NCBI GenBank assembly: GCA_000004985.1
Contig: GG738847.1
Direction: 5' to 3' (one strand)
DNA length: 64,000 bases
DNA from: Naegleria gruberi
Taxonomy: Eukaryota
Shown: piece by piece, positions 1-64,000 of the stretch
Position numbering within the stretch: the first letter of the stretch is position 1
Layout of the letters: the number at the start of each line of letters is the position of its first letter
Translations under genes and position numbers: made by a program
Notes under the pieces: model-generated
Told to the model about the DNA's origin: nothing
The model's input: the letters and a program-made list of their open reading frames with translations, nothing else
Databases searched by the model: none

Positions 1-5
1 CTTAT

Positions 6-248
6 ATGTTTAAGGAAAAATTTAAAGAATTATTACAAGCTGATGAAAGCCAGTTATTGAATATGCTAGTTTTTCAAAAATGGGCAAACAAATATGTTAA
101 AGTTGAAAGTATCTTAAATGAGGCAAGTTCTAAGGTTAAACAATATGCCAAAAAAGAACAAGAATTACTTGGCAATAATGATAAAACTATCCACAAGTTC
201 GTTGTCATTCAAGTTGGTTGGCCTCTTATTGTGAGGAAAGTAAATTAA
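6..248 (+). CDS. C-terminal fragment of an unknown protein (gene begins left of the window); tandem paralog of the next ORF
   Basis: ORF ends ...KTIHKFVVIQVGWPLIVRKVN*. The ORF at 354..686 ends in a near-identical tail (...KSIHKYAVIQVGWPLIVRKLN*). I cannot assign a family. Confidence 0.35.
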   Translation: MFKEKFKELLQADESQLLNMLVFQKWANKYVKVESILNEASSKVKQYAKKEQELLGNNDKTIHKFVVIQVGWPLIVRKVN

Positions 249-353
249 ACATTTCATAAAATAAAATGTTAAGAATGGAACTGGGTTTGATGAGAAGTTT
301 TTTGTTGATCATTTGTAAAATATTAAAAGGAATACATCAAACGTGCTGATCTT

Positions 354-686
354 GTGATAAGAACTTCTAAAAAAGTATTAATAATTGAATTCAAACGTAT
401 TAGACCAAATTCTTTAACAAAATATTCCAATATTGAATATTGGAATCCGCAAATTTTTAAAAATATATTTAAAGATTTATCTAAACAAACTGATGAAGAA
501 TTATTAGAAATGGAAGTACTTACTCATGCCAAAGAGAAAGTTGTAGCCAGATCAATTTTGAATTCTGCAATTTCTCAAGTCAAACAATATGCTCAATATG
601 AAAATGATGCTGACAAATCAAAAAGCATTCATAAGTATGCAGTGATACAAGTTGGTTGGCCCTTAATTGTAAGAAAATTGAATTAA
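354..686 (+). CDS. Paralog of the preceding module, unknown function; true 5' end is probably in an upstream exon
   Basis: The 110-aa ORF shares its last ~45 aa with the 6..248 ORF (SILN.A.S.VKQYA...IHK..VIQVGWPLIVRK.N). The ORF-track start is GTG, not ATG, so upstream exons are likely. Confidence 0.4.
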   Translation: MIRTSKKVLIIEFKRIRPNSLTKYSNIEYWNPQIFKNIFKDLSKQTDEELLEMEVLTHAKEKVVARSILNSAISQVKQYAQYENDADKSKSIHKYAVIQVGWPLIVRKLN

Positions 687-1319
687 AATGTTTGCTGCAA
701 CTAAAAGAACTTTCTACAGTTGCTCTCTTTATCACTAAATAAAAAGTTGAATGATGTATAGACAACTTTCGTGTAAAAACTTGTTCTCCAGACATGCTCA
801 TCTCCTAAATGAAAAGATAAAAATCTTTGAACAAAGTGCGCCAGGTTTCGAGATGAAAAAGTTGTCAATATTTCACTATTCTGTTATCTCTAATGATGGC
901 AGGTTTTGGGATAACAATTTCAAGGATTAGGAAATTGAGTGTTTGCATAGAATCACAATACATCAACAAGCAATACATGAACCAACGCTTAATATTATAA
1001 GGTAATATAGAATGATGTTCACGTATACAAGTCAAACACATCCCTCAGCAACTGTCAAATGTCATGCTTTGGGACTCGCAATATTAATGTGTAGTTTTTG
1101 GCGAGGATCATCTCTTGATGGAATAACAAATAAGAGATTATCTCAAGATAAAATATATTATTTGGATTCTCAAATCTAAGTGTCTGTATTTATTTTTTAT
1201 TTTATATTGAATGTTGGTAAAATCTCCCGAAAACCCAAGTATTGACATCCATTGACTGCTTAGTTTTCAGCCAAAACTTGCTTTGGTTTCAAGCCGATAA
1301 AATCCCACTAAAAGTACTA

Positions 1320-2106
1320 GGGCAAAATAATTTAATTCCGATCACATTCAAATTCCGATCATTGGTGTAGAAATAAATTGTTGATTTATTTGAAATGTCA
1401 TTGGGAAGTCATGGCTCTTTCTCTCCACAATCAATACATAAGATGTTGGTAATCTCTTTTCCATTGATTGTTTCTGTTGATGGCATTGTACATGTTTTGG
1501 AATGGCATAATTTTTTACAAGTAGAGCATGTCATTATCGTCTTTAAATTTACATCCATAGTAGCAGCATATATTTTGTGATGATGATGCACTTGGAGAGG
1601 AGGTTGGATTTCTATCCATAGTATATCCACTAACAATATTATGATGGGTTAGAATTTTCATATGCTTCATGTAATATCTTTGTAAAGTCTTTTTTGGATT
1701 ATTTTCACTCCTTTAATTCATCCTCTTCCTCTTTAGTAAAGTAGGTCTTTCTACCAGCATGTGAATTAATTGATGATCTTCCATTTACTAGATCATTAAA
1801 AGTTGTATATGGAATGTCGAATTTTTTGGCTACGCTTCTGATGGAGGCACCATTTGTGGTATTTTAATATTCTAATGCTTTATCTCTCTTCTCCTCCTCC
1901 TCCTGTTGCTGTTGTTCATGTTCCTGCTTTTTTGTTAATTTCTTCTTAATCATGATGATGAAGGTGATCGGAATTATATTTTTTTCATATTAAAAATGGT
2001 TGTAAACTTTGGTAATTTTGTTGTACATAAAAACTTTGAAAGTTTACTATTAAAATTGTTCAAGATGATCGAAAATCGAGGTGATCGGAATTGAAATATT
2101 TTGCCC
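1320..2106. mobile_element. Degenerate non-autonomous TIR DNA transposon (Tc1/mariner-pogo-like), about 787 bp, flanked by TA
   Basis: Left end 1320..1346 is gggcaaaataatttaattccgatcac. Right end 2081..2106 is gtgatcggaattgaaatattttgccc, which is its near-perfect reverse complement. A further subterminal copy of ggtgatcggaatt lies at ~1969. Both ends abut the dinucleotide TA (1318-1319 and 2107-2108). The interior holds a transposase HTH remnant. Confidence 0.6.
1706..1953 (-). pseudogene. Transposase N-terminal HTH (psq/CENP-B-like, pogo/Tc5-type) remnant with an in-frame stop
   Basis: Minus-strand translation reads MIKKKLTKKQEHEQQQQEEEEKRDKALEY*NTTNGASIRSVAKKFDIPYTTFNDLVNGRSSINSHAGRKTYFTKEEEDELKE*. 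The GASIRSVAKKF.IPYTTFNDLVNGR...GRKTYFTKEEEDEL pattern is typical of a psq-type HTH in pogo-like transposases. There is an in-frame TAA near 1866. No DDE catalytic domain follows. Confidence 0.5.
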
Positions 2107-2739
2107 TAATGATACATTTTAAATTGTGCAATTTGGAATTTGCTTTGGGTATAGTGTTGAACACATTTTCAAGTTGACTATTGTAAAGTTTAAATGTTTC
2201 GTCTACAGTTTAATTAACGTTGAAAAGAGTTCGTGTGAGTACTTCTGTAAGGCTTGCGTAATGTAAAAAGGGAGATGTTGGAACGAGGTATCAAGTTCCT
2301 TTGAATTAAACTGAACTAAACGAAACATTACAATAATACTATTAAACAATATGTTGAACAACTACAGTTATTGATTGTTTCAAAAAGTGATCACTCAAAA
2401 TTGACTGGTACTATACTGTTAGAGATCATTCTCCAGAATGGCAATACCTCATTGTTTGTGGTGGCAGTTGACATGAGAACCTCGCATTCCCTTCGCCAAT
2501 CATTAGAAAAAAAACACACACATCCCAACGAGCTAGCACACATAAATAGACGCTGCAACTAGTTCACTGACCATCCATCATCAGAATCGCAGCAAATATA
2601 TTCCACATCATCATTTCGTACATAAAATTAAAGTACTTGCCTCGATATAAAGTATTTCTTCATCTCACAACAATTTATACCTTCGAGAGGAATAACATCA
2701 ACAACAACAAACTGACATATTATCATATTATATATTGAC

Positions 2740-3438
2740 ATGATTTTTAAGAGACTTTTTGCATCACCGATTGTATCAGCATCTGCGGAGGATGATATAA
2801 GTACACTTTCATCATCAACTCATCGACTCAATCGAAAGGTACTGAAAATAATGATATTAGGAGATGGTGAAAGTGGAAAAACAAGTATTGCTAAACAACA
2901 AATAGAAACATCAGGATTTACATTTAAACAGCCAAAGAGTGACCAAGAAGTATTGGAAGGTCAAAATTGTTTTGTTATTGTGGATGGAAAGGATGTGACT
3001 GTTAAATTATTGGATTCACCACCAGGAAATGATATTGGTTTAACCATTGAATGTGTTAAAGATTGTGATGGATTTATATTGGTGGTTGATTTGAGTCGTC
3101 CAAAAACGCTACAAGTTTTGAATCGATACAAGGCACTAATGTTAGAAAATTTATCCATGTCAACAATTCCTTGTGTGATTGCTGCTAATAAGTGTGATTT
3201 GGAAAGACAATTATCCATGTCACAGGTTAATGCATTTGCCAAGAACTTTTTCATTGATAGAAGTATTGCTAGTTTTGAATGTAGTGCATTGTCTGGTAGT
3301 GGTATCAATGACATGTTTTCATTCCTTTATAATCTTATCAAGACTTCTCAGAAGGAAGATAAACCAATCATCAAGGCAAAACAAAAACGTGGACTTCTTT
3401 CCTCTTCCTCAGAATCAAATGCTGATGAATGGTTTTAA
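2740..3438 (+). CDS. Ras-superfamily small GTPase, divergent
   Basis: P-loop ILGDGESGKTSI (GxxxxGKT/S) and an NKCDL G4 motif are present. The switch II region is atypical (LLDSPPGND). Single exon of 232 aa. Confidence 0.55.
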   Translation: MIFKRLFASPIVSASAEDDISTLSSSTHRLNRKVLKIMILGDGESGKTSIAKQQIETSGFTFKQPKSDQEVLEGQNCFVIVDGKDVTVKLLDSPPGNDIGLTIECVKDCDGFILVVDLSRPKTLQVLNRYKALMLENLSMSTIPCVIAANKCDLERQLSMSQVNAFAKNFFIDRSIASFECSALSGSGINDMFSFLYNLIKTSQKEDKPIIKAKQKRGLLSSSSESNADEWF

Positions 3439-3537
3439 TAAGGTTAATTATTGACCTTTTTGTTTTATTTAATAATTATATGAGTGAGAGAGATTTGAGA
3501 GCATTTTTGACTGTACAATAGAGGAATGTTGGATTAC

Positions 3538-4211
3538 TTATAAGTTATTGGAAACAACCAATAATCCTGAAAATTTGTCATTAAAATAATCCTTCTTCTT
3601 GTATGAAAGCATCAATTCTTTGAAATCTATAAAGTTTGTAAATGAAAGAAGCATTTCGAAAACATCTCCTGACATATCACCTTCCTCAAAATCTTCCCAA
3701 TCATCGTCATTGCTATCATCTTCAATATCGTTATTCTTCTGTCTGTCCTTCTCTACCTTTTCCAGCACTTTTAAAAAACGATCCATTTCAAAATTATCAA
3801 TCTTTTCTGATAAAGATTGCTCCAGGTATTTTTCGATCATACCTTGATACTCGGTAAATATTGATGTGTATACAAGCTTGTTTTCTTCTCCTTCATCGAA
3901 TTGATTACAGTACTTTTCAGCAAAAGAATCTATCATTTTGGAAAATTGATTCTCTATATTATTAAGAAATAATCAAGCGATATGTTGGATTGGTTGTTAT
4001 TGTATGAACCAAAGAGGATATTTCATCATCATACAAAATATTGTTCGGCATTTTCTTCAGTAAAAAGAATCTCAAAATACCTACCCATCAACGTTTCCTC
4101 GAGAGCCCCTATTATTGAATCAAAATATGCTTGTTCTTCATCTTGTGGTGATGAGGCTAAAAATTCGTCGTCTTCTTGGACGCTTTGGTCGTATTCCTTA
4201 GATTTTGTCAT
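3538..4211 (-). CDS. ARL2BP: ARL2-binding protein (ARL2BP/BART) homolog; 2 exons (4211..4035, 3951..3538) with an ~83-nt intron
   Basis: Exon 1 reads ...EQAYFDSIIGALEETLMGRYFEILFTEENAEQYF. The donor is GTATGA and the acceptor is ...ATATAGAG. Exon 2 reads NQFSKMIDSFAEKYCNQFDEGEENKLVYTSIFTEYQGMIEKYLE...GDVFEMLLSFTNFIDFKELMLSYKKK...FSGLLVVS. This matches my memory of human ARL2BP (FDAVVGYLEDIIMDDEFQ...EENKLIYTPIFNEY...DIFDMLLTFTDFLAFKEMFLDY...SGLVVTS). Confidence 0.7.
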
Positions 4212-4380
4212 TTTTTTTAAACTTGTTTTTGTACAAAATTTGGCGGCAAGACTTCATACACTGTTCCACAAAAGGAATTATTCTAAAATTCACTTCTGTC
4301 TTCATTTCTAGAATAATAGAGCAATAAACTGGAAGAAGGATTTTATCAAAGAAGGATATTTAAAATCTTTTAGAAGAAAA

Positions 4381-4659
4381 ATGTCCAACTCGAAATACAC
4401 TTCCTATATCAATGATAGAGGTGAATTGGTTGAGAAAATCGTAACCACAGAAAACTATGTTGCTACCCGATTGAATGAAAAAGACGATCCAAATACAGCC
4501 TCAAGGGTTCTATCTAAGGAAGAGTGGTTTGATAAGAGTAGAAAGGAGGCACCTTTGGGCGTTTCATCTGGCCATGTTGAACAGAAGGCAAAGGATGAAA
4601 ATGGAGAGCTCATTCTGAATCCTTTTGAATCGTCAAGTAAACGAGATGAGAACCAGTAA
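4381..4659 (+). CDS. Hypothetical small protein (92 aa)
   Basis: Intact ATG ORF in an otherwise unannotated gap. Hydrophilic, with no recognisable motif. Confidence 0.3.
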   Translation: MSNSKYTSYINDRGELVEKIVTTENYVATRLNEKDDPNTASRVLSKEEWFDKSRKEAPLGVSSGHVEQKAKDENGELILNPFESSSKRDENQ

Positions 4660-4707
4660 ACTTATTCTTTGATGATACAATGAGTAGTTGTTTTTATATC
4701 AATGTAA

Positions 4708-4788
4708 GTTGAGGTGGCCGAGTGGTTAAGGCGCCAGCCTGCTAAGTTGGTGGAGTAATCCGCGTGGGTTCGAATCCCATCCTCAACG
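4708..4788 (+). tRNA. tRNA-Ser (anticodon GCU)
   Basis: Acceptor stem GTTGAGG pairs with CCTCAAC. D-arm is GCCGAGTGGTTAAGGCG. Anticodon stem CCAGC/GTTGG carries the loop CTGCTAA (anticodon GCT). There is a long variable arm. T-arm is GTGGGTTCGAATCCCAT with the B-box GGTTCGAATCC. No CCA is encoded. Confidence 0.85.
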
Positions 4789-4793
4789 TTTTG
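4789..4793 (+). terminator. Pol III terminator T-run immediately 3' of the tRNA
   Basis: TTTT(G) follows the discriminator base directly. Confidence 0.45.
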
Positions 4794-5320
4794 CTTGATT
4801 AATTTTTTAATCTTTCTTTATATTCCAGATAATCACCAATTGAGTGATTCTTTCAGTATTTTTTACCAACCATGACTAGTATAACACAATCTTTTAAAAC
4901 TGGAAAAAATCTTTCTTAGCAATTGGACCATTGTTAGAATCCAAAATTCAGAATGGATTGAAATAAAAGTTGTAGTATCAATTTTGTTTCTATCTACAAT
5001 GGAATTGATGTCAACAGGTGCATCATTGTATTGATTTATTCGAACATGGAACCTTAGATTATTCTCTCCAAGCATGGTTGTATTGCCAAATACTATAATA
5101 ACATTACAAGCACGCTCAATTTGTCGGAGATGGATTTTTGAAACCTTATTGAAAGTGCAACCGCTTTAAAACTGCCATTGTGTAAGAGTCGCAATTGACA
5201 AAAACTGCGCGAGACATTTTTTCGAAAGCCGATCACAACACCATCAAAACCCGCCTGAATATTTGCGTCCTCAATTTTGACTCACGCTTGATAGAATCAG
5301 CAATCAACAAGAACAAAAAA

Positions 5321-6348
5321 ATGTCTGAAAGAAAGGGTCACACTAGAATGTACGTTAATAGATTCTTTTTCATTATCTAATTCATTGAATGACCATTGTT
5401 ATGTGCATTATTAAACTGCACTGCCATTATTATTATACCAATAATAACAGGCACAGCGCCACATCATTCATTGATGTTACCAAGGGATATAACCCAAGAA
5501 CATCACTGACGCAAGAACAAAATGAAATTTTAAACGATTTTATCAAGAAAATCGATTATGATAGTTTAACCGATAGAGAACGTAAATATCTTGATGAACC
5601 ATCACTTTTACGTTTCCTCAGAGCAAGAGACTATGATTTAAACAAGGCAGAAAAGTTAATGAACAGCTGTCTTGAATGGAGAAGAACATTTAAACCAGAT
5701 GAAATTACTGCCAAAGAATTGGAAGATGAATCATCATCAGGAAAACTCTTCCAAAGAGGATTTGATAAGAATAATAGACCAATTATATACATGTTCCCTG
5801 CTAGAGAAAATTCTACTGACTATGAAAAGAATATTAAATTATTGGTATATACTATGGAAAGAGCAGTTGATGCAATGCCAGAAGGTGTTGAACAAATGAC
5901 TTGGATCATTGACTTTAACGGCTATACTACAAGAAACGCTCCACCATTTTCTGTTGCCAAACAAACTTTAAGCATTTTGAACGAATGTTACCCAGAAAGA
6001 CTTGGTGCTTGTTTTATGGTTGATACACCTTTCATCTTTAATATTTTCTGGAGAGCAATTTCTCCATTCATTAATCCAGTTACAAAGAATAAGATTCACT
6101 TTGTGAATGGTAAGGAAAGCGAAAAGGCCAAGATTTTTGGAAAACACATTGATCTTGCACAAATTGATACAACTTGGGGTGGTACTTCAACATTTGTCTT
6201 TGAACATTCAGACTTTTGGGGTAACGTCATGGAACTTGATAAGCACAGACTCAAGAGATTGGGCATTACTCAAGATGCTCCTGTTGTAGAAGAGAAAAAG
6301 TTTGAAAATACTAACAATACCGAAGGTGCTAAGGCAATTACCAATTAA
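5321..6348 (+). CDS. Sec14-like CRAL-TRIO lipid-transfer protein; 2 exons (5321..5349, 5451..6348)
   Basis: Exon 1 is ATG TCT GAA AGA AAG GGT CAC ACT AGA AT. The donor is GTACGT and the intron (~101 nt) ends ...ataataacag. Exon 2 restores the codon as AT|G. The CRAL-TRIO N-terminal signature is LLRFLRARDYDLNKAEKLMNSCLEWRRTF. The C-terminal lipid-binding fold region reads ...GVEQMTWIIDFNGYT... Confidence 0.7.
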
Positions 6349-6487
6349 TGTTTGCGAATTGACCAATTTTGTCCCTTAATCTTCCTCCCCTAATGTAAAT
6401 AACCTCACTCTCACTGCAGTGATTATTGCCTCTTTCCTCCACTATCATTTTCCCTCCCACAACAAATACAATTCCATCCAATAAAAA

Positions 6488-7617
6488 ATGGAATTACTTC
6501 AAGACTTGCAAAAACATTTTCAATCTTTGGTGTTTACCATCAATATGCAATACGGTAACATGATCAGTATGAATGAATTCTTTGATGATTGTAAATCTTT
6601 TGCTTCTCTCTTTTCTGATTGTCTAGACTTGTTTGACTGTATCGGAGAAAGAATGATCACTTTAGAGAAGGAGAACTCAACGTACAGGGTAAGTTATTTG
6701 AATCAAGCCTTTGAAAATTTAAATCAAAAAGCAAATCATTTTACAAATGAAACATCTGTACACAGAGGAAGTAACTAGATTGAGGAGTGATTTACAAGAA
6801 ATCAAACAACAGGCAATTCTCTTTCCAAATCTCCATATGGATGAAAGTTTACACTTGTTTCATGTATGGGATTTCACCACAAAGACCTTTGAACATACAT
6901 CAAGAACTCTCCTTAACAATGTAAGTATTATACCAATGCAACTCGTTTACAATACCATTATTTCTTTCAATGTTGAAATCTACTCTTCATAATATTCGGT
7001 AGTCTTGGAAGGCAAATGTAGATTTGACAAACAAGATCAAGCTTTATGAAAAGGACATTGGAAGGTTGAAGAAGGAATTATCGGAAAGCTCAAACACAAG
7101 GAATGATGAAAGGGAAACAATAGAGAGGGAACTAGGAAAGAAATGTAAAGATAATGAGGAAAAGATCACTCAACTCAGGCTGGAGCTTGCTGTCCTTGAG
7201 AATGAAAATCAGACACTCCAAAAATCATCCAAAGCATCCGAACAAGAACTTCAATCCAAAGTGAAGAACCTTCTCCAAATCAACTCATTGAATTCCTTAA
7301 ACATTAACTCCCTCAAACAACAAATAGAAAACACACTTGACTATAGTTGTGTAGAGAGTACATCGAAAGCTTCGAAAGAGGCAATCCTTTTGCAGGAAAT
7401 GATAAAATCTGCAAATGAATTTAGGGAGGAATTTTCTCGCCTCCTTGAAGAGTCTAAGGAAAACACAATGACGTTGGAGAAAAGAGTAGAGCATCTCACC
7501 AGAGAAAATGTAGACCTTCAAGGGTCAGTTAAAAACACATTGAGGTTATACTCGTTACTAGTGAGAGCAAGTAAGGGCTTTTCTTTTGATAACGTAAAAA
7601 CTAATGCCCTTGAGTGA
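6488..7617 (+). CDS. Coiled-coil protein of unknown function; 3 exons (6488..6688, 6768..6920, 7003..7617)
   Basis: GTAAGT donors sit at 6689 and 6921. Acceptors are ...acacagag and ...ttcggtag, with introns of ~80 and ~82 nt. The three ORF-track pieces join in frame. The C-terminal half carries a heptad-rich KE/Q coiled coil. Confidence 0.5.
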
Positions 7618-7748
7618 TGTAATATCATTACACCAACGATACTAAGAATCCAAAATTTAAACGTTGGATTTTGGACTTAGTTACATGTTTGGAACTGTTT
7701 TGGAGATAATTACGGTGCAATTTTTGTAATTTTTAAGATGAGGATTTA

Positions 7749-10700
7749 TTAAACATTGGAAGAACTTCTTTTACAAAGAGAAAATATTTTTCTGGCTTGA
7801 GTAGAGAAGAAGTTGTGAGTGGCAATGACAGCAAGGTTATAGAAACTAGATGGTTTGACACAAACAAGGGACATAAAAGAGATTATTCTGAAAACAAAAC
7901 CAAAAACTACCATCATATAAATACTCATGTAGAATTCATCCCACTCATAGCCCATAATCTTCAAACTCTTAGAAAGGTCATAAATATTCTCGTATCTCTT
8001 CAATTCAATAAGATAAGCATTTTCGTGACTGTAAGTCAAGTAGGAAAGATAAGGTAAAATATTGATAGGGAAATACATAGATTTGAAGGTTGGTAGAGGT
8101 GTTGTAGCACCACTGAAAGTATTGAAAATGAAAACAATAACTACAGCAGTCAATTGAGAAATGTTTGGTTGAATAATAATACTAATAAAATAGCCCAAAC
8201 CATATGAAGTCCAATATACCAACAATAAAACATAATAGTATTCGTATACGGGCGCTCTAGGAGCAACTGTTGTGTAGTAAATTCCAAGGAAAACCATAGG
8301 AGCAAAAATGTTTACAATGAACATTGAAATGTCCTTAGCCCAGAAATAGCAGAAAGTGCTGAGACCAGTTTGACTTTCTCTATAGAAAACAAGATATTCA
8401 TTACCAAAAACTCTGAGTGCTGACATGGCACCCATAAGAGCCATAGCCAATGTCATCAATGAGGATGTTGCATAGATTGGATCTTCAAGAGGTTGAGCAC
8501 AAATTTCTTCTAAACCATTAGGACACATTTCATAGACAGATTTTGGTGGAGGACCAATGTAAACCTTATTATAATAAATTAAACCAAGGAAGGCACCGCA
8601 CAAGAATACTAACGCATAATCGAGTACCAAGCTAGGTAATGTTCTCAATAATTGTGTACAACTTCTCTTGAAACACATCCAGAATTGAGAAAAGTACGGA
8701 ATTCTTGGATTCTTGAATTTGTTAACTCTGGCAGGTGGAGCATTAGTCTTACAGCATGATTTGACTTCAGTTGCTTGGATAGTTCCTTCAAAGGAGGTTG
8801 GTGATTCATTCTCGATTGGTGGCAAATGTTGAGCAATACCAGTTTGATCATCCGCATACTTGACCTTCAATCTATCCCAAATGGCAGGTAAATCAGTAGG
8901 ATGGAATTCTTCACCATCATCTCTTTCCATAAGACCAGCAGATACGTCAATAACAAAGTCAGCCAAGTTAGTGCCAAGAGGTTTAGTAAAACCAATTTCC
9001 TTAAAGTATTCTTCGACTCTATGAACTGACCCCAAGTAAATGGTTCTACCACCCTTACCTAAGAGGAGTAAATTGTCGAACATGTTGAAAATTTCATATC
9101 TAGGCTGGTGAATAACTGTAATAACAGTGATACCACAACTAGAAATTGCTTGAAGAGCTTCACAAACTTCCTTAGAGCTGGCAGAATCCAAACCTGATGT
9201 AGGCTCATCCAAGAACAAAACATATGGAGATGAAACAAGTTCAATACCAACATTAACACGTTTCTTTTGACCTCCAGAAATACCTCTCTTTTCTTGATCT
9301 CCAATAATACTGTGTCTGACATCTTCTAATCTTAAAACTTTGATAACATCATTTACAATGGAATCAATTTGTTTAGATGGAGTATTGGCATCAAGTCTTG
9401 TCTTGGCTGAGAAGAATAAGGTTTCTTCGACAGTCATAGAGCTAATCATAATATCATCTTGTGGAACAAATCCAATCTTACGATTGTATTTTGATAATGG
9501 TTCTTCAACACCATTAACAAATACTTTACCAACTTGAGCACCATAGTAGGCACGATTGGAAAGTGTTGTAATAAATGTACTCTTACCAGCACCACTCAAA
9601 CCCATGACAGCAGTCAATTTACCATGTTTGATTTCACCAGTAACACCATCAAGAACCTTCTTACCAGAACCTCTCAAAACAAGACCTAAATCTTGGAATC
9701 CAATGTCAACAGTAAATTGTTCTTCATGGAAACTACTGCCATAATTTTGTTGTTTTTGAGCTCTGGAAAAGAGGGAAGATGCTTCATGTGGATTTTCCTC
9801 CCTTTGACGAGCACTCATCTTGACATAAAACTTGAATGCAGCTCCATAAGCAAAGTAAAGACATGCCAATAAAACAAGCAAACACAAAACAAGGAGCAAG
9901 CCTCCAATGGTCATTCTATCAGTTGGGCTACCTTCAGGACAAGAAGAAAAGAACCAAGAACATGTAGATGGTTCAATAAAGCCTTGTCTACAGAAATATC
10001 CTTCTGGGCAAATAACTTTGAGACTAGCATTTGGACAATAATAACCTTCTGGGCAAAGAGAATAGGTGAATGAACCTTCAGGACAATATTGGGTCAGTGA
10101 GCACTCCTTAATGGAATTTGGATTTTCACAATAGAAACCAGCTGGGCACAAATCCTTTTCAACAGTACCAGGTGGACAGTAATCCATTGAGTCATTGGTG
10201 AATGAGCATAGAGATGGTTGCAAAATTGATGCATTAACACAATAAGTGTCAGCAGGACAAAGAAGACTGGTCAAGGTTTTGTTTTCAGGAGTCAAAATGA
10301 CCTCTCTTCCCAAGTTACAATAATCTCCCTCCTCGCACAAAGCCAATCCATTGAGAAGTAATGAACCATCTGGTTGGATGGTCTTCTTAACAAAGTGACC
10401 TGGAGAAGCAGGAATAGGAATAAGATAATCAGTTGTACACAAGGTACCATTTGGACATTCATATGCAGAGACTAAATTTTGGCTGTAACATGTTTGATAT
10501 CCATAGTCGGCATCACACTTTTTAGGTGCATCCATAGCAAAATCTGGGCAAACATAACCAAAAGGACATGGAATTCTAATACCAGCAACACAATAACTAC
10601 CCAAAATACAAGGAATTTCTGCAAGAGACCTGTAAACAAAAGTACCTTTTGATGCAGATGGTCTAACTTGATTCTTACTGAAAAATCCACAAACATTTCC

Positions 10701-12878
10701 TCTAACACAAGAACTTGAAGCAATAGCAAATTGATTTTCATCGATTGGAGTTGGTGGAACGAGAGTACATTCATCATCGAACATCTTAAGGAAGACATTA
10801 TCAGGATTAGGCAAAAGAGTTTCACAGACAAGACTATATCTCTTCTTTGCTTCTAATTCCCATTTTTGTCTGCTAACAGCAATAAATAAATGTTGATTGT
10901 TGGTTGAAACGAAAACATCAATAATATTTCCTAGAGTTTTGAATCTGTTCAATTTCTTGAGAGAAACATAGGCTTGAGGTTTAACAAGGTCAATATCCAA
11001 AGCCATTGCATGAATTTCCATAGCAGCAGAAGCTTTAGCAACATAGATATTTTGTTGCCAATATCCATAGAAGAAACTGTAAAGGTTTCTTACATCTCCC
11101 ATACCACCATTGAAAATTTCAATTTCACAAGTTAAGTTCTTGGCAGCTATTCTACAAGATTCCCTATGAGGTGGTCTACCAGATCCTATATATTCCATTT
11201 CGCAAAATACTTCAGGATTGAGTTTACCTCCTTCAAAATAAGATTGAACGGCTCCAGTAGTATGGTTTACATCCATGAATCTTGAGGTAATTGAAATAAT
11301 TTCTGAATCAAACACTTCATAATTTTCAACGTTATCTTCACATTCACCGTTAGCATTGATAAATTGAGATCCACTACAGGCAAAATTCTTTGCTCTGTTT
11401 GCAGTGTTGGAGAAATCCCTTTCAAAGTTGTAGCTATAAAACTCTTCCATGTGATGAATGGTGAGTCTGTAAATTGGATTACTTGGACCGTTATAGGTTT
11501 GTGTTAATCCCAAAATCAAGAACATATTTTGAGAAACTGGAAATTGAACATTATCACAAGTGGTTTGTCTTGTAATTGCTAAAGGTCTTCTAATCTTTTC
11601 AGCCACTAAGTGAGAATAGGTGATTTCAGTGTACTCAGGGGCAACATAGAAAGTATTCAACAAGTCTTTGGTGGTAAAATCAATTTCTTTTTGTGGGGCA
11701 TCTCTTTCTGAAAATTCAAAAATTCTAACCTCCTTATCTGTTTGAATGCTTACCAAAACTCTAGAGGTGCTCAATTTCTTAGCGAATAAAAAAGTTGGAT
11801 CGATACGCATTGGGGCAGATGGAGAAAACTTTCCATGTTGATGGGCAAGATCAAAGACAACATTCTTGTTACCTTCAGGAACAGTAATTGTCCATTTGGT
11901 GACCTTGAACTCATTTTGTGAAACTGCTTCAGGTTGAATAAAGTAAATTTGATATTTTGTTGATGATATTTTAGCCAAAGCAACAGAATAAATATGTTGC
12001 TCTTGTGATTCTCTAACCATACGTAATTGTAAAACATCACTGACAGATTCATCTAATGGATAATACCAATTCTTTCCTTTGAGAGACCCATCAGCAAAGT
12101 CTAATGTAATGTTAAAAATACCATTAATATATAATTGGTTATTTCCAACAGCATTTTGAGCAAATGACAAGTGGTCATAGGCATCAGAACCATAACCTGT
12201 TTCCTTGGCATGTCCATCAAATTTGATAATATTCTTGAAAAGTTCTGGCTTATAGTAAATTCTTGTTGCTTTTTCAAACATATGTTCAAGGGTATTTCTC
12301 ATAAGGAAAATTCTACCATTTGAAAATGCTTCCACTACATAACTCATATCATATAGGATGAAATTTTCATCAAAACCTCTAATACCCACAATACTTTTAC
12401 AATTATTCATTTGGTCGTCATGTGGTTCAGAATGATTATAAGGCCCAGATTCACATTCATAACTAAAATCACCTTTTGGTATAATTGTTGTGTCAAAGAA
12501 AATGTCAGGTGTGCCAGCATACGGATTGACAACTTCACACCACATATTTTTGACGAAACTTCCAAATAATAAAGTTGGAACACAAACACCTGCACTTCCA
12601 GGTCCTCTAAATATATAATTTGTATTTGGTTTTGGAGGATCAACCTTGTTGATTGTATTTTGTTTTGAAATATAATCCCTTAGCTGAGAAAAAGCGACAG
12701 GATCATTTGGGAGAATTCTTTTTGAGCGAGGCACATTGTATCCACTAATTCCATAATTGCCTAAAAGTACTATGCACAGTACAAGACAACACAGAAGGAT
12801 TTTCAATGATGATGATGATAATATTGTTACTCCCCTGGAGGATCTGTTAAAACTACTATTAATAATAATATTCTTCAT
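7749..12878 (-). CDS. ABCG-family half-transporter (NBD then TMD) with an N-terminal ectodomain of ~900 aa
   Basis: Walker A is GLSGAGKST. The signature motif is LSGGQKKRVNVGIELV and Walker B is LFLDEPTSGLD. Six C-terminal TM helices follow, which fits the ABCG/White layout. Ahead of these lie a signal/TM segment, about 850 aa of ectodomain, a single TM (LLLVLCLLVLLACLYFAYGAAF) and then the NBD. Cys-rich repeats CPAGFYC / CPEGSFTYSLCPEGYYC / CPEGYFC sit just before the TM. Confidence 0.85.
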   Translation of the reverse strand: MKNIIINSSFNRSSRGVTILSSSSLKILLCCLVLCIVLLGNYGISGYNVPRSKRILPNDPVAFSQLRDYISKQNTINKVDPPKPNTNYIFRGPGSAGVCVPTLLFGSFVKNMWCEVVNPYAGTPDIFFDTTIIPKGDFSYECESGPYNHSEPHDDQMNNCKSIVGIRGFDENFILYDMSYVVEAFSNGRIFLMRNTLEHMFEKATRIYYKPELFKNIIKFDGHAKETGYGSDAYDHLSFAQNAVGNNQLYINGIFNITLDFADGSLKGKNWYYPLDESVSDVLQLRMVRESQEQHIYSVALAKISSTKYQIYFIQPEAVSQNEFKVTKWTITVPEGNKNVVFDLAHQHGKFSPSAPMRIDPTFLFAKKLSTSRVLVSIQTDKEVRIFEFSERDAPQKEIDFTTKDLLNTFYVAPEYTEITYSHLVAEKIRRPLAITRQTTCDNVQFPVSQNMFLILGLTQTYNGPSNPIYRLTIHHMEEFYSYNFERDFSNTANRAKNFACSGSQFINANGECEDNVENYEVFDSEIISITSRFMDVNHTTGAVQSYFEGGKLNPEVFCEMEYIGSGRPPHRESCRIAAKNLTCEIEIFNGGMGDVRNLYSFFYGYWQQNIYVAKASAAMEIHAMALDIDLVKPQAYVSLKKLNRFKTLGNIIDVFVSTNNQHLFIAVSRQKWELEAKKRYSLVCETLLPNPDNVFLKMFDDECTLVPPTPIDENQFAIASSSCVRGNVCGFFSKNQVRPSASKGTFVYRSLAEIPCILGSYCVAGIRIPCPFGYVCPDFAMDAPKKCDADYGYQTCYSQNLVSAYECPNGTLCTTDYLIPIPASPGHFVKKTIQPDGSLLLNGLALCEEGDYCNLGREVILTPENKTLTSLLCPADTYCVNASILQPSLCSFTNDSMDYCPPGTVEKDLCPAGFYCENPNSIKECSLTQYCPEGSFTYSLCPEGYYCPNASLKVICPEGYFCRQGFIEPSTCSWFFSSCPEGSPTDRMTIGGLLLVLCLLVLLACLYFAYGAAFKFYVKMSARQREENPHEASSLFSRAQKQQNYGSSFHEEQFTVDIGFQDLGLVLRGSGKKVLDGVTGEIKHGKLTAVMGLSGAGKSTFITTLSNRAYYGAQVGKVFVNGVEEPLSKYNRKIGFVPQDDIMISSMTVEETLFFSAKTRLDANTPSKQIDSIVNDVIKVLRLEDVRHSIIGDQEKRGISGGQKKRVNVGIELVSSPYVLFLDEPTSGLDSASSKEVCEALQAISSCGITVITVIHQPRYEIFNMFDNLLLLGKGGRTIYLGSVHRVEEYFKEIGFTKPLGTNLADFVIDVSAGLMERDDGEEFHPTDLPAIWDRLKVKYADDQTGIAQHLPPIENESPTSFEGTIQATEVKSCCKTNAPPARVNKFKNPRIPYFSQFWMCFKRSCTQLLRTLPSLVLDYALVFLCGAFLGLIYYNKVYIGPPPKSVYEMCPNGLEEICAQPLEDPIYATSSLMTLAMALMGAMSALRVFGNEYLVFYRESQTGLSTFCYFWAKDISMFIVNIFAPMVFLGIYYTTVAPRAPVYEYYYVLLLVYWTSYGLGYFISIIIQPNISQLTAVVIVFIFNTFSGATTPLPTFKSMYFPINILPYLSYLTYSHENAYLIELKRYENIYDLSKSLKIMGYEWDEFYMSIYMMVVFGFVFRIISFMSLVCVKPSSFYNLAVIATHNFFSTQARKIFSLCKRSSSNV

Positions 12879-13712
12879 TGTAAATAAATATATATATTAA
12901 AAATTGGAATCTTCCGATCTGATGATTCTCAAATTATTATTCTTCTATATATTGATAAGTATCGTTAGGCTAACGACCACACAATATTGTTGTTGTTTGT
13001 TGAAGACTCTCTATCGAAGAACGCTGCAACTGTTGAACGAACAAAAAAAAATCACAAAAAGGCTTTTTCGATTTTGGCGCGAAAAGAGTCAGCAGCACGA
13101 GTTGTTGTGAATTTTTTTGTTGTTAAAATTTCATTTCATGTGATGGATGTGATGCATGTTCGGAGTCATCTCGGGAAAAGAAATTGTCTCCGTAAACAGG
13201 AAGATAAAAAAACTCTAGGCAACAAGTCAGACAAGTGGAGCAACATTGTTAACAAGGTCAAATAATAATCATTCCACTCTGAGCATTATAATAGTTTGAT
13301 TATATTGTATCATGTAATGAAATATTATATGCGGATGAATACATTTCCATTTCCGATAACACCTCTTAAGAGTTCCTAAAGGAAAATTCTGTTTGATGTA
13401 TTCCGAGTAGGCTATGGAAATGTTTCCTCAAACAAATTACCGTAAATTTACATTAAGGAAGCTCAGTATTTAAGGAAAATTTCACATTCTTATTCTCGTT
13501 TCGATTTGGAAGTTAAAGAATACTGTAAATTCTAATGTATTTATTGTAACAACATTCAAAAAAGGAATAGGAATTCACATTTTGTTATTTACCAAAAGAA
13601 AATGGACAGAAATATCATCTTTCATAGAGTATGAAAGTACAAATAAAACCATTGTAAAGTAAATTTGAAAGATGTGAATTCCCAATAAGTTTTAAAATTA
13701 GATCAGAAAAAA

Positions 13713-16058
13713 ATGCCTGGAAATCACCATCACACTCACCCACACAAAAAGCAGCACCATCACTCAAACAATCCTGCAGCAAATACTTCCAATAGTAATA
13801 CTAATACCAATAATACTAATAATAATAATCAGATGCAACAACAGCATAGTAGGGAAGGAAAATCCAATAATTCTACCAATTATATAAATAATAATACTAC
13901 AACTAATAATAATAATTATTACCATCAACAACAACAACAATCCATGCCAAATAATGCCACTCGATTCAATCACAATTACAATTCTTCTAATAACAAGTAT
14001 AATAATTATAATAATAGCAAATCGATCGTGATCCAACCGAATCCTTCTACACTCAATAATAGACCATCATTGACACCATCACCAATTCCTTCAGCATCAT
14101 CAGCTTTGAAAAGTAATAATTTGAGGAAAAAGTTGGAGATTATTTTGGAAGAGAGGATTGCTCAGAATGATTTGTGTTTTTCAATTTGTAATCATTATAG
14201 GGCAATTATTAATCATTTGGAAAAGATCAAGTTTGATTCGAAAGAAAAGCTGCAATCATTCTTGTTTTTAAAAAGTCAACTGGATGCTAAATTTGAATTT
14301 TATATTGTAAAAAAGATAATTATTCCACATTTAATAATTGCTTTGGGTGTTGAGGCTTATGAAGTTAATCAGAATTCTCAACAACCGTCTGCAATACCAG
14401 ATAAGAAGAGCTATAATTTAACTGCTCGTCCTAAAAAAGTTGAAAGTCAGACAGAGCAAGCTAAATTGATTGAATTAGCTCCAAAATTGAGTAGTTCAGG
14501 AAACGCTTATTTTTCATTAGAATTTGACAGTGTCAGTGTTATTACTAGATTATTTTATGAACTTATCAAAACAAGCAAAAAGCTCTTTCGTTTGATGAAT
14601 ATCAAAATTATTTATGAGAAGAATGGATTTGAAAATCTTGATTTCACATCCCTAAAGAAAACTCTTAGTTTTTATAAGCATCTTTTACCAGCTCATGCCA
14701 CATTTATGAAATTGAAGGGTATAAGAAACGATTGGGCTCACTTTGTAAATCCAACGACCATTCCATCACATATTATAAGGGCCTGCTTTATTTTCTGTCG
14801 TGAAATTTATGACCACTATCTCAGTATTACAACACCCAATTCAGATTCCAATTTATATATGAAGAGAAAAATAACTCTACATGAAGGTTTTGAGTATGAC
14901 TACAAGATTTGGGAATCTAAATCTAAAATTATTTCTGGAGTTGTGGCTCAATTTTGTCAGAAGCCAGAAAAAAAGAAGCAATCTGCTCTTAGAGTTGTTG
15001 AAGTGCTATCAGGCAGTTTGAAGAATGGAGGTCATCAAGAGAAAGATTTAGATAGACTTTGCAATGAGATTTTATTGAATTTGTTACCAAGATCTCCATA
15101 CCTATTGAAAGAAATGCAACAGATTAATGAGAAGGAAACACCAAGGGAGGATATTGTTTTCATTCTTCTTTCAAACGAATTCCAATCAAGAATCAAAAAG
15201 GACGAGCAATATGTTAAGGCTTTTAGTGGAACAAACTTGACAGATCAGAAATTTGTTAGCAAATCAGTTTTCTTCAAGGCTATTGTAACGAATATGAAGA
15301 ATGAAAACGACCATAGACAATTACTATTCGAAAGAGCTTACCATTACTTTATATTAGAAAAATGTTTGAAGAATCTCAAAGATCATAATTTTGAAGAAGT
15401 AATTATTCAAAAGTTCAAACAGGAAAAGAACATTAATACCCCAAAGGAACTTTATGAGAGGATATTGACAGATATTAATACACAAGTGGGCGAATTCAGA
15501 AAACTTTGGGTCTCTATTGCTATTGCCTTTAGTTCGTGTACTAACTTGGAAATACCTGATGCAATCAAATATTTGTCTTGGGCTCTGAAAGAAATGACAA
15601 TGACCACCAACAAATTTACATTTCCCCACATTATCAAACCTTACATAGTATTGGTGACAAAGTATCTCTGCCAATTCAATGATATAATGTTGTCGAATTT
15701 AATTCATTCGAGTGATGTAGCTATTTTGAAAACAGTGACCATTAGAGTTTGTTTGGCCTCGCTATTGAAATTCTACCATCTTTCTCCTGAAATCAGTCAA
15801 TTATTTATTGTTGCAAGAGAACAAATCAAAAGTATGGACCCTCAAATCTTACAACAATTAGAGGCAGAAGATTATTACGTCTTGAATGCAGATCCACAAA
15901 ATATCAACAAGGATTTGCTTATTCCAGTTGAGCTCACCTTTTCCGACTTGTGTAAGAATGAACGTGCTAATATTTCAGTGGAAGGATGTTTCGCATTCTC
16001 CTCATACCAAGAAATTCTGGAAGACGACAATAATACAGAAAACCAAACCGAACAATAA
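13713..16058 (+). CDS. Hypothetical protein with a low-complexity N-terminus (~130 aa rich in N/Q/H/T) and a structured C-terminal region
   Basis: 781-aa ATG ORF. The N-terminus reads HHHTHPHKKQHHH...NNTNNNNQMQQQ...TNNNNYYHQQQQQ. I cannot place the C-terminal ~600 aa in a family. Confidence 0.5.
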   Translation: MPGNHHHTHPHKKQHHHSNNPAANTSNSNTNTNNTNNNNQMQQQHSREGKSNNSTNYINNNTTTNNNNYYHQQQQQSMPNNATRFNHNYNSSNNKYNNYNNSKSIVIQPNPSTLNNRPSLTPSPIPSASSALKSNNLRKKLEIILEERIAQNDLCFSICNHYRAIINHLEKIKFDSKEKLQSFLFLKSQLDAKFEFYIVKKIIIPHLIIALGVEAYEVNQNSQQPSAIPDKKSYNLTARPKKVESQTEQAKLIELAPKLSSSGNAYFSLEFDSVSVITRLFYELIKTSKKLFRLMNIKIIYEKNGFENLDFTSLKKTLSFYKHLLPAHATFMKLKGIRNDWAHFVNPTTIPSHIIRACFIFCREIYDHYLSITTPNSDSNLYMKRKITLHEGFEYDYKIWESKSKIISGVVAQFCQKPEKKKQSALRVVEVLSGSLKNGGHQEKDLDRLCNEILLNLLPRSPYLLKEMQQINEKETPREDIVFILLSNEFQSRIKKDEQYVKAFSGTNLTDQKFVSKSVFFKAIVTNMKNENDHRQLLFERAYHYFILEKCLKNLKDHNFEEVIIQKFKQEKNINTPKELYERILTDINTQVGEFRKLWVSIAIAFSSCTNLEIPDAIKYLSWALKEMTMTTNKFTFPHIIKPYIVLVTKYLCQFNDIMLSNLIHSSDVAILKTVTIRVCLASLLKFYHLSPEISQLFIVAREQIKSMDPQILQQLEAEDYYVLNADPQNINKDLLIPVELTFSDLCKNERANISVEGCFAFSSYQEILEDDNNTENQTEQ

Positions 16059-16071
16059 AATTCCAAACAAT

Positions 16072-17337
16072 CTATTTATTTGAATTCAATGGGCAATCAT
16101 ATGGAAAATCTAGCCAACAAGCAAGCTCTGGATATTGCAAAGATAAAGATTTCACAATATATTCCCAAACTTCCCAATGAGATTTCGAGGTTGCTAAGGC
16201 CACCAGGTACGTTGGATCATTAACTGTTACAACTAACCAGGTCCCATGCTGTATTTCAGAAGCCAATTGTCCTTTTCTCCATGTAGCCAATCTTTGTCTT
16301 TGAAATTATTAAATAAATGGATAAAAACCAAATTAAACTTACTTTGCTTCCAGTTCTTCTACCAAATTATCTACGTATCGCTTGCTTTGTTCTTCTAAAG
16401 TTTGATTGACTGCCATGTTTATCAGAGACTCCTCCAGAATGGCATTGTTGTCTTCATAAATTTCCAAATCCTCATCAAAGTCGTTATACTCTCCATCTTC
16501 ATCAAAATCATTATTAACAGATACTTCTGGAGCGGCCACAGGTTCAATTGACAATGGAATTCTACTCTTCAATAAATTAGGGTCATTAGGATCTGTTAAT
16601 TTCTCAATATCAAATACCACATCAGAATCTGTGTTATTTTCAACCTTCTGATTTGTCTCATTAGTTTCCTTTTTACTTGTGGAATTCAATTGCTTTGATT
16701 TTTTCTTCTTTTTCTTCTTCTTTAATTCATGAGCACGTTTTCCCAGAATAACAGCAAAACGTTGTCTGTTATCAGGCAAGACATAGGCAGTTCTCTCATA
16801 AACAGGTGAAGATAACATTGGGTGTGATAACAAAATATTATATCTCTTTGGTTCTGTAGTATTTAAAATGTTAAAGGTTACATATTTTCCAATTTCATCC
16901 TCCGTTTCCTTCTCTTCTTCCTTAATTTCAGTCACTTTCTGTGATAAGAATAATTCCTTCACCTTGTCCGAAGTAATATTCATTTCACTTTGTACTCCAA
17001 AACAAACTTCCATAGCATCATTAGTATTCATTGCAATGTTATCCTTGTTCCTAAAAATATCTTTACATATTCTTTCCAAACTTTCATTTGCTACTATTTT
17101 ACTTTCCGAATCAATGTGAGGAGTATAAAAGAAGGCTTTCGGATGTTTAAATACTTTAGAAATTACGTATTGTCCAATAGCACTTCTTGTCCATCCACGA
17201 GTAATCATTGTACTACTCTTTGTATTTCTCGGATTAATAAGTGAATATTTTAGAAGGGGTTGGTTATCATATTGTCGACACAATTTGAGTACCGATTTGT
17301 ATAAAAAGCAAAAAAACCTCCTTTCTTTTTCGTTCAT
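16072..17337 (-). CDS. Hypothetical protein; 2 exons (17337..16343, 16297..16072) with a 45-nt intron
   Basis: The ORF-track stop (EAK*) overlaps a GTAAGT donor at GCAAA|GTAAGT. The acceptor ...ttcaaag joins in frame to ...KQRLATWRKGQLASEIQHGTWLVVTVNDPTYLVALATSKSHWEVWEY..., which is the separate 72-aa ORF. Internal K-run KKKKKKKKSK. Function unknown. Confidence 0.45.
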
Positions 17338-17475
17338 TTTTTTAAAGAATTTAAATTTTTTAATTCAAAATAGATTGCATGTGTGAAACAAGCAAAAAAA
17401 GAATCATAAGTAGATTCATGATTTAAGATTAGTCATTAATATGATACTGACTAAAAGTATCGAGGTGTTGTCTTT

Positions 17476-18609
17476 TTATTCATCAAAATCAAAGTCAGAT
17501 GGTGGTTCAAGAACTACATCATCTGGATAATAGACAACGTTAGTGAGGAAGAGACCGTGAGGTGGAGCTGAGCCCTTCTCTGGATATCTCATATTTGGAT
17601 TTTGAACGAGAGCTCTCAGATAGGTCGGATTCATCTTTCCAATACCAACCTTAACAAGTGCATCAACCATGATTCTTACTTGATTATGAAGGAATGAATT
17701 TCCTCTGATAGTGAACCTAATTTCCTTACATTTCGAAGTGGAAAAGAATAGAGGACTGATAGTTTGGTCCTGTTGAAGATCTATTTCCTCTACAGTGACA
17801 GAGTTGATGGTTTTAATTCTGGAAACTCTTTCTGGTAAATCAGATTTACAGAAATTATTAAAATTATGAGTTCCAATAAAATATTGACAAGCCTCTCTAA
17901 CATCATCAATTCTGAAATAAGTTTCCAATGATCTGAAATCCAATGAAATTTCTTGTTTAGTAGGACCACCTTGCTCATATTTAGCTCCATTAACAATCCA
18001 ATATTGATCTTGGATGAAAGGTACCTTGTAGGCCAAGTCAGGTTTTGGACCTGTTAACAAAACTCTGTATTGATATTCTCTCTCCTTAACACGATGTCTT
18101 GCATGAAAATTCATATCCTTCTTCTCACATGAACATATCACAATATCTTCATCCTTCAAGTAAAAATTCAATCCAAATATGACATTCTTTGCTGTGTAAT
18201 TTTCTCGTTTTTCAATAATTTCCGAAGCCACATCAAAATGGCAAGTATTATGAAGAGCATGAACACCAGAATCAGTTCTTGAACTTCCTACAATGTAAAT
18301 ATCATTTGTATTGAATAGTTTATGTAAAGATCCCTCTATATGTTTTTGAATGGTATTTCCACGTGGTTCTCCTTTGTTATTTTGCTTTTGATATCCGTCA
18401 TAATTATTTCCTCTATATTGAAAAATTAATTTATATCTGTCCTTTCTTTCCGTAGTATTGCTGTTAGTAGTATGATTATCAGAATAAAATCTTCTCAAAT
18501 AATTTGTATTATTTTGAATAATTTTAAGTGATGATGAAAATTTGTTCTTGTACGTTGTTCCGATAATAAGACTTCTATTGGTGGTATGTAGTTGACGTAA
18601 AATGTTCAT
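17476..18609 (-). CDS. tRNA pseudouridine synthase, TruA/Pus family
   Basis: The catalytic-Asp motif GSSRTDSGVHALHNTCHFD (RTDxGVHA) is present. A YQYRV motif follows. The N/S-rich N-terminal extension may be an organellar presequence. Confidence 0.75.
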   Translation of the reverse strand: MNILRQLHTTNRSLIIGTTYKNKFSSSLKIIQNNTNYLRRFYSDNHTTNSNTTERKDRYKLIFQYRGNNYDGYQKQNNKGEPRGNTIQKHIEGSLHKLFNTNDIYIVGSSRTDSGVHALHNTCHFDVASEIIEKRENYTAKNVIFGLNFYLKDEDIVICSCEKKDMNFHARHRVKEREYQYRVLLTGPKPDLAYKVPFIQDQYWIVNGAKYEQGGPTKQEISLDFRSLETYFRIDDVREACQYFIGTHNFNNFCKSDLPERVSRIKTINSVTVEEIDLQQDQTISPLFFSTSKCKEIRFTIRGNSFLHNQVRIMVDALVKVGIGKMNPTYLRALVQNPNMRYPEKGSAPPHGLFLTNVVYYPDDVVLEPPSDFDFDE

Positions 18610-18895
18610 TTTTAAATCAATTTTAATAAAATTTAATTTACTGCAATTTTATTCTTTGTTTTTAGGAAATTACTTCTTCCATTATTTCAGTTTAATTCAA
18701 ACGAGTTTACAACTACTTTATCTAGTTGATGCTGGAAGAAAATAAACTTAATTAATCAAATTTCTCCATTCTCAATTTTCTTTTCAAGTAATCATTTCTA
18801 TCTTCAAATGATAATATACGTTATCAAATCATATTTGATTGAATTTATTGATAGATACAAAGAGTATAATGTAGTATGAAAATAATTTACAAAAT

Positions 18896-19522
18896 TTATG
18901 AGAGTTGGTCAATTCTTGATTGAATAACTTTGAATTGTTCCATAACGCTCTTGACTGTGTCCTTGTCCATTTCAAAAAGTAATGTAGAATTGACATCACT
19001 TCTAGTTGATATTTGTACAACAGCTACACTTTCATTAATTTCACTAAGTTTGTTAATGTTGGTCTTTTGATCAATTCTCCATTTCATATCTATCATGGTA
19101 TTACCAAATTCTTCCTTAGAATCACTAATCAATTTTTGGTGAATTTGCAAAGAGTTTAATGACCAGAATTTAACAAATGATTGAACAAGTTCAGGAGTTG
19201 AGATGAAGGATTTTGCTTCCTCATCATTTGTTAAATATTCCTTCAAAGCATCCGAATTCCAATTTTTAAATCCAGCTAATTTAATGATTTGTTTACATTT
19301 CTTTGCAAATTGTGATTGTTCTTCAGTGAGAATTTCATTTCCGAATACTTGTTGATAGACAGCTGATTCTGTAATGTCTGAATCCTTTTCGTACATAATT
19401 TGATGTAATCCTTTCAACAATGCTAATAAATATTTTCCATCAATAGTGAAGGCAGTATTTTCGGATGGTGTATTAACAGTGTGAGCTTCATCAGTTTGCT
19501 CTCCAGTTTGTTCTGAAAACAT
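18896..19522 (-). CDS. COMM-domain-like protein (tentative)
   Basis: 208 aa. The C-terminal ~70 aa (KWRIDQKTNINKLSEINESVAVVQISTRSDVNSTLLFEMDKDTVKSVMEQFKVIQSRIDQL) has the COMM-domain pattern. This rests on pattern memory only. Confidence 0.4.
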   Translation of the reverse strand: MFSEQTGEQTDEAHTVNTPSENTAFTIDGKYLLALLKGLHQIMYEKDSDITESAVYQQVFGNEILTEEQSQFAKKCKQIIKLAGFKNWNSDALKEYLTNDEEAKSFISTPELVQSFVKFWSLNSLQIHQKLISDSKEEFGNTMIDMKWRIDQKTNINKLSEINESVAVVQISTRSDVNSTLLFEMDKDTVKSVMEQFKVIQSRIDQLS

Positions 19523-19680
19523 TTTTTATTATTATTATTTTGATGAAGATTTTTATTTGATGATCAGGAGCTAAAGGAGACAGCAGAAGAAAGATGATGA
19601 TTTCAAGTACTTGCATTGTGTTCTGGGATCCAAGAGTGTGATTATACCATGCATGGATAATAAATTAGACCTAGATTTAT

Positions 19681-20154
19681 TTACATTTTAATTTCCTTGT
19701 GAATGATAGAAGAGAATTGGATCCAATCCAATGCTGCTTGAATATCTTGTTCATATTGTGGATCCTGATCAAGTGTCCACGTGGTAAAATCATTGAATGT
19801 ATGCACACAACTTTTATCTTCATTGATGATGTATCCAGTTACTTGGAGTGGTGTTTCTTGTTGTTCGGAGAGAATAATCTTCTTTCCTTGAAGAGGTCTT
19901 CCTCTGAATGAACCTTCCAATATCGATTCATCATTACTATTTGGTTTTATATTAGGTTCAAAGTATTCCTCCACTTTGGCTTCCCCATCATGGTCAATGT
20001 GGCAAGGTAAGTGATGTATCTTTAGAGAGTCATCCGTTGAGTTTAATAATTTAATTTCCAACACATCATTATTTGAAATCATTTTTTGGAGGGAAAAATT
20101 AGGAGTGAAAGTGGTAATGTTATTGAAACAATTTACCAAACAAAATAAATTCAA
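19681..20154 (-). CDS. RNASEH2C: Ribonuclease H2 subunit C homolog
   Basis: HHLPCHIDHDGEAKVEEYFEP...EGSFRGRPLQGKKI...VTGYIINEDK...FNDFTTWTLDQDP...QAALDWIQFSSIIHKEI runs parallel to human RNASEH2C (HLLPCEVAVDGPAPVGRFF...EVSFRGRCLRGEEV...VGYVMVTEEK...FSRFTLWGLE...ALTWPSLAAAIH). 157 aa. Confidence 0.6.
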   Translation of the reverse strand: MNLFCLVNCFNNITTFTPNFSLQKMISNNDVLEIKLLNSTDDSLKIHHLPCHIDHDGEAKVEEYFEPNIKPNSNDESILEGSFRGRPLQGKKIILSEQQETPLQVTGYIINEDKSCVHTFNDFTTWTLDQDPQYEQDIQAALDWIQFSSIIHKEIKM

Positions 20155-20410
20155 TGAAACCTACAGAATTAACTTTGAATTAAAATTGAATCTAATTGTT
20201 TTGGTTATATTAGTTTCTGTTATCATAAGAATGTCTAAGGGTGAAATAGGTTTTGATAGTTTGAGTTACAATTTTAATTAATAATTATTGCATTTCGGAA
20301 ATGATTTTTAATTGTTTTTTTATTGAGCAAAGTAGCCAATCTATTTAGTGTTTTTGAAAATTTAAAAGGTAAGAAGAGAAAAGAAAACTGTGATGAAGTG
20401 AAAGTAAAAT

Positions 20411-20857
20411 TTAAGCAAGGACGATACCCATAGTACGGTTGTAATTATTTTCCTTGATTTTTTGTCTTCTCATCAATTTATGCATTCTCTTTACTTCCGC
20501 AAAGGTTAATTGTTGTCCACTGGCCTTCTTTGACTTGAGTTGTTCGAGAGAAAGGTCTGTTGCTCTAGAAATTTCCAATAACCATTCTGGATAAGCTTCT
20601 GGGGCTTTAATAACTGGGTTTTTACCTTCCTTCAAAATGTTGATGTTGAGTTCGTGTCCTTCTTGACCAAATCCTTTCGAGCCTTTTGGTGCTTCAGGTC
20701 CGTACTTTTTTACTAAATCTTTAATTTCTTGCTTTGATAATGATTTGATTGCAACCAATCTATTTGTTCGCAATTGGCTTGTGCATATCGAAATTTTGAG
20801 AGTGTTATTATTGTTGAGGCAAGGTGAAAGGACTTTGGTGGAGAGTTGTTTCAGCAT
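20411..20857 (-). CDS. MRPL54: Mitochondrial ribosomal protein L54 (yeast MRPL37 family)
   Basis: The conserved EAYPEWL motif matches human MRPL54 (DSEYPEWLF...LEEL...RRQNI). A basic N/S-rich N-terminal presequence is present. 148 aa. Confidence 0.6.
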   Translation of the reverse strand: MLKQLSTKVLSPCLNNNNTLKISICTSQLRTNRLVAIKSLSKQEIKDLVKKYGPEAPKGSKGFGQEGHELNINILKEGKNPVIKAPEAYPEWLLEISRATDLSLEQLKSKKASGQQLTFAEVKRMHKLMRRQKIKENNYNRTMGIVLA

Positions 20858-20907
20858 TTTTTAAATTAAAAAACAAAATTTTTAATTAAATAAAAAATTG
20901 AATAATC
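20858..20907. promoter_or_regulatory. Minimal bidirectional promoter between MRPL54 (minus) and the LYRM gene (plus)
   Basis: Only ~50 bp of AT-rich sequence (tttttaaattaaaaaacaaaatttttaattaaataaaaaattgaataatc) separates the two divergent start codons. Confidence 0.4.
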
Positions 20908-21117
20908 ATGTCTACTATTATTCGTTCTCCTGTTCATCTCTACAGAATTCTTCTCAAGCACACTCAATCTAACAAAATATTCGGAAATGAAAAAGTGAGA
21001 AATTATACATTTAACAAAATTAGAGAATGTTTTAGGGATGCTAGAAATTCCGATATTGCTTTCCAACAATTACAATATCAAAGAGCCATACAATTCTTGA
21101 CTGTCACTTCTCGGTAA
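20908..21117 (+). CDS. LYR-motif (Complex1_LYR family) small protein
   Basis: 69 aa. A literal LYR tripeptide (VHLYRILLKH) is followed by a downstream F/R-rich helix (KIRECFRDARN), which is the LYRM pattern. It is transcribed divergently from MRPL54 with a 50-bp gap. Confidence 0.5.
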   Translation: MSTIIRSPVHLYRILLKHTQSNKIFGNEKVRNYTFNKIRECFRDARNSDIAFQQLQYQRAIQFLTVTSR

Positions 21118-21503
21118 TTAATTGTTAGTATTCAAAATAAATTATTATTATTTAATTGGAATCTAATCATTTGCCATCTCATTCAATATCACAATTATTG
21201 ATGCATTAAAAAGATAGAAATCACACTTTCATTCCACCATCAACTTTGAAAACAACCTTCTCCAAAGAAAAGACCTTCTTGTTGCTATTTTTATTTTCAC
21301 TTATTATCCAAGCATGTCAACTACTGAAATATACCTTTGTTGTATGGAGTATTGTTTCTTAGAAGATATTGAGGTTGTTTTGTATTGTGAGGGTTAAGTA
21401 CGCGCAAAAAAAATGTCTGAAGAGGAAGTGAGAGAAGACCCAACAACTGAATGGTTGTTCGGGAAAGTGATGCACAACATTAAAATCAACAAGACAAAAT
21501 GGA

Positions 21504-24500
21504 ATGAATTCAGAACTAGTGAGGAAACAAGGTAAGTGTAGTATTAGGATTTGGACCTATATGAAAATGATCAGAGTTAAAATACAAAAATTCCTTACAG
21601 TGGAATCAGAAATGATGTTGTTTTTTATTAAGAGCAAAGAAAAAGAAGAAATAATAGTATCTGCGGAACCAGTTATTGGAGGTCATAAAAAAGGAATTGT
21701 GTTTTTGAAACATTCCCCTATCAAAATCACCACAGATAATTATGTAGAATCTCTATTTTATGAGGATGTTTTTGCTGATCCTCTTTTAAATTTACAAAGA
21801 ATTGTGGAAGGAGTTTATCTTCCTCTCCTTCAATCACCAAAGAATCAAAAAGGATGGCCAAATGTAGTGGCTCAAGATTTGATAAGACAATTCCATCGAT
21901 TTACAGGAATGTTAGATTTATTTATTGGACATACTAGAGGATCTGTAGTTTTACCAATGCCACCCGTTGATGAAACAGTGGAAACGGCTTCTCAAGATAG
22001 ATCCCTTGTTCATGCTTTTGAAACTTCAGTAATAGATTGGAGTAAGGAAACAAGGAAAGTAATAGAGTTGGATTCTGATAAAATATTGGATGAATTGGAA
22101 AAGGAAGAAAAATATCAAGGACCTCTTTTTGAAATTGATTTTTGGCAAGCAAAGAAAACAAAATTGACTGATCTTGCTCATCAATTATCAAATGACAGAG
22201 TGAAAATGGTGATTTCAACATTAGAAAAAACTCAAAGTTCATATGTTACCGGATTCAAGAAAATGTTGGATGATTTAAATTTTGCATTGGATGAATCTGA
22301 AACAATTTCCAAATATTTCGAACCTCTAAGAAAGTATTTCCAAGATTTGAATGATTCAACAATATCAGTTTCTGATCTTGGAGAAGTTTTTAAACCAATT
22401 CTACATTTAATTTCATTGATGTGGAGAAAGTGCGAGTATTTCAACACAGGTCATTTATATGTTCTCATAAGAGAGATTTGTAATGATATTGTTACTAGAA
22501 TTTATAATTATATTGAACCATCAGAGCTATGGACTAATCCTATGAAAGTTGTTGCAGAAAAACTTCAAATTTCATTTAATGGATGTGAAGAATTCAAAGT
22601 ATTATTTTTCCAATATAGGGATATTGTAAATAGAACTAATCCTCAAAAAACTTGGAAATTTGAAAGTTCTAAGGTTTTTACTAGGTTGAACTTATTTATC
22701 GAGAGATTACACGATTTAAGAACAATTGCTTTGTATATAGATGATTTCTTATCACTCGATAAATTTGATATTGGTGGTGTGAATGGAGCAGAATTAACTG
22801 GTATGATGTCTCAACTATTTGAAGAATTTGTAGATCAACAACAAAAGATTCAAAACGTTAGTTATGATGTACTTGATTTGAAAGAGGAACAATTTGAGAG
22901 AGATTTTTACAAATTCTGTGATGCTATTAATGACTTTGATAAGAGAATTTGCTTCATGATTAATAAGGCATTACAATTGAATACTGGATTCAAGTTTACT
23001 TTTAAACTTTTAGAAAGCTTTGAGTCTCAAGCAAGAAGAGAAAAAATCAGGCAAGAAATTGAGGGTAAAATTTCCAACATGTTATCGGTATATTCAGAGG
23101 AAATAACAAAAGTGTCAACAATATTTAACAAGAACAAAGAAAATCCTCCTTTATTAGATAACTTCCCAAAGGTTTCTGGAGCTATTGCTTGGTGTTATTC
23201 ACTGAGAGAAAGAGTAACATGGCCATTAGAAAAATTTAAAGAGCAACCTTTTCTAACCACCAGCTCTGAATTACAAGATATCATCCAAAGACATGAGAAA
23301 CTGATGGCTCAGATGAAAAAATATGAGGATGAGATTTTCAATTCTTGGAAGGAGCAGCTTAATGTAAATAGTTTATCCCATCTCAATGATAATATTATTT
23401 CCAGAATGCCAGATAAAAGATTGGTGGTTAACTTTAATCCAGAACTGAGTTTCTGTATTCAAGAAGTAGAACATTTGAAACCTTATGCAAACGCAGTTCC
23501 AGAAGAGGCGATTGCACTCTTTGAAAAAGGGGATATTTACAGAGCTAAAGTCGCAACAATGGATCTTATGGTTCGTCAGTACAACACTGTAATTCAAACA
23601 TTGATAGATGTAGAAAAGCCTCTTTTGGCCGATAGATTAACCACTGTAGATAACATTTTGGTGGAGTCTACTGAAAAATTAACGTGGCAAAGCGATATTG
23701 ATAATTTTATATTACAATCTAGGGAAAATGTGAGAGACATTTACAATAGAACAAACTTCCTTAAAGGGAATGTTAAAACAATCGAAAAAATGGTTGAGAG
23801 CTGGATGACTATTTCTAATTTAATAATTACTGATAACTCTGGTATTGAGGAGATGAAAGAGAAAAAGGCCAGCAAAATATTTGATATGGTTGGATTTTGG
23901 AGACAATCTACTGACTCCAATCCAACTTTCAAAGTCTATTCTCAATGGAAGTCAAAAGTCTCAGCCAATATCAAAAAGTTGAGTGATGTTATTATCCAAA
24001 GTGAAAGAATTGGTCATATTATGGAAAGCAGCCGTCTCAAAATTTGTCCACAAAGCTCATCAGAGGAATGGAATAATTATTGGAGAAATTATGTTCTCTT
24101 TGTAAATAGTATTATTGAAAAGGGAGTATTTAATGCTGTAAGAGAAGGATTGACATTTTTAATTAACTCATTCTCAGGAAAAAATGATATGATTGCTTTG
24201 AACTCCAAAACACTGAGTAATATCTTCATAACTGTCAAACTAGAACTCTATTCTAATGATGCTGTATTCACCCCAAACTTGATTGAGAGTACAAACAGTG
24301 TTCATAATAGTGTAAAAATTTGGGTCAGTAGAGTCATTGGCTTAGCATCCATGGTAAAGAGATTAGATGAAGTTACAACTTTCGAAAAGGTCATCAAAGA
24401 CGATGAAAACATCAATGGTTTGAGGCAAAAAGTGTTCTCGTTAATGGGCAATACCATAAATGATATGAATGATCTCAGAGAAAAGTTCTGTGAGTTCTCT

Positions 24501-27500
24501 CATCTTTGGGAAGAAGATCCTAGGGAGTATCTGGCCAGATTCATCAAGAGTGGTGGTGATGATGTTAGATTTAACAGTGATAGTGAAGTTTCTGATGGAG
24601 AGAATGAAGATGACGAAGAAGAGCAGGAAAACGTAGTGGCATCTCTTGAAGAATTTGAAATGCAAATCCTAAAATATGAGAAAATTGTGTTAGAGATTGC
24701 AGATCTTCCAGATAAGGCTTCATTTGGTTGGTTGATCGTAGATTCATCTCCAATTAAGACAGCTCTATCTAATTTGGCTAGCAAATGGCGTTTTACATTC
24801 CTTGATCATTTGTTATCTGATGTAAGATCAACTTTGCACGAATTTAACTCGTTTGTCAAGGAATTAAAGGAAGGTTTATGCCAACCTATTCCAAAAGATG
24901 ACTACCCAAAGCTTGTAGAAATGATGAGATATATTGTAAGATTTAAAGAAAGACCTGAACATAAGCAAAAAGATGGACTCTTTGATAACTTGAGAGAGAC
25001 TGTTCAATTATTGAAGAAGTGTAGTATTGTGGTCCCACAGGAAATTATTCTTGACCTAGACGATGCTAAAAACAAGTGGAGTGACTTGTCTAAGGTTTAT
25101 TTTGAAGTTAAAGATAAACTCTCTGTTGTCCAAGATGAAGAGATTAAAAAGATTTCAAAGGAGGAGATTGTATTTGCCAATGTTTCAGAAAAGTTGAGAG
25201 AGGACTTTGTTAAGGATGCTCCTTTCTACTATTCTATTGGTGTTGATGCTGCCTACGAAAGAATTGATGAGGTTCATGAACGTATTTTGGTAGTAGAAGA
25301 AAATATGAGAGAGCTCCGAGATAGACAAAAGTTATTTGGCCTCATGCAAAACCAAGGTAAATTGGTAAGAGAATCAAGGGCAGAGTTGAGACTTTTAAAG
25401 AGAGTCTGGGATTTAGTGGCCCTAGTTCAATCCCAAATAGATGAATGGAAATCTATTCCTTTCCTTAAAATCAATGACGAAGAGCTAACAGAAGAAACAA
25501 AGAAATTTATCACCGAATTGAAATCTGTAGATAAGAGAGTCAAGAGATGGGAAGTTTTCATTGGGCTTCAAAATTATGTAGATAATTTCATGATTACCCT
25601 TCCTTTGATCCAAAAGTTGAGAAACCCAGGTATGAGAAGTAGACATTGGAAGCAACTTATGGAAAAATCAAAGGTTGACTTTACTGTTACAGAAAAATTT
25701 TCCTTATCAGATTTATTGTCTTTGAATTTACACAAATATCAAGATGATGTTAACGAAATCGTAGATAAATCAGAAAAAGAAATGAAAATGGAGAAGCAAC
25801 TCAAGGACTTGGATGCACTGTGGAGCGATCTCAAGTTTGATTTCACTGTTCACACTAATGGTGTAGAAATAGTTAAAGTTAGTGAAGAAGTAAGGGAAAG
25901 TCTTGAAGATAACCAATTACAATTGCAATCCAGTAGTTCTAGTAGATTTGTTGAGTTTTTCATAGAAGAAATTGAAGAATGGTTGAGAAAGCTTGGAAAA
26001 GTTGATACAGTTATCAATGGTCTTCTTGACGTTCAAAGAAAATGGCTCTACCTGGAGAATATTTTCATCGGTACTGATGATATTCGTCAACAATTACCTA
26101 ATGATGCCAAAAATTTTGATGCAGTAGATCGTGAATTGAAACTTATTCTAACTGAGGCAAAGAAGGTCATGAATATTGTTTCCTTCTGTTCTTCTCCTGG
26201 ATTGGAGGAAAAAATAGTTGTGTTACAAGATAGTTTAACTTCTTGTGAGCACCAACTTTCCAAATATTTGGAAACAAAGAAGAAAGCTTTCCCAAGATTT
26301 TACTTCACTTCAGAGTCTGATTTATTAGATATCTTAAGTAAGGGTGGACAATCTCCACATAAAATCTTAAAGCACATGCCTAAACTCATTCAGGCTGTTA
26401 AAACTCTAAAGTTCAGAGTTGATGATAACGGAAATCAAACAAATGAAGTGATTGCCATAGTCAGTAGAGAGGATGAAGAAGTGAGTTTGACACATCCATG
26501 CATTCTTCAAGGAAAAGTAGAGGATTATCTGAATGATCTTTTGAAAGCTATTTCTAGGACACTAAGGGATATTCTCTCTGAAGCTATGTTAACATATTCA
26601 AGTGCCAATAGAGAAGAATGGCTTTCAGGTTATGCTTCGCAAGTTATTTTAGTTACATCTCAAATTTACTGGACATTAGAAGTTAACCAAGCTTTTGAAG
26701 CTTTGGAAGAAAATAACGAAGCAGCTATGAAAAATTATTATAAGAAACAAGTTAATCAGTTAAACAAACTTATTTCCCTTGTTCAAAATGATTTAGAAAA
26801 GGGAGAAAGACAAAAGATTATGAATTTGGTTACTCTTGATGTTCACGCGAGAGATATTGTGGATATGCTCATCAATGAGAATATTACCTCTGCTCAAGAT
26901 TTTGGTTGGCAATGTCAACTCAGACAAAGATGGGATGCAGAGCACCAGGATTGTATTATTGATATTTGCGATGCTACTTTTAAGTACGGCTATGAATATT
27001 TGGGTAATGGTCCTAGACTAGTGATTACACCTCTTACAGATCGTATTTACATCACACTTACCCAAAGTTTGCACTTGATTATGGGCGGTGCTCCTGCTGG
27101 TCCTGCTGGTACAGGTAAAACGGAAACTACAAAAGATTTGGGTTCTCAATTGGGTAAATCAGTTTATGTTTTCAATTGTTCTGACCAAATGAATAATGAG
27201 AGTTTAGCAGACATTTTCAAAGGATTAGCATCAAGTGGTGCTTGGGGATGTTTTGACGAATTCAATCGTATTGCTGTAGAAGTTTTGTCTGTAGTCTCAA
27301 CTCAGTTCAAGAGTATTTTGAATGCAATCAGAGCAAAGAAGGACAAGTTCATGTTTGAAGGAGAAGAAATCACTCTTGATAGAACAAACGGTGTTTTCAT
27401 TACTATGAATCCTGGTTACTTGGGAAGAACAGAGCTTCCAGAATCTTTGAAAGCATTGTTTAGACCAGTTACAGTTGTGGTACCTGATCTCGAATTGATT

Positions 27501-30500
27501 TGTGAAAATATGCTTATGGCTGAAGGCTTCAAGGAAGCAAAGGTGTTGGCCAAAAAGTTTATTACTTTGTACAGTTTGAACAAAGACTTACTTTCAAAAC
27601 AAGATCACTATGATTGGGGTTTAAGAGCAATTAAATCTGTACTTGTAGTTGCTGGTTCTCTGAAAAGAGCTGAACCAAGCATGCCAGAAACTCACGTATT
27701 GATGAGAGCTTTAAGAGATTTCAATCTTCCAAAAATTGTTCAAGACGATTTGGAAGTTTTCACTGGTTTAATCAATGACTTATTCCCTGGAATTGATCCT
27801 CCAAGAAAAGTTGATCTTGACTTTGAAGGAATAGCTGCAGAAGAAATAACTGCTCTCAAACTTCAACCAGAAGACAGTTTAATTTTGAAGGTTGTCCAAT
27901 TAGCAGAGTTATTGGAGGTCAGACACAGTGTCTTTATTATTGGTCCTGCAGGAAGTGGTAAATCAGTATGTTGGAAATCATTAGCTGCAGCAAAGAAGAG
28001 AAGAAATGAAAAGGTTCTTGTCAGATTTTTGGATCCTAAGGCAATTACCTCTCATGAACTTTATGGTTACAAGAGTGAACAAGCCGACGAATGGAAAGAT
28101 GGTTTATTGAGTAGTATTATGAAAAATTTATCTGAAAGAGAAGATACTGATCCTAAATGGATTATTTTGGACGGTGACTTGGATACTGAGTGGATTGAAT
28201 CAATGAACTCTGTCATGGACGACAATAGAATTTTGACATTGGCCAATAATGATCGTATCCCACTCCTTTCTCACATGCGGTTAGTGTTTGAAATTTCTCA
28301 TCTTAAGTATGCCACACCAGCCACCGTATCTAGAGCAGGTATTTTATATATTGGAGAAAAGGATATAGGATGGCAACCATATGTTGCATCTTGGATAGAT
28401 CAAAGGCCACAGGCTGAAAGGGCTCATTTACTCATCTTGGTTGATAAGTATATTCCTGAAACTTTAAGATTTGTAAAAGCAAACTTTAAGCACCTTATTC
28501 CATTAACCGACTTCCATCTCATTCATAGTTTATTCCAAATATTGGAAAGTCTCTTTGCTAAAAATCCAACCCAAGGCGAGAAGGAAGTAATGGAGAATTT
28601 CTTTGCATTTGCTACAATATTCTCCTTCATGGGTGCCATATCTGACACTGAAAAGAAAACCAACAAAATGCTTTTTGATAAGTGGTGGAGATCTACATAC
28701 AAGTCGATCAAGTTCCCAGATGATTTACTTGTGTTTGATTGCTACTATAATCCAAAGACCAAATTAATGGAACCTTGGAGGGAGATTATGCCAAATTATG
28801 AATATGATGCTGATATTCCTGTTCCTCAAATTATGGTCCCAACAGAAGAGACTACATGTATTAGATATTTGATGGATCATATTGTTGATATTGGTAAACC
28901 TTTGATGCTTGTTGCTAATGCAGGTGTTGGTAAAACACAATTAATTTCAGACAAGTTAAATAACTTGGATATCCTTAACTTTGCCTCAACCTCGATCAGT
29001 TTCAATTATTATACTGACTCTGAGTCTTTACAAAAGTTTTTGGAAGGTTCTCTTGAATCAAAGGGTGGTAAGAGGTTGGGACCACCAGGCAATAAGAAGA
29101 TGATTTTCTTCATTGATGATTTCAACATGCCAAGAGTTGACGCTTATGGAACTCAAACACCTATTGCATTGTTGCGCCAACACCTTGATTATGGTTGTTG
29201 GTATGAAAGAGCAAAATGGAATTTAAAAGAAATTATCAAAGTTCAATATATTGCATCTATGAATCCTACAGCTGGTAGTTTTACCGTTAATCCAAGGCTG
29301 CAAAGACACTTTGTTACCTTGGGTATCAACTTCCCTTCAAGGGCTAGTTTACAAAAGATTTATGGCTCTATTTTAGCAGGTCATTTAAAACGATTCCCGT
29401 TAGAATTAGCATCTGTTTGTAATAATGTAGTGAATGGTACTCTAGACTTACATGAAAAGGTTGTAAACTTATTCCCAAAGACTGCAAACAAATTCCACTA
29501 CGAGTTTAATCTCAGACAATTATCTAGTGTATTCGAAGGACTGTTAAGAAGTGAGGTGAACGAATTCAAGGAACCAAAACTTGGAAACCTCAAATTCGCA
29601 AGATTACTCACTCACGAGATTAACAGAGTTTATGGTGATAGGCTGTCCTCAAAGGATGACTTGATAATATTCGAAAAGGAACTCAAGAACATTGTGAATG
29701 ACAAGTTCCCAGAGTTTGGAGGTGAAGCAATTATTAGTAAGCCTCTAGTGTTTTCTCATTTTGTTTCTGGTGGAGATGGTGCTTATGACCAATTCACAAG
29801 TACGGAAAGTGTAAGAAAGGTATTGGAAGAGGCTCTAAAGAGACATAATCTTACAAAGACCAACATGGACCTTGTACTCTTTGAGGATGCTCTTGAACAT
29901 GTATGCAGAATTAATCGTATCATCAAGGGTGCTAATGGTAACGCTCTCTTAGTTGGTGTTGGTGGTAGTGGTAAGCAAAGTCTTTCAAGACTTGCTGCCT
30001 TTGTGGGCGATTTTGAAGTTTGTAAAATTGTCATTACAAAAGATTATGGTGTCAATAACCTCAAGGAAGATCTTAAAAATATGTACAAGAAGGCTGGTAA
30101 GAACCAAAAATTGGTATTCTTACTCAATGATAACCAAATTGTTGATGAGAAATTCCTTGTTTATATTAACGATTTATTATCAACAGGTAATATTCCTGAT
30201 TTATTTGCTGCAGACGAGAAGGAAGAAATAGCAAACTCTCTTAGAACTGAAGTCAAATCTGCTGGTATTTTTGATATTTCAAAAGAAAGCTGTTGGAAGT
30301 TCTTCATTAATAAGGTTAGAAGAAACTTACATGTTGTTTTATGTTTCTCACCTGTTGGAGAAAGTTTACGTATTAGAAGTAGAAACTTCCCAGCTATCAT
30401 CAACTGTACTCAAATCGATTTCTTCTTCCCTTGGCCAAAAGAAGCCTTATTGAGCGTTGCTGATAAGTTCTTGAAACCTGAAATGCCAATTACTGGAGAA

Positions 30501-33500
30501 CACCATCCATCAATTGTAAAAGCAATGGCATTCACTCATGAAAAAGTCAATGAATTTAGCTCTAGATTCCTCAACGAACTTGGTAGATATACCTATACTA
30601 CTCCAAAGAGCTATCTTGAATTCTTGAAACTGTACAAATCTCTTCTTTACAAAAAGAGAGAGCTTATCAAGGGTTTAATTGATAGATTGAGCCAAGGTAT
30701 TCAAAAATTGAGGGATACCACCATGAACGTAACCAAATTACAAAAACAATTGGAAACGCAAGAAAAGGAGGTCAAGGAAAGAGAAATAGCAGCCGATATT
30801 ATCTTGGAGAAAGTTAAAAAGGAAAGAACAGTTGTGGAAGCAGAAAACAAAAAAGCTCTCACAGAAGAAAAATTCGCCCAAGAAATCAACCAACAAGTTG
30901 CTCAACAAACAGCAGAGTGTGAGGGAGAAGTTGAAAAAGCCAAACCAATCCTTGAAAAAGCAGAATTGGCTCTTCAAACTCTTAACAAGACTGAATTGAC
31001 AGAACTTAGGTCCTTCAGAACTCCAAACGTCAATGTACTTCTTGTATTCCAAGCTGTGCTTATTTTACTAAGTACAAAGTCTGGTGTAACAAAAGATTTG
31101 AGTTGGTCTGCAGCTCAGAAGGCTATGGCTCGTGGTTCTGATAAGTTCTTGGCTGTATTGGAAGCATATGATTCCAAGAATATCTATCCTCACATCCTTA
31201 CCGCTATCCAACCGTTCATGGATAATCCTAAATTCACAGGTGAGGAAATCAGAAAACATTCATCAGCTTCTGGAGGTTTATGTGAATGGGTCAGAAACAC
31301 TATTGAATATAATAAGACATTCGTAGCAGTGAAGCCAATGTTTGACAGCTTGGAAAAATCCAAACTTGAAAAGGCAGCAGCAGAAGAAAAATTGGCTAAA
31401 GTAAGAAAAACAGTAGCTAAATTGAATAAGCAGTTAAAGAAGATTGAAGGTGATTATCAAGCAGCAGAAGATGAAAAGAATGCCGCTCTTGACATTGCTA
31501 AAAAGACTCAAGAAAAATTGGACTTGGCTCAACGTTTTGTTCGTGCTTTGTCATCTGAAAATGCTCGTTGGTTGGAGGAAATTCAAAAACTACAAACTCT
31601 TAACAATGTATTAATAGGAGATGTACTTCTTGCGTCTGCCTTTATTTCATATGCTGGTAGTTTTGATATGAGATTTAGAACAGAGCTCACAGAAGCATGG
31701 AAACAAGAAATTATTGGAGAGTTAAAGATTCCAACTTCTGAAAATCTTAATTTGTTAGAAGTTATGACTGATGATGCTGAAATAGCTAAGTGGGGTAATC
31801 AAAAACTTCCATCAGACAAAACAAGTATTGAAAACGGCTGTATTTTATTGAATTGTGAAAGATGGCCTCTGGTTGTAGATCCTCAGCTCCAAGCCATTAC
31901 ATGGATTAAGAACCATTACAAAGATTTAATAATACTGAGATTAGAACAACCAGATATCATTGAAAAAATGGAACGAGCCATTCAAAAAGGCCAAACAGTT
32001 TTGATTGAGAACATCAAAGAGACCATTGATGCTGTCTTGTCACCAGTTATTGGCAGAAATATTATTCAAAGCGGTTCTTCGAAACTTATCAAACTGGGAA
32101 ATAACGAAATAGACTATCACGAAAATTTTAAACTTATTCTCCATACAAAACTTAATAACCCTCACTACAATCCAGAAATTCAAGCAGAAACAACCCTCAT
32201 CAACTTCTCTGTCACAGAAGAAGGCTTAGAGGAACAATTACTTGCCCTTGTTGTCCAAAAAGAAAGATCTGACCTCGAAGAGAAGAAATCAGAACTCAAC
32301 ACCAAGAAGAATGAATTCAAGATTAAACTGAAAGAATTGGAAGATAACTTGCTAGAAAATCTTAAGTACAAAGGTGATTTGCTTGGAAATGTTGAACTAA
32401 TTACAGGTTTAGAAAACACAAAGAAAACAAGTGAAGAAATCAAGATTCAAGTTTTAGAATCTATTGAAACAGAAAAGGATATCAATGCTGCAAGAGAAAA
32501 TTACAGAAAAGTTGCTAAGAGAGGAGCTATTCTTTATTTCCTTTTGGACCAACTTCAACTTGTAGAACATATGTACAAATATTCTTTAGCAGCTTTCAAT
32601 GTTGTTTTCAACAGAGCAATTACTAAAACAGAAAAAGTTGAAAATGAGGACCTATTTGTGAGAATTGGCAAACTCATTGACTCTATTACTTATGCTTGCT
32701 ATGAATACACTGAACGTGGTTTGTTTGAAAGACACAAACTCATTTTCATGACCAACCTTTGCTTCACTATCCATAGAGACATATTTAAACCAGAGCATTT
32801 GAATTTCCTCATTAATTGTCCAGCAGATCCAAACACTCCAAAGGAAAATCCATTTGCTGACTGGCTTTCTGAATCTTGTTTCAAGGCAATTTACAAATTA
32901 AGTCAATTAGAAGGTTTTGAAAAGTTATATGACGATATCTACAACTCAGGTAAGCGTTGGAAGCAATGGTCAATGCTTGAAGCCCCTGAAAAAGAAGGTT
33001 TACCACAAGATTGGAAGAAGAAGACAAACTTTGAGAAGTTGTTAATTATTAGAGCTTTAAGACCAGACAGAATTACACAGGCATTGAAGGAATTTGTTGG
33101 TGAGATTATGGGTGATAAGTTTGTTCAGTCCATTCCATTCTCTCTTGATAAGATATTTGCCGAGTCGAGACCTAACACTCCTCTCTTCTTCATTCTCTTC
33201 CCTGGTGCTGATCCAATCAAGAATATTGAAGCTTTGGGTAAAAGACTTGGTTTCTCTGAAGAAAATGACAAGTTTGTAAACATTTCTATGGGTAAAGGTC
33301 AAGAAGAACATGCAGAAAAGACATTACGTAAATCCTATGAAATTGGTGGATGGGTGGTGTTGCAAAACATTCACTTGATGCAGAAATGGTTGCCAACTCT
33401 TGAACGTACTCTTGAAAAGCTTTCTGAAGGCTCTCACAAAGACTTTAGAGTGTTCCTAACAGCTGAACCAACTCTTAATCCAGTTATTCCACAAAGTATT

Positions 33501-34943
33501 CTTCAAAACTCTATTAAGATCACAAACGAACCACCTCAAGATCTCTCAGCAAATCTCCACAGAGCCCTTTCGAACTTTTCTCAAGAATTCTTTGAGTCCT
33601 CAATCAAGCAAAGCGAATTCAAGACTATATTATTTGCTCTCTGTTTCTTCCATGCAGTTGTATTGGGTAGAAGAAAGTTCGGCTCTCAAGGATGGAGTAG
33701 AAACTATAGTTTTAACAATGGAGATTTGACAATCAGTGCAGACGTCTTGTATAACTACTTGGAAACCAATGATGCCATTCCATGGGAAGATATCAGATAT
33801 ATCTTTGGTGAAATTATGTATGGTGGTCATATTACTGATCACTGGGATAGAAGAACATGTACAACCTATCTCAAATGTTTACTTAAAGAACAATTATTCG
33901 ATGAAACAGAGTTAGCCCCTGGATTTAATGCTCCACCTTCAATGAACACTCTTGATGAATACCATGAATTTATCAATGAAAAACTTCCAGCAGAATCCCC
34001 ATTGCTGTTTGGCCTGCATCCAAATGCTGAAATTGACTTTTTGACAAACCAATCTGAAAGTTTATTCAAAGCCATAATCAAGATTAGAGGTGAAAGTAGT
34101 AATACATTTGTTAGTGATCATGTTGAAGATACACTTGCTCTCCAAATCGATGAATTATACAATACCCTCCCTGAAAACTTTGATTTGGATGAAATCTCTG
34201 GAAAGGCTGATAAGAAGATACCATTCGTTGCTGTCTGTTTGCAAGAATGTGAAAGAATGAACATCTTACTCAGTGAGATTAAGAATTCATTGACAGAATT
34301 GAAGATGGGTCTGAATGGTGAATTGACAATGTCAGAGCAAATGGATAAGTTGAAAAAGAGCTTGTCTTATGACCAAGTTCCAGCTCGTTGGGAGAAGGTT
34401 GCATATCCATCTGTTAAACCATTATCCCTTTGGTTTGAAGATCTTATTAAGAGAGTGAGACAATTAGAAGAATGGAGTTCAGAGCTGACTCTCCCAAAGG
34501 TACTTTGGTTATCAGGTCTTTTCAATCCGATGGCTTTCTTGACAGCCATTATGCAAACATCTGCCCGTAAGAATGGTTTCCCTCTTGATAGAATGTGTAT
34601 TCAAACAGAAGTCTTGAAAAAGACCAGATCTGAAATTCAACCTGTACCTCCAAGAGATGGTTGTTATGTTGATGGTTTTATTTTAGAAGGTGCAGGATGG
34701 GATATCAAGAGCAATGTTCTCAAAGATAGTGACCTTAAAGTTCTTCATTCACCAATGCCAGTCATTCACATCAAAGCTGTTCCAATTGATAAGAGAGACA
34801 CAAAGAATATTTATGAATGCCCTGTCTATGTTACTCCTCAAAGAGGTCCAACCTATATCTTTACTGCCCAATTAAAGACCAAACACGATGTATCCAAATG
34901 GGTATTAGCAGGAGCTTGTTTACTCCTACAAACATACAAATAA
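21504..34943 (+). CDS. Axonemal-type dynein heavy chain (~4,480 aa); at least 2 exons (21504..21531, 21600..34943), and the 5' end may extend further upstream
   Basis: AAA1 P-loop is GPAGTGKTET followed by ...CSDQMN...FKGLASSGAWGCFDEFNRI. The GLA(Q/S)(S/T)GAW and NRI forms are the axonemal signature, whereas cytoplasmic dynein carries GLCQVGAW and NRL. AAA2 is GPAGSGKS, AAA3 is ANAGVGKTQ and AAA4 is GVGGSGKQS. Coiled-coil stalk and C-terminal domain follow. A GTAAGT donor at 21532 and acceptor ccttacag at 21599 keep the frame. An upstream ATG at 21413 may mark an additional exon. Confidence 0.9.
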   Translation: MNSELVRKQGKCSIRIWTYMKMIRVKIQKFLTVESEMMLFFIKSKEKEEIIVSAEPVIGGHKKGIVFLKHSPIKITTDNYVESLFYEDVFADPLLNLQRIVEGVYLPLLQSPKNQKGWPNVVAQDLIRQFHRFTGMLDLFIGHTRGSVVLPMPPVDETVETASQDRSLVHAFETSVIDWSKETRKVIELDSDKILDELEKEEKYQGPLFEIDFWQAKKTKLTDLAHQLSNDRVKMVISTLEKTQSSYVTGFKKMLDDLNFALDESETISKYFEPLRKYFQDLNDSTISVSDLGEVFKPILHLISLMWRKCEYFNTGHLYVLIREICNDIVTRIYNYIEPSELWTNPMKVVAEKLQISFNGCEEFKVLFFQYRDIVNRTNPQKTWKFESSKVFTRLNLFIERLHDLRTIALYIDDFLSLDKFDIGGVNGAELTGMMSQLFEEFVDQQQKIQNVSYDVLDLKEEQFERDFYKFCDAINDFDKRICFMINKALQLNTGFKFTFKLLESFESQARREKIRQEIEGKISNMLSVYSEEITKVSTIFNKNKENPPLLDNFPKVSGAIAWCYSLRERVTWPLEKFKEQPFLTTSSELQDIIQRHEKLMAQMKKYEDEIFNSWKEQLNVNSLSHLNDNIISRMPDKRLVVNFNPELSFCIQEVEHLKPYANAVPEEAIALFEKGDIYRAKVATMDLMVRQYNTVIQTLIDVEKPLLADRLTTVDNILVESTEKLTWQSDIDNFILQSRENVRDIYNRTNFLKGNVKTIEKMVESWMTISNLIITDNSGIEEMKEKKASKIFDMVGFWRQSTDSNPTFKVYSQWKSKVSANIKKLSDVIIQSERIGHIMESSRLKICPQSSSEEWNNYWRNYVLFVNSIIEKGVFNAVREGLTFLINSFSGKNDMIALNSKTLSNIFITVKLELYSNDAVFTPNLIESTNSVHNSVKIWVSRVIGLASMVKRLDEVTTFEKVIKDDENINGLRQKVFSLMGNTINDMNDLREKFCEFSHLWEEDPREYLARFIKSGGDDVRFNSDSEVSDGENEDDEEEQENVVASLEEFEMQILKYEKIVLEIADLPDKASFGWLIVDSSPIKTALSNLASKWRFTFLDHLLSDVRSTLHEFNSFVKELKEGLCQPIPKDDYPKLVEMMRYIVRFKERPEHKQKDGLFDNLRETVQLLKKCSIVVPQEIILDLDDAKNKWSDLSKVYFEVKDKLSVVQDEEIKKISKEEIVFANVSEKLREDFVKDAPFYYSIGVDAAYERIDEVHERILVVEENMRELRDRQKLFGLMQNQGKLVRESRAELRLLKRVWDLVALVQSQIDEWKSIPFLKINDEELTEETKKFITELKSVDKRVKRWEVFIGLQNYVDNFMITLPLIQKLRNPGMRSRHWKQLMEKSKVDFTVTEKFSLSDLLSLNLHKYQDDVNEIVDKSEKEMKMEKQLKDLDALWSDLKFDFTVHTNGVEIVKVSEEVRESLEDNQLQLQSSSSSRFVEFFIEEIEEWLRKLGKVDTVINGLLDVQRKWLYLENIFIGTDDIRQQLPNDAKNFDAVDRELKLILTEAKKVMNIVSFCSSPGLEEKIVVLQDSLTSCEHQLSKYLETKKKAFPRFYFTSESDLLDILSKGGQSPHKILKHMPKLIQAVKTLKFRVDDNGNQTNEVIAIVSREDEEVSLTHPCILQGKVEDYLNDLLKAISRTLRDILSEAMLTYSSANREEWLSGYASQVILVTSQIYWTLEVNQAFEALEENNEAAMKNYYKKQVNQLNKLISLVQNDLEKGERQKIMNLVTLDVHARDIVDMLINENITSAQDFGWQCQLRQRWDAEHQDCIIDICDATFKYGYEYLGNGPRLVITPLTDRIYITLTQSLHLIMGGAPAGPAGTGKTETTKDLGSQLGKSVYVFNCSDQMNNESLADIFKGLASSGAWGCFDEFNRIAVEVLSVVSTQFKSILNAIRAKKDKFMFEGEEITLDRTNGVFITMNPGYLGRTELPESLKALFRPVTVVVPDLELICENMLMAEGFKEAKVLAKKFITLYSLNKDLLSKQDHYDWGLRAIKSVLVVAGSLKRAEPSMPETHVLMRALRDFNLPKIVQDDLEVFTGLINDLFPGIDPPRKVDLDFEGIAAEEITALKLQPEDSLILKVVQLAELLEVRHSVFIIGPAGSGKSVCWKSLAAAKKRRNEKVLVRFLDPKAITSHELYGYKSEQADEWKDGLLSSIMKNLSEREDTDPKWIILDGDLDTEWIESMNSVMDDNRILTLANNDRIPLLSHMRLVFEISHLKYATPATVSRAGILYIGEKDIGWQPYVASWIDQRPQAERAHLLILVDKYIPETLRFVKANFKHLIPLTDFHLIHSLFQILESLFAKNPTQGEKEVMENFFAFATIFSFMGAISDTEKKTNKMLFDKWWRSTYKSIKFPDDLLVFDCYYNPKTKLMEPWREIMPNYEYDADIPVPQIMVPTEETTCIRYLMDHIVDIGKPLMLVANAGVGKTQLISDKLNNLDILNFASTSISFNYYTDSESLQKFLEGSLESKGGKRLGPPGNKKMIFFIDDFNMPRVDAYGTQTPIALLRQHLDYGCWYERAKWNLKEIIKVQYIASMNPTAGSFTVNPRLQRHFVTLGINFPSRASLQKIYGSILAGHLKRFPLELASVCNNVVNGTLDLHEKVVNLFPKTANKFHYEFNLRQLSSVFEGLLRSEVNEFKEPKLGNLKFARLLTHEINRVYGDRLSSKDDLIIFEKELKNIVNDKFPEFGGEAIISKPLVFSHFVSGGDGAYDQFTSTESVRKVLEEALKRHNLTKTNMDLVLFEDALEHVCRINRIIKGANGNALLVGVGGSGKQSLSRLAAFVGDFEVCKIVITKDYGVNNLKEDLKNMYKKAGKNQKLVFLLNDNQIVDEKFLVYINDLLSTGNIPDLFAADEKEEIANSLRTEVKSAGIFDISKESCWKFFINKVRRNLHVVLCFSPVGESLRIRSRNFPAIINCTQIDFFFPWPKEALLSVADKFLKPEMPITGEHHPSIVKAMAFTHEKVNEFSSRFLNELGRYTYTTPKSYLEFLKLYKSLLYKKRELIKGLIDRLSQGIQKLRDTTMNVTKLQKQLETQEKEVKEREIAADIILEKVKKERTVVEAENKKALTEEKFAQEINQQVAQQTAECEGEVEKAKPILEKAELALQTLNKTELTELRSFRTPNVNVLLVFQAVLILLSTKSGVTKDLSWSAAQKAMARGSDKFLAVLEAYDSKNIYPHILTAIQPFMDNPKFTGEEIRKHSSASGGLCEWVRNTIEYNKTFVAVKPMFDSLEKSKLEKAAAEEKLAKVRKTVAKLNKQLKKIEGDYQAAEDEKNAALDIAKKTQEKLDLAQRFVRALSSENARWLEEIQKLQTLNNVLIGDVLLASAFISYAGSFDMRFRTELTEAWKQEIIGELKIPTSENLNLLEVMTDDAEIAKWGNQKLPSDKTSIENGCILLNCERWPLVVDPQLQAITWIKNHYKDLIILRLEQPDIIEKMERAIQKGQTVLIENIKETIDAVLSPVIGRNIIQSGSSKLIKLGNNEIDYHENFKLILHTKLNNPHYNPEIQAETTLINFSVTEEGLEEQLLALVVQKERSDLEEKKSELNTKKNEFKIKLKELEDNLLENLKYKGDLLGNVELITGLENTKKTSEEIKIQVLESIETEKDINAARENYRKVAKRGAILYFLLDQLQLVEHMYKYSLAAFNVVFNRAITKTEKVENEDLFVRIGKLIDSITYACYEYTERGLFERHKLIFMTNLCFTIHRDIFKPEHLNFLINCPADPNTPKENPFADWLSESCFKAIYKLSQLEGFEKLYDDIYNSGKRWKQWSMLEAPEKEGLPQDWKKKTNFEKLLIIRALRPDRITQALKEFVGEIMGDKFVQSIPFSLDKIFAESRPNTPLFFILFPGADPIKNIEALGKRLGFSEENDKFVNISMGKGQEEHAEKTLRKSYEIGGWVVLQNIHLMQKWLPTLERTLEKLSEGSHKDFRVFLTAEPTLNPVIPQSILQNSIKITNEPPQDLSANLHRALSNFSQEFFESSIKQSEFKTILFALCFFHAVVLGRRKFGSQGWSRNYSFNNGDLTISADVLYNYLETNDAIPWEDIRYIFGEIMYGGHITDHWDRRTCTTYLKCLLKEQLFDETELAPGFNAPPSMNTLDEYHEFINEKLPAESPLLFGLHPNAEIDFLTNQSESLFKAIIKIRGESSNTFVSDHVEDTLALQIDELYNTLPENFDLDEISGKADKKIPFVAVCLQECERMNILLSEIKNSLTELKMGLNGELTMSEQMDKLKKSLSYDQVPARWEKVAYPSVKPLSLWFEDLIKRVRQLEEWSSELTLPKVLWLSGLFNPMAFLTAIMQTSARKNGFPLDRMCIQTEVLKKTRSEIQPVPPRDGCYVDGFILEGAGWDIKSNVLKDSDLKVLHSPMPVIHIKAVPIDKRDTKNIYECPVYVTPQRGPTYIFTAQLKTKHDVSKWVLAGACLLLQTYK

Positions 34944-34995
34944 ATGAATAATGTTAATGAATAAAAAAGTTGTAAGATATCTTTTGAAATCTAAT

Positions 34996-37014
34996 TTATT
35001 CCTGTTTTCTTTTCTTTTTTTCCTTCTTTTCCTTTTTATGCTTCTTTCTCTTCTTCCTTTCCTCATCATCTGAGGATGAGTCCAACATTTTGCGAATATC
35101 TGAAATTCTTGACTCTAATTGAGCAATATAACTTGTTGTCGAATCTCTTTTCATTGGATAAACATTAAAATCCAATTTCTTTTTCTCCTCTTTCTTTTCT
35201 ACAACTTCTACCTCTTTCTTTTCTTTCTTTTCCTTTGACTTCATGCTCTCTAGCACAGCCTTTCTCTTCTCAATTAGAGAATGAGACGACACCTCTCCTT
35301 TAGATTCCTTCATTTCTTTTACTATATCCTTGAGGGAATTTACGCTATCAAAAGAGAGAATATCTTCAGACTTTTCATTACTCTTTGTTTGTTGAGGCGT
35401 GTGAATTCTATTAGAAGGTACCACTTCGTCATCGTGTTCTATAATATTCCTCACTTTGGTCTCAAATACTTGTTTGAATAAATCAATAGAAGGTCTAGCT
35501 CCATCTTCCATCTTGTCTTGATTTTTCACAGATTGATCTGGATTTTGCTCCACAATGAAATCTTTTGCCAATACATGCGATTGCTTTTGTGTTGTTTCAG
35601 TTGTGGTATTTACAGGAATAGATATTGGATTACATCCAAAACGTTTGGAGAGTAATGGTTCTGGTCTCCAATCTGAGATAGTTCTAGACTTTTCTCGATT
35701 CACTCGAGTAGTACTACTTTTTGATGCCTCAGTACTACCATTGTCAGATGAGGAAACAAATCTATTAGACATAGATTTGGCTAAATGTTGTTGCATTTCT
35801 TTGGATTTCTCGCTTTGTCTTGAAGATTCTACCGACTTTTGATTGAGATTTGTAGATTCAAAAAGCTTCTTTCGTCTCTCTTCTGCAGCCATCAAGTGCA
35901 ATTGAATTTTGTGGTCTAATTTTTTGTATTCCTTCTTGATAGCTTCTGTATTAAAAATGTGATTTGGTACAAAATCCTCAGGAACCTTTGGAGGCAAGTA
36001 TTTGGTTTGATTGAGGAAAGGTTGTTTTGATTTAATGAAAATCAACTTCTCATCCCACGTATTTTCCTCACTCTCTTGGGTTGTTCTCAGATCTATATCA
36101 TAATTACTCATATCATCTTCTTGGTAATACTCTTCTTCTGTGGTATTCTTCTTATTATTATGTACAGGTTTTTGAATATTTAATATATCATTAAGGGTTG
36201 AATGTTTGTATCCAATACCACATTTATCTTCCTTAATAATAACAGTCGATAATTTAGAATCTGTGTGCAATTCCACAGAATCTGTCTTGCTATATGATTT
36301 GACTCCAATACCTTTCGAAGGAATCCATCCCATTTTCTTCAATAAGGAATATCCTATATTTGTTTCATTTGAATCATAACTCCTATCATTCAAACTAATC
36401 AATTTTTCAGAACTGCCGAATAATGCTTCCAAATGTCTTTGATCTGAAGAATTAATCTTTCCTCCAAATAAATCAGAAATTGGATCAGCAATTACCTTGT
36501 TTGTCACTTTCATAAATTTATCTGTTGCTTGAACCTGTTTCGAACCACTCAATCCAAAAATCTCTTTCATATCCTCTTCATCCATAAAATCAGTAATCTT
36601 CCTCTCTAATCTAAAATCATTAGATGGATTCCAACCCTCCTTTGATCCAACAGTGTTGAAATAACCAGCAGAATAACCACCTGTAAAGGCTCCATGAAAT
36701 CTTCTTCTTCCCTTTTCATCGGTTGCATATTGTTGATGTTCGGAAGTGTATCTTTCTTGATTATGGGCTTTTAATTCTCTTTCATTCTCTTCATCACCAT
36801 CAAAGATTGGTGTTCCGAATAGAGTTTGATTATTTCTTCTTCTATTATGTGATGAAGAAGAATTGATTTGAGAATGTCCTAACCCTGCCCTTGATTCATG
36901 ATGAGAAGAAAACCCACCATGATGATTATTACTACTGGTTCCTTGTTGATGTGCTCGATTATTCCGCTGCTGATATTGTTGATGATTATTGTGCTTACTA
37001 TGATGATTAAACAT
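34996..37014 (-). CDS. GPATCH1: G-patch domain protein, GPATCH1-like
   Basis: The N-terminal conserved block RFHGAFTGGYSAGYFNTVGSKEGWNPS matches the GPATCH1 DUF1604 region. The G-patch is LLKKMGWIPSKGIGVKSY. The tail is KE-rich (KKEKKEKKKRKQE). 672 aa, single exon. Confidence 0.7.
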   Translation of the reverse strand: MFNHHSKHNNHQQYQQRNNRAHQQGTSSNNHHGGFSSHHESRAGLGHSQINSSSSHNRRRNNQTLFGTPIFDGDEENERELKAHNQERYTSEHQQYATDEKGRRRFHGAFTGGYSAGYFNTVGSKEGWNPSNDFRLERKITDFMDEEDMKEIFGLSGSKQVQATDKFMKVTNKVIADPISDLFGGKINSSDQRHLEALFGSSEKLISLNDRSYDSNETNIGYSLLKKMGWIPSKGIGVKSYSKTDSVELHTDSKLSTVIIKEDKCGIGYKHSTLNDILNIQKPVHNNKKNTTEEEYYQEDDMSNYDIDLRTTQESEENTWDEKLIFIKSKQPFLNQTKYLPPKVPEDFVPNHIFNTEAIKKEYKKLDHKIQLHLMAAEERRKKLFESTNLNQKSVESSRQSEKSKEMQQHLAKSMSNRFVSSSDNGSTEASKSSTTRVNREKSRTISDWRPEPLLSKRFGCNPISIPVNTTTETTQKQSHVLAKDFIVEQNPDQSVKNQDKMEDGARPSIDLFKQVFETKVRNIIEHDDEVVPSNRIHTPQQTKSNEKSEDILSFDSVNSLKDIVKEMKESKGEVSSHSLIEKRKAVLESMKSKEKKEKKEVEVVEKKEEKKKLDFNVYPMKRDSTTSYIAQLESRISDIRKMLDSSSDDEERKKRKKHKKEKKEKKKRKQE

Positions 37015-37259
37015 TTTTTTGTAATTTACCTATTTTTATCATCTAATTTAAATAAAAAAATAAACAAAGTGTTTGTTAAAGGCTACTATTTCTTCTTGTT
37101 CAACAGTTTTGTTTTCTCGTGAAATGTACATTAATGTTAGAATTTATTGTTGTTGTTGGGTTGCTTTGGAAGAGAAATTCTTCATCATGAAAGGAAAGCG
37201 CCAAACTCGAAAAATATTAAAAAAAAATTGGAAACTAAAAAAACCGTTTCCTTGTTTTT

Positions 37260-39011
37260 TTGCCCATCACATCATCATCATTTGTTTTATTTATTGTTAT
37301 CATGTCTGATTCATCATTATCTTTCTTTCAGAAGGAGACGATTCAAGTGATCGCTCAATCTGTGGGCATTACTAAATTAAAAGATGAAATTGCTCAAGCT
37401 TTGGCTCTTGATGTTGAATATAGAGTGAGAGAAATAATACAAGATGCTTCAAAGTGTATGAAACATGCTAAGAGAGGAGTTTTAACTACAGATGATATTA
37501 GTAATGCCTTGGCAATGAAGAATATCGAGGTAGGTAACTTTGTATATTATTTGATGATCATGAATGTTGTTTTAGCCACTTTACGGATTCAAAGGACAAT
37601 CATCACAACCAAATAGATTTAGGAGAGTTAAACAAACGAAAGATTTATACTTTTTGGAGGATGTAGAACTTGATTTGAAGGATTGTTTGGAAAAACCTCT
37701 TCCAAAGATACCAATAGGACCATCAATATTTACACACTGGTTGGCCATTCAAGGTATTCAACCAAAGATTCCTCAAAATCCTACTATTGAAGAAACAGAA
37801 TCGGAAAGAAAGAAGGAATCAAAAGATAAGGATCAATCCAAGAAAGTTTCATCATCACACGATCCTAATGTAGAATTTAAACCACTTGTCAAACATATAT
37901 TATCGGAAGAACTCCAAATGTACTTTGAAAAAGTTACAGAAGCTATCAAAGATACTACAAACCAAAAGAAAGAACTAAGAAAAGCTGTCATTGAAAGCTT
38001 GGCAACTGATTCTGGTATTAATCAACTCGTCCCTTATTTTACTCAATTTATTGCTAGTGAAGTCACAAATAATATGAGAAATTTGACTCTTCTTTATAGA
38101 TTGATGGAAATGACAAAAGCACTTCTTGTCAACCCAAATATTCATATTGAACTTTATGTATGTACTGCTTTGAATCATTTTAAATCTTATCATAGTATTA
38201 GCTTCATCAAATAATGCCTTCAATTCTGACTTGTATTGTTGGTAAAACTTTATGTGAAAATCCATATGAAAACCATTGGGGACTTCGAGACTTTTCAGCA
38301 AATACTATTGCCTATATTTGTCGCAAGTAAGTTTCTATTATATTTTTGAAACAGTATTCATCAAATATTTAAAGATTTGGCTCCTCATATCATACCCTCC
38401 AACCCAGAATTACTAAAACATTGCTTCATGCATTTTTAGATCCAAAAAGGTCAAGGGCAACTCATTATGGTGCTATTGTAGGAATTACAGCTCTAGGATC
38501 ACATGTAACACAACTCTTGCTCTTGGAACCTCCTAAGAATTCTAACCTTAAAATATTTTGCAATTTACTCCTTCCTGAACTTGTTTCCTCTGACATGAAC
38601 ACTAAACACCAGGCCTTTATGTGTTACAAAGCATTATTAACAGCCCCTGGAAACTTTTTCACTCAACTTGCTAGGTTTTTCAAACTTGAACAACAGGAAC
38701 GTGTGAGAGATCTTGGAGAAAATTCAAATGTTATTGAAGAGGATGATAATTATTACGAATCTCCTCAACTTGATTCATCAAAGAAGAGAGATTCCAACAA
38801 ATCAGAGGAGGTTCTAAAGATTGAACAATTGACCAGAGAAATGAGAGAAAGAATGAATTCATCCAATATTCCAGAAGATGTTTCTGAAAGATATTCAGAA
38901 TTCTTTGATTTGTTTGGTGAATCAGTATTTTCCTTCATTGACTATGATGTTTATAACAAGAAACCTGACAACTCTCCTGATGCATTCCTGCTTCGTGACT
39001 TGATTTTGTAA
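37260..39011 (+). CDS. TAF6: TFIID subunit TAF6; 4 exons (37260..37529, 37576..38157, 38202..~38326, ~38375..39011)
   Basis: Exon 1 histone-fold reads IQVIAQSVGITKLKDEIAQALALDVEYRVREIIQDASKCMKHAKRGVLTTDDISNALAMKNIE. From memory, human TAF6 reads [63 protein letters not shown]. Exon 2 starts PLYGF, as in human. Exon 3 reads LHQIMPSILTCIVGKTLCENPYENHWGLRDFSANTIAYICRK, against human LHQLMPSVMTCIV...[21 protein letters not shown]. Exon 4 reads FGSSYHTLQPRITKTLLHAFLD...THYGAIVGITALG, against human ...QSRITKTFTKSW...TRYGSIAGLAELG. Introns are 46, 44 and ~48 nt. Confidence 0.75.
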
Positions 39012-39275
39012 TTAAACTTTTTAATGTACATTTCAACATAACTGGTCTGGATGACATTGTTGGTTCAAATGAGCAAACAGACAATTATTCTACCTCAACC
39101 ACAGTAAAAAAACAAAATTTCATTCCACAATTTCATCTTACAAAGAATGGAATTAAGGATGTTAATTTAAAATCAGTATCGTGATCGAGCTAGATCACAG
39201 TTTTGTGTTCAATTGTAAACTCTCGGTTTTTCATATTCAGAATGCAATTGTTTTATTTATAGAAAAACAAAAAAA

Positions 39276-40373
39276 ATGCAAACAAGAAACATACTCGTGT
39301 CCGGACTGGGTGGTGGTCTCGATATTCAAAATGCTCTTTTATTATTTAAACTTTTAAAGAATACACAAAAACACTCGAGTGAGCTTTCTGATGATTTTCA
39401 ATTTAATATTGCTAATGTATACCTTGGTTCAGTGAGACCTTGTCGCCAAGAAAATATCAATGATCCGATTGATACAACAATTTCACCATTTGTAACTGTG
39501 ATCGGAGCAAATAGTACAATTTCTATCAAGGGAAGATATTTTGAACCAACAATTGCAAAAGAATTAAATGAAAATGTAATCATGATGACAGGTTCAGTGG
39601 ACAAGACACCTACTGTTGACACTTTGGCAATTGACAATTTGAAAGAAGGATTGAAAGCACTTACAGAAAAGTATCAATTGACTGATTTGATATTTGTTGA
39701 TGGTGGTGGAGACTCTTTGATACTAGACAGTAATGACACAATTGATAAGGTAGGTCTATAATTGGAGTAATATTGATTCAATTTACAAAAAAAGATTCAT
39801 AACAATGTATTTATTGGTGGAGATGCTGTATGCTTAGCTGCTCTCCATAAATTGTCTTTGGAATTACCAAATATCAATATAATTCAAGGAATTATTGCTG
39901 TTGGATTGGATGTTAACAGGAAAGCATTCAAAAAGAATGTTAAAGAAATTGGAGAACGTGGAGGATATTACGGAAGAGTAAATTTTTCAACAGGAAAATC
40001 AGTTGACACAAGAAATCATACCAATGTTTTTGTAAACTCTCTCACACGTTACATATTTGAAAATCAAATTGTAAGAGAGGCAACTTTACAGGAATTCTTT
40101 GAAGTTGCAGAAAAATATCTTGTCCTCACACCAGAGCACTGTAAAATCAAAGACGATCCAAAAGCAACAGAGAAGAGATTTATGAGTCATACTGCAGTTG
40201 TGACCTATCATGCTTTGAAGAATAATTTTGGACTTCAAAGGACATTTGTTCCTTGGGAACCAAAATTGAAGGAAGGAAAGGGAGTAGTTGTAGATGTTGA
40301 CCATCAGTGGCTCTACCTACTCAATCCAGCCACTGCTGAGCAAATTAAAATTGACAAATTTAACACTGAATAA
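39276..40373 (+). CDS. Protein of unknown family with two glycine-rich loops (GLGGGLD ... VDGGGDS); 2 exons (39276..39749, 39795..40373) with a 45-nt intron
   Basis: Donor is GAT AAG|GTAGGT and acceptor is ...caaaaaaag, joining in frame to IHNNVFIGGDAVCLAALHKLSLELPN... (~351 aa in all). N-terminal VSGLGGGLD and mid-protein LIFVDGGGDSLILD suggest phosphate- or nucleotide-binding loops. I have no confident family match. Confidence 0.5.
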
Positions 40374-40419
40374 AAACTTTCCCGCCAAATAAATTGTTCA
40401 ATTTTTAAATTTAAAAAAA

Positions 40420-43400
40420 ATGAAAAGAAAACAAAAAGAAGCTCAAATCATTTCATCATCGGATGAAGCAGATGATGAAGTTGTTGTTGTGATTAATTCG
40501 AGTGATGAATCGGAAGAGGATGATAACGATTATGGTTATTCACTAGTAAAGGGTAGTGGCCAATATAAGTCTCTTTATGATTTTACTATTGTGTCAAATC
40601 CTGATTATTTGGAGAATGGAGATAAACCAAGGTTCTTTTCTATTGAAGGATTGACTTCGGTTGGAAAGGAATTATTTGCTTGTGGAATGTGCTTTAGTCA
40701 TGACAAGAAAACTGACAGCAAAGTTGGCTCACGTTCAGTATTTGGACCTATTAAAGAATGGGCAATAGAATATAGATTCTTGCCTGTTGTTAGTATTTTG
40801 GTTGAAACTTCGTCAAAGGATACCGAGTGGATTGAACTTATTTCTCCAACAAAAGAATATTTTCACATATTCAATTCTACATATCAGACGATTGCTGTGT
40901 GCCATGCTTTGATTAATCTTGTTCAGAGACATCCAAAAGAGTCGTACGAATCTATTATAGAAATGGTAGGTTTATTGGAATTATTCAGTCTTTAACATTT
41001 AAATAGCTCAAAAAAGCACAATTGGCTTTTATTTACCACCCAACCATAAGAAATACTAAACCCATTGTAAGCGAGGATTACATTCTTGAAAAATCAAAAT
41101 TTATTTCAGAACAATTCAATAGTTTACAAGAGACGAGGGTTTTAAACTCTTCATTCTTTTCACAACTAGTAAGTGTCTTCTTAAATTAATTCTAACGCAT
41201 TTATAGGAGGACATAATGATGAGAGGGGGAGTTCTTGCTGAACTTATTACTTCATCTGAGGAGGAAGAGGATGACACTCAATCAACAAGCTCAGAAGAAG
41301 AGTTTGTTCCAAAGGGTGCTCACTCTGATCCAAGTGATGAATCCATGTCAGAAGTTGTCTCAGAATCATCAGATTCTTCTGACTCTTTTTATAAACCAAA
41401 ATCTGTGAAAACTAAAAAGCAAACAAAATCTAAGAAAACCCTCTCTACTGTATCAACTAAAAAGGAAAATTTAATTAATGACGATTATTCGAGTGGCTCT
41501 GAGGAAGAAACTAAGACTAAGAAAACTAAAGCAAAATCCTTGAAGAAAACAACAGTCAAAAAAGAAAAGAAGGAGAAGGAAATTGTAAATAAGAATTTAG
41601 AACAAATTAAAGCCCATGACCTTGAAGATATCAAATGGGGAAAGCCAATCAGTAAGAAAATTGACGAATCAGGTCGAAAATATTTCAAGTCTTGTAAAAT
41701 TTCAAAAGAGGAATATAATATTGGCGATTTTATCTACTTGAAAACTCCATATCTCAATCATGAAATGCCATACTATATTTGTATGGTTGATTCATTCTTT
41801 GAAAATTGGAAAGGTCAGCGTCAGATGCGAGTGAGATGGCTTAGAAGATATCAAGATATTAAGATACTTACTACAGGAGAATATCATAATGTACTTTGTT
41901 ATGATCACCAGGAGTTGTACTTGACAGACGAATATGATGATGTGAGTATACTTACTTTAATTAATTACAAACATAATATTTTAGAACTTTATCAAGAACA
42001 TTAAGGGAAGATGTGCTGTATTTTTTGTAAGAAAGACTGAAGATTTTGAAAAAATTGAAGGATCACGAGATAAGAAGGATATTTTCTATTGTAAAAGCAA
42101 GATTGTAATTGTTGGAGAACAGATTTCTCTGTTAGAGTTAAGTCCACAAGAAATTGAACTCACATTCAAATGTATGGAAAATAACTTGAATGCCATTAAG
42201 GACCAATTCATTCCAAAAGAAAAAATTACAGCTCTTGACATATTTTCTGGTTGCGGTGGGTTGAGCCTAGGGTTGGAAAGAGCAGGTATCCATGTTAAAT
42301 ACAGCATCGAATTTTGGAAACCAGCAGCTGATACTCATCACTATTATTTCAAAGATTGCCACACCTTTTGTAAGAATGCCGAAGAGTTCCTCAAGCACAT
42401 TAAGGTGGCTAATGAATTGAAAAAAAGGTTTGGTCTTTTAGATAAAAAGTGTCAAATCAAAGGTTCACCTGGTAAGAGAAGAGTGATCCACATCAAAAAT
42501 GCCAAAAGAAAGAAGGATGGATCTCTTTGGTTAATGGTTGAGAAACAGGGTCAAGATTTGTGGATGGATGTTGAAAAAATGGATAGTTATAGAGCAGAAA
42601 TTGTACATTTTCTATCAACAAAATATGCAAACATACCAGCACCTGACGAAATTGATTTAATTGCTGGAGGACCTCCTTGTCAAGGATTCAGTTTACTGAA
42701 TAGATTCAAAGAAACAGATTCATCAAAGTTCTTATCACACGATAAGAATCGTTTAGTTTTAGTGTTTTTGGATTATGTGAAATACTTTAAGCCTAAATAT
42801 GTACTGATTGAAAATGTGACAGGTATTCTTAACACGACAGTATTTGATGTACCATCAGCAATCATTGAAAAGTTGGATGCAAGAGGTTATGAAGCCAAAT
42901 TCTCAACAGTTAACGCACAACACTTTGGAGTAAGTTTTTAATATATTTCAATAACGTAATTTATCGTTAAAGTTACCACAAACAAGAACAAGAGTAATTT
43001 TCTTTGGTGCAAGAAAGGATGAAAACCTTAAAGTTCCAGATTTCCCAAAGAATACTCATGCTTCCCATAAAGTTAGTGCTGTTCTTGACAATGCCAGTCA
43101 GGTAAAACTTGTAGCAAATGTAAGAAAGATTGTTGCAGGACCTCTTCCTCCTGTTTCACTCAGAGATGTTATTAGTGATCTGATTCCTTTTGAGGATTCA
43201 TCAGAATCAACTGCTGAATATCTACCTCCAAAGACAGTCTATCAAAAGCTCTATAGAAAGGATAGCGATACTTGCATTGATCACATTTCACAATCATATG
43301 GAGAGGTAACCTCAGCACTTATCAAATGTTTACCTAGATATCCTGGTTGTAATTTTAGAGATTTGGCAGAAAGTGCAAGACCACTTTTAAAAGAGGGTTA

Positions 43401-44193
43401 TTTGACCTATAGAGACTTTTCCAAGAATATTCTAGCTAGATTGCAGTGGAGTAAGAGTTGCCCAACACTTGTCACTCACTTGAACCCATATAGTATGAAG
43501 GTAATTCATCCCAATCAACATCGAGTTATTTCTGTAAGGGAGGCTGCTAGATGTCAGGGCTTCCCTGACGATTTTATATTTACTGGAAGCATTCACGATA
43601 AGTACAAACAAATTGGTAATGCTGTTCCTGTGAATATGGCCAAGGCGTTGGGAGGTGAAATTATTAAGGCCTATACAAATCATCTTTTAGACAAGAATGG
43701 AAATAGAAGAGAGGTTGAAGCAACAACAACGAAGAAATTGAGAGAAAATATGTACAAATGGTTTTCAGATCTGAAGTCATGGGCCAGTAAGGACTATGAA
43801 CCAAAACCTTTACTCAAGGAACTCATAGATATTCTAAAACCAATTGACAAATCTCTATGTGATGGATATCTAGTTCCACCGACAGACGAGGATATTCAAT
43901 TCTTGAAAAAAGAAATACCGAGACTGGTTCAGAAACATGCCAGTGATACAGAAGAGGTTATTACCCAAGAAGTCAAGGTCATTTATAATGATTCGTCAGA
44001 TGACGATGAAGCTGATGCAGAATGCTCAAATTCAGAAGAATCTGACAATCAAGACGAAGAAACTGAAATTCAAAAAGCTGCTTCTCAAAGAAAATCAAAG
44101 AAAGCTCCAGCCAAAAAGAAACCTGTTCTATCTGAAAGCTCTTCTGAAGAAGAAGAAGCTATCATTAGTATTTCTGATTCTGATTCTGATTAA
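40420..44193 (+). CDS. DNMT1: DNMT1-family cytosine-5 DNA methyltransferase (RFD + BAH + C5-MTase), ~1,202 aa; 5 exons (40420..40965, 41007..41168, 41207..41941, 41985..42929, 42973..44193)
   Basis: The RFD-like N-terminus has SLYDFTIVSNPDYLENGDKPRFFSIEGL...FGPIKEWAIEYRF...TEWIELISPTKEY, against DNMT1 RFD ...[27 protein letters not shown]...LGPINEWWITGFDG...AEYILMDPSPEY. The BAH domain reads YNIGDFIYLK...YICMVDSFFENWKGQRQMRVRWLRRY...GRCAVFFV. MTase motif I is DIFSGCGGLSLGLERAG, IV is GGPPCQGFS and VI is ENV. Motif VIII spans the exon 4/5 junction (HFG|LPQTRTRVIFFGA). IX/X is QIGNAVPV. The tail is acidic and S-rich. Donors are GTAGGT, GTAAGT, GTGAGT and GTAAGT, and introns are 41, 38, 43 and 43 nt. 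All junctions are in frame. Confidence 0.85.
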
Positions 44194-44392
44194 AACATTT
44201 TTATTTCAGATAAATATCACATAACTTTAGTTTTCTTGTCATTTATCTATTAAGGCAGCGAAATTGAATTGGTTTATCATTCAACATATATAGCTTCCTC
44301 AAAGAGTGTTATATCGAAAGCTTATCAAACTGTCAAACGTTTGATGAATTTAACATTTAATATTTAAACACATTTTACAATAATTAAAAAAA

Positions 44393-44650
44393 ATGGAACA
44401 AGACAAATTACAACCACTCTCACCAGGTACACTCACTCAATTTACCTTGAACATGATTGAAGATTGTTTTGATGTTTGCAACAAGAAACAAACTACAAGT
44501 AATAATTCATCATCATCATCACTCCACAAGGAATGTATCGGAAATTGTTATCAACTCTATCAACAAGGCTTTATCTATTTATTAAATCATTATCAAAATA
44601 ATAACAATCAATCTAATTCTATCAATAATAATAATAATAATATTAATTAA
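44393..44650 (+). CDS. Small Tim (Tim8/9/10/13 family) intermembrane-space chaperone
   Basis: Twin CX3C motifs are present (EDCFDVC ... ECIGNC). The ORF is 85 aa and has a poly-N tail. Confidence 0.55.
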   Translation: MEQDKLQPLSPGTLTQFTLNMIEDCFDVCNKKQTTSNNSSSSSLHKECIGNCYQLYQQGFIYLLNHYQNNNNQSNSINNNNNNIN

Positions 44651-44677
44651 TAATTATTACAACAATAATTTCAACAA

Positions 44678-45310
44678 TTAAAGGCTAAAAACAAGAGTGA
44701 AATTATTAGCTGGCATACTCACTCTCTCAATTAATTTCAATCCGAATTGATTGGCTTCCTTTTCTACTTGTTCTACATCTCTAATGCCCCACAATGGATT
44801 TCTCAATTTTAAATTCTCATCAAAGTTTCTATTGCCTTCACTTGTAAATTCACCATTAACATTGAAAGGACCATACAAGAATAGATAACCATTGCCAGTA
44901 GCAGCAGATGATGATGATGATTTTAAAATCTCACTCGCATGCTTCATCAACATGGTACAACACTTGAACGGCGAAATGTGTACAAGATTAATGGCAATAA
45001 TGGCTTTAAATTTGCATTCAAAGGGCAATGATTCCTCTCTGGAAATATCAATAATGGTGGGTGTTAAAACATTGGATAGTGATGAGGTTCTTTCCTTGAT
45101 AATTGCAAAATTCTCATCAGTCATTTCGGAAGGATGAAAAATCAGGTTTTGGAACTCTTTGGCAAAGTGTGAAACATGTTGACCATAACCTGAGGCAATT
45201 TCCAAGATTTGCTCTCCAGAATCTTTTTCATTGGAGAGGTATTTGAGGAGAACTTGCAAGATTGGTTCCTTGTTTCTTTCAGCTGCTTCACTATAGTTTG
45301 GCAAGGACAT
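44678..45310 (-). CDS. METTL26: METTL26/DUF938-type SAM-dependent methyltransferase
   Basis: The N-terminal signature AAERNKEPILQVL is present. The SAM-binding glycine motif is LEIASGYGQHV. 210 aa. Confidence 0.6.
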   Translation of the reverse strand: MSLPNYSEAAERNKEPILQVLLKYLSNEKDSGEQILEIASGYGQHVSHFAKEFQNLIFHPSEMTDENFAIIKERTSSLSNVLTPTIIDISREESLPFECKFKAIIAINLVHISPFKCCTMLMKHASEILKSSSSSAATGNGYLFLYGPFNVNGEFTSEGNRNFDENLKLRNPLWGIRDVEQVEKEANQFGLKLIERVSMPANNFTLVFSL

Positions 45311-45372
45311 TTGTAATGTGTGTATTTTTTTTATTGTAAACTTGAATTGGGAATCGAATCTTTCCAGTTGAC

Positions 45373-46233
45373 TTATGGTAAGGCATGGATGGATGAAGGT
45401 GGATTCTTCATTTTCTTACAAACTCTTCTTCTTGCATTAATGAAATAATTATTAACTTGAGCAACTGTGATGTTTGCTAATTTAGATAAATATTGTTTGT
45501 CGCTTTGATCTGGATATGGATTGTGCCAATTATCATACAACCACTGTTTTAGAATTAAATTTGCTGTTTCTGAAAGATATCTGGTTGACTTTTGTTTACA
45601 TATTTTCTTATTTCCGAAAGTGGTAATTCCCTTATTGTCAAAATGGTTGGTGTTGTAACGAGTATTTGTATTTTCAACCCTAATAGAGTTTGAAATTCTG
45701 TGATGTGTTGTAATTTGATTAGTAGTTGATTCGTTTCTCTCTCTTTGGTTTTCGTTGTGAATAGTTTGATCGTTGATGGAGAGTGATGTTATTTTATCTG
45801 GTATTGTATTGTCAACATTGATACTCTCTTCTTTACGAACAGTAACTTCAATCTCTCGCAATAATTCTTTAATTGAAGGAAGTTTCGATTGGTTAATATT
45901 TGGTAGATGTTGGTAGTGTTGTATTGAAGAAGGTTGGTTAATTATTTGTTGCTCGTGAGGAGGAGTGGAAAATTGTGTAGAATGAGCTGTCGAGTAAGAA
46001 TTAAAGGTTTGAAAGTTATCATGGTTGAGTAGTCTATTGTTTCCTTCAAAATATGTTTGATTACTGCCATATCCTGTATTCAAAGTGTAGGTGGGGTATT
46101 GTTTACTGTTTGAAGGAACACTTCTTGCTGAGATGGGAGTAGCATTGAGTTGACTAATATGCCAAGCTTTTGAAAATGTAGTATGGTCAAAGCATGCAGT
46201 TGAAAAGTTAGTGTTTTGATGTTGAGGTTTCAT
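45373..46233 (-). CDS. TALE-class homeodomain transcription factor
   Basis: The C-terminal homeodomain reads ILKQWLYDNWHNPYPDQSDKQYLSKLANITVAQVNNYFINARRR. It carries the PYP three-residue loop insertion and the WF.N.RRR recognition helix. The N-terminus is Q/N/T-rich. Confidence 0.65.
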   Translation of the reverse strand: MKPQHQNTNFSTACFDHTTFSKAWHISQLNATPISARSVPSNSKQYPTYTLNTGYGSNQTYFEGNNRLLNHDNFQTFNSYSTAHSTQFSTPPHEQQIINQPSSIQHYQHLPNINQSKLPSIKELLREIEVTVRKEESINVDNTIPDKITSLSINDQTIHNENQRERNESTTNQITTHHRISNSIRVENTNTRYNTNHFDNKGITTFGNKKICKQKSTRYLSETANLILKQWLYDNWHNPYPDQSDKQYLSKLANITVAQVNNYFINARRRVCKKMKNPPSSIHALP

Positions 46234-46483
46234 GTTGTTTTTTTGTCTTTTGATTTAGAATGATGGTTCTTCATATCGCAATTTATCAAAACCCTTTTAG
46301 AATTATTCCTGCTCAATTCCCAAAGGAGCTTAATTTGTATTTTGACAAGTGCTATGAAATTAAAATTGGAGGGAATCAGATTAAAGACGGAACGATACAT
46401 GATCCCATTTCCAAACTTGAGCTATCAATAAAGACATGAAAAGTTCATAAATTTAAACATTTAAAAGTTTACAATCAGTTTAT

Positions 46484-47718
46484 TTAGAAGAAGAAACAAA
46501 CAATAGCAACAACAGCCATTAAAGCAAATGAAACAGTTGAAGTAACAGCAGAAGAGGTCTTGACATAAATGCTGTTAACAACAAATCCAGTTTCAGAAAG
46601 GAGAGACTTCCATGAGTTAGCATTAGCATCATAGAACTTTAAGAAGTTTTGGCCACCAACAGCTACTGATCCAGACTTGCAACCAGTAATTGTGTATTGA
46701 CTGAAAAGACCACAAATATCCATACCGAGAACAGTTTCTTTAGGATAGTTAGTACCAATGACAGCATAATCGCCAGTACCATCACGTCTCTTAACAGAGG
46801 ATTCACTGTTTGATACTTGACATTACCACCAGCAAAGATAGAACCAACATTTGAGGCAGACAATCCCTTAATGTATCTAATCTTGTTAACTGCACCAGTG
46901 GTAACTGAACCAGCATCAGCAGACCAAGCAGCAGACTTGTGATTATAGTTACAGACACCCTTACATTCAGTCTTAGCGAAAGAAGTAGCAGCAACGAAAA
47001 TGTTATCAGTGCTGAAAATATTTGGATTATAATAGATATCAGTAACACCAGTGGCTCCATCAACAAGAGTCCAAACACCAGGGGAATTAGTAGTGTCATA
47101 GATGGCAAGACCAAATTCCTTACCATTAGCATCGTAGAATTTACCACCATAATAAACCTTATTGTATGTGATTAATTGGTATTCATTTTTGGCAACAACT
47201 GTTACAGAAGTAGCATTCACAGCAGTTTGTGTTTCCCACTTCTTATTCTTGTTGTGATAATACAAGAAGTTTGTGGCAGTACTACCGGAGACAGAGGCCT
47301 TGAAATTACCACCAACAAAAATGTCACAAGGGAAAAGACCAGAGATAGACATTGAGTCAGGAAGGGATGTACAATCGGTATCAATAGCAGTAACAACAGA
47401 TCCAGCAACGAAATCTGATGAAGAAAGACCAGTATCAATCCAAGCAGCAGTGTAAATGTTCCAGATAGCAACTGGACCAGTCTTCTTAGTTCCGACTTGA
47501 GTGAAAGCACCACCAATATAAACGTTTCCGTATACATCAACATTGACAACCTTAACTTCACCATCAGTACCATTTTCCATGGCCTTCAAAGCAGATTCCT
47601 TCAAATCATAGTAAGCAATATTGTTGTATTTAGTACCGTTCAAGGTATTGAAAGAACCACCTGCGTACAATAATGATACAAAGATGATGATATTGAAAAA
47701 ATAAATAAATTTCATCAC
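46484..47718 (-). pseudogene. Secreted, probably GPI-anchored beta-propeller (kelch/galactose-oxidase-like) surface protein, interrupted by an apparent 1-nt frameshift near 46795-46815
   Basis: A signal peptide (MMKFIYFFNIIIFVSLLYAG) leads into repeated hydrophobic-GG-x-F/V propeller-blade motifs (YIGGAF, FVGGNF, YYGGKF, FAGGNV, VAVGGQNF). The reading frame then shifts by +1: frame A reads ...FAGGNVKYQTV and frame B reads ...SNSESSVKRRDGTGDYAVIG...CKSGSVAVGGQNFLKFYDANANSWK...VSFALMAVVAIVCFFF*. The hydrophobic C-terminus fits a GPI-anchor signal. No GT-AG intron fits the break. An alternative 5' exon MYKTLLSAACVLFFACMVTAITLPATPLTTRIYLG lies at ~47841 with a GTATGT...cgcag intron. Confidence 0.45.
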
Positions 47719-48558
47719 GTGTTATCTTTCTACATACCAAGATAAATTCTTGTGGTCAAAGGAGTTGCTGGAAGAGTAATGGCAGTAACCATGCAAGCGA
47801 AGAACAAAACGCAAGCAGCAGATAACAATGTCTTATACATCTTGTGTTTTTGTTTTTTTTTGATCTGAGTTGGGAGAGAGTTAGGCAGCCCACAATTTAA
47901 CGAGTGTATGAACAAGCACACCAATACAACCAACGTGAAGCTATCTGTTGGGCGGGAAAGAAATTACAAAATAAAGTTCAAAGTTGAGGAATTTGTTAGC
48001 CAATAACCATACAAAATCGACATATTCAACGTTCAACACCTCTTAAGGAATATTCAACACCTTGTGAGGCTGGAGAGAACTTTTAATCCCTTATTTCTCA
48101 GCTTGTTTTAAAAAATCTCTAATTCGTTGAAGGAGGAAGAGAAGAATGAACTTTTTCATCCTAATTGAATTGAAACAAGGTGATGTTTATGATACTGTGT
48201 TTAAATACATCATTTATTAAATATTCGGTGGTGAGATGTGGTGACTCAGTGCATGACTGACTGCTAGTTAGAAAGAGTCCCCTTTGCTTGTGTGTTGAAA
48301 TCGAAACAAAAGGAAGAATAAATTTTTTAGGGCAATCGTTTACCTGGCGCAAATTTCACTTCCTAAAATGTAGCTTGAGTAAGACATTAAATCATTACAA
48401 TATGTATATTATTAAACACAACTACGGTTCGGGTGGTGGTACTCGTGCAAGTTTTGTGGTGATTTTGGGACACAATAACTCCAACAAAAAAAAGAGGCAA
48501 AATTGTCAACTTGTTATTAAATTGCTGTGTTAACTTTATTGAAGAAAATATTCATGAT

Positions 48559-48975
48559 TTACAATAAGGCATACTCCTTACTGATCATTCTTTGATACAA
48601 GTAGTAACCATTCATCATGTGAACTGTCATGTCAAAGATAGTGAGGAAGAAATCAATAGTTACGTGTTTTTCTTTACGATATTCAACAGAACTCCAATCA
48701 CGAATTCTCTTTGCATAATAACCATCTGTCCAAGTGATGACATAAAACAAATGACCAATTAAATGGAGTACAACAATGATAGAGTAAAAGCTTCCCATCA
48801 AATCACTCAATATAAAAAGAATAGAGAAACCACTCAATCCGTCATAGAGAAACCACTTTCCCATTCCTTTTAACTTGGCATTGGACGGTTGATAAACTCT
48901 GGTAAGAACCAAACCATGTGTGAGAAATAGGTAGATTTCAGAGAGGAAAAGAATTGGGTAGAGGATTTCAATCAT
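48559..48975 (-). CDS. Small multipass membrane protein (~138 aa from MIEILYP...), family unresolved
   Basis: Four predicted TM segments (ILYPILFLSEIYLFLTHGLVL, GLSGFSILFILSDLMG, YSIIVVLHLIGHLFYVI, IDFFLTIFDMTVHMM). The ORF-track start is further upstream and is probably not used. Confidence 0.4.
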   Translation of the reverse strand: MIEILYPILFLSEIYLFLTHGLVLTRVYQPSNAKLKGMGKWFLYDGLSGFSILFILSDLMGSFYSIIVVLHLIGHLFYVITWTDGYYAKRIRDWSSVEYRKEKHVTIDFFLTIFDMTVHMMNGYYLYQRMISKEYALL

Positions 48976-49419
48976 GTTGTTTTTTTGTGAGGTGTTTATA
49001 AATTGTTGGAGGGGATTTGAATTGAATAGAAATGGCTTGGTTTTGATTCTTGTTGGTGACAATTATGTAGTGTGCATGGATGATCTATGAACTAATTCTA
49101 TTTGCCATCACCTTGTTTAAATACCCTCCAACATGTTTAAACACCCTCTGAAAGGGAAAACTGAAGAAAATGAGATTTTAAAAGATTGGGTTGACTGGTT
49201 TTTTCAACACGTTTACAATGAGACGATTTTTCAACCAACTCAAACTGTAACATGAAATTGTTGAGGACTTAGACCTCAATTTGTAAACTATCTATCACAT
49301 AAAAAACCTTCAGGTAGGACGACACAACAAATCTCCGTACAAATTTCCATTGCTAATTCGCGCCAATGTTGGTTGCGCTTTTCCTCCAAATAATTTTAAA
49401 TCAAGGAAAATAAAAAAAA

Positions 49420-50187
49420 ATGTCTACGACTGCAAGCTCTCCTTATAAATCTGCCATCAATTTTATCAACCAATTCCAAACATTGACCAACTCTGGTCTT
49501 GGTAGAGACAAGGCAACAAAAATTATTCAATATGGATGTAAAATTATTGAGGAAATTTTAGAAAAATCAGCTTCTCCAGCCAATGATTATAAAGATTTGA
49601 TTGTCCGTGTTCAAAGAACAAGTGCCGGATTAGCAACTGCTCGTAGAGTGATGCGTTTCTGGAAACCATTCCAAGGATATGTTGCACTCCTTCAATTTAT
49701 TGAAAGTTTGATCAATGGAAAGAAACAAACAGTGATTGGTATTTTCGAACTTGTATCTAAATTATGTATGGCACACTACTTTTTGATGGATCACTTGACA
49801 TGGTTATCTAAAGAAAAGATTTTATCGGAATTGCCTTTAGAATTAGCAGAAAAGAGTCAATCATTTATTGCAACTACTTTCAACAACAATAAGAATGCTG
49901 ATTACTCTCGTAGCAGTTCTAATTTCTGGTTTTATGGAGTAGTCTTTGCTTTGGTTGCTCACGTTTTGAAATATTCCGAATATTTGACAAAGGAAAAGAA
50001 AGAATTTGATATTACTAGAGACGTCAATCAACAAAAGATGTTTAGAACATTTATTGCTCTCGTTTGTGATTTGGGAACAGCAGCCATTCTTGCCAAGAAG
50101 ATTAGCTACCAAAATAAGGCTGCACTTGGTGTTTTCGGTGTTGCTTCTTCATTAATCTCAATTTATGACAATTGGCCATCTCAATAA
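49420..50187 (+). CDS. PEX11: Peroxisomal biogenesis factor PEX11 family
   Basis: The N-terminal amphipathic region carries GRDKATKIIQYGCK (the PEX11 RDK..R..QY signature). The protein is 255 aa and has C-terminal hydrophobic segments. Confidence 0.6.
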   Translation: MSTTASSPYKSAINFINQFQTLTNSGLGRDKATKIIQYGCKIIEEILEKSASPANDYKDLIVRVQRTSAGLATARRVMRFWKPFQGYVALLQFIESLINGKKQTVIGIFELVSKLCMAHYFLMDHLTWLSKEKILSELPLELAEKSQSFIATTFNNNKNADYSRSSSNFWFYGVVFALVAHVLKYSEYLTKEKKEFDITRDVNQQKMFRTFIALVCDLGTAAILAKKISYQNKAALGVFGVASSLISIYDNWPSQ

Positions 50188-50577
50188 TTATTTTTAACTG
50201 TAAATTAAATGTATATTTTAACTGTAAATGATTCGTTAGTAATATAGGAAACTATGTTAAATTAAGCTGAATTAATTTATTACGAAATAAGAATGTCCTT
50301 AGCTATAGAAACGAAACAGTATCGTATTGATACCACATTTTCAAAATCTCACCATATGGTAATCTCTGAAATATATTGTATTGACACCAAAAAGTAATTT
50401 ATCAAATATTTGTTATTTAAAAACTTATCTGAAAAATCATTAAATGTGATTTTAGAGATAAAGATAATGAAAATATTGGATAATTTATAAGATAAAATAT
50501 TAATTCTTCAAAAGTTTATTGAATTTTGAAATTTAGATTAAGACCTTAACAAAGAAATATATAAAAATCTTCATACG

Positions 50578-51012
50578 TTAGTAATGGTTCCGTGTGGTGA
50601 TTGTTTGGGTGGAAATGTTTCTCTCTTTAATTTTGTACACTGTTTTCATGTAACACTCTTGGAAAGTTAAATGAGGTTTTGTCTGATTACTAACAGAAAA
50701 TTTCTCTTGGATGGCCAGCAGCTTCTTCTTCATGGATTGGGAAACGTGTGGTTCATTCAATAAAAACGAAACAACGCTGCAAATATCTAATCGCACCAAC
50801 AAATCTACTAATGTCTTGTTTTCAACTACACTAGGATCATAAAATTTTGTGAGCAGTGATGGTAACCATTTGATTGGATCTGAATATTCAGCTTTTTGTA
50901 AATTACACAATAAAGAACTTGTACTGAGAGTTTGTTCTTCATACCTGACGGGAAAGGAACGGAATTCATAGGCAAAAATTAAAACCAATAGTACAATACT
51001 GTGTTTGGACAT
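50578..51012 (-). CDS. Hypothetical secreted protein (signal peptide MSKHSIVLLVLIFAYEF)
   Basis: 144-aa ATG ORF with a hydrophobic N-terminus. No recognisable motif. Confidence 0.35.
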   Translation of the reverse strand: MSKHSIVLLVLIFAYEFRSFPVRYEEQTLSTSSLLCNLQKAEYSDPIKWLPSLLTKFYDPSVVENKTLVDLLVRLDICSVVSFLLNEPHVSQSMKKKLLAIQEKFSVSNQTKPHLTFQECYMKTVYKIKERNISTQTITTRNHY

Positions 51013-51373
51013 TTTTTTCTGTTGGATTTTATTCCATTATTAGGTTCCATTTGTAAACTTTTAATGCTAGTTCAAGATGATAAAACACAAATTCAATAAC
51101 AATGTAATAAGAGAATGGTGGGTTTCAAAACATTACCTTGAACACATAGACTTTTTCAAAATGGTTTTGCAGGACCATGGTATAGATTTGGATAGGAAGA
51201 ATAGAAACGTTGCACTGACCCCAATATTTTGAAGGATTGCAAAGAAGAGCTTAATGACTTTTGGTGGTACAATTTGATTGTTGTGATGAAATTAATCATA
51301 CCTATGATATGGGTGGTGAGAAAAGAGTCAAAAAAACAAGATAATATTTGTGGTGTCTACTAAAGTTATTTAT

Positions 51374-52342
51374 TTATATGAAATAAGAATTTTCCTGTTC
51401 TTGAGCTTTCTTTTGGTTAAGAAGATCAACTATGACTTTTTGTAGATCGCCATTATATTTCCTTAAATACTTTAAATTTTCATTCTTGTCCACGAACCCC
51501 ATATCAATCAGAATTGCTAGTTCCTTCTCGTATGTAGTAGCAAGGGTATTTACATCACTAGCAGAGGTAGTAGGAGTGTTAGAGTTGAGTGTTGAGAGGC
51601 TCTTTTCAAATGATTGACTGAGCAATTGTAAATTTACATTTTCATCATTTGCATCTGGAACTTTTGGTAGTATATGAGGATTGAATGTGTGATGGCCTCC
51701 ATAATGTTGATCTCTAATATCAGAATTATTATAACATTCCTCACAAAGGTCAAAATTTTCACAATCAGCACACTTGTATCTTTTTCCAACAAAATCTCTA
51801 ATCTGACAACCATCACAAACAGTTCCATAATGTGGTCCATTTTCACTATCTGGTATTACTAGAGAATCCTGTTGTTGTTGCAAATTTGGTAAAAATCGAT
51901 TCATTAATCCAAGTATTTCAGGAATAACTTGATGAGCATTACTAGGTGTAATATCTCTTCTAACAGTTGTATATGGTGAATATCTATTATTTGAGGTGGC
52001 ATCTCTTCTCTTTGATTCTATTGTTTTTTTAATCAATTGAATTTTGAGAAGAGCCATCTGATTCGTGTGACACATATGTAAAGCTGTAACCCATTCTAAC
52101 TCACTACTAAAATCAATCCAATCTTTTTCATCATCCTGATATCTAAATACATAAGTATCCAATGAAACACTTTCTTTGAAACTTGTATTAAAATCTGAAA
52201 TAAATTTATCCAACGATAATAAACCATAGGGAATCAACATTCTTCTCACTTGTGTTGGTGAACACTCAACTCCATTATTATGAATAAACACTTTGCTGTT
52301 GATATTTCTAATCAGCTTGCTTTCCGAATTATCAGTCTCCAT
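51374..52342 (-). CDS. p62/SQSTM1-NBR1-like selective-autophagy receptor (PB1 + ZZ zinc finger + UBA)
   Basis: The N-terminal PB1 domain has an OPCA motif (YVFRYQDDEKDWIDFSSELEWVTAL). The ZZ finger reads CDGCQIRDFVGKRYKCADCENFDLCEECY...HHTF. The C-terminal UBA reads YEKELAILIDMGFVDKNENLKYLRKYNGDLQKVIVDLL. Confidence 0.7.
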   Translation of the reverse strand: METDNSESKLIRNINSKVFIHNNGVECSPTQVRRMLIPYGLLSLDKFISDFNTSFKESVSLDTYVFRYQDDEKDWIDFSSELEWVTALHMCHTNQMALLKIQLIKKTIESKRRDATSNNRYSPYTTVRRDITPSNAHQVIPEILGLMNRFLPNLQQQQDSLVIPDSENGPHYGTVCDGCQIRDFVGKRYKCADCENFDLCEECYNNSDIRDQHYGGHHTFNPHILPKVPDANDENVNLQLLSQSFEKSLSTLNSNTPTTSASDVNTLATTYEKELAILIDMGFVDKNENLKYLRKYNGDLQKVIVDLLNQKKAQEQENSYFI

Positions 52343-52598
52343 GATCGTCCTATTAATGCAATGGTTAGTATCTTGTTGAATTGTTTTTTTTAAATTCTAT
52401 TTTTTGTCTGGCTTCCTTTTTATCCTCTTTGGTGGAACAATTTCATTTTATTGCTTGTACCACAATGATGAGCATGGAAAAACTGAAAGGCATTCAACCA
52501 GGATGAAAGTGCGCCTCTTCAACAATCAAATTGCAGCATACCGCTGATCACTTTGTTTTTAACGTTTTATTTTTAATTAAATTTGCAATTCATAAAAA

Positions 52599-55500
52599 AT
52601 GAGCATACAACCCAGCCAAAATGTTACACTAGAAGAGAAGGTCCACGAGAGGGTTGTGCAGCACGTGCATCTTCCTAAACGTATTTCTCAAATTAAATTT
52701 AGTGTTTTTACTCCGGAAGATATTAGAAGAATGTCTACTGTACAAATTTATAATCAACATTATTATACACCTGATAAGAGAGGTTTTCCTCATGGTCCTC
52801 TTGATCCTAGGTTAGGTACCGGAACAAAAAAGGATATTTGTGAGACTTGTGGATTAGGTGTTGCTGATTGTATTGGACACTATGGATATGTAAAGTTAGA
52901 ATTACCTGTTTTTCATATTGGTTTTATTTCTAATGTTGTGGAAGTTTTACAAAGAATTTGCAAGGATTGTTCTCGTGTTTTACTATCAGACTCTGAAATT
53001 CAATCATTCAGAAACAAATTCAAGAGGCCGATGGACAACCAACAAAAGAAAGCTTTATATAAGAAAGTTGGTGAATTATGTAAAAAATGTTCTCAATGTC
53101 CTCATTGTGGATCATTGAATGGAAAAGTAACCAAATTGAATGCAATTAAAATAGTACACGAAAAGTACAAAGTTGCCTCAACAAGAAAAGGAAAGGATGA
53201 CATTGATCAACAATCAAGAGAATTCCAAAGTGAATTTGGATTGGCTGTTCAATTAAACCCTGAAATCGAGCCATTTTTAGGAGAGGCACAGGATGACATT
53301 AATCCAATTAGATGTCTTAGATTATTTAAAAATATTTCTGATACAGATGTGGAAGTTTTGAACATGAATCCTAAGGTTGTAAGGCCTGAAAACTTTATTC
53401 TTACACACATTCTTGTTCCACCACTTGTTATTAGACCAACTGTTAATACTGACGGTGGTACTAATGAAGACGATCTGACAGCACAAATGAAGAAGATTAT
53501 TGAAACAAATATTATTTTGAGAGAAAGTGTTGAACAAGGTGCAATTGTTCAAAATTTTATGGAAAAATGGGATACTTTGCAACTTGAAACAGCACTTTAT
53601 ATTAACAGTGATACAAGAAATATTCCATCATTTGTAACAAAGAAGAAGGTTAGTAAGACTCTCTGCCAAAGACTTAAGGGTAAGCATGGTAGATTCAGAG
53701 GTAATTTGAGTGGTAAAAGAGCCAACTTTACTGGTCGTACTGTCATTTCACCTGATCCAAACTTGGAAATTAATCAAGTTGCCATTCCAGAGTTGGTTGC
53801 TAAGGTACTTACTTATCCTGAAGTTGTGAACAGAACAAATAAGAAATTATTACAGTCATTAATTTTGAACGGCCCAGAGGTTCACCCTGGTGCAAACTTT
53901 GTTATTAAGAGTGATGGTATTAGAAAGAACCTTGCTTTTGCCAAAGATAAGATGGAAGTTGCTAAAAATTTAAAGTTTGGTGATATTGTCGAACGTCACG
54001 TAATGAATGGAGACTATGCTCTTTTCAACAGACAACCTTCATTGCACAGACTCAGTATTATGTGTCACCGTGTTAAGGTTTTACCTTACAGAACATTCAG
54101 ATTTAACGTTTGCGACTGTGCTCCATATAACGCTGACTTTGATGGTGATGAAATGAACGTTCACATTCCACAAACAGAAGAAGCAAAGGCTGAAGCTGGT
54201 ATGCTTATGGATATTCTTAAAAATCTTATTACTCCAAAGAACGGTGACCCAGTCATTTCTTGTAACCAAGACTTTTTGACTGCTGCCTGGAAAATGACAA
54301 GAAAAAATACTTTCTTTGATAGAGCAGAATTTTGTATGCTTTGTTCTTATATGGGTATTGAGGATAAGAAGATTGATCTTCCTCCTCCAACTATTTTGAA
54401 ACCAATTGAGTTATGGACAGGAAAACAACTTTTCTCACTTTTAGTTAAACCAAACAATAATACTAATGTATTTGTCAACTTTGAAACAAAGGCTAAAAAC
54501 TACCTTAAAGATGAAACAATGTGTCCTAATGATGGTTATGTTTGCTTTAGAAACAGTTATTTGATTTGTGGTAACTTGGATAAGAAAATTCTTGGTGACG
54601 GCAGTAAGAGTTCATTGTTTTATGTTTTAATTAGAACTGTAGGTCCTGCTTATGCTGCAGCTTGTATGGCCAGAGTAGCTAGAGTTGCATCTAGATGGTT
54701 GATGAATTATGGTTTCTCAATTGGTATTGACGATGTCATGCCATCTGCACAACTTACAGAAAAGAAGAAGATGATTTTATCTGAAGGTTATGCTGTTTGT
54801 GACGAATATATCAAACTCTATAAGGATGGTAAATTAGAACCTCAACCAGGTTGCAATATGGAACAAACTCTTGAAGCAAAACTTAACAGAGAACTTTCAG
54901 AAATCAGAGGTAGAGCTGGTAGTATGTGTTTGGATGAGTTGCATTGGCTTAATGCTCCACTTACCATGTCTGTCTGCGGTTCTAAGGGTTCCGTTATTAA
55001 CATTTCACAAATGATTGCTTGTGTAGGTCAGCAAACTGTCGGTGGTACTCGTATTGCTAACGGTTTTATGAACAGAACACTTCCTCACTTCCCAATGTTT
55101 GCCAGAGATCCAGCTGCTAAGGGATTCGTTTCAAACAGTTTCTTTACTGGTCTTACTCCAACTGAATTCTTCTTCCACACTATGGGTGGTAGAGAAGGTA
55201 TCGTCGATACAGCTGTCAAGACAGCCGAAACTGGTTATATGCAAAGAAGATTGATGAAGGCTTTAGAAGATTTGTTTGTTGCATATGATGGTTCTGTAAG
55301 ATCAGCTGACAATACTGTTATTCAATTCAAATATGGTGACGACGGAATGGACCCTCATAGAATGGAAAGTGAAGAGAGTGGTAGACCTCTCAATTTCACA
55401 TTTGTTATGATGCATGAGAAGAATATAAATCTTCCAACCAAGGATGAAAAAGCTCTTACACCTGATGAAATTAGACAAAAGCTTGATTCCTTCCTCAAAG

Positions 55501-56879
55501 AAAAGGAATCTAATATATTTTCTGATAAGTTCATTGATGAATTGAGTACCTTCACAAACAATTATATTTTCAAGTTGGAAAATTTATTGAAGGGTGTTGC
55601 AGCAGCCAATAGTATTAGAGATGAAAATGAAAATAATGCATGGGAAAAGGTTGTTCACTATATTGAAAAGATTACAGATAGACAACTTACTTCATTCTTC
55701 CGTGCTTGTAGAAGCAAGTATTTCCGAGCTCTTGCTGAACCTGGTGAACCTGTAGGCGGTATTGCTGGCCAATCTATTGGTGAACCAACCACACAAATGA
55801 CATTGAAAACTTTCCACTTTGCTGGTGTTGCCAGTATGAACGTTACTTTGGGTGTTCCTCGTATTAAGGAAATTATCGATGCTACCAAGAATATCAGTAC
55901 TCCTATTATTACTGCTTACTTGGATACTCCACTTACAGCAACTAAGAAACAAAAAGAAATGGCTGCTCGTGTTGTTAAGGGTAGAATTGAAAAGACCACT
56001 CTTGGTCAAGTTGTCAACTACATTCGTGAAGTTTACAATTTGGGAATTTGCTACATTGAGATTGATTTGGATGTGAAACAAATTTCTGCACTTCAACTTG
56101 ATATTACACCTGAAACTGTCAAGAATAGTATATTGTACTCTCCTTTAATGAAATTTGAAAAGGGTAAAGAAAAATCAAAGGATAAGACCAAACTTTCTGA
56201 TGAACCAAATCTCGTACAGATTCAAAAGGGTAAAGTAAGAGTTTATCCACCATCTGTAGATAGAGATCGCATGTACTTCAATATTCAAAAATTGAAGAGA
56301 TACTTACCTGAAGTTATTGTTGCTGGTATTCCAACTACCAACAGAGCTGTCATTAACGAAGAAAAAGGAAATGTTTATCTTTTGGTTGAAGGTACTGACT
56401 TGTTGGCTGTTATGGGCACCCCAGGTGTTCTAGCCAAGACAACCAAGACCAACAATATTATTGAAATTTCACAAACTCTAGGAATTGAATCAGCAAGACA
56501 ACTTATCATGGATGAAATCAAGTACACAACTGGTAGTTATGGTATGAATATCGATACCAGACACATTAAGCTCTTGGCTGACATTATGACATTTAAGGGT
56601 GATATTTTCGGTATTCAAAGACACGGTATCATTAAGATCAGAGACAGTGTATTGAAGATGGCCTCTTTCGAACAAACTACAGACCATCTCTTTGAAGCTG
56701 CTTCTCATACTCGTGTTGATGATGTCAATGGTGTTTCTGAATGTATTATCATGGGTGTTCCAATTCCAATTGGTACAGGTTTATTCAGATTATTACAAGA
56801 TGCTCATGTTGATAAGAAACGTTCATTACCAATCAATAGAAAGAAGCCTATTTTTTCAACTAAATCATTACTTTCATAA
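52599..56879 (+). CDS. RPC1: DNA-directed RNA polymerase III largest subunit (RPC1/RPC160)
   Basis: 1,426 aa, single exon. The clamp zinc motif is CETCGLGVADCIGHYGYV. The active-site motif is NADFDGDEMN. The trigger-loop and bridge-helix regions are conserved. There is no heptad CTD. The length fits Pol III rather than Pol I or Pol II. Confidence 0.9.
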   Translation: MSIQPSQNVTLEEKVHERVVQHVHLPKRISQIKFSVFTPEDIRRMSTVQIYNQHYYTPDKRGFPHGPLDPRLGTGTKKDICETCGLGVADCIGHYGYVKLELPVFHIGFISNVVEVLQRICKDCSRVLLSDSEIQSFRNKFKRPMDNQQKKALYKKVGELCKKCSQCPHCGSLNGKVTKLNAIKIVHEKYKVASTRKGKDDIDQQSREFQSEFGLAVQLNPEIEPFLGEAQDDINPIRCLRLFKNISDTDVEVLNMNPKVVRPENFILTHILVPPLVIRPTVNTDGGTNEDDLTAQMKKIIETNIILRESVEQGAIVQNFMEKWDTLQLETALYINSDTRNIPSFVTKKKVSKTLCQRLKGKHGRFRGNLSGKRANFTGRTVISPDPNLEINQVAIPELVAKVLTYPEVVNRTNKKLLQSLILNGPEVHPGANFVIKSDGIRKNLAFAKDKMEVAKNLKFGDIVERHVMNGDYALFNRQPSLHRLSIMCHRVKVLPYRTFRFNVCDCAPYNADFDGDEMNVHIPQTEEAKAEAGMLMDILKNLITPKNGDPVISCNQDFLTAAWKMTRKNTFFDRAEFCMLCSYMGIEDKKIDLPPPTILKPIELWTGKQLFSLLVKPNNNTNVFVNFETKAKNYLKDETMCPNDGYVCFRNSYLICGNLDKKILGDGSKSSLFYVLIRTVGPAYAAACMARVARVASRWLMNYGFSIGIDDVMPSAQLTEKKKMILSEGYAVCDEYIKLYKDGKLEPQPGCNMEQTLEAKLNRELSEIRGRAGSMCLDELHWLNAPLTMSVCGSKGSVINISQMIACVGQQTVGGTRIANGFMNRTLPHFPMFARDPAAKGFVSNSFFTGLTPTEFFFHTMGGREGIVDTAVKTAETGYMQRRLMKALEDLFVAYDGSVRSADNTVIQFKYGDDGMDPHRMESEESGRPLNFTFVMMHEKNINLPTKDEKALTPDEIRQKLDSFLKEKESNIFSDKFIDELSTFTNNYIFKLENLLKGVAAANSIRDENENNAWEKVVHYIEKITDRQLTSFFRACRSKYFRALAEPGEPVGGIAGQSIGEPTTQMTLKTFHFAGVASMNVTLGVPRIKEIIDATKNISTPIITAYLDTPLTATKKQKEMAARVVKGRIEKTTLGQVVNYIREVYNLGICYIEIDLDVKQISALQLDITPETVKNSILYSPLMKFEKGKEKSKDKTKLSDEPNLVQIQKGKVRVYPPSVDRDRMYFNIQKLKRYLPEVIVAGIPTTNRAVINEEKGNVYLLVEGTDLLAVMGTPGVLAKTTKTNNIIEISQTLGIESARQLIMDEIKYTTGSYGMNIDTRHIKLLADIMTFKGDIFGIQRHGIIKIRDSVLKMASFEQTTDHLFEAASHTRVDDVNGVSECIIMGVPIPIGTGLFRLLQDAHVDKKRSLPINRKKPIFSTKSLLS

Positions 56880-56933
56880 TTTATTAAAGATTAAATAATT
56901 TTTAAATAATGTTAATTTTTTTTAATAAATAAA

Positions 56934-57233
56934 ATGCAAACAAGTGATCAGCAAGAAACAACACCATCATCGGAGGAGCAATCAAACATTGCCGATCAAA
57001 ACACTTCTGATAATAATAATACCACAACAACAACAACAACAACAAATACAAGCACTTCGGAAGATGTACAACAAGCCAATCAAGAATTATCAAAAGAATT
57101 AAAGTTGGCAATTTCCGAATTGTCCTTTGGATTTCAATCGATATTTAAACCAGAATTTGATTCTATTTGTTCCCATTTACAAGAGTTGAGGTTGGTTTTT
57201 AAAATTAATGGTGATGAATTTAAAACAATTTAA
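56934..57233 (+). CDS. Small coiled-coil protein, first exon or complete ORF; possible 3' exons up to ~57490
   Basis: The 99-aa ORF has an acidic T-rich N-terminus followed by a helix (ANQELSKELKLAISELSFGFQSIFKPEF). Downstream, a GTAAGT (57341) ... gatgttag (57386) intron would join ...MQEIEQV to LSLMPQYINKLHHLKSEMNAVQEKTTKIKVRSDKLLK*. I could not resolve how these connect to the first ORF. Confidence 0.3.
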   Translation: MQTSDQQETTPSSEEQSNIADQNTSDNNNTTTTTTTTNTSTSEDVQQANQELSKELKLAISELSFGFQSIFKPEFDSICSHLQELRLVFKINGDEFKTI

Positions 57234-57520
57234 TAATTGGAATGTCAAAGACAATCACAACAAATAATACACGATATTGTCAAGGAAAGAAATCAGGATC
57301 TTTCTTCAGTTCCTCACATGCAAGAAATTGAACAAGTTGTAAGTAATTATCAGGAATTGGGATTGTATTAATTTTTTGATGTTAGTTATCACTCATGCCA
57401 CAATATATCAACAAATTACATCATTTGAAGAGTGAAATGAATGCTGTGCAAGAAAAGACAACCAAGATAAAAGTTAGATCAGATAAATTATTGAAATAAA
57501 GTCAATATTGAGTGACTAAT

Positions 57521-59896
57521 TTATTTATTTAATTGATCTCTGATCCAATTTAAAGCAGAACCAGCTCTGAACCATTCAATTTGAGCATTATTCATTGTGT
57601 GTTGAAGTGGAATTTGAATTTCTGGCTTTCCTTTTACAGTTAAAGTGAGTGGAGAATTTGGCTTTAAGTTTTCAACACCAATAACTGAAATTAAATCAGT
57701 TTCTGGATTAATCAAATCATAATCATTTGGATTGACAAAAGTTAATGGCAAAATACCTTGCTTTTTAAGATTAGTTTCATGGATACGAGCGAAACTTCTT
57801 GTAATGACAGCAACACATCCCAAGAAACGTGGTTGTAAGGCAGCATGTTCACGAGCACTTCCTTCACCATAGTTTGAATCACCAATAGCAATCCATGATT
57901 TCTTATATTCTCTTTGATAACTCTTGGCAACTTCTGGAACTGTATCTTCCTTTCCATTGAAAACATTCTTAACCTTATTAATCTTTCCATTCATGGCATT
58001 AACAGCACCAATTAGAGTACAATTACTGATATTTTCCAAGTGACCCTTATAATTAAGCCATTTACCTGCTGGTGAGATGTGATCAGTTGTACATTTACCT
58101 GCAACCTTAATTAAAACAGGAAGTTCAATAAAGTCCTTTCCATCCCATGCATTCCAAGGTTCCAAAATTTGTAAACGATTACTCTTTGGATCAACGTTAA
58201 CATCAATCTTTTTTGCTTGTTCAATATTAGTGAGAGGTTCCAAATATCCACCATCAACCTTTTCATAACCCTTAGCTGGCAATTCATCACTTTGTGGAGG
58301 TTGGAATTTGAATTCCTTTCCATCTGATCCAACCAAAGAATCAGTAATTGGATTAAAATCAATTCTACCAGCAAATGCCATAGCCATTACAAGCATTGGT
58401 GATGTTAAAAAGTGACTAGTCAGTAAATTACCATCATTTCTTCCACTAAAGTTTCTATTAAATGATGAAACAATTGAATTCTTTTCACCTTGCTTATCAG
58501 TTCTATTCCATTGTCCAATACATGGTCCACAAGCATTGGCCAAAACCTTTCCTCCAACTTGTTCAAAAATATCTAACAAACCATCTCTCTTCATGGTTGC
58601 AAAGATTTGTTCTGAACCAGGTGAAATGAATAAATCAGATTTACATTTCAATCCATGTGCAATTGCTTGTTTAGCAATAGATGCAGCACATGTATAATCT
58701 TGATAACTTGAATTTGTACAAGAACCAATCAATGCAGCACTCAATTCAGGTGCCCAATCATTTTCCTTAATACTCTTAGAAAATTCAGAAATTGCATGAC
58801 TTCTGTCAGGTGTTGCTGGACCATTAAGCATTGGTTGCAATTCATTCAAATTAATTTCAATAATTTCATCATACTTTGCACCTTCATCAGCTTTCAAAAC
58901 TTGAGCATAACGATCAGCGTTTTCAGCAATTTTACCACGATTAGTGGCACGTAAATATCTTGACATGGCTTGAGTGTAAGGGAAAATACTGCAAGTTGCA
59001 CCAACTTCAGCACCCATATTACAAATAGTTGCCATACCAGTACAAGATAAAGATTCAACACCTTCTCCAAAATATTCAATAATATAACCAGTACCTCCCT
59101 TGACAGTTAATTTACCTGCCAATTTCAAAATGACATCTTTAGCACTTGCCCATTCATTCAATTTTCCAGTTAATTTAACACCCAAAATCTTTGGTCTTTT
59201 CAGTTCCCAAGGAATTCCACTCATAACATCAACTGCATCAGCACCACCAACACCAATTGCAACCATTCCCAAACCACCTCCATTTGGAGTGTGTGAATCA
59301 CAACCAATCATCATACCACCTGGGAATGCATAATTTTCCAATACAATTTGGTGAATAATGCCACTTCCTGGTTTCCAAAATCCAATTCCATATCTCTGAG
59401 AGGAAGATTCTAAAAAGTTAAAAACTTCACCACTTTCTTGGAATGCTTTTTCAACATCTCTTTTAGCAAGTGTTGGTTTATCACTTTTAATATCGAGAGA
59501 TCCCTCACCAACAATTAAATGGTCACAATGGACACTTGTAGGAACAGCTGTTTTATCCATTCCAGTAATCATAAATTGGAGAATTGCTGTTTGTGCTGAA
59601 GCATCTTGTAAAGCAACACGATCTGGTTTAAAATTCAAATAACTTTCCTTTACACTTTGCAGTGTTTCACTTTCATTGAAGAGGTGAGATTGAAGAATTT
59701 TCTGAGCATAGGTCAATTTATCTTTACCTGATTTCATTCTTTCATAAATTTTAGCTTGTTGTTGAGTTGTATATTCAATGTCACTTTGTGGTGGTAAACT
59801 GGTAAATTTACGACAAGTTTGACTTGTTACAAAACACTTGTTGACCTTTTTCAAATTTCCAACAAGTTTTCTACTATTAGTTTTGTTCATTAACAT
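57521..59896 (-). CDS. Aconitase (aconitate hydratase), mitochondrial type
   Basis: About 790 aa from MLMNKTNSRKL..., with a presequence-like N-terminus. The Fe-S ligand region reads GCDSHTPNGGGLG. ...IGSCTNSS... and ...NACGPCIGQWNR... are also present. The C-terminal swivel domain carries SNYGEGSAREHAALQPRFLG. Confidence 0.9.
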   Translation of the reverse strand: MLMNKTNSRKLVGNLKKVNKCFVTSQTCRKFTSLPPQSDIEYTTQQQAKIYERMKSGKDKLTYAQKILQSHLFNESETLQSVKESYLNFKPDRVALQDASAQTAILQFMITGMDKTAVPTSVHCDHLIVGEGSLDIKSDKPTLAKRDVEKAFQESGEVFNFLESSSQRYGIGFWKPGSGIIHQIVLENYAFPGGMMIGCDSHTPNGGGLGMVAIGVGGADAVDVMSGIPWELKRPKILGVKLTGKLNEWASAKDVILKLAGKLTVKGGTGYIIEYFGEGVESLSCTGMATICNMGAEVGATCSIFPYTQAMSRYLRATNRGKIAENADRYAQVLKADEGAKYDEIIEINLNELQPMLNGPATPDRSHAISEFSKSIKENDWAPELSAALIGSCTNSSYQDYTCAASIAKQAIAHGLKCKSDLFISPGSEQIFATMKRDGLLDIFEQVGGKVLANACGPCIGQWNRTDKQGEKNSIVSSFNRNFSGRNDGNLLTSHFLTSPMLVMAMAFAGRIDFNPITDSLVGSDGKEFKFQPPQSDELPAKGYEKVDGGYLEPLTNIEQAKKIDVNVDPKSNRLQILEPWNAWDGKDFIELPVLIKVAGKCTTDHISPAGKWLNYKGHLENISNCTLIGAVNAMNGKINKVKNVFNGKEDTVPEVAKSYQREYKKSWIAIGDSNYGEGSAREHAALQPRFLGCVAVITRSFARIHETNLKKQGILPLTFVNPNDYDLINPETDLISVIGVENLKPNSPLTLTVKGKPEIQIPLQHTMNNAQIEWFRAGSALNWIRDQLNK

Positions 59897-60155
59897 TTTT
59901 CTAATTTTACAAAGGTTATTATTTCCAGAGTTTTTAGTGAAACAAAAAAGAATCAATTATTGAATTGTTTAAAGTGTGGTGTGGAAGGAGTAACACAATT
60001 CGCTTATTTTTTTTCGTGTGCTAGTTACAAGTTTGTTGCTTGTTGTGAATCATCTGCTTCCGGAGAATTATAAAGCGAAATGAATATGGGAGATGTTACG
60101 AAAATGGAAAGAATGCTGATTTGAGGACAATTTTACAGTAGATTTGTTGTAAACT

Positions 60156-63100
60156 TTATTTACTTTGTGTGGCAGCAAATGTCTCATTGGACTTGACATT
60201 GTCTACTTTTGGTGTTGGAAGAGGTAATTTGATATTGTTTCTATGTAAAACGTATTGAATTAAATCCTTTCCTTCATCAATATCTTCATCAACAAGGAGG
60301 TCACTAACTGTTTGGACAATTTCATTCAATTTACCATTATTGACAGCAACTTGTAAAATGCAAGAGCATGCAGCAATAAATACCTTTGAATTGTACTTGT
60401 CAATCTTGGTGGCGAATTTATAAACCTTATCATCATTGAATTCCTTATCAAATGCTGCAATAGTTTCCAAGAGTCTCAACAACCAGACCAATACAGATTC
60501 GTCCATTGAACATTCGGTAACCTTTTCAATAATGGTATTAATCAAGTCTTCATATTCACCATTCAATGCCTTATTCTTGCTCAACAATTGAGACAAAACA
60601 AATGCGTACTTGGTAATGTTTTCGTCTTCTTCATCTTGAATGCTGTTATTCAATGAGTCAATAAGGGCATCTTCTTCAACATCACCATTATTAATGGTAT
60701 TAATAATAAGGTTTTCATTATAGTATGGGCTGGTGATGTTATCGCAAATGTCAGCTCCATTATTGTTAACTCCACCTCCAATGGACATGACATTATCCAA
60801 AATAAATAACTTGGCATCTTCACTATCATTTTCTACTGGAACTTCCATATCTTCAAGTGATTCCATCAAGTCATCTACTTGCAATTTTGGTACAGTTGGG
60901 TTCAATTCATAGAAATTGTGTTGAGAGCCAAACAATGATGCCAAATATGATACATGCTTAACATTGGCTTCAGTTTGTTTGTACAATCCCAAAATGGTTT
61001 TGATTGCATTAAAGTAATCAATCAGCTCTGGTTCAACATTCAAAATAATGTCAACAATAACCTTGCAACGTTGGGCATTAATCTTGGATGAAGAAAGCTT
61101 GCCTGGGTATTTCAATTCCAAATCTTCCTTTTCATCTTCACTATCTTCTTCGCTTTCATCTTCTTCATCAAAATCAACTTCATAATCAAATGACTTCTTG
61201 TTTGCCAGCAAGTTAATCAACAATAACATAATATGATTGGTATGTTTGAAAGTCTTGAATTGCATATTCTTTGACAATTCTCTCAATAACAACAAGCAGT
61301 TGGCTTGGATAACCTTACTTTCTCTGTTATCTTCGAGTAATAAACCCTTAGCAACAATTGTGAACAACTTCTTCAAAACATCACCACTTAAAGATGTTAA
61401 ATGAGCTGGGTGAGAAGCCAAGAACTTCAAGACCATACTTGAAGCAATTCTCTTATCTTCATCAACATCGTCGTTCAAAATTTCAGCAGAGAGAGATTTA
61501 CAAATGTTAACAATCTTTTCAGTATTAACAGATCCAATCATACTAGTTCTCAATGGCAAGGCATTGTACTTGATTTCATCATCTTGATCATAAGACAAGC
61601 ACAAAACACTTCCATACAAGCTGGTCATATCTACATTATAATTTTCGTTATTGTACCATAAATCAATTACTCTTGCAAGCTTGATACTAGAAATGACAAT
61701 GATCATTTCTTCTTCACCAATAATGGTGTTCAACAATTTGATGATGAGCTTCAATTGGTTCTTGATAATGAACTTATCAATTTCTTGGCTGTACTTGTTG
61801 ATATAAACCAAGTAGCTTGATAAAGCATTAATACAAGCACTTCTTGGATAATCAGAATTTGAGCCACATGACTTGTCGGTACAGTTCTTAATCAATACGT
61901 CAAAGATGATATTCATGAGTTCCAAATTAGTGATTGGTTCCAAAGACTTGGTCTTTGTGAATAAATCTTCCATTGCCTTGAAAACTGATTCCTTAACTTC
62001 ATAATTGTTGGTATGCTTAGATTCTTCCACAAGCACGTTAACAATATTGGCAGTTAAAACAGTAATCAAATCTTGAGTATCAGCCAATTTCATACATTCA
62101 ACTGCTCTACTCAATGAAAGCATAGCACCAGACTTGATTGGATAAGAAGCGTGGAAGGTATTCTTGTAGACCAAGGACAACAAGTTGTTCAATTGAGTAT
62201 TGTTGGCAGTAGTGGTAGAATTATAGAACTTGGTAATTAATTGAATAACGCTATAGTTACCAGCATCCAACAACAATGGATCGTCACTCTTTAACATGTG
62301 AATGATCATGTCTTGGACATATTGTAATTGATCCACAATATTGTACTTGATAGATTGTAACATGAAGAAATTGCAAATACTTTTGGCTGCAATAGCGTTA
62401 CCATTACTTCCAGCCTTATCTTGTTCCTTCTTCTTCATTTGTTGTTCCAAAACTGGGTACAATTGTTTAACAATTTCAACAATATTGATGGTGTGATTGG
62501 TGGCAGTAGAGTCATTGTTAAAGATTTGGGTGTTCAATGACATGGCTTCAAAAGCAAGACAAACACCGTGTCTTTGTTGCCATTGAATATTATCTTGATT
62601 CAAGGTTTGAATCAAGTCACTGATGACTGATTCAACAGAAATAGAGTCAACAACACCTCCAACTTGAATCAAAGTCATTAAGAATTTGATAAATAATTGA
62701 CCATTAGCTCTTCTTACATCAATATCTTGATCTTTGAAAGTAGTGAAAATAGATTCCGTATATCTATTCAACAATTGTGTTGATCCTAAAATAATTGGTG
62801 ATTCTAATGATTTAGTCAAACTTCTAACAGCATATCTTCTAACATAGGAAGAATAAGAACCGAATTGAGAATCAGTAGCATGATTGAACAAAATATCAGT
62901 CATGAAAGTAAATTGTTCGTGTGTAATGATAGAGCAATTTCTCAAAATATATCCTAAAGTATTCATCATACCTTCAACGGATTTGTATGGTTCCTCAGGT
63001 TGTTTCTTCTTTGGATTATTCAAAATATCCAAAATAAAGTCTTGCTTTAAAAAGTCAGCACCAATAACTTTAGATAAACCTCCTAATGATTGTGATGTAG

Positions 63101-63532
63101 CATCTCTGACTTCTCTCTTTGAATCAGTAATGTTTTCCAAAATTAAATTCAACAAATCCTCGTTTTCATTAATTAACAATTTAATCAATTCTTGTTTTTC
63201 GAAAATAAAGTAGAAATGTACAAGAGCAAAAGCAATTGATTGTTTGAAGGACCAATCATCAAAATGAGACAATAAATCCTTGAATAAATTAAAAACTTCT
63301 TGGGCGTTTTGCAAAAGTGATGAACCACTGTGGTTATATTCTCCCGATTTAATTTCATCAAAAACTCTATCAAGAGCATTGATTAAATTTTGTTTCTTTT
63401 CTCTGTTTGGCCTATAAATATAGTTATCAATATTTAGAGTGATTGAAGAAAAACTTACTTATCAGCCTTGGAAACTTCAATAGTTTCCCTGAGGTTATCA
63501 AGAAGTGGTCGCCAACAGTCGTGTGTAGCCAT
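60156..63532 (-). CDS. Large HEAT/ARM-repeat protein (~1,109 aa), identity unresolved; 2 exons (63532..63459, 63411..60156) with a 47-nt intron
   Basis: The true ATG is at 63532 (MATHDCWRPLLDNLRETIEVSKADK). The donor is AA|GTAAGT and the acceptor is ...tatttatag. The ORF-track M at 63314 is a TTG. The helical-repeat composition is uniform throughout. An internal acidic linker reads DYEVDFDEEDESEEDSEDEKED. Confidence 0.55.
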
Positions 63533-64000
63533 TTTTTCAATTCCGAAATTTGATGATTCCTCTCCCAATTATTCAATTTATTTATCTTTATTGAAAGAAT
63601 TCTTTGAGAAGGAATTCAACGATGCTACAAGTAAATTTTGTTTCTTTTCAAGCACACTGGGATGAAAAACATGAGATATTCACTCTCTGATTTATTCGGT
63701 AAATTATCATCAATATACTTATTATTTCCCTGAATAAAATAATAACCTAATAACCAACATCAGTGCTCTTTGATATCTCTGTTTGAATGTCTCCCGCCCT
63801 CACAAACTGTAAACAAAAAAGAAAAAAAATGAAATTGTTGATGATTGTATTTTAAAAAAGTCGAAGAGGAAAAACATCATTCAACATTAAATTTTCATCA
63901 TCAATTCAAATTTTTGTTTGTATTAATAATCAAGTATTATTGAGAGAGGAAAATGTTGTTAAACTCCTCACCTAAAAAGATGAGGAAGAAAAAAGTAAAG

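What the first reader, a model, noticed from the sequence alone, without database searches (positions are those of the whole stretch)
1318..2108. TA-flanked terminal-inverted-repeat element with a decayed pogo/Tc5-type transposase HTH: a dead DNA transposon
The segments 1320-1346 and 2081-2106 are near-perfect inverted repeats (gggcaaaata[a]ttt[ac]aattccgatcac). Each abuts a TA dinucleotide, which is the Tc1/mariner/pogo target-site duplication. A third copy of gtgatcggaatt lies subterminally at ~1969. The interior encodes, on the minus strand, a psq/CENP-B-like helix-turn-helix (GASIRSVAKKFDIPYTTFNDLVNGRSS...GRKTYFTKEEEDEL). It is interrupted by an in-frame TAA and lacks any DDE catalytic domain. 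The ~790-bp length fits a MITE-like deletion derivative. It marks this otherwise ORF-poor 0.7-2.7 kb stretch as transposon-derived, and it supplies a TIR sequence for finding autonomous copies elsewhere in the genome.
Basis: seen in the sequence. Interest (0 to 1): 0.5.

Follow-up and report, generated by a model that had tools for sequence, protein, structure and literature searches.

The report
Dead pogo-type transposon in Naegleria
This 791-bp stretch of the Naegleria gruberi genome is a broken, internally deleted copy of a pogo-type cut-and-paste DNA transposon, which makes it an ordinary genomic fossil, though it does point to a pogo lineage in Naegleria amoebae that I could not find described in the searchable papers.

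Summary
The window is Naegleria gruberi. Positions 1318-2108 are a TA-flanked element with 26-nt terminal inverted repeats (24/26 identical; none expected by chance).

- **Coding remnants.** The minus strand keeps the first ~82 codons of a transposase (psq-like HTH, with a TAA stop at 1864-1866). About 470 codons in between are deleted, including most of the Tc5 HTH and the whole DDE_1 domain.
- **Relatives.** They are pogo-type transposases (HTH_Tnp_Tc5 + DDE_1, DD35D) from N. fowleri, N. lovaniensis and environmental contigs.
- **Shared ends.** Three environmental elements have the same ends (TA|GGGCAAAA... or GGGTAAAG...). One of them (L002) also shares the inner motif AATTCCGATCAC.
- **TA duplication.** In one relative, removing the element plus one TA rejoins a Sel1 reading frame, which supports a TA target-site duplication.
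- **Binding motif.** The 12-mer recurs next to each end. It also sits 10 nt upstream of the start codon, and that copy co-varies with the end motif across relatives.

Copy number in N. gruberi and the existence of an autonomous partner there could not be tested. This is ordinary biology: a new member of a known kind.

The parts
1318..1319 (.). Left flanking TA (putative target-site duplication copy)
   Evidence: Sequence. All 7 readable ends of the family are TA-flanked: window x2, L003 x2, L007 x2, L002 x1.
1320..1362 (-). 3'-end terminal inverted repeat, relative to the transposase orientation. The core is 1320-1345. It carries two copies of the 12-mer AATTCCGATCAC/T, at 1334-1345 and 1351-1362, spaced 17 nt apart.
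   Evidence: (I1, D11). The region is 86% identical over 43 nt to the L002 terminus.
1363..1408 (-). 3' untranslated remnant between the stop codon and the TIR
   Evidence: Position only. It lies between the TGA at 1409-1411 and the TIR.
1409..1610 (-). Remnant of the transposase C-terminus (Cys-rich). One frame covers 1610-1548 (..SSSQNICCYYGCK). A second frame covers 1540-1412 (TIMTCSTCKKLCHSKTCTMPSTETINGKEITNILCIDCGEKEP), followed by the TGA stop at 1409-1411. The two frames are separated by an 11-nt frameshifting deletion: 22 nt at 1529-1550 where L007 has 33 nt.
   Evidence: tblastn of P0056 residues 581-622 matches 1540-1415 (45% id, 55.8 bits), and residues 554-574 match 1610-1548. blastn hits L003, L007 and L006.
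1611..1707 (-). Unassigned about 97 nt at the deletion junction. It has no detectable homology to relatives. DNA homology to L002 and L008 stops at 1706.
1708..1953 (-). Remnant of the transposase N-terminus: 82 codons from ATG 1953-1951 to ..EEDELKE, covering a basic/acidic tail and a psq-like helix-turn-helix. An in-frame TAA lies at 1864-1866, and a TGA follows at 1705-1707.
   Evidence: Translation. P0014 residues 1-82 match at 50% id, 84 bits. Family profile E 5.4e-17. Pfam HTH_psq E 0.0019. HMMER against 1.84 billion proteins.
1954..2080 (-). 5' untranslated region. A copy of the TIR 12-mer lies at 1964-1975, 10 nt upstream of the ATG. A degenerate copy lies at 2065-2076.
   Evidence: (I2, D1). 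The same arrangement is seen in L002, L008 and L003, with the motif co-varying.
2081..2106 (+). 5'-end terminal inverted repeat core (GTGATCGGAATTGAAATATTTTGCCC)
   Evidence: 83% identical over 48 nt to the L002 terminus.
2107..2108 (.). Right flanking TA (putative target-site duplication copy)
   Evidence: Sequence.

Best explanation
Positions 1318-2108 are a non-autonomous, internally deleted and mutated copy of a pogo-superfamily DNA transposon in Naegleria gruberi.

**Shown.**
- The parent type is about 2.1 kb. It has short TIRs starting TA|GGG(C/T)AAA.
- It has one ORF for a transposase with a psq-like HTH, a Tc5 HTH, a DDE_1 core with a DD35D triad, and a Cys-rich C-terminal extension.
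- The window copy keeps both ends, the 5' UTR, codons 1-82 and about the last 65 codons.
- It has lost about 1.4 kb in between, and it carries a TAA nonsense codon and an 11-nt frameshifting deletion.

**Inferred from how Tc1/mariner/pogo elements work.**
- The transposase HTH binds the 12-mer AATTCCGATCAC, which is present twice in each end. It then cuts the element out and pastes it into a TA, which becomes duplicated.
- The internal deletion arose by abortive gap repair after an excision.
- This copy can make no transposase. It could move only if a cognate transposase is supplied in trans.
- The extra 12-mer copy 10 nt upstream of the start codon is probably a further transposase-binding site, acting in autoregulation or as a transposition enhancer. 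This last step is speculative.
For: - **Organism.** The window is N. gruberi.
- **TIRs and motif copies.**
- **N-terminal homology.** The best single-domain hit among 1.84 billion proteins is P0014 (55% id, E 1.7e-11). Full transposases P0040, P0048, P0041 and P0024 also hit. They carry HTH_Tnp_Tc5 + DDE_1 and a DD35D triad. Named members come from N. fowleri and N. lovaniensis.
- **Collinear matches.** tblastn shows collinear N- and C-terminal matches with nothing in between. The family profile's four best hits in the whole window all lie inside the element and in order. DNA homology to L002 and L008 stops abruptly at 1706.
- **Shared termini.** L002 starts TA|GGGCAAAACCATTGAATTCCGATCACC. L007 is a complete 2.1-kb element, TA|GGGCAAAATTATGG...CCATAATTTTGCCC|TA, with an uninterrupted 623-aa ORF. 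L003 has 27-nt TIRs, TA|GGGTAAAG.., and spans about 2.13 kb.
- **TA duplication in a relative.** Removing the L003 element plus one TA puts the upstream Sel1 ORF in frame with the downstream Sel1 ORF. Removing zero or two TAs does not.
- **Motif co-variation.** The pre-ATG motif co-varies with the TIR motif in 4 of 5 elements.
Against: - Only one copy could be examined. No other copy is in the 64-kb window.
- No autonomous N. gruberi copy turned up among annotated or ORF-called proteins.
- The TIR pattern was absent from the JGI metagenome and viral collections.
- The TA duplication cannot be proven for this copy without an empty site.
- The closest relatives are only 50-55% identical in protein and 68-78% in DNA. 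The actual parent element has therefore not been seen.
- About 97 nt (1611-1707) are unexplained.
- Binding of the HTH to the 12-mer, and any role for the pre-ATG copy, are inference only.
Confidence: 0.9

Rival explanations
1. It is one member of an amplified, high-copy MITE family in N. gruberi, derived from the pogo-type element and still mobilised by an active master copy. This would be a live non-autonomous family rather than a solitary fossil.
For: The element is short (791 bp), has well-preserved TIRs (24/26) and has intact binding-motif copies at both ends. From general knowledge, pogo-like elements are known to spawn MITEs, for example Lemi1/Emigrant in Arabidopsis.
Against: No second copy lies in 64 kb. 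No close transposase ORF was found in a database that includes the N. gruberi proteome. The element still carries long recognisable coding remnants, unlike typical MITEs. Copy number was not testable here.
Confidence: 0.25
2. It is a Tc1/mariner-proper element (DD34E/DD34D lineage) or a Stowaway-like MITE, not a pogo element.
For: A TA flank and short TIRs are shared by the whole IS630-Tc1-mariner group (Gao et al. 2020, PMC7386202).
Against: All significant relatives of the coding remnants carry Pfam DDE_1 and HTH_Tnp_Tc5 and a DD35D triad, which is the pogo signature. Beyond Naegleria, the next-best hits are animal HTH_psq + DDE_1 proteins, including a protein annotated as 'Pogo transposable element with KRAB domain'.
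Confidence: 0.03
3. The HTH remnant is a domesticated or still-functional small DNA-binding gene, for example a transposase-derived repressor, rather than dead sequence.
For: Truncated transposase N-termini act as repressors in other systems (general knowledge). The start codon and the upstream motif are intact.
Against: A TAA interrupts the HTH after codon 29, at a position occupied by F, Y or K in relatives, so it is a plain nonsense mutation. A TGA follows at 1705-1707. No protein with this sequence is on record.
Confidence: 0.02
4. The inverted repeat is a chance or structural feature, such as a hairpin or an assembly artefact, and has nothing to do with transposition.
For: None beyond the AT-rich context.
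Against: Zero matches are expected by chance. The same terminal sequence bounds transposase-encoding elements in independent contigs.
Confidence: 0.01

Closest known systems
pogo superfamily of IS630-Tc1-mariner DNA transposons, especially the DD35D groups (Passer and Fot/Fot-like) as classified by Gao et al. 2020 (PMC7386202)
   Same: The relatives of the window's coding remnants have HTH_psq-like + HTH_Tnp_Tc5 DNA-binding domains, a DDE_1 core and DD35D spacing. Their TIRs are short (<=40-60 bp) and TA-flanked.
   Different: The TIR termini start GGG(C/T)AAA, whereas the Entamoeba pogoR entries I could read in that paper's table start CAGTA. The transposase carries an extra Cys-rich C-terminal extension with no Pfam match; its CXC-like block gives only a weak TCR/CXC hint at E 0.41. 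No phylogeny was done, so assignment to Passer, Fot-like or a separate clade remains open. The window copy itself has no DDE domain.
Internal-deletion derivatives and MITEs of pogo-like elements, for example Arabidopsis Emigrant from Lemi1 and human Tigger-derived MER elements (from general knowledge, not tested here)
   Same: A short element keeps the TIRs and subterminal sequences of a pogo-type parent but has lost the transposase core.
   Different: This copy still keeps about 150 recognisable codons from both ORF ends. Amplification to high copy number was not shown.
IR/DR-type Tc1-like elements such as Sleeping Beauty and Tc3, which have several transposase-binding repeats per end (from general knowledge)
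   Same: Each end carries two direct copies of the presumed binding motif. The 5' side has an additional internal copy.
   Different: The repeats are only 16-17 nt apart, not about 165-180 nt. The extra copy sits 10 nt from the start codon. Binding has not been tested.

Membership tests
pogo superfamily (as a non-autonomous derivative) | Residual coding sequence is homologous to transposases that carry the pogo DNA-binding domains (psq/CENP-B-type HTH + HTH_Tnp_Tc5) | tested here: met
   The N-terminal 82 codons are 50-55% identical to P0014. Family profile E 5.4e-17. The relatives carry HTH_Tnp_Tc5. Pfam HTH_psq on the window peptide alone is sub-threshold (18.3 vs 20.4 bits).
pogo superfamily (as a non-autonomous derivative) | Termini are shared with elements that encode a DDE_1 transposase | tested here: met
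   L002 has the same first 8 nt and the identical 12-mer (86% over 43 nt). L007 has the same first 10 nt. L003 starts GGGTAAAG. L007 and L003 encode DDE_1 proteins.
pogo superfamily (autonomous element) | Own DDE_1 catalytic domain with a DDxD triad | tested here: not met
   No DDE-like sequence is present in 1318-2108. Relatives have DD35D. The element is therefore a derivative, not an autonomous pogo element.
pogo superfamily / IS630-Tc1-mariner group | TA target-site duplication | tested here: inconclusive
   A TA lies on both sides, and 7 of 7 family ends are TA-flanked. In relative L003, removing the element plus one TA restores the Sel1 frame. No empty site is available for the window copy, and TA is palindromic.
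MITE (miniature inverted-repeat transposable element) | Short (< about 800 bp), with TIRs and a TSD | tested here: met
   791 bp including the TAs; 26-nt TIRs.
MITE (miniature inverted-repeat transposable element) | High copy number of near-identical copies in the genome | not testable with these tools
   The N. gruberi assembly is not searchable here. There is one copy in the 64-kb window.
Tc1/mariner sensu stricto | DD34E or DD34D catalytic triad and Tc1/mariner-type transposase domains | tested here: not met
   The relatives match DDE_1 / HTH_Tnp_Tc5 with DD35D.

The most novel reading that the evidence does not exclude
The element and its environmental and Naegleria relatives may define a pogo clade of Naegleria-type amoebae that has not been described. 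Three features would mark it:

- TIRs that start GGGYAAA.
- A Cys-rich C-terminal extension on the transposase.
- A transposase-binding motif that recurs about 10 nt upstream of the start codon and co-varies with the TIR motif, which suggests the transposase regulates its own expression by binding there.

In addition, N. gruberi may still harbour an unannotated master copy able to move this element.
Probability: 0.3. Interest if true: 0.35.

Novelty: new member of a known kind. Interest (0 to 1): 0.2.

Why it matters
The main value is for annotation. The result explains an ORF-poor intergenic segment upstream of a Ras-family GTPase gene in N. gruberi. It also supplies TIR and protein queries for cataloguing a pogo-type family in Naegleria, including the pathogen N. 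fowleri, where a homologue is annotated only as an 'HTH CENPB-type domain-containing protein'.

The motif copy next to the start codon, which co-varies with the TIR motif, is a small testable lead on transposase autoregulation. Nothing here challenges current understanding of DNA transposons.

Tried and rejected
- **Word-indexed protein search** with the window peptide found nothing. Only the exhaustive HMMER scan found relatives.
- **Exact look-ups** of eight short ORFs inside and around the element were not in the collection. The upstream 110-aa ORF was not on record.
- **Empty-site attempt.** The only other contig from this locus is L001, which is 99.3% identical. It starts at window 2365 and does not reach the element.
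- **TIR pattern scans** returned no hits: JGI metagenomes twice and viral contigs.
- **Protein-based locus scans** of the prokaryotic genome and viral collections found nothing.
- **Literature.** No paper in the library describes pogo elements of Naegleria. Gao et al. 2020 report Fot-like pogo in one Excavata species, but I could not find which one in the held supplements.
- **TIRs around the N. fowleri and N. lovaniensis homologues.** None were convincing.
- **Pfam on the Cys-rich C-terminus.** There was no significant family.
- **An apparent 'KRKR' match in another frame at 1733-1700.** I rejected it as a frame-shifted reading of the GAAGAG-rich EEEDE codons.
- **Weak inverted similarity of the flanks outside the TAs**. 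I judged it uninterpretable in AT-rich DNA.

Full report
**Source and context.** Five window ORFs are exact matches to Naegleria gruberi proteins on a 941,567-bp scaffold. The window is about 33% G+C. It is densely packed with ordinary eukaryotic genes:
- a Ras-family GTPase, a CRAL-TRIO protein and a pseudouridine synthase;
- an ABC transporter, a TAF6 homologue and a DNMT1-like gene (continuing into);
- aconitase;
- a dynein heavy chain and the largest subunit of an RNA polymerase.

The finding lies in a 2-kb ORF-poor gap upstream of the Ras-family gene.

**Checking the observation.**
- The inverted repeat is real. Arms 1318-1345 and 2081-2108 are 28 nt and 93% complementary.
- The 26-nt core differs by two substitutions. 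A degenerate pattern matches only these two places in 64 kb, with 0.00 expected.
- Gapped alignment extends the repeat to about 45 nt, because each end carries a second, less perfect copy of the inner 12-mer 16-17 nt further in.
- The 12-mer GTGATCGGAATT occurs four times at <=1 mismatch, against 0.35 expected. A degenerate fifth copy lies at 2065-2076.
- Both ends abut TA. TA frequency is 0.07, so the chance of two is about 0.005.

**What the coding remnants are.**
- Pfam alone gives only a sub-threshold HTH_psq match (E 0.0019, 18.3 bits). A word-indexed search found nothing.
- An exhaustive HMMER scan of 1.84 billion representatives found 42 proteins at E<=1e-3.
- The best single-domain hit, P0014 (55% identity, E 1.7e-11), and the full-length hits P0040, P0048, P0041 and P0024 all carry HTH_Tnp_Tc5. 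The full-length ones also carry DDE_1, with a DD35D triad.
- Named members are hypothetical proteins of N. lovaniensis and N. fowleri. The rest are environmental or Logan contigs.
- A profile search returned this small Naegleria-type group first. Animal HTH_psq + DDE_1 proteins followed at about 30% identity, including a protein annotated as 'Pogo transposable element with KRAB domain'. No N. gruberi protein appeared.

**Anatomy of the window copy.**
- tblastn of the relatives against 1200-2300 shows two collinear blocks on the minus strand. Residues 1-82 of P0014 match 1953-1708 (50%, 84 bits). The extreme C-terminus of P0056 matches 1610-1548 and, in a different frame, 1540-1415 (45%, 56 bits). 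The window ORF ends one codon after the aligned end.
- A family profile searched against all six-frame pieces of the window puts its four best hits inside the element, in order. It hits nowhere else.
- DNA homology to L002 and L008 stops abruptly at 1706.
- About 470 codons are therefore missing: most of the Tc5 HTH, all of DDE_1 and the CXC-like block. This amounts to about 1.4 kb, which fits the roughly 2.1-kb full elements.
- Between CCYYGC and CSTC the window has 22 nt where L007 has 33, so an 11-nt frameshifting deletion is present.
- The TAA aligns with F, Y or K in relatives, so it is a simple nonsense mutation, not an intron.
- About 97 nt (1611-1707) at the junction match nothing.

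**Related elements and their ends.**
- L002 (ENA metagenome) begins ...TA|GGGCAAAACCATTGAATTCCGATCACCATCAAATTTCGATCG. About 220 nt later it has AAATCCGATCACTTTCATCATCATG, followed by the P0014 ORF. This is the same architecture as the window's 5' end.
- L007 is a complete 2.1-kb element. Its ends are TA|GGGCAAAATTATGGAACTCCGAAC ... GTCGGAATTCCATAATTTTGCCC|TA, and it has an uninterrupted 623-aa ORF.
- L003, L004 and L005 come from three samples and carry a roughly 2.13-kb element with 27-nt TIRs, TA|GGGTAAAGTAATGCAAGTTGGGTCAG. It sits inside a Sel1-repeat gene.
- Deleting that element plus one TA puts the upstream Sel1 ORF in frame with the downstream one and reads through a canonical Sel1 repeat. 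Deleting none or two TAs does not. This supports a 2-bp TA duplication for the family, although a matching frame has a 1-in-3 prior.
- All seven readable ends in the family are TA-flanked.
- The N. fowleri and N. lovaniensis genomic copies show no convincing TIRs. The N. lovaniensis protein is truncated and has DD35E. Those copies may be immobile remnants.

**Binding-site architecture.**
- The inner TIR 12-mer differs between sub-lineages: AATTCCGATCAC in the window and L002, AATGCCGATCAA in L008, and AAGTTGGGTCAG in L003.
- In each of these four, a copy of that lineage's own motif sits immediately upstream of the start codon. The gap is 10 nt in three of them, and the copy abuts the ATG in L003. 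L007 shows only a weak version.
- This co-variation argues that the pre-ATG copy is functional. I infer that it is a further transposase-binding site, acting in autoregulation or as an enhancer, by analogy with multi-site ends in Tc3 and Sleeping Beauty. No binding data exist.

**Mechanism.**
- Shown: TIRs, TA flanks, homology to DD35D pogo-type transposases, an internal deletion, and disabling mutations.
- Inferred from established knowledge of IS630-Tc1-mariner/pogo elements (Gao et al. 2020, PMC7386202): cut-and-paste transposition into TA, deletion by abortive gap repair, and possible trans-mobilisation.
- The copy cannot encode a transposase.

**What could not be settled.**
- Copy number in N. 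gruberi and the existence of a master copy are unknown.
- TIR scans of JGI metagenomes and viral contigs were empty, as were protein-seeded scans of prokaryotic genomes and viral contigs.
- No close ORF exists in a database that contains the N. gruberi proteome.
- The only other contig from this locus (L001, 99.3% identical) starts 257 bp beyond the element, so no empty site is available.

**Comparison and novelty.**
- The element is a non-autonomous derivative of a pogo-superfamily transposon. The family shares its DD35D triad and its HTH_psq-like/HTH_Tnp_Tc5 domains with the Passer and Fot-like groups.
- Two traits set the family apart. Its termini start GGGYAAA, unlike the CAGTA termini of the Entamoeba pogoR entries I could read. 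It also has a Cys-rich C-terminal extension with no Pfam match.
- I found no paper describing pogo elements of Naegleria. Repbase could not be consulted.
This is ordinary biology, a new member of a known kind, and of low interest.

Noticed in passing
window 6-248 and 354-686 (+): Two tandem paralogous ORFs end in ..(V/A)VIQVGWPLIVRK(V/L)N. The last 67 nt are 75% identical between them. Neither has a Pfam match, and the 110-aa ORF is not on record as a called gene.
   Followed up: partly
window 4708-4788 (+): A tRNA-Ser (anticodon GCT). It is the only Rfam or ARAGORN hit in the window.
   Followed up: yes
window 40420-44193 (+): A DNMT1-like cytosine methyltransferase gene is split over several ORFs (DNMT1-RFD, BAH, and DNA_methylase N- and C-parts). 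The splits are presumably introns.
   Followed up: partly
L003 3560-3580 (also L004, L005); window 1529-1550: The environmental element carries a +1 frameshift just before the last Cys-rich block of the transposase, and it is identical in contigs from three samples. The window copy has an 11-nt deletion at the same spot. This could be coincidence, a mutational hot spot, or something programmed; I did not examine it.
   Followed up: no
L010 4001-7045 (N. fowleri) and L009 4001-5311 (N. lovaniensis): The N. fowleri gene model (807 aa) joins the pogo-type transposase to a DDE_Tnp_4 (Harbinger-type) domain. No TIRs were found around either genomic copy. The N. lovaniensis protein is truncated and has DD35E. 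These copies may be remnants, nested transposons or domesticated genes.
   Followed up: partly
L001 (ENA ERZ929261) = window 2365-3967: A metagenome contig is 99.3% identical to the window (4 mismatches, 5 gaps). N. gruberi-like DNA from a slightly different strain is therefore present in that sample. Its other contigs might hold an empty or filled allele of the insertion site.
   Followed up: partly
window 1300-1319 and 2107-2126: The flanks just outside the two TAs show weak inverted similarity (TAAAAGTAC vs TAAAATGTATC). This may reflect a palindromic target preference or may be chance in AT-rich DNA.
   Followed up: no

What the first reader, a model, noticed from the sequence alone, without database searches (positions are those of the whole stretch)
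40420..44193. Complete five-exon gene model for a DNMT1-family maintenance-type cytosine methyltransferase with an unusual domain complement
Three ORF-track fragments (40420-40995, 41216-42004, 42174-42941) and a fourth (43363-44193) join into one ~1,202-aa protein. The introns are tiny (38-43 nt) and a 54-codon exon (41007..41168) is missed by the ORF track. The N-terminus aligns to the DNMT1 replication-foci domain (FGPIKEW..., TEWIELISPTKEY). A single BAH domain follows, and then the full C5-MTase motif set I, IV, VI, VIII, IX and X. Two things depart from textbook DNMT1: there is no CXXC zinc finger and only one BAH domain. A further ~60-70 residues (GKRRVIHIKNAKRKKDGSLWLMVEKQGQDLWMDVEKMDSYRAEIVHF) sit between motif I and motif IV. 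In plant chromomethylases a chromodomain occupies exactly this position. The insert has only a loose aromatic pattern (W...W) and I cannot call it a chromodomain. An RFD + BAH + MTase enzyme in an AT-rich genome that also carries poly-N tracts implies 5mC maintenance in this lineage. This is the most system-like element in the window.
Basis: partly seen in the sequence, partly recalled or inferred. Interest (0 to 1): 0.62.

Follow-up and report, generated by a model that had tools for sequence, protein, structure and literature searches.

The report
Naegleria DNMT1-like methyltransferase with chromo-like insert
This is a real five-exon gene for a DNA cytosine methyltransferase of the DNMT1 superfamily in a Naegleria-type amoeba; the enzyme family is already catalogued there, but it carries a small, previously unremarked domain at the exact spot where plant chromomethylases carry their histone-reading chromodomain.

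Summary
Exons 40420-40965, 41007-41168, 41207-41941, 41985-42929 and 42973-44193 join in frame through four GT..AG, phase-0 introns of 38-43 nt into a 1202-aa protein. It is colinear, with no gaps at any junction, with the annotated Naegleria lovaniensis protein XP_044555355.1.

Pfam finds DNMT1-RFD, one BAH and DNA_methylase, and no CXXC, second BAH or Chromo. All catalytic motifs are intact.

The motif I-IV spacing is 141 aa, against 66-79 in DNMT1 and bacterial enzymes and 167-205 in CMTs. The extra 64 aa align onto the ZMET2/CMT chromodomain. AlphaFold predicts a three-strand sheet plus helix there. Sequence tests for Chromo fail or are weak, fold searches give only generic Tudor/chromo hits, and all three aromatic-cage positions are lost.

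A distance tree places the heterolobosean proteins outside canonical DNMT1/MET1. Their position relative to CMT is unresolved.

The window is most likely N. gruberi. Its "DNMT1" genes and its low, context-independent 5mC in heterochromatin are published (PMC12344493). So "DNMT1 family" is supported, while "maintenance-type" is doubtful. The gene is known; the cage-less chromo-like insert combined with an RFD is a modestly new variant.

The parts
40420..40965 (+). Exon 1 (aa 1-182): acidic N-terminus and the first part of the RFD
   Evidence: ATG at 40420. GT donor at 40966. Colinear with the N. lovaniensis protein from its first residues, MKRKQ.
40966..41006 (+). Intron 1 (41 nt, GT..AG, phase 0)
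   Evidence: The junction is gap-free in the ortholog alignment.
41007..41168 (+). Exon 2 (aa 183-236, 54 codons): C-terminal part of the RFD
41169..41206 (+). Intron 2 (38 nt, GT..AG, phase 0)
41207..41941 (+). Exon 3 (aa 237-481): acidic/Ser/Lys-rich low-complexity linker and the first part of the BAH
   Evidence: The linker is the least conserved region (16-40% identity).
41942..41984 (+). Intron 3 (43 nt, GT..AG, phase 0)
   Evidence: This intron is absent in the metagenomic ortholog L001, whose ORF reads straight through the same junction.
41985..42929 (+). Exon 4 (aa 482-796): end of the BAH, MTase motifs I-VIII and the insert
42930..42972 (+). Intron 4 (43 nt, GT..AG, phase 0)
42973..44193 (+). 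Exon 5 (aa 797-1202 plus stop): motif VIII QTRTR, TRD, motifs IX-X, conserved C-terminal extension and acidic tail
40648..41138 (+). Replication-foci (RFD/RFTS) domain, aa ~77-226, spanning intron 1
   Evidence: Pfam PF12047 at aa 95-184, E 3.7e-12. phmmer aligns aa 77-226 to the mouse DNMT1 RFTS and hits the isolated human RFTS chain 6pzv_C at E 3.4e-4. The RFD is also present in the N. lovaniensis and Willaertia orthologs.
41708..42098 (+). Single BAH domain, aa 404-519, spanning intron 3
   Evidence: Pfam PF01426, E 4.1e-19. The best non-heterolobosean matches among the fetched proteins are an unlabelled 925-aa protein (P0250, 26 bits) and a grass CMT (P0235, 24 bits), against about 15 bits for the best DNMT1-type protein, P0031. 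Only about 49 aa separate it from motif I, which leaves no room for a second BAH.
42219..43674 (+). C5 cytosine methyltransferase domain, aa ~560-1030, spanning intron 4. Catalytic Cys713 lies at 42678-42680.
42447..42629 (+). Insert between motifs I and IV: a basic arm (aa 636-649) followed by a predicted chromo-like module. Strands are at aa 650-656, 662-668 and 671-676, and the helix is at aa 681-694.
   Evidence: Spacing of 141 aa against 66-79. Aligned onto the ZMET2/CMT chromodomain. AF2 places the strands and helix at the same residues with and without CMTs in the MSA. Conserved 47-63% among Naegleria-type orthologs. No aromatic cage.
43690..43974 (+). Conserved C-terminal extension after motif X (aa 1036-1130), specific to this lineage
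   Evidence: 74 bits to N. lovaniensis and 29 bits to Willaertia. No Pfam family.

Best explanation
The locus is a nuclear, five-exon gene of a Naegleria-type heterolobosean, most likely N. gruberi. It encodes a catalytically intact DNA cytosine-5 methyltransferase of the DNMT1 superfamily.

Architecture: RFD, a disordered linker, one BAH, an MTase domain with a roughly 64-aa insert between motifs I and IV, and a lineage-specific C-terminal extension.

Shown: the gene model, the three Pfam domains, the complete catalytic motif set, and conservation of the architecture in N. lovaniensis and Willaertia magna. Also shown: the insert occupies the CMT chromodomain slot, is predicted to fold as a three-strand sheet plus helix, and lacks the methyl-lysine aromatic cage.

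Inferred: the enzyme is one of the writers of the sparse, context-independent 5mC found on transposons and viral insertions in H3K9me3/H3K27me3 chromatin of N. gruberi. It would be brought to chromatin by its RFD and BAH, as in DNMT1, DIM2 and CMT. The cage-less chromo-like module would act as a structural, allosteric or nucleosome/DNA-contacting element (its N-terminal arm has 10 K/R in 27 aa) rather than as an H3K9me reader.

Functionally it is better compared with DIM2 or CMT, which methylate heterochromatin in CG and non-CG contexts, than with a strict hemimethylated-CpG copier.
For: - Gene model and junctions.
- Domains. The same RFD+BAH+MTase architecture is found in N. lovaniensis XP_044555355.1 and W. 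magna KAL9657727.1.
- Catalytic motifs I, IV, VI, VIII, IX and X are intact.
- PDB sequence search: DNMT1 E 2.6e-67. ZMET2 E 1.1e-56 in a single stretch from the BAH through the insert to the MTase. DIM2 E 5.9e-27.
- Insert position and length.
- AF2 in context: overall pLDDT 83.5 and insert pLDDT 94-97, with a strand-strand-strand-helix order. AF2 of the insert alone, with a 3-sequence MSA and no CMTs, places strands and helix at the same residues with pLDDT 72-80 in the core.
- The insert is conserved about as well as the BAH, TRD and RFD, and better than the linkers.
- Published N. gruberi data: 0.28% 5mC in all four dinucleotide contexts, CpG symmetry r 0.25, enrichment on young TEs and silent genes, co-location with H3K9me3/H3K27me3, and DNMT1 orthologues as the only candidate DNA methyltransferases (PMC12344493).
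- DIM2 is a precedent for an RFTS+BAH enzyme of this superfamily that methylates CG and non-CG DNA under H3K9me3 control (PMC11315935).
Against: - The species is inferred, not proven. No window ORF was found by exact look-up. The link to N. gruberi rests on 55.6% identity to N. lovaniensis, 33.8% GC and the absence of any closer hit.
- No expression or splicing data were available.
- Nothing here assigns the published methylation to this paralogue rather than to the second DNMT1-like gene the paper mentions.
- Sequence tests for Chromo are negative or weak.
- The roles proposed for the RFD, BAH and insert are transferred from DNMT1, DIM2 and CMT, and were not tested.
Confidence: 0.75

Rival explanations
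1. It is a canonical DNMT1-type maintenance enzyme. After replication it copies CpG methylation from hemimethylated DNA, recruited through its RFD, and the insert is an irrelevant variable loop.
For: - RFD and BAH are present.
- The best sequence and structure matches in PDB are DNMT1 and MET1.
- The published survey files the N. gruberi enzyme under DNMT1, not CMT.
Against: - Only one BAH, and no CXXC.
- DNMT1/MET1 form a clade that excludes the heterolobosean proteins in 99% of NJ bootstraps.
- The TRD (motif VIII to IX) is 186-194 aa, as in bacterial relatives (183-187). It is shorter than plant MET1 (199-209) and animal-type DNMT1 (232-256).
- The phmmer alignment to mouse DNMT1 skips about 70 TRD residues of DNMT1.
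- The N. gruberi methylome has no CpG preference and weak symmetry.
- The insert is conserved like a folded domain and is predicted to be structured.
Confidence: 0.12
2. It is a true chromomethylase orthologue. The insert is a working chromodomain that, together with the BAH, reads H3K9 methylation and directs non-CG methylation as in ZMET2/CMT3.
For: - ZMET2 aligns in one continuous stretch from the BAH through the insert to motif IV.
- Plant CMTs cover 88-95% of the BAH+MTase query, against about 50% for DNMT1s.
- The best non-heterolobosean BAH matches among the fetched proteins are P0250 (unlabelled) and the grass CMT P0235.
- The predicted topology matches a chromodomain.
- N. gruberi 5mC is non-CG and sits in H3K9me3 regions.
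Against: - The ZMET2 cage residues F441, W466 and Y469 align to a gap, K668 and a gap. Residue numbers are from memory of Du et al. 2012 and are consistent with the chain numbering. No aromatic substitute appears in any Naegleria or Willaertia ortholog.
- Pfam Chromo is not detected in any heterolobosean ortholog.
- A profile search of PDB finds no chromodomain.
- hhalign gives only P 0.003 over 25 columns.
- Grouping with CMTs has only 25-31% bootstrap support.
- CMTs have no RFD.
Confidence: 0.08
3. The insert is an independent, lineage-specific insertion that happens to sit in the same permissive surface loop as the CMT chromodomain. It shares no ancestry with it.
For: - The insert alone shows no significant sequence similarity to CMTs (bits about 0). 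Even Willaertia scores only 14 bits.
- The phylogeny does not join heteroloboseans to CMTs.
- Other enzymes carry different inserts in this slot, with spacings of 135-227 aa.
- Fold hits are as good for Tudor as for chromo.
Against: - The slot is the same, the strand-strand-strand-helix order is the same, and the tryptophan aligned with the TWEP tryptophan of CMTs is invariant.
- The helix before the insert resembles the CMT-specific helix: AEEFLKHIK..L.KRF against AEDFLELLK..L.KRY.
- hhalign aligns the W-E/D...helix half in register.
Confidence: 0.3

Closest known systems
DNMT1 / MET1 (animal and plant maintenance CpG methyltransferases)
   Same: - N-terminal RFD/RFTS, a BAH, and a C-terminal C5-MTase with all motifs.
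- The RFD is closest to plant MET1-type RFDs.
   Different: - One BAH instead of two, and no CXXC.
- 64 extra residues between motifs I and IV, and a shorter TRD.
- Falls outside the DNMT1/MET1 clade.
- The methylation pattern reported for N. gruberi is not CpG-specific.
Plant chromomethylases (ZMET2, CMT3, CMT2)
   Same: - A single BAH directly before the MTase.
- An extra module inserted at the same point between motifs I and IV, preceded by a similar helix.
- A continuous alignment with ZMET2.
- A predicted sheet-plus-helix topology.
   Different: - Has an RFD, which CMTs lack.
- The insert is 25-60 aa shorter, is not recognised as Chromo, and has lost the aromatic cage.
- Clade membership is unresolved.
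Fungal DIM2 (Neurospora)
   Same: - A DNMT1-superfamily enzyme with an RFTS and a BAH that methylates CG and non-CG DNA in H3K9me3 heterochromatin (PMC11315935).
- This matches the pattern reported for N. gruberi.
   Different: - DIM2 has two BAH domains, no insert in the motif I-IV slot, and depends on HP1.
- Sequence similarity is much weaker (E 5.9e-27).
Haptophyte 'CMT-like' DNMT1-related enzymes (Emiliania, Gephyrocapsa, Isochrysis)
   Same: They are reported with an RFD (plus a BAH in E. huxleyi) and a DNMT domain, while clustering with CMT-type enzymes (PMC9998398). This is another RFD-bearing lineage outside canonical DNMT1.
   Different: I did not have their sequences. Whether they carry an insert between motifs I and IV is unknown to me.
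Heterolobosean orthologs (N. lovaniensis XP_044555355.1, W. magna KAL9657727.1, Acrasis kona AKO1_013239)
   Same: Same family, with the same insert length (136-143 aa spacing). The first two have the same RFD+BAH+MTase order.
   Different: - All are annotated only as hypothetical proteins or 'cytosine-specific methyltransferase'.
- In Acrasis no RFD was found upstream, and the annotated protein is N-terminally truncated.

Membership tests
C5 cytosine DNA methyltransferase (PF00145) | Motifs I (FxGxGG), IV (PCQ with catalytic Cys), VI (ENV), VIII (QxRxR), IX (RE) and X (GNAVP), in order | tested here: met
   Pfam E 2.4e-57. All six motifs located at aa 568, 709, 757, 799, 985 and 1011.
DNMT1 family (sensu stricto: DNMT1/MET1) | Replication-foci (RFD/RFTS) domain N-terminal to the catalytic domain | tested here: met
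   PF12047 E 3.7e-12. Aligned to the mouse DNMT1 RFTS and to human RFTS chain 6pzv_C.
DNMT1 family (sensu stricto: DNMT1/MET1) | Two tandem BAH domains before the MTase domain | tested here: not met
   One BAH only (aa 404-519), and 49 aa to motif I. The same holds in the N. lovaniensis and Willaertia orthologs.
DNMT1 family (sensu stricto: DNMT1/MET1) | CXXC zinc finger (holozoan DNMT1 only; not in plant MET1) | tested here: not met
   No PF02008 hit. A single CxxC in the whole protein.
DNMT1 family (sensu stricto: DNMT1/MET1) | Catalytic domain branches inside the DNMT1/MET1 clade | tested here: not met
   NJ, 386 columns, 500 bootstraps. DNMT1/MET1 are monophyletic without the heteroloboseans in 99%. 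Heteroloboseans plus DNMT1 group in 39-46%. This is a distance method only, so the deep placement should be treated as unresolved.
DNMT1 family (sensu stricto: DNMT1/MET1) | Preference for hemimethylated CpG | not testable with these tools
   Published N. gruberi EM-seq/WGBS shows no CpG preference and CpG symmetry r 0.25 (PMC12344493). This argues against it if the window is N. gruberi.
Chromomethylase (CMT) | Single BAH followed by an MTase with an extra domain inserted between motifs I and IV | tested here: met
   Spacing 141 aa against 66-79. MAFFT and phmmer place the insert on the CMT chromodomain columns.
Chromomethylase (CMT) | The inserted domain is a recognisable chromodomain (PF00385) | tested here: not met
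   - No Pfam hit at E<=10 on the insert or in any ortholog.
- No PDB hit by phmmer or profile search.
- hhalign P 0.003 over 25 columns only.
Chromomethylase (CMT) | Aromatic cage for H3K9me2 in the chromodomain (ZMET2 F441, W466, Y469) | tested here: not met
   In the phmmer alignment to ZMET2 these positions fall on a gap, K668 and a gap. There are no aromatics in the equivalent loop of any Naegleria or Willaertia ortholog.
Chromomethylase (CMT) | Catalytic domain branches inside the CMT clade | tested here: inconclusive
   Heteroloboseans plus all CMT-like sequences group in 25-31% of bootstraps. Plant CMTs alone are monophyletic in 100%.
Chromodomain / Royal-family fold | Three-stranded antiparallel sheet packed against a C-terminal helix | tested here: inconclusive
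   - The predicted topology matches in both AF2 runs.
- Foldseek's best hits are Tudor domains at E ~0.02, with chromodomains at E ~1.
- The confident model used CMTs in its MSA.
DIM2 | RFTS + BAH1 + BAH2 + MTase; HP1- and H3K9me3-dependent CG and non-CG methylation | tested here: not met
   No second BAH. Weak similarity to DIM2 chains (E 5.9e-27). HP1 dependence is not testable. The functional resemblance rests on literature only.

The most novel reading that the evidence does not exclude
The domain inserted between motifs I and IV may not be a plant invention. An RFD + BAH + MTase enzyme carrying a chromo-type insert would then have existed before discobans and Archaeplastida diverged, or have been exchanged between them. 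On this reading, Naegleria keeps a 'proto-chromomethylase' that still has its RFD. Its insert would have lost methyl-lysine reading and now act as an allosteric or nucleosome-contacting element. That would explain how a 'DNMT1' produces context-independent methylation in heterochromatin.
Probability: 0.25. Interest if true: 0.65.

Novelty: new variant of a known kind. Interest (0 to 1): 0.42.

Why it matters
N. gruberi is one of the few discobans with 5mC. The published methylome raised an open question: how can an organism with only DNMT1-type enzymes methylate all sequence contexts and apparently act de novo (PMC12344493)?

The enzyme encoded here differs from a textbook DNMT1 in several ways. 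It lies outside the DNMT1/MET1 clade, has one BAH whose closest labelled matches here are CMT BAH domains, has a short TRD, and carries a conserved structured insert in the chromomethylase slot. Together these give a concrete, testable structural lead for that plasticity.

It also bears on when the RFD, BAH and chromo modules of the DNMT1/CMT/DIM2 superfamily were assembled.

The practical yield is modest. The gene is already catalogued, and the new element rests on prediction.

Tried and rejected
- Full-length protein search. It was swamped by the low-complexity linkers and gave 2 useless hits. It was repeated with aa 375-1045.
Exon 4 was used as a DNA reference instead.
- Exact look-ups of three window ORFs found nothing, so the source genome is not in the collection and the species could not be read off.
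- The metagenome scan with the insert region returned only two unrelated 38% matches and did not recover L001.
- Chromo tests on the insert:
  - Pfam and PDB phmmer gave nothing.
  - A 7-sequence profile against PDB gave one irrelevant hit at E 1.1.
  - phmmer of aa 604-700 against all fetched proteins gave about 0 bits to CMTs.
  - hhalign against a CMT chromodomain profile gave P 0.003-0.01 over 22-25 columns.
- The afdb50 library, which might have named the species, was not available.
- The Biopython bootstrap timed out and was replaced by my own NJ code.
- I considered gene clustering with neighbours and rejected it. The flanking genes are unrelated housekeeping genes.
- I considered a pseudogene and rejected it. 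The reading frame and all motifs are intact, and orthologs are conserved.
- A tRNA-like sequence upstream of the Acrasis gene was not confirmed by ARAGORN.
Full report
**1. The observation**

The ORF list shows the four fragments 40420-40995, 41216-42004, 42174-42941 and 43363-44193.

Joining 40420-40965, 41007-41168, 41207-41941, 41985-42929 and 42973-44193 gives a 3609-nt reading frame with one terminal stop, encoding 1202 aa. The four introns are 41, 38, 43 and 43 nt. All begin GT and end AG, and all lie between codons.

No transcript data were available, so I tested the junctions by comparison. The annotated Naegleria lovaniensis protein XP_044555355.1 (P0270, 1230 aa) starts with the same MKRKQ and is 55.6% identical overall. 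It aligns without a gap across each of the four junctions. In a metagenomic ortholog (P0003 on contig L001), the exon 3/exon 4 junction is read through with no intron at all. The gene model is therefore well supported.

**2. What the protein contains**

- Pfam finds DNMT1-RFD (aa 95-184, E 3.7e-12), one BAH (aa 404-519, E 4.1e-19) and DNA_methylase (E 2.4e-57). Nothing else scores at E<=1: no CXXC, no second BAH and no Chromo.
- Only one CxxC occurs in the whole protein.
- Only 49 residues separate the BAH from motif I.
- The catalytic motifs are complete: FSGCGG at 568, GGPPCQGFS at 709 (Cys713), ENV at 757, QTRTR at 799, REAARCQGFP at 985 and GNAVP at 1011.
- Against solved structures the best sequence matches are DNMT1 (mouse, E 2.6e-67), with separate stretches for RFTS, BAH and MTase. 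Next come the maize chromomethylase ZMET2 (E 1.1e-56) and Neurospora DIM2 (E 5.9e-27).

**3. Where it comes from**

- The flanking genes are ordinary nuclear genes of a flagellated eukaryote: a 4479-aa dynein heavy chain, TAF6, a small Tim, PEX11, a TALE homeobox, an RNA polymerase largest subunit and aconitase. There is no functional cluster.
- The closest relatives of the methyltransferase are heterolobosean. They are N. lovaniensis (65% identity over exon 4), a metagenomic Naegleria-like contig (60% over the BAH+MTase query), Willaertia magna KAL9657727.1 (49% over exon 4, 39% overall) and Acrasis kona AKO1_013239 (about 33%).
- Exact look-ups of window ORFs found nothing.
- From my own knowledge, N. 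fowleri and N. lovaniensis are near-identical sister species. The 55.6% identity to N. lovaniensis and the 33.8% GC therefore point to the N. gruberi group. This is an inference, not a demonstrated fact.

**4. The insert**

*Position and length.* Spacing from motif I to motif IV is as follows:

| Group | Spacing (aa) |
|---|---|
| Bacterial enzymes and DNMT1 | 66-79 |
| Plant MET1 | 95 |
| The query and four other heterolobosean proteins | 136-143 |
| Plant CMTs | 167-205 |

*Alignment to CMTs.* phmmer aligns ZMET2 to the query in one unbroken stretch, from the BAH through motif I and the insert to motif IV. The insert lies on the ZMET2 chromodomain. MAFFT alignments with many CMTs and DNMT1s do the same. 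The helix that precedes the insert (AEEFLKHIKVANELKKRF) resembles the CMT-specific helix (AEDFLELLKEWEKLCKRY) more than the DNMT1 sequence does. One tryptophan, aligned with the W of the CMT 'TWEP', is invariant in all seven heterolobosean inserts.

*Sequence tests.* The insert cannot be called a chromodomain from sequence.
- Pfam and PDB phmmer find nothing.
- No heterolobosean ortholog reaches Pfam Chromo.
- A seven-sequence profile finds no chromodomain in PDB.
- The segment alone scores about 0 bits against CMTs.
- hhalign against a CMT chromodomain profile aligns only the W...helix half (25 columns, P 0.003, probability 10%).

*Structure prediction.* Two AlphaFold runs agree on secondary structure.
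- The insert alone, with a three-sequence alignment and no CMTs, gave mean pLDDT 67 (72-80 in the core). Strands fall at aa 646-656, 662-668 and 671-676, and a helix at aa 684-694. There is also a probably spurious N-terminal strand.
- Exon 4 in context, with 66 sequences including CMTs, gave pLDDT 83.5 overall and 94-97 in the insert. Strands fall at aa 650-656, 662-668 and 671-676, and the helix at aa 681-694.

This is the chromodomain order of elements, but the confident model may owe it to the CMT rows in its alignment.

*Fold searches.*
- Foldseek of the same model ranks 53BP1 and ERCC6L2 Tudor domains first (E 0.02-0.06). CDYL2 and CHD4 chromodomains, SAWADEE and a chromoshadow domain follow at E about 1.

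My reading is that the insert is a small Royal-family-type module, chromo-like in topology and position. Homology to the CMT chromodomain is not shown.

*Aromatic cage.* The ZMET2 cage residues F441, W466 and Y469 align to a gap, K668 and a gap. I recall these residue numbers from Du et al. 2012, and they match the aromatic positions in the chain numbering. No ortholog has aromatics in that loop.

*Other features of the insert.* It begins with a strongly basic arm, with 10 K/R and 1 D/E in aa 636-662. Among Naegleria-type orthologs it is 47-63% identical, and 33% to Willaertia. That is similar to the BAH, RFD and TRD, and clearly above the linkers at 16-40%. It is therefore a constrained module, not a free loop.

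**5. Family placement**

I built a neighbour-joining tree from 386 well-occupied columns of the catalytic domain, with the insert columns removed and 500 bootstraps.

| Grouping | Bootstrap support |
|---|---|
| Heteroloboseans monophyletic | 92% |
| Canonical DNMT1/MET1 monophyletic without heteroloboseans | 99% |
| Plant CMTs monophyletic | 100% |
| Heteroloboseans with DNMT1 | 39-46% |
| Heteroloboseans with CMT-like proteins | 25-31% |

The last two rows leave the deeper position undecided. This is a distance method on a biased sample, so I take from it only that the protein is not inside the DNMT1/MET1 clade.

Domain by domain, the RFD is closest to plant MET1-type RFDs. For the BAH, the best non-heterolobosean matches are an unlabelled 925-aa protein (P0250, 26 bits) and a grass CMT (P0235, 24 bits), against about 15 bits for the best DNMT1-type protein, P0031.

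The TRD (motif VIII to IX) is 186-194 aa in heteroloboseans and 183-187 in the bacterial relatives. It is 199-209 in MET1, 206-223 in CMTs and 232-256 in animal-type DNMT1.

The RFD+BAH+MTase order is kept in N. lovaniensis and Willaertia. In Acrasis the ORF extends upstream of the annotated start and holds a BAH, but I found no RFD in the 1.3 kb before it.

**6. What is already known**

Sarre et al. (Mol Biol Evol 2025, PMC12344493) list DNMT1 (not CMT) and DNMT2 for N. gruberi. They speak of 'a well-conserved DNMT1 enzyme' and 'only two DNMT1 enzymes'. Their EM-seq, WGBS and Nanopore data show:
- 0.28% 5mC, with equal levels in all four dinucleotide contexts;
- CpG symmetry r 0.25;
- 447 hypermethylated regions;
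- enrichment on young transposons, silent genes and viral insertions;
- overlap with H3K9me3 and H3K27me3.

They state that it is unclear whether this plasticity of the N. gruberi DNMT1 is ancestral or lineage-specific. The main text never mentions a chromodomain in the Naegleria enzyme. No paper in the searchable library combines Naegleria, DNMT1, chromodomain and BAH.

Two further precedents are relevant. Hoguin et al. (PMC9998398) describe haptophyte enzymes with an RFD, and a BAH in one species, that cluster with CMT-type enzymes. The DIM2 structure paper (PMC11315935) shows an RFTS+BAH enzyme of this superfamily that methylates CG and non-CG DNA under H3K9me3 and HP1 control.

**7. How it most likely works**

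*Shown.* The protein is an intact C5-MTase with an RFD, one BAH and a conserved structured insert without a methyl-lysine cage.

*Inferred.* It writes 5mC on DNA in heterochromatin in any sequence context. It reaches chromatin through the RFD and the BAH. RFDs bind ubiquitinated and/or K9-methylated H3 in DNMT1 and DIM2. The BAH keeps two of the three ZMET2 cage positions, Y and W, with R at the third. The insert would serve as a structural, allosteric or nucleosome/DNA-contacting piece.

I put this at 0.75 as a whole. Near-certainty applies to 'DNMT1-superfamily DNA methyltransferase gene'. I give about 0.7 to 'the insert is a chromo/Tudor-like folded module', and about 0.5 to 'it shares ancestry with the CMT chromodomain'.

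The rivals are a strict CpG maintenance enzyme (0.12), a working chromomethylase (0.08), and an insert of independent origin (0.3). The last is not exclusive of the main explanation.

**8. Verdict**

The finding is real and carefully described. The family assignment is right in the broad sense. The 'maintenance-type' label is doubtful. The presence of 5mC in this lineage has already been shown by experiment.

The new element is the combination of an RFD with a cage-less, chromo-like insert in the chromomethylase slot, conserved across Naegleria and Willaertia. It is a variant of a known kind, supported by alignment and prediction only. Interest is moderate.

Noticed in passing
window 43690-43974 (aa 1036-1130 of the methyltransferase): A C-terminal extension after motif X is conserved in N. 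lovaniensis (74 bits) and Willaertia (29 bits). It matches no Pfam family. An acidic/Ser tail follows it.
   Followed up: partly
L002:5278-7794 (Acrasis kona JAOPGA020000819.1): The annotated protein AKO1_013239 starts at motif I, but the ORF continues 241 codons upstream and holds a BAH domain (E 4.8e-10). The public model is therefore N-terminally truncated. No RFD was found in the 1.3 kb upstream.
   Followed up: partly
L002 ~4870-4960: A tRNA-Lys-like sequence with what looks like an extra ~13 nt in the D-loop lies just upstream of the Acrasis gene. ARAGORN does not call it.
   Followed up: partly
L001 (metagenome contig MLSBCLC_10452389), around 817-2637: This Naegleria-like ortholog has no intron at the position of intron 3 in the window, so that intron was gained or lost within the group. 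All four window introns are phase 0 and 38-43 nt.
   Followed up: partly
window 21504-34943 (+): A single uninterrupted 4479-codon ORF encodes a complete dynein heavy chain: DHC_N1, DHC_N2, the AAA modules, the stalk and the C-terminal domain.
   Followed up: partly
window 44393-44650 (+): An 85-aa small Tim (Tim10/DDP) protein has a twin CX3C motif and ends in a poly-asparagine tail. Its Pfam score is just below the curated cut-off (22.2 against 22.3).
   Followed up: no
window 37654-38214 and 38421-39011 (+): Two adjacent ORFs both match the TAF6 C-terminal HEAT domain, at successive profile positions. They are probably one gene split by an intron or a frame change.
   Followed up: no
window 40374-40419: Only 46 nt separate the stop of the upstream DUF1152-like gene (39276-40373) from the methyltransferase start codon. 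The genome is very compact here.
   Followed up: no
window 41708-42098 (BAH): In the alignment to ZMET2, the BAH cage residues Y203 and W224 are kept but F226 aligns to arginine. By eye, from unaligned sequence, that position appears to vary among the orthologs (R in N. lovaniensis, Y in the metagenomic ortholog, L in Willaertia). Methyl-lysine reading by the BAH is therefore uncertain.
   Followed up: partly
P0164, P0214 (proteins): These are other MTases with a Pfam-recognised Chromo domain in the same motif I-IV slot but no BAH. P0164 appears to have two chromodomains. The slot seems to have been used repeatedly.
   Followed up: no
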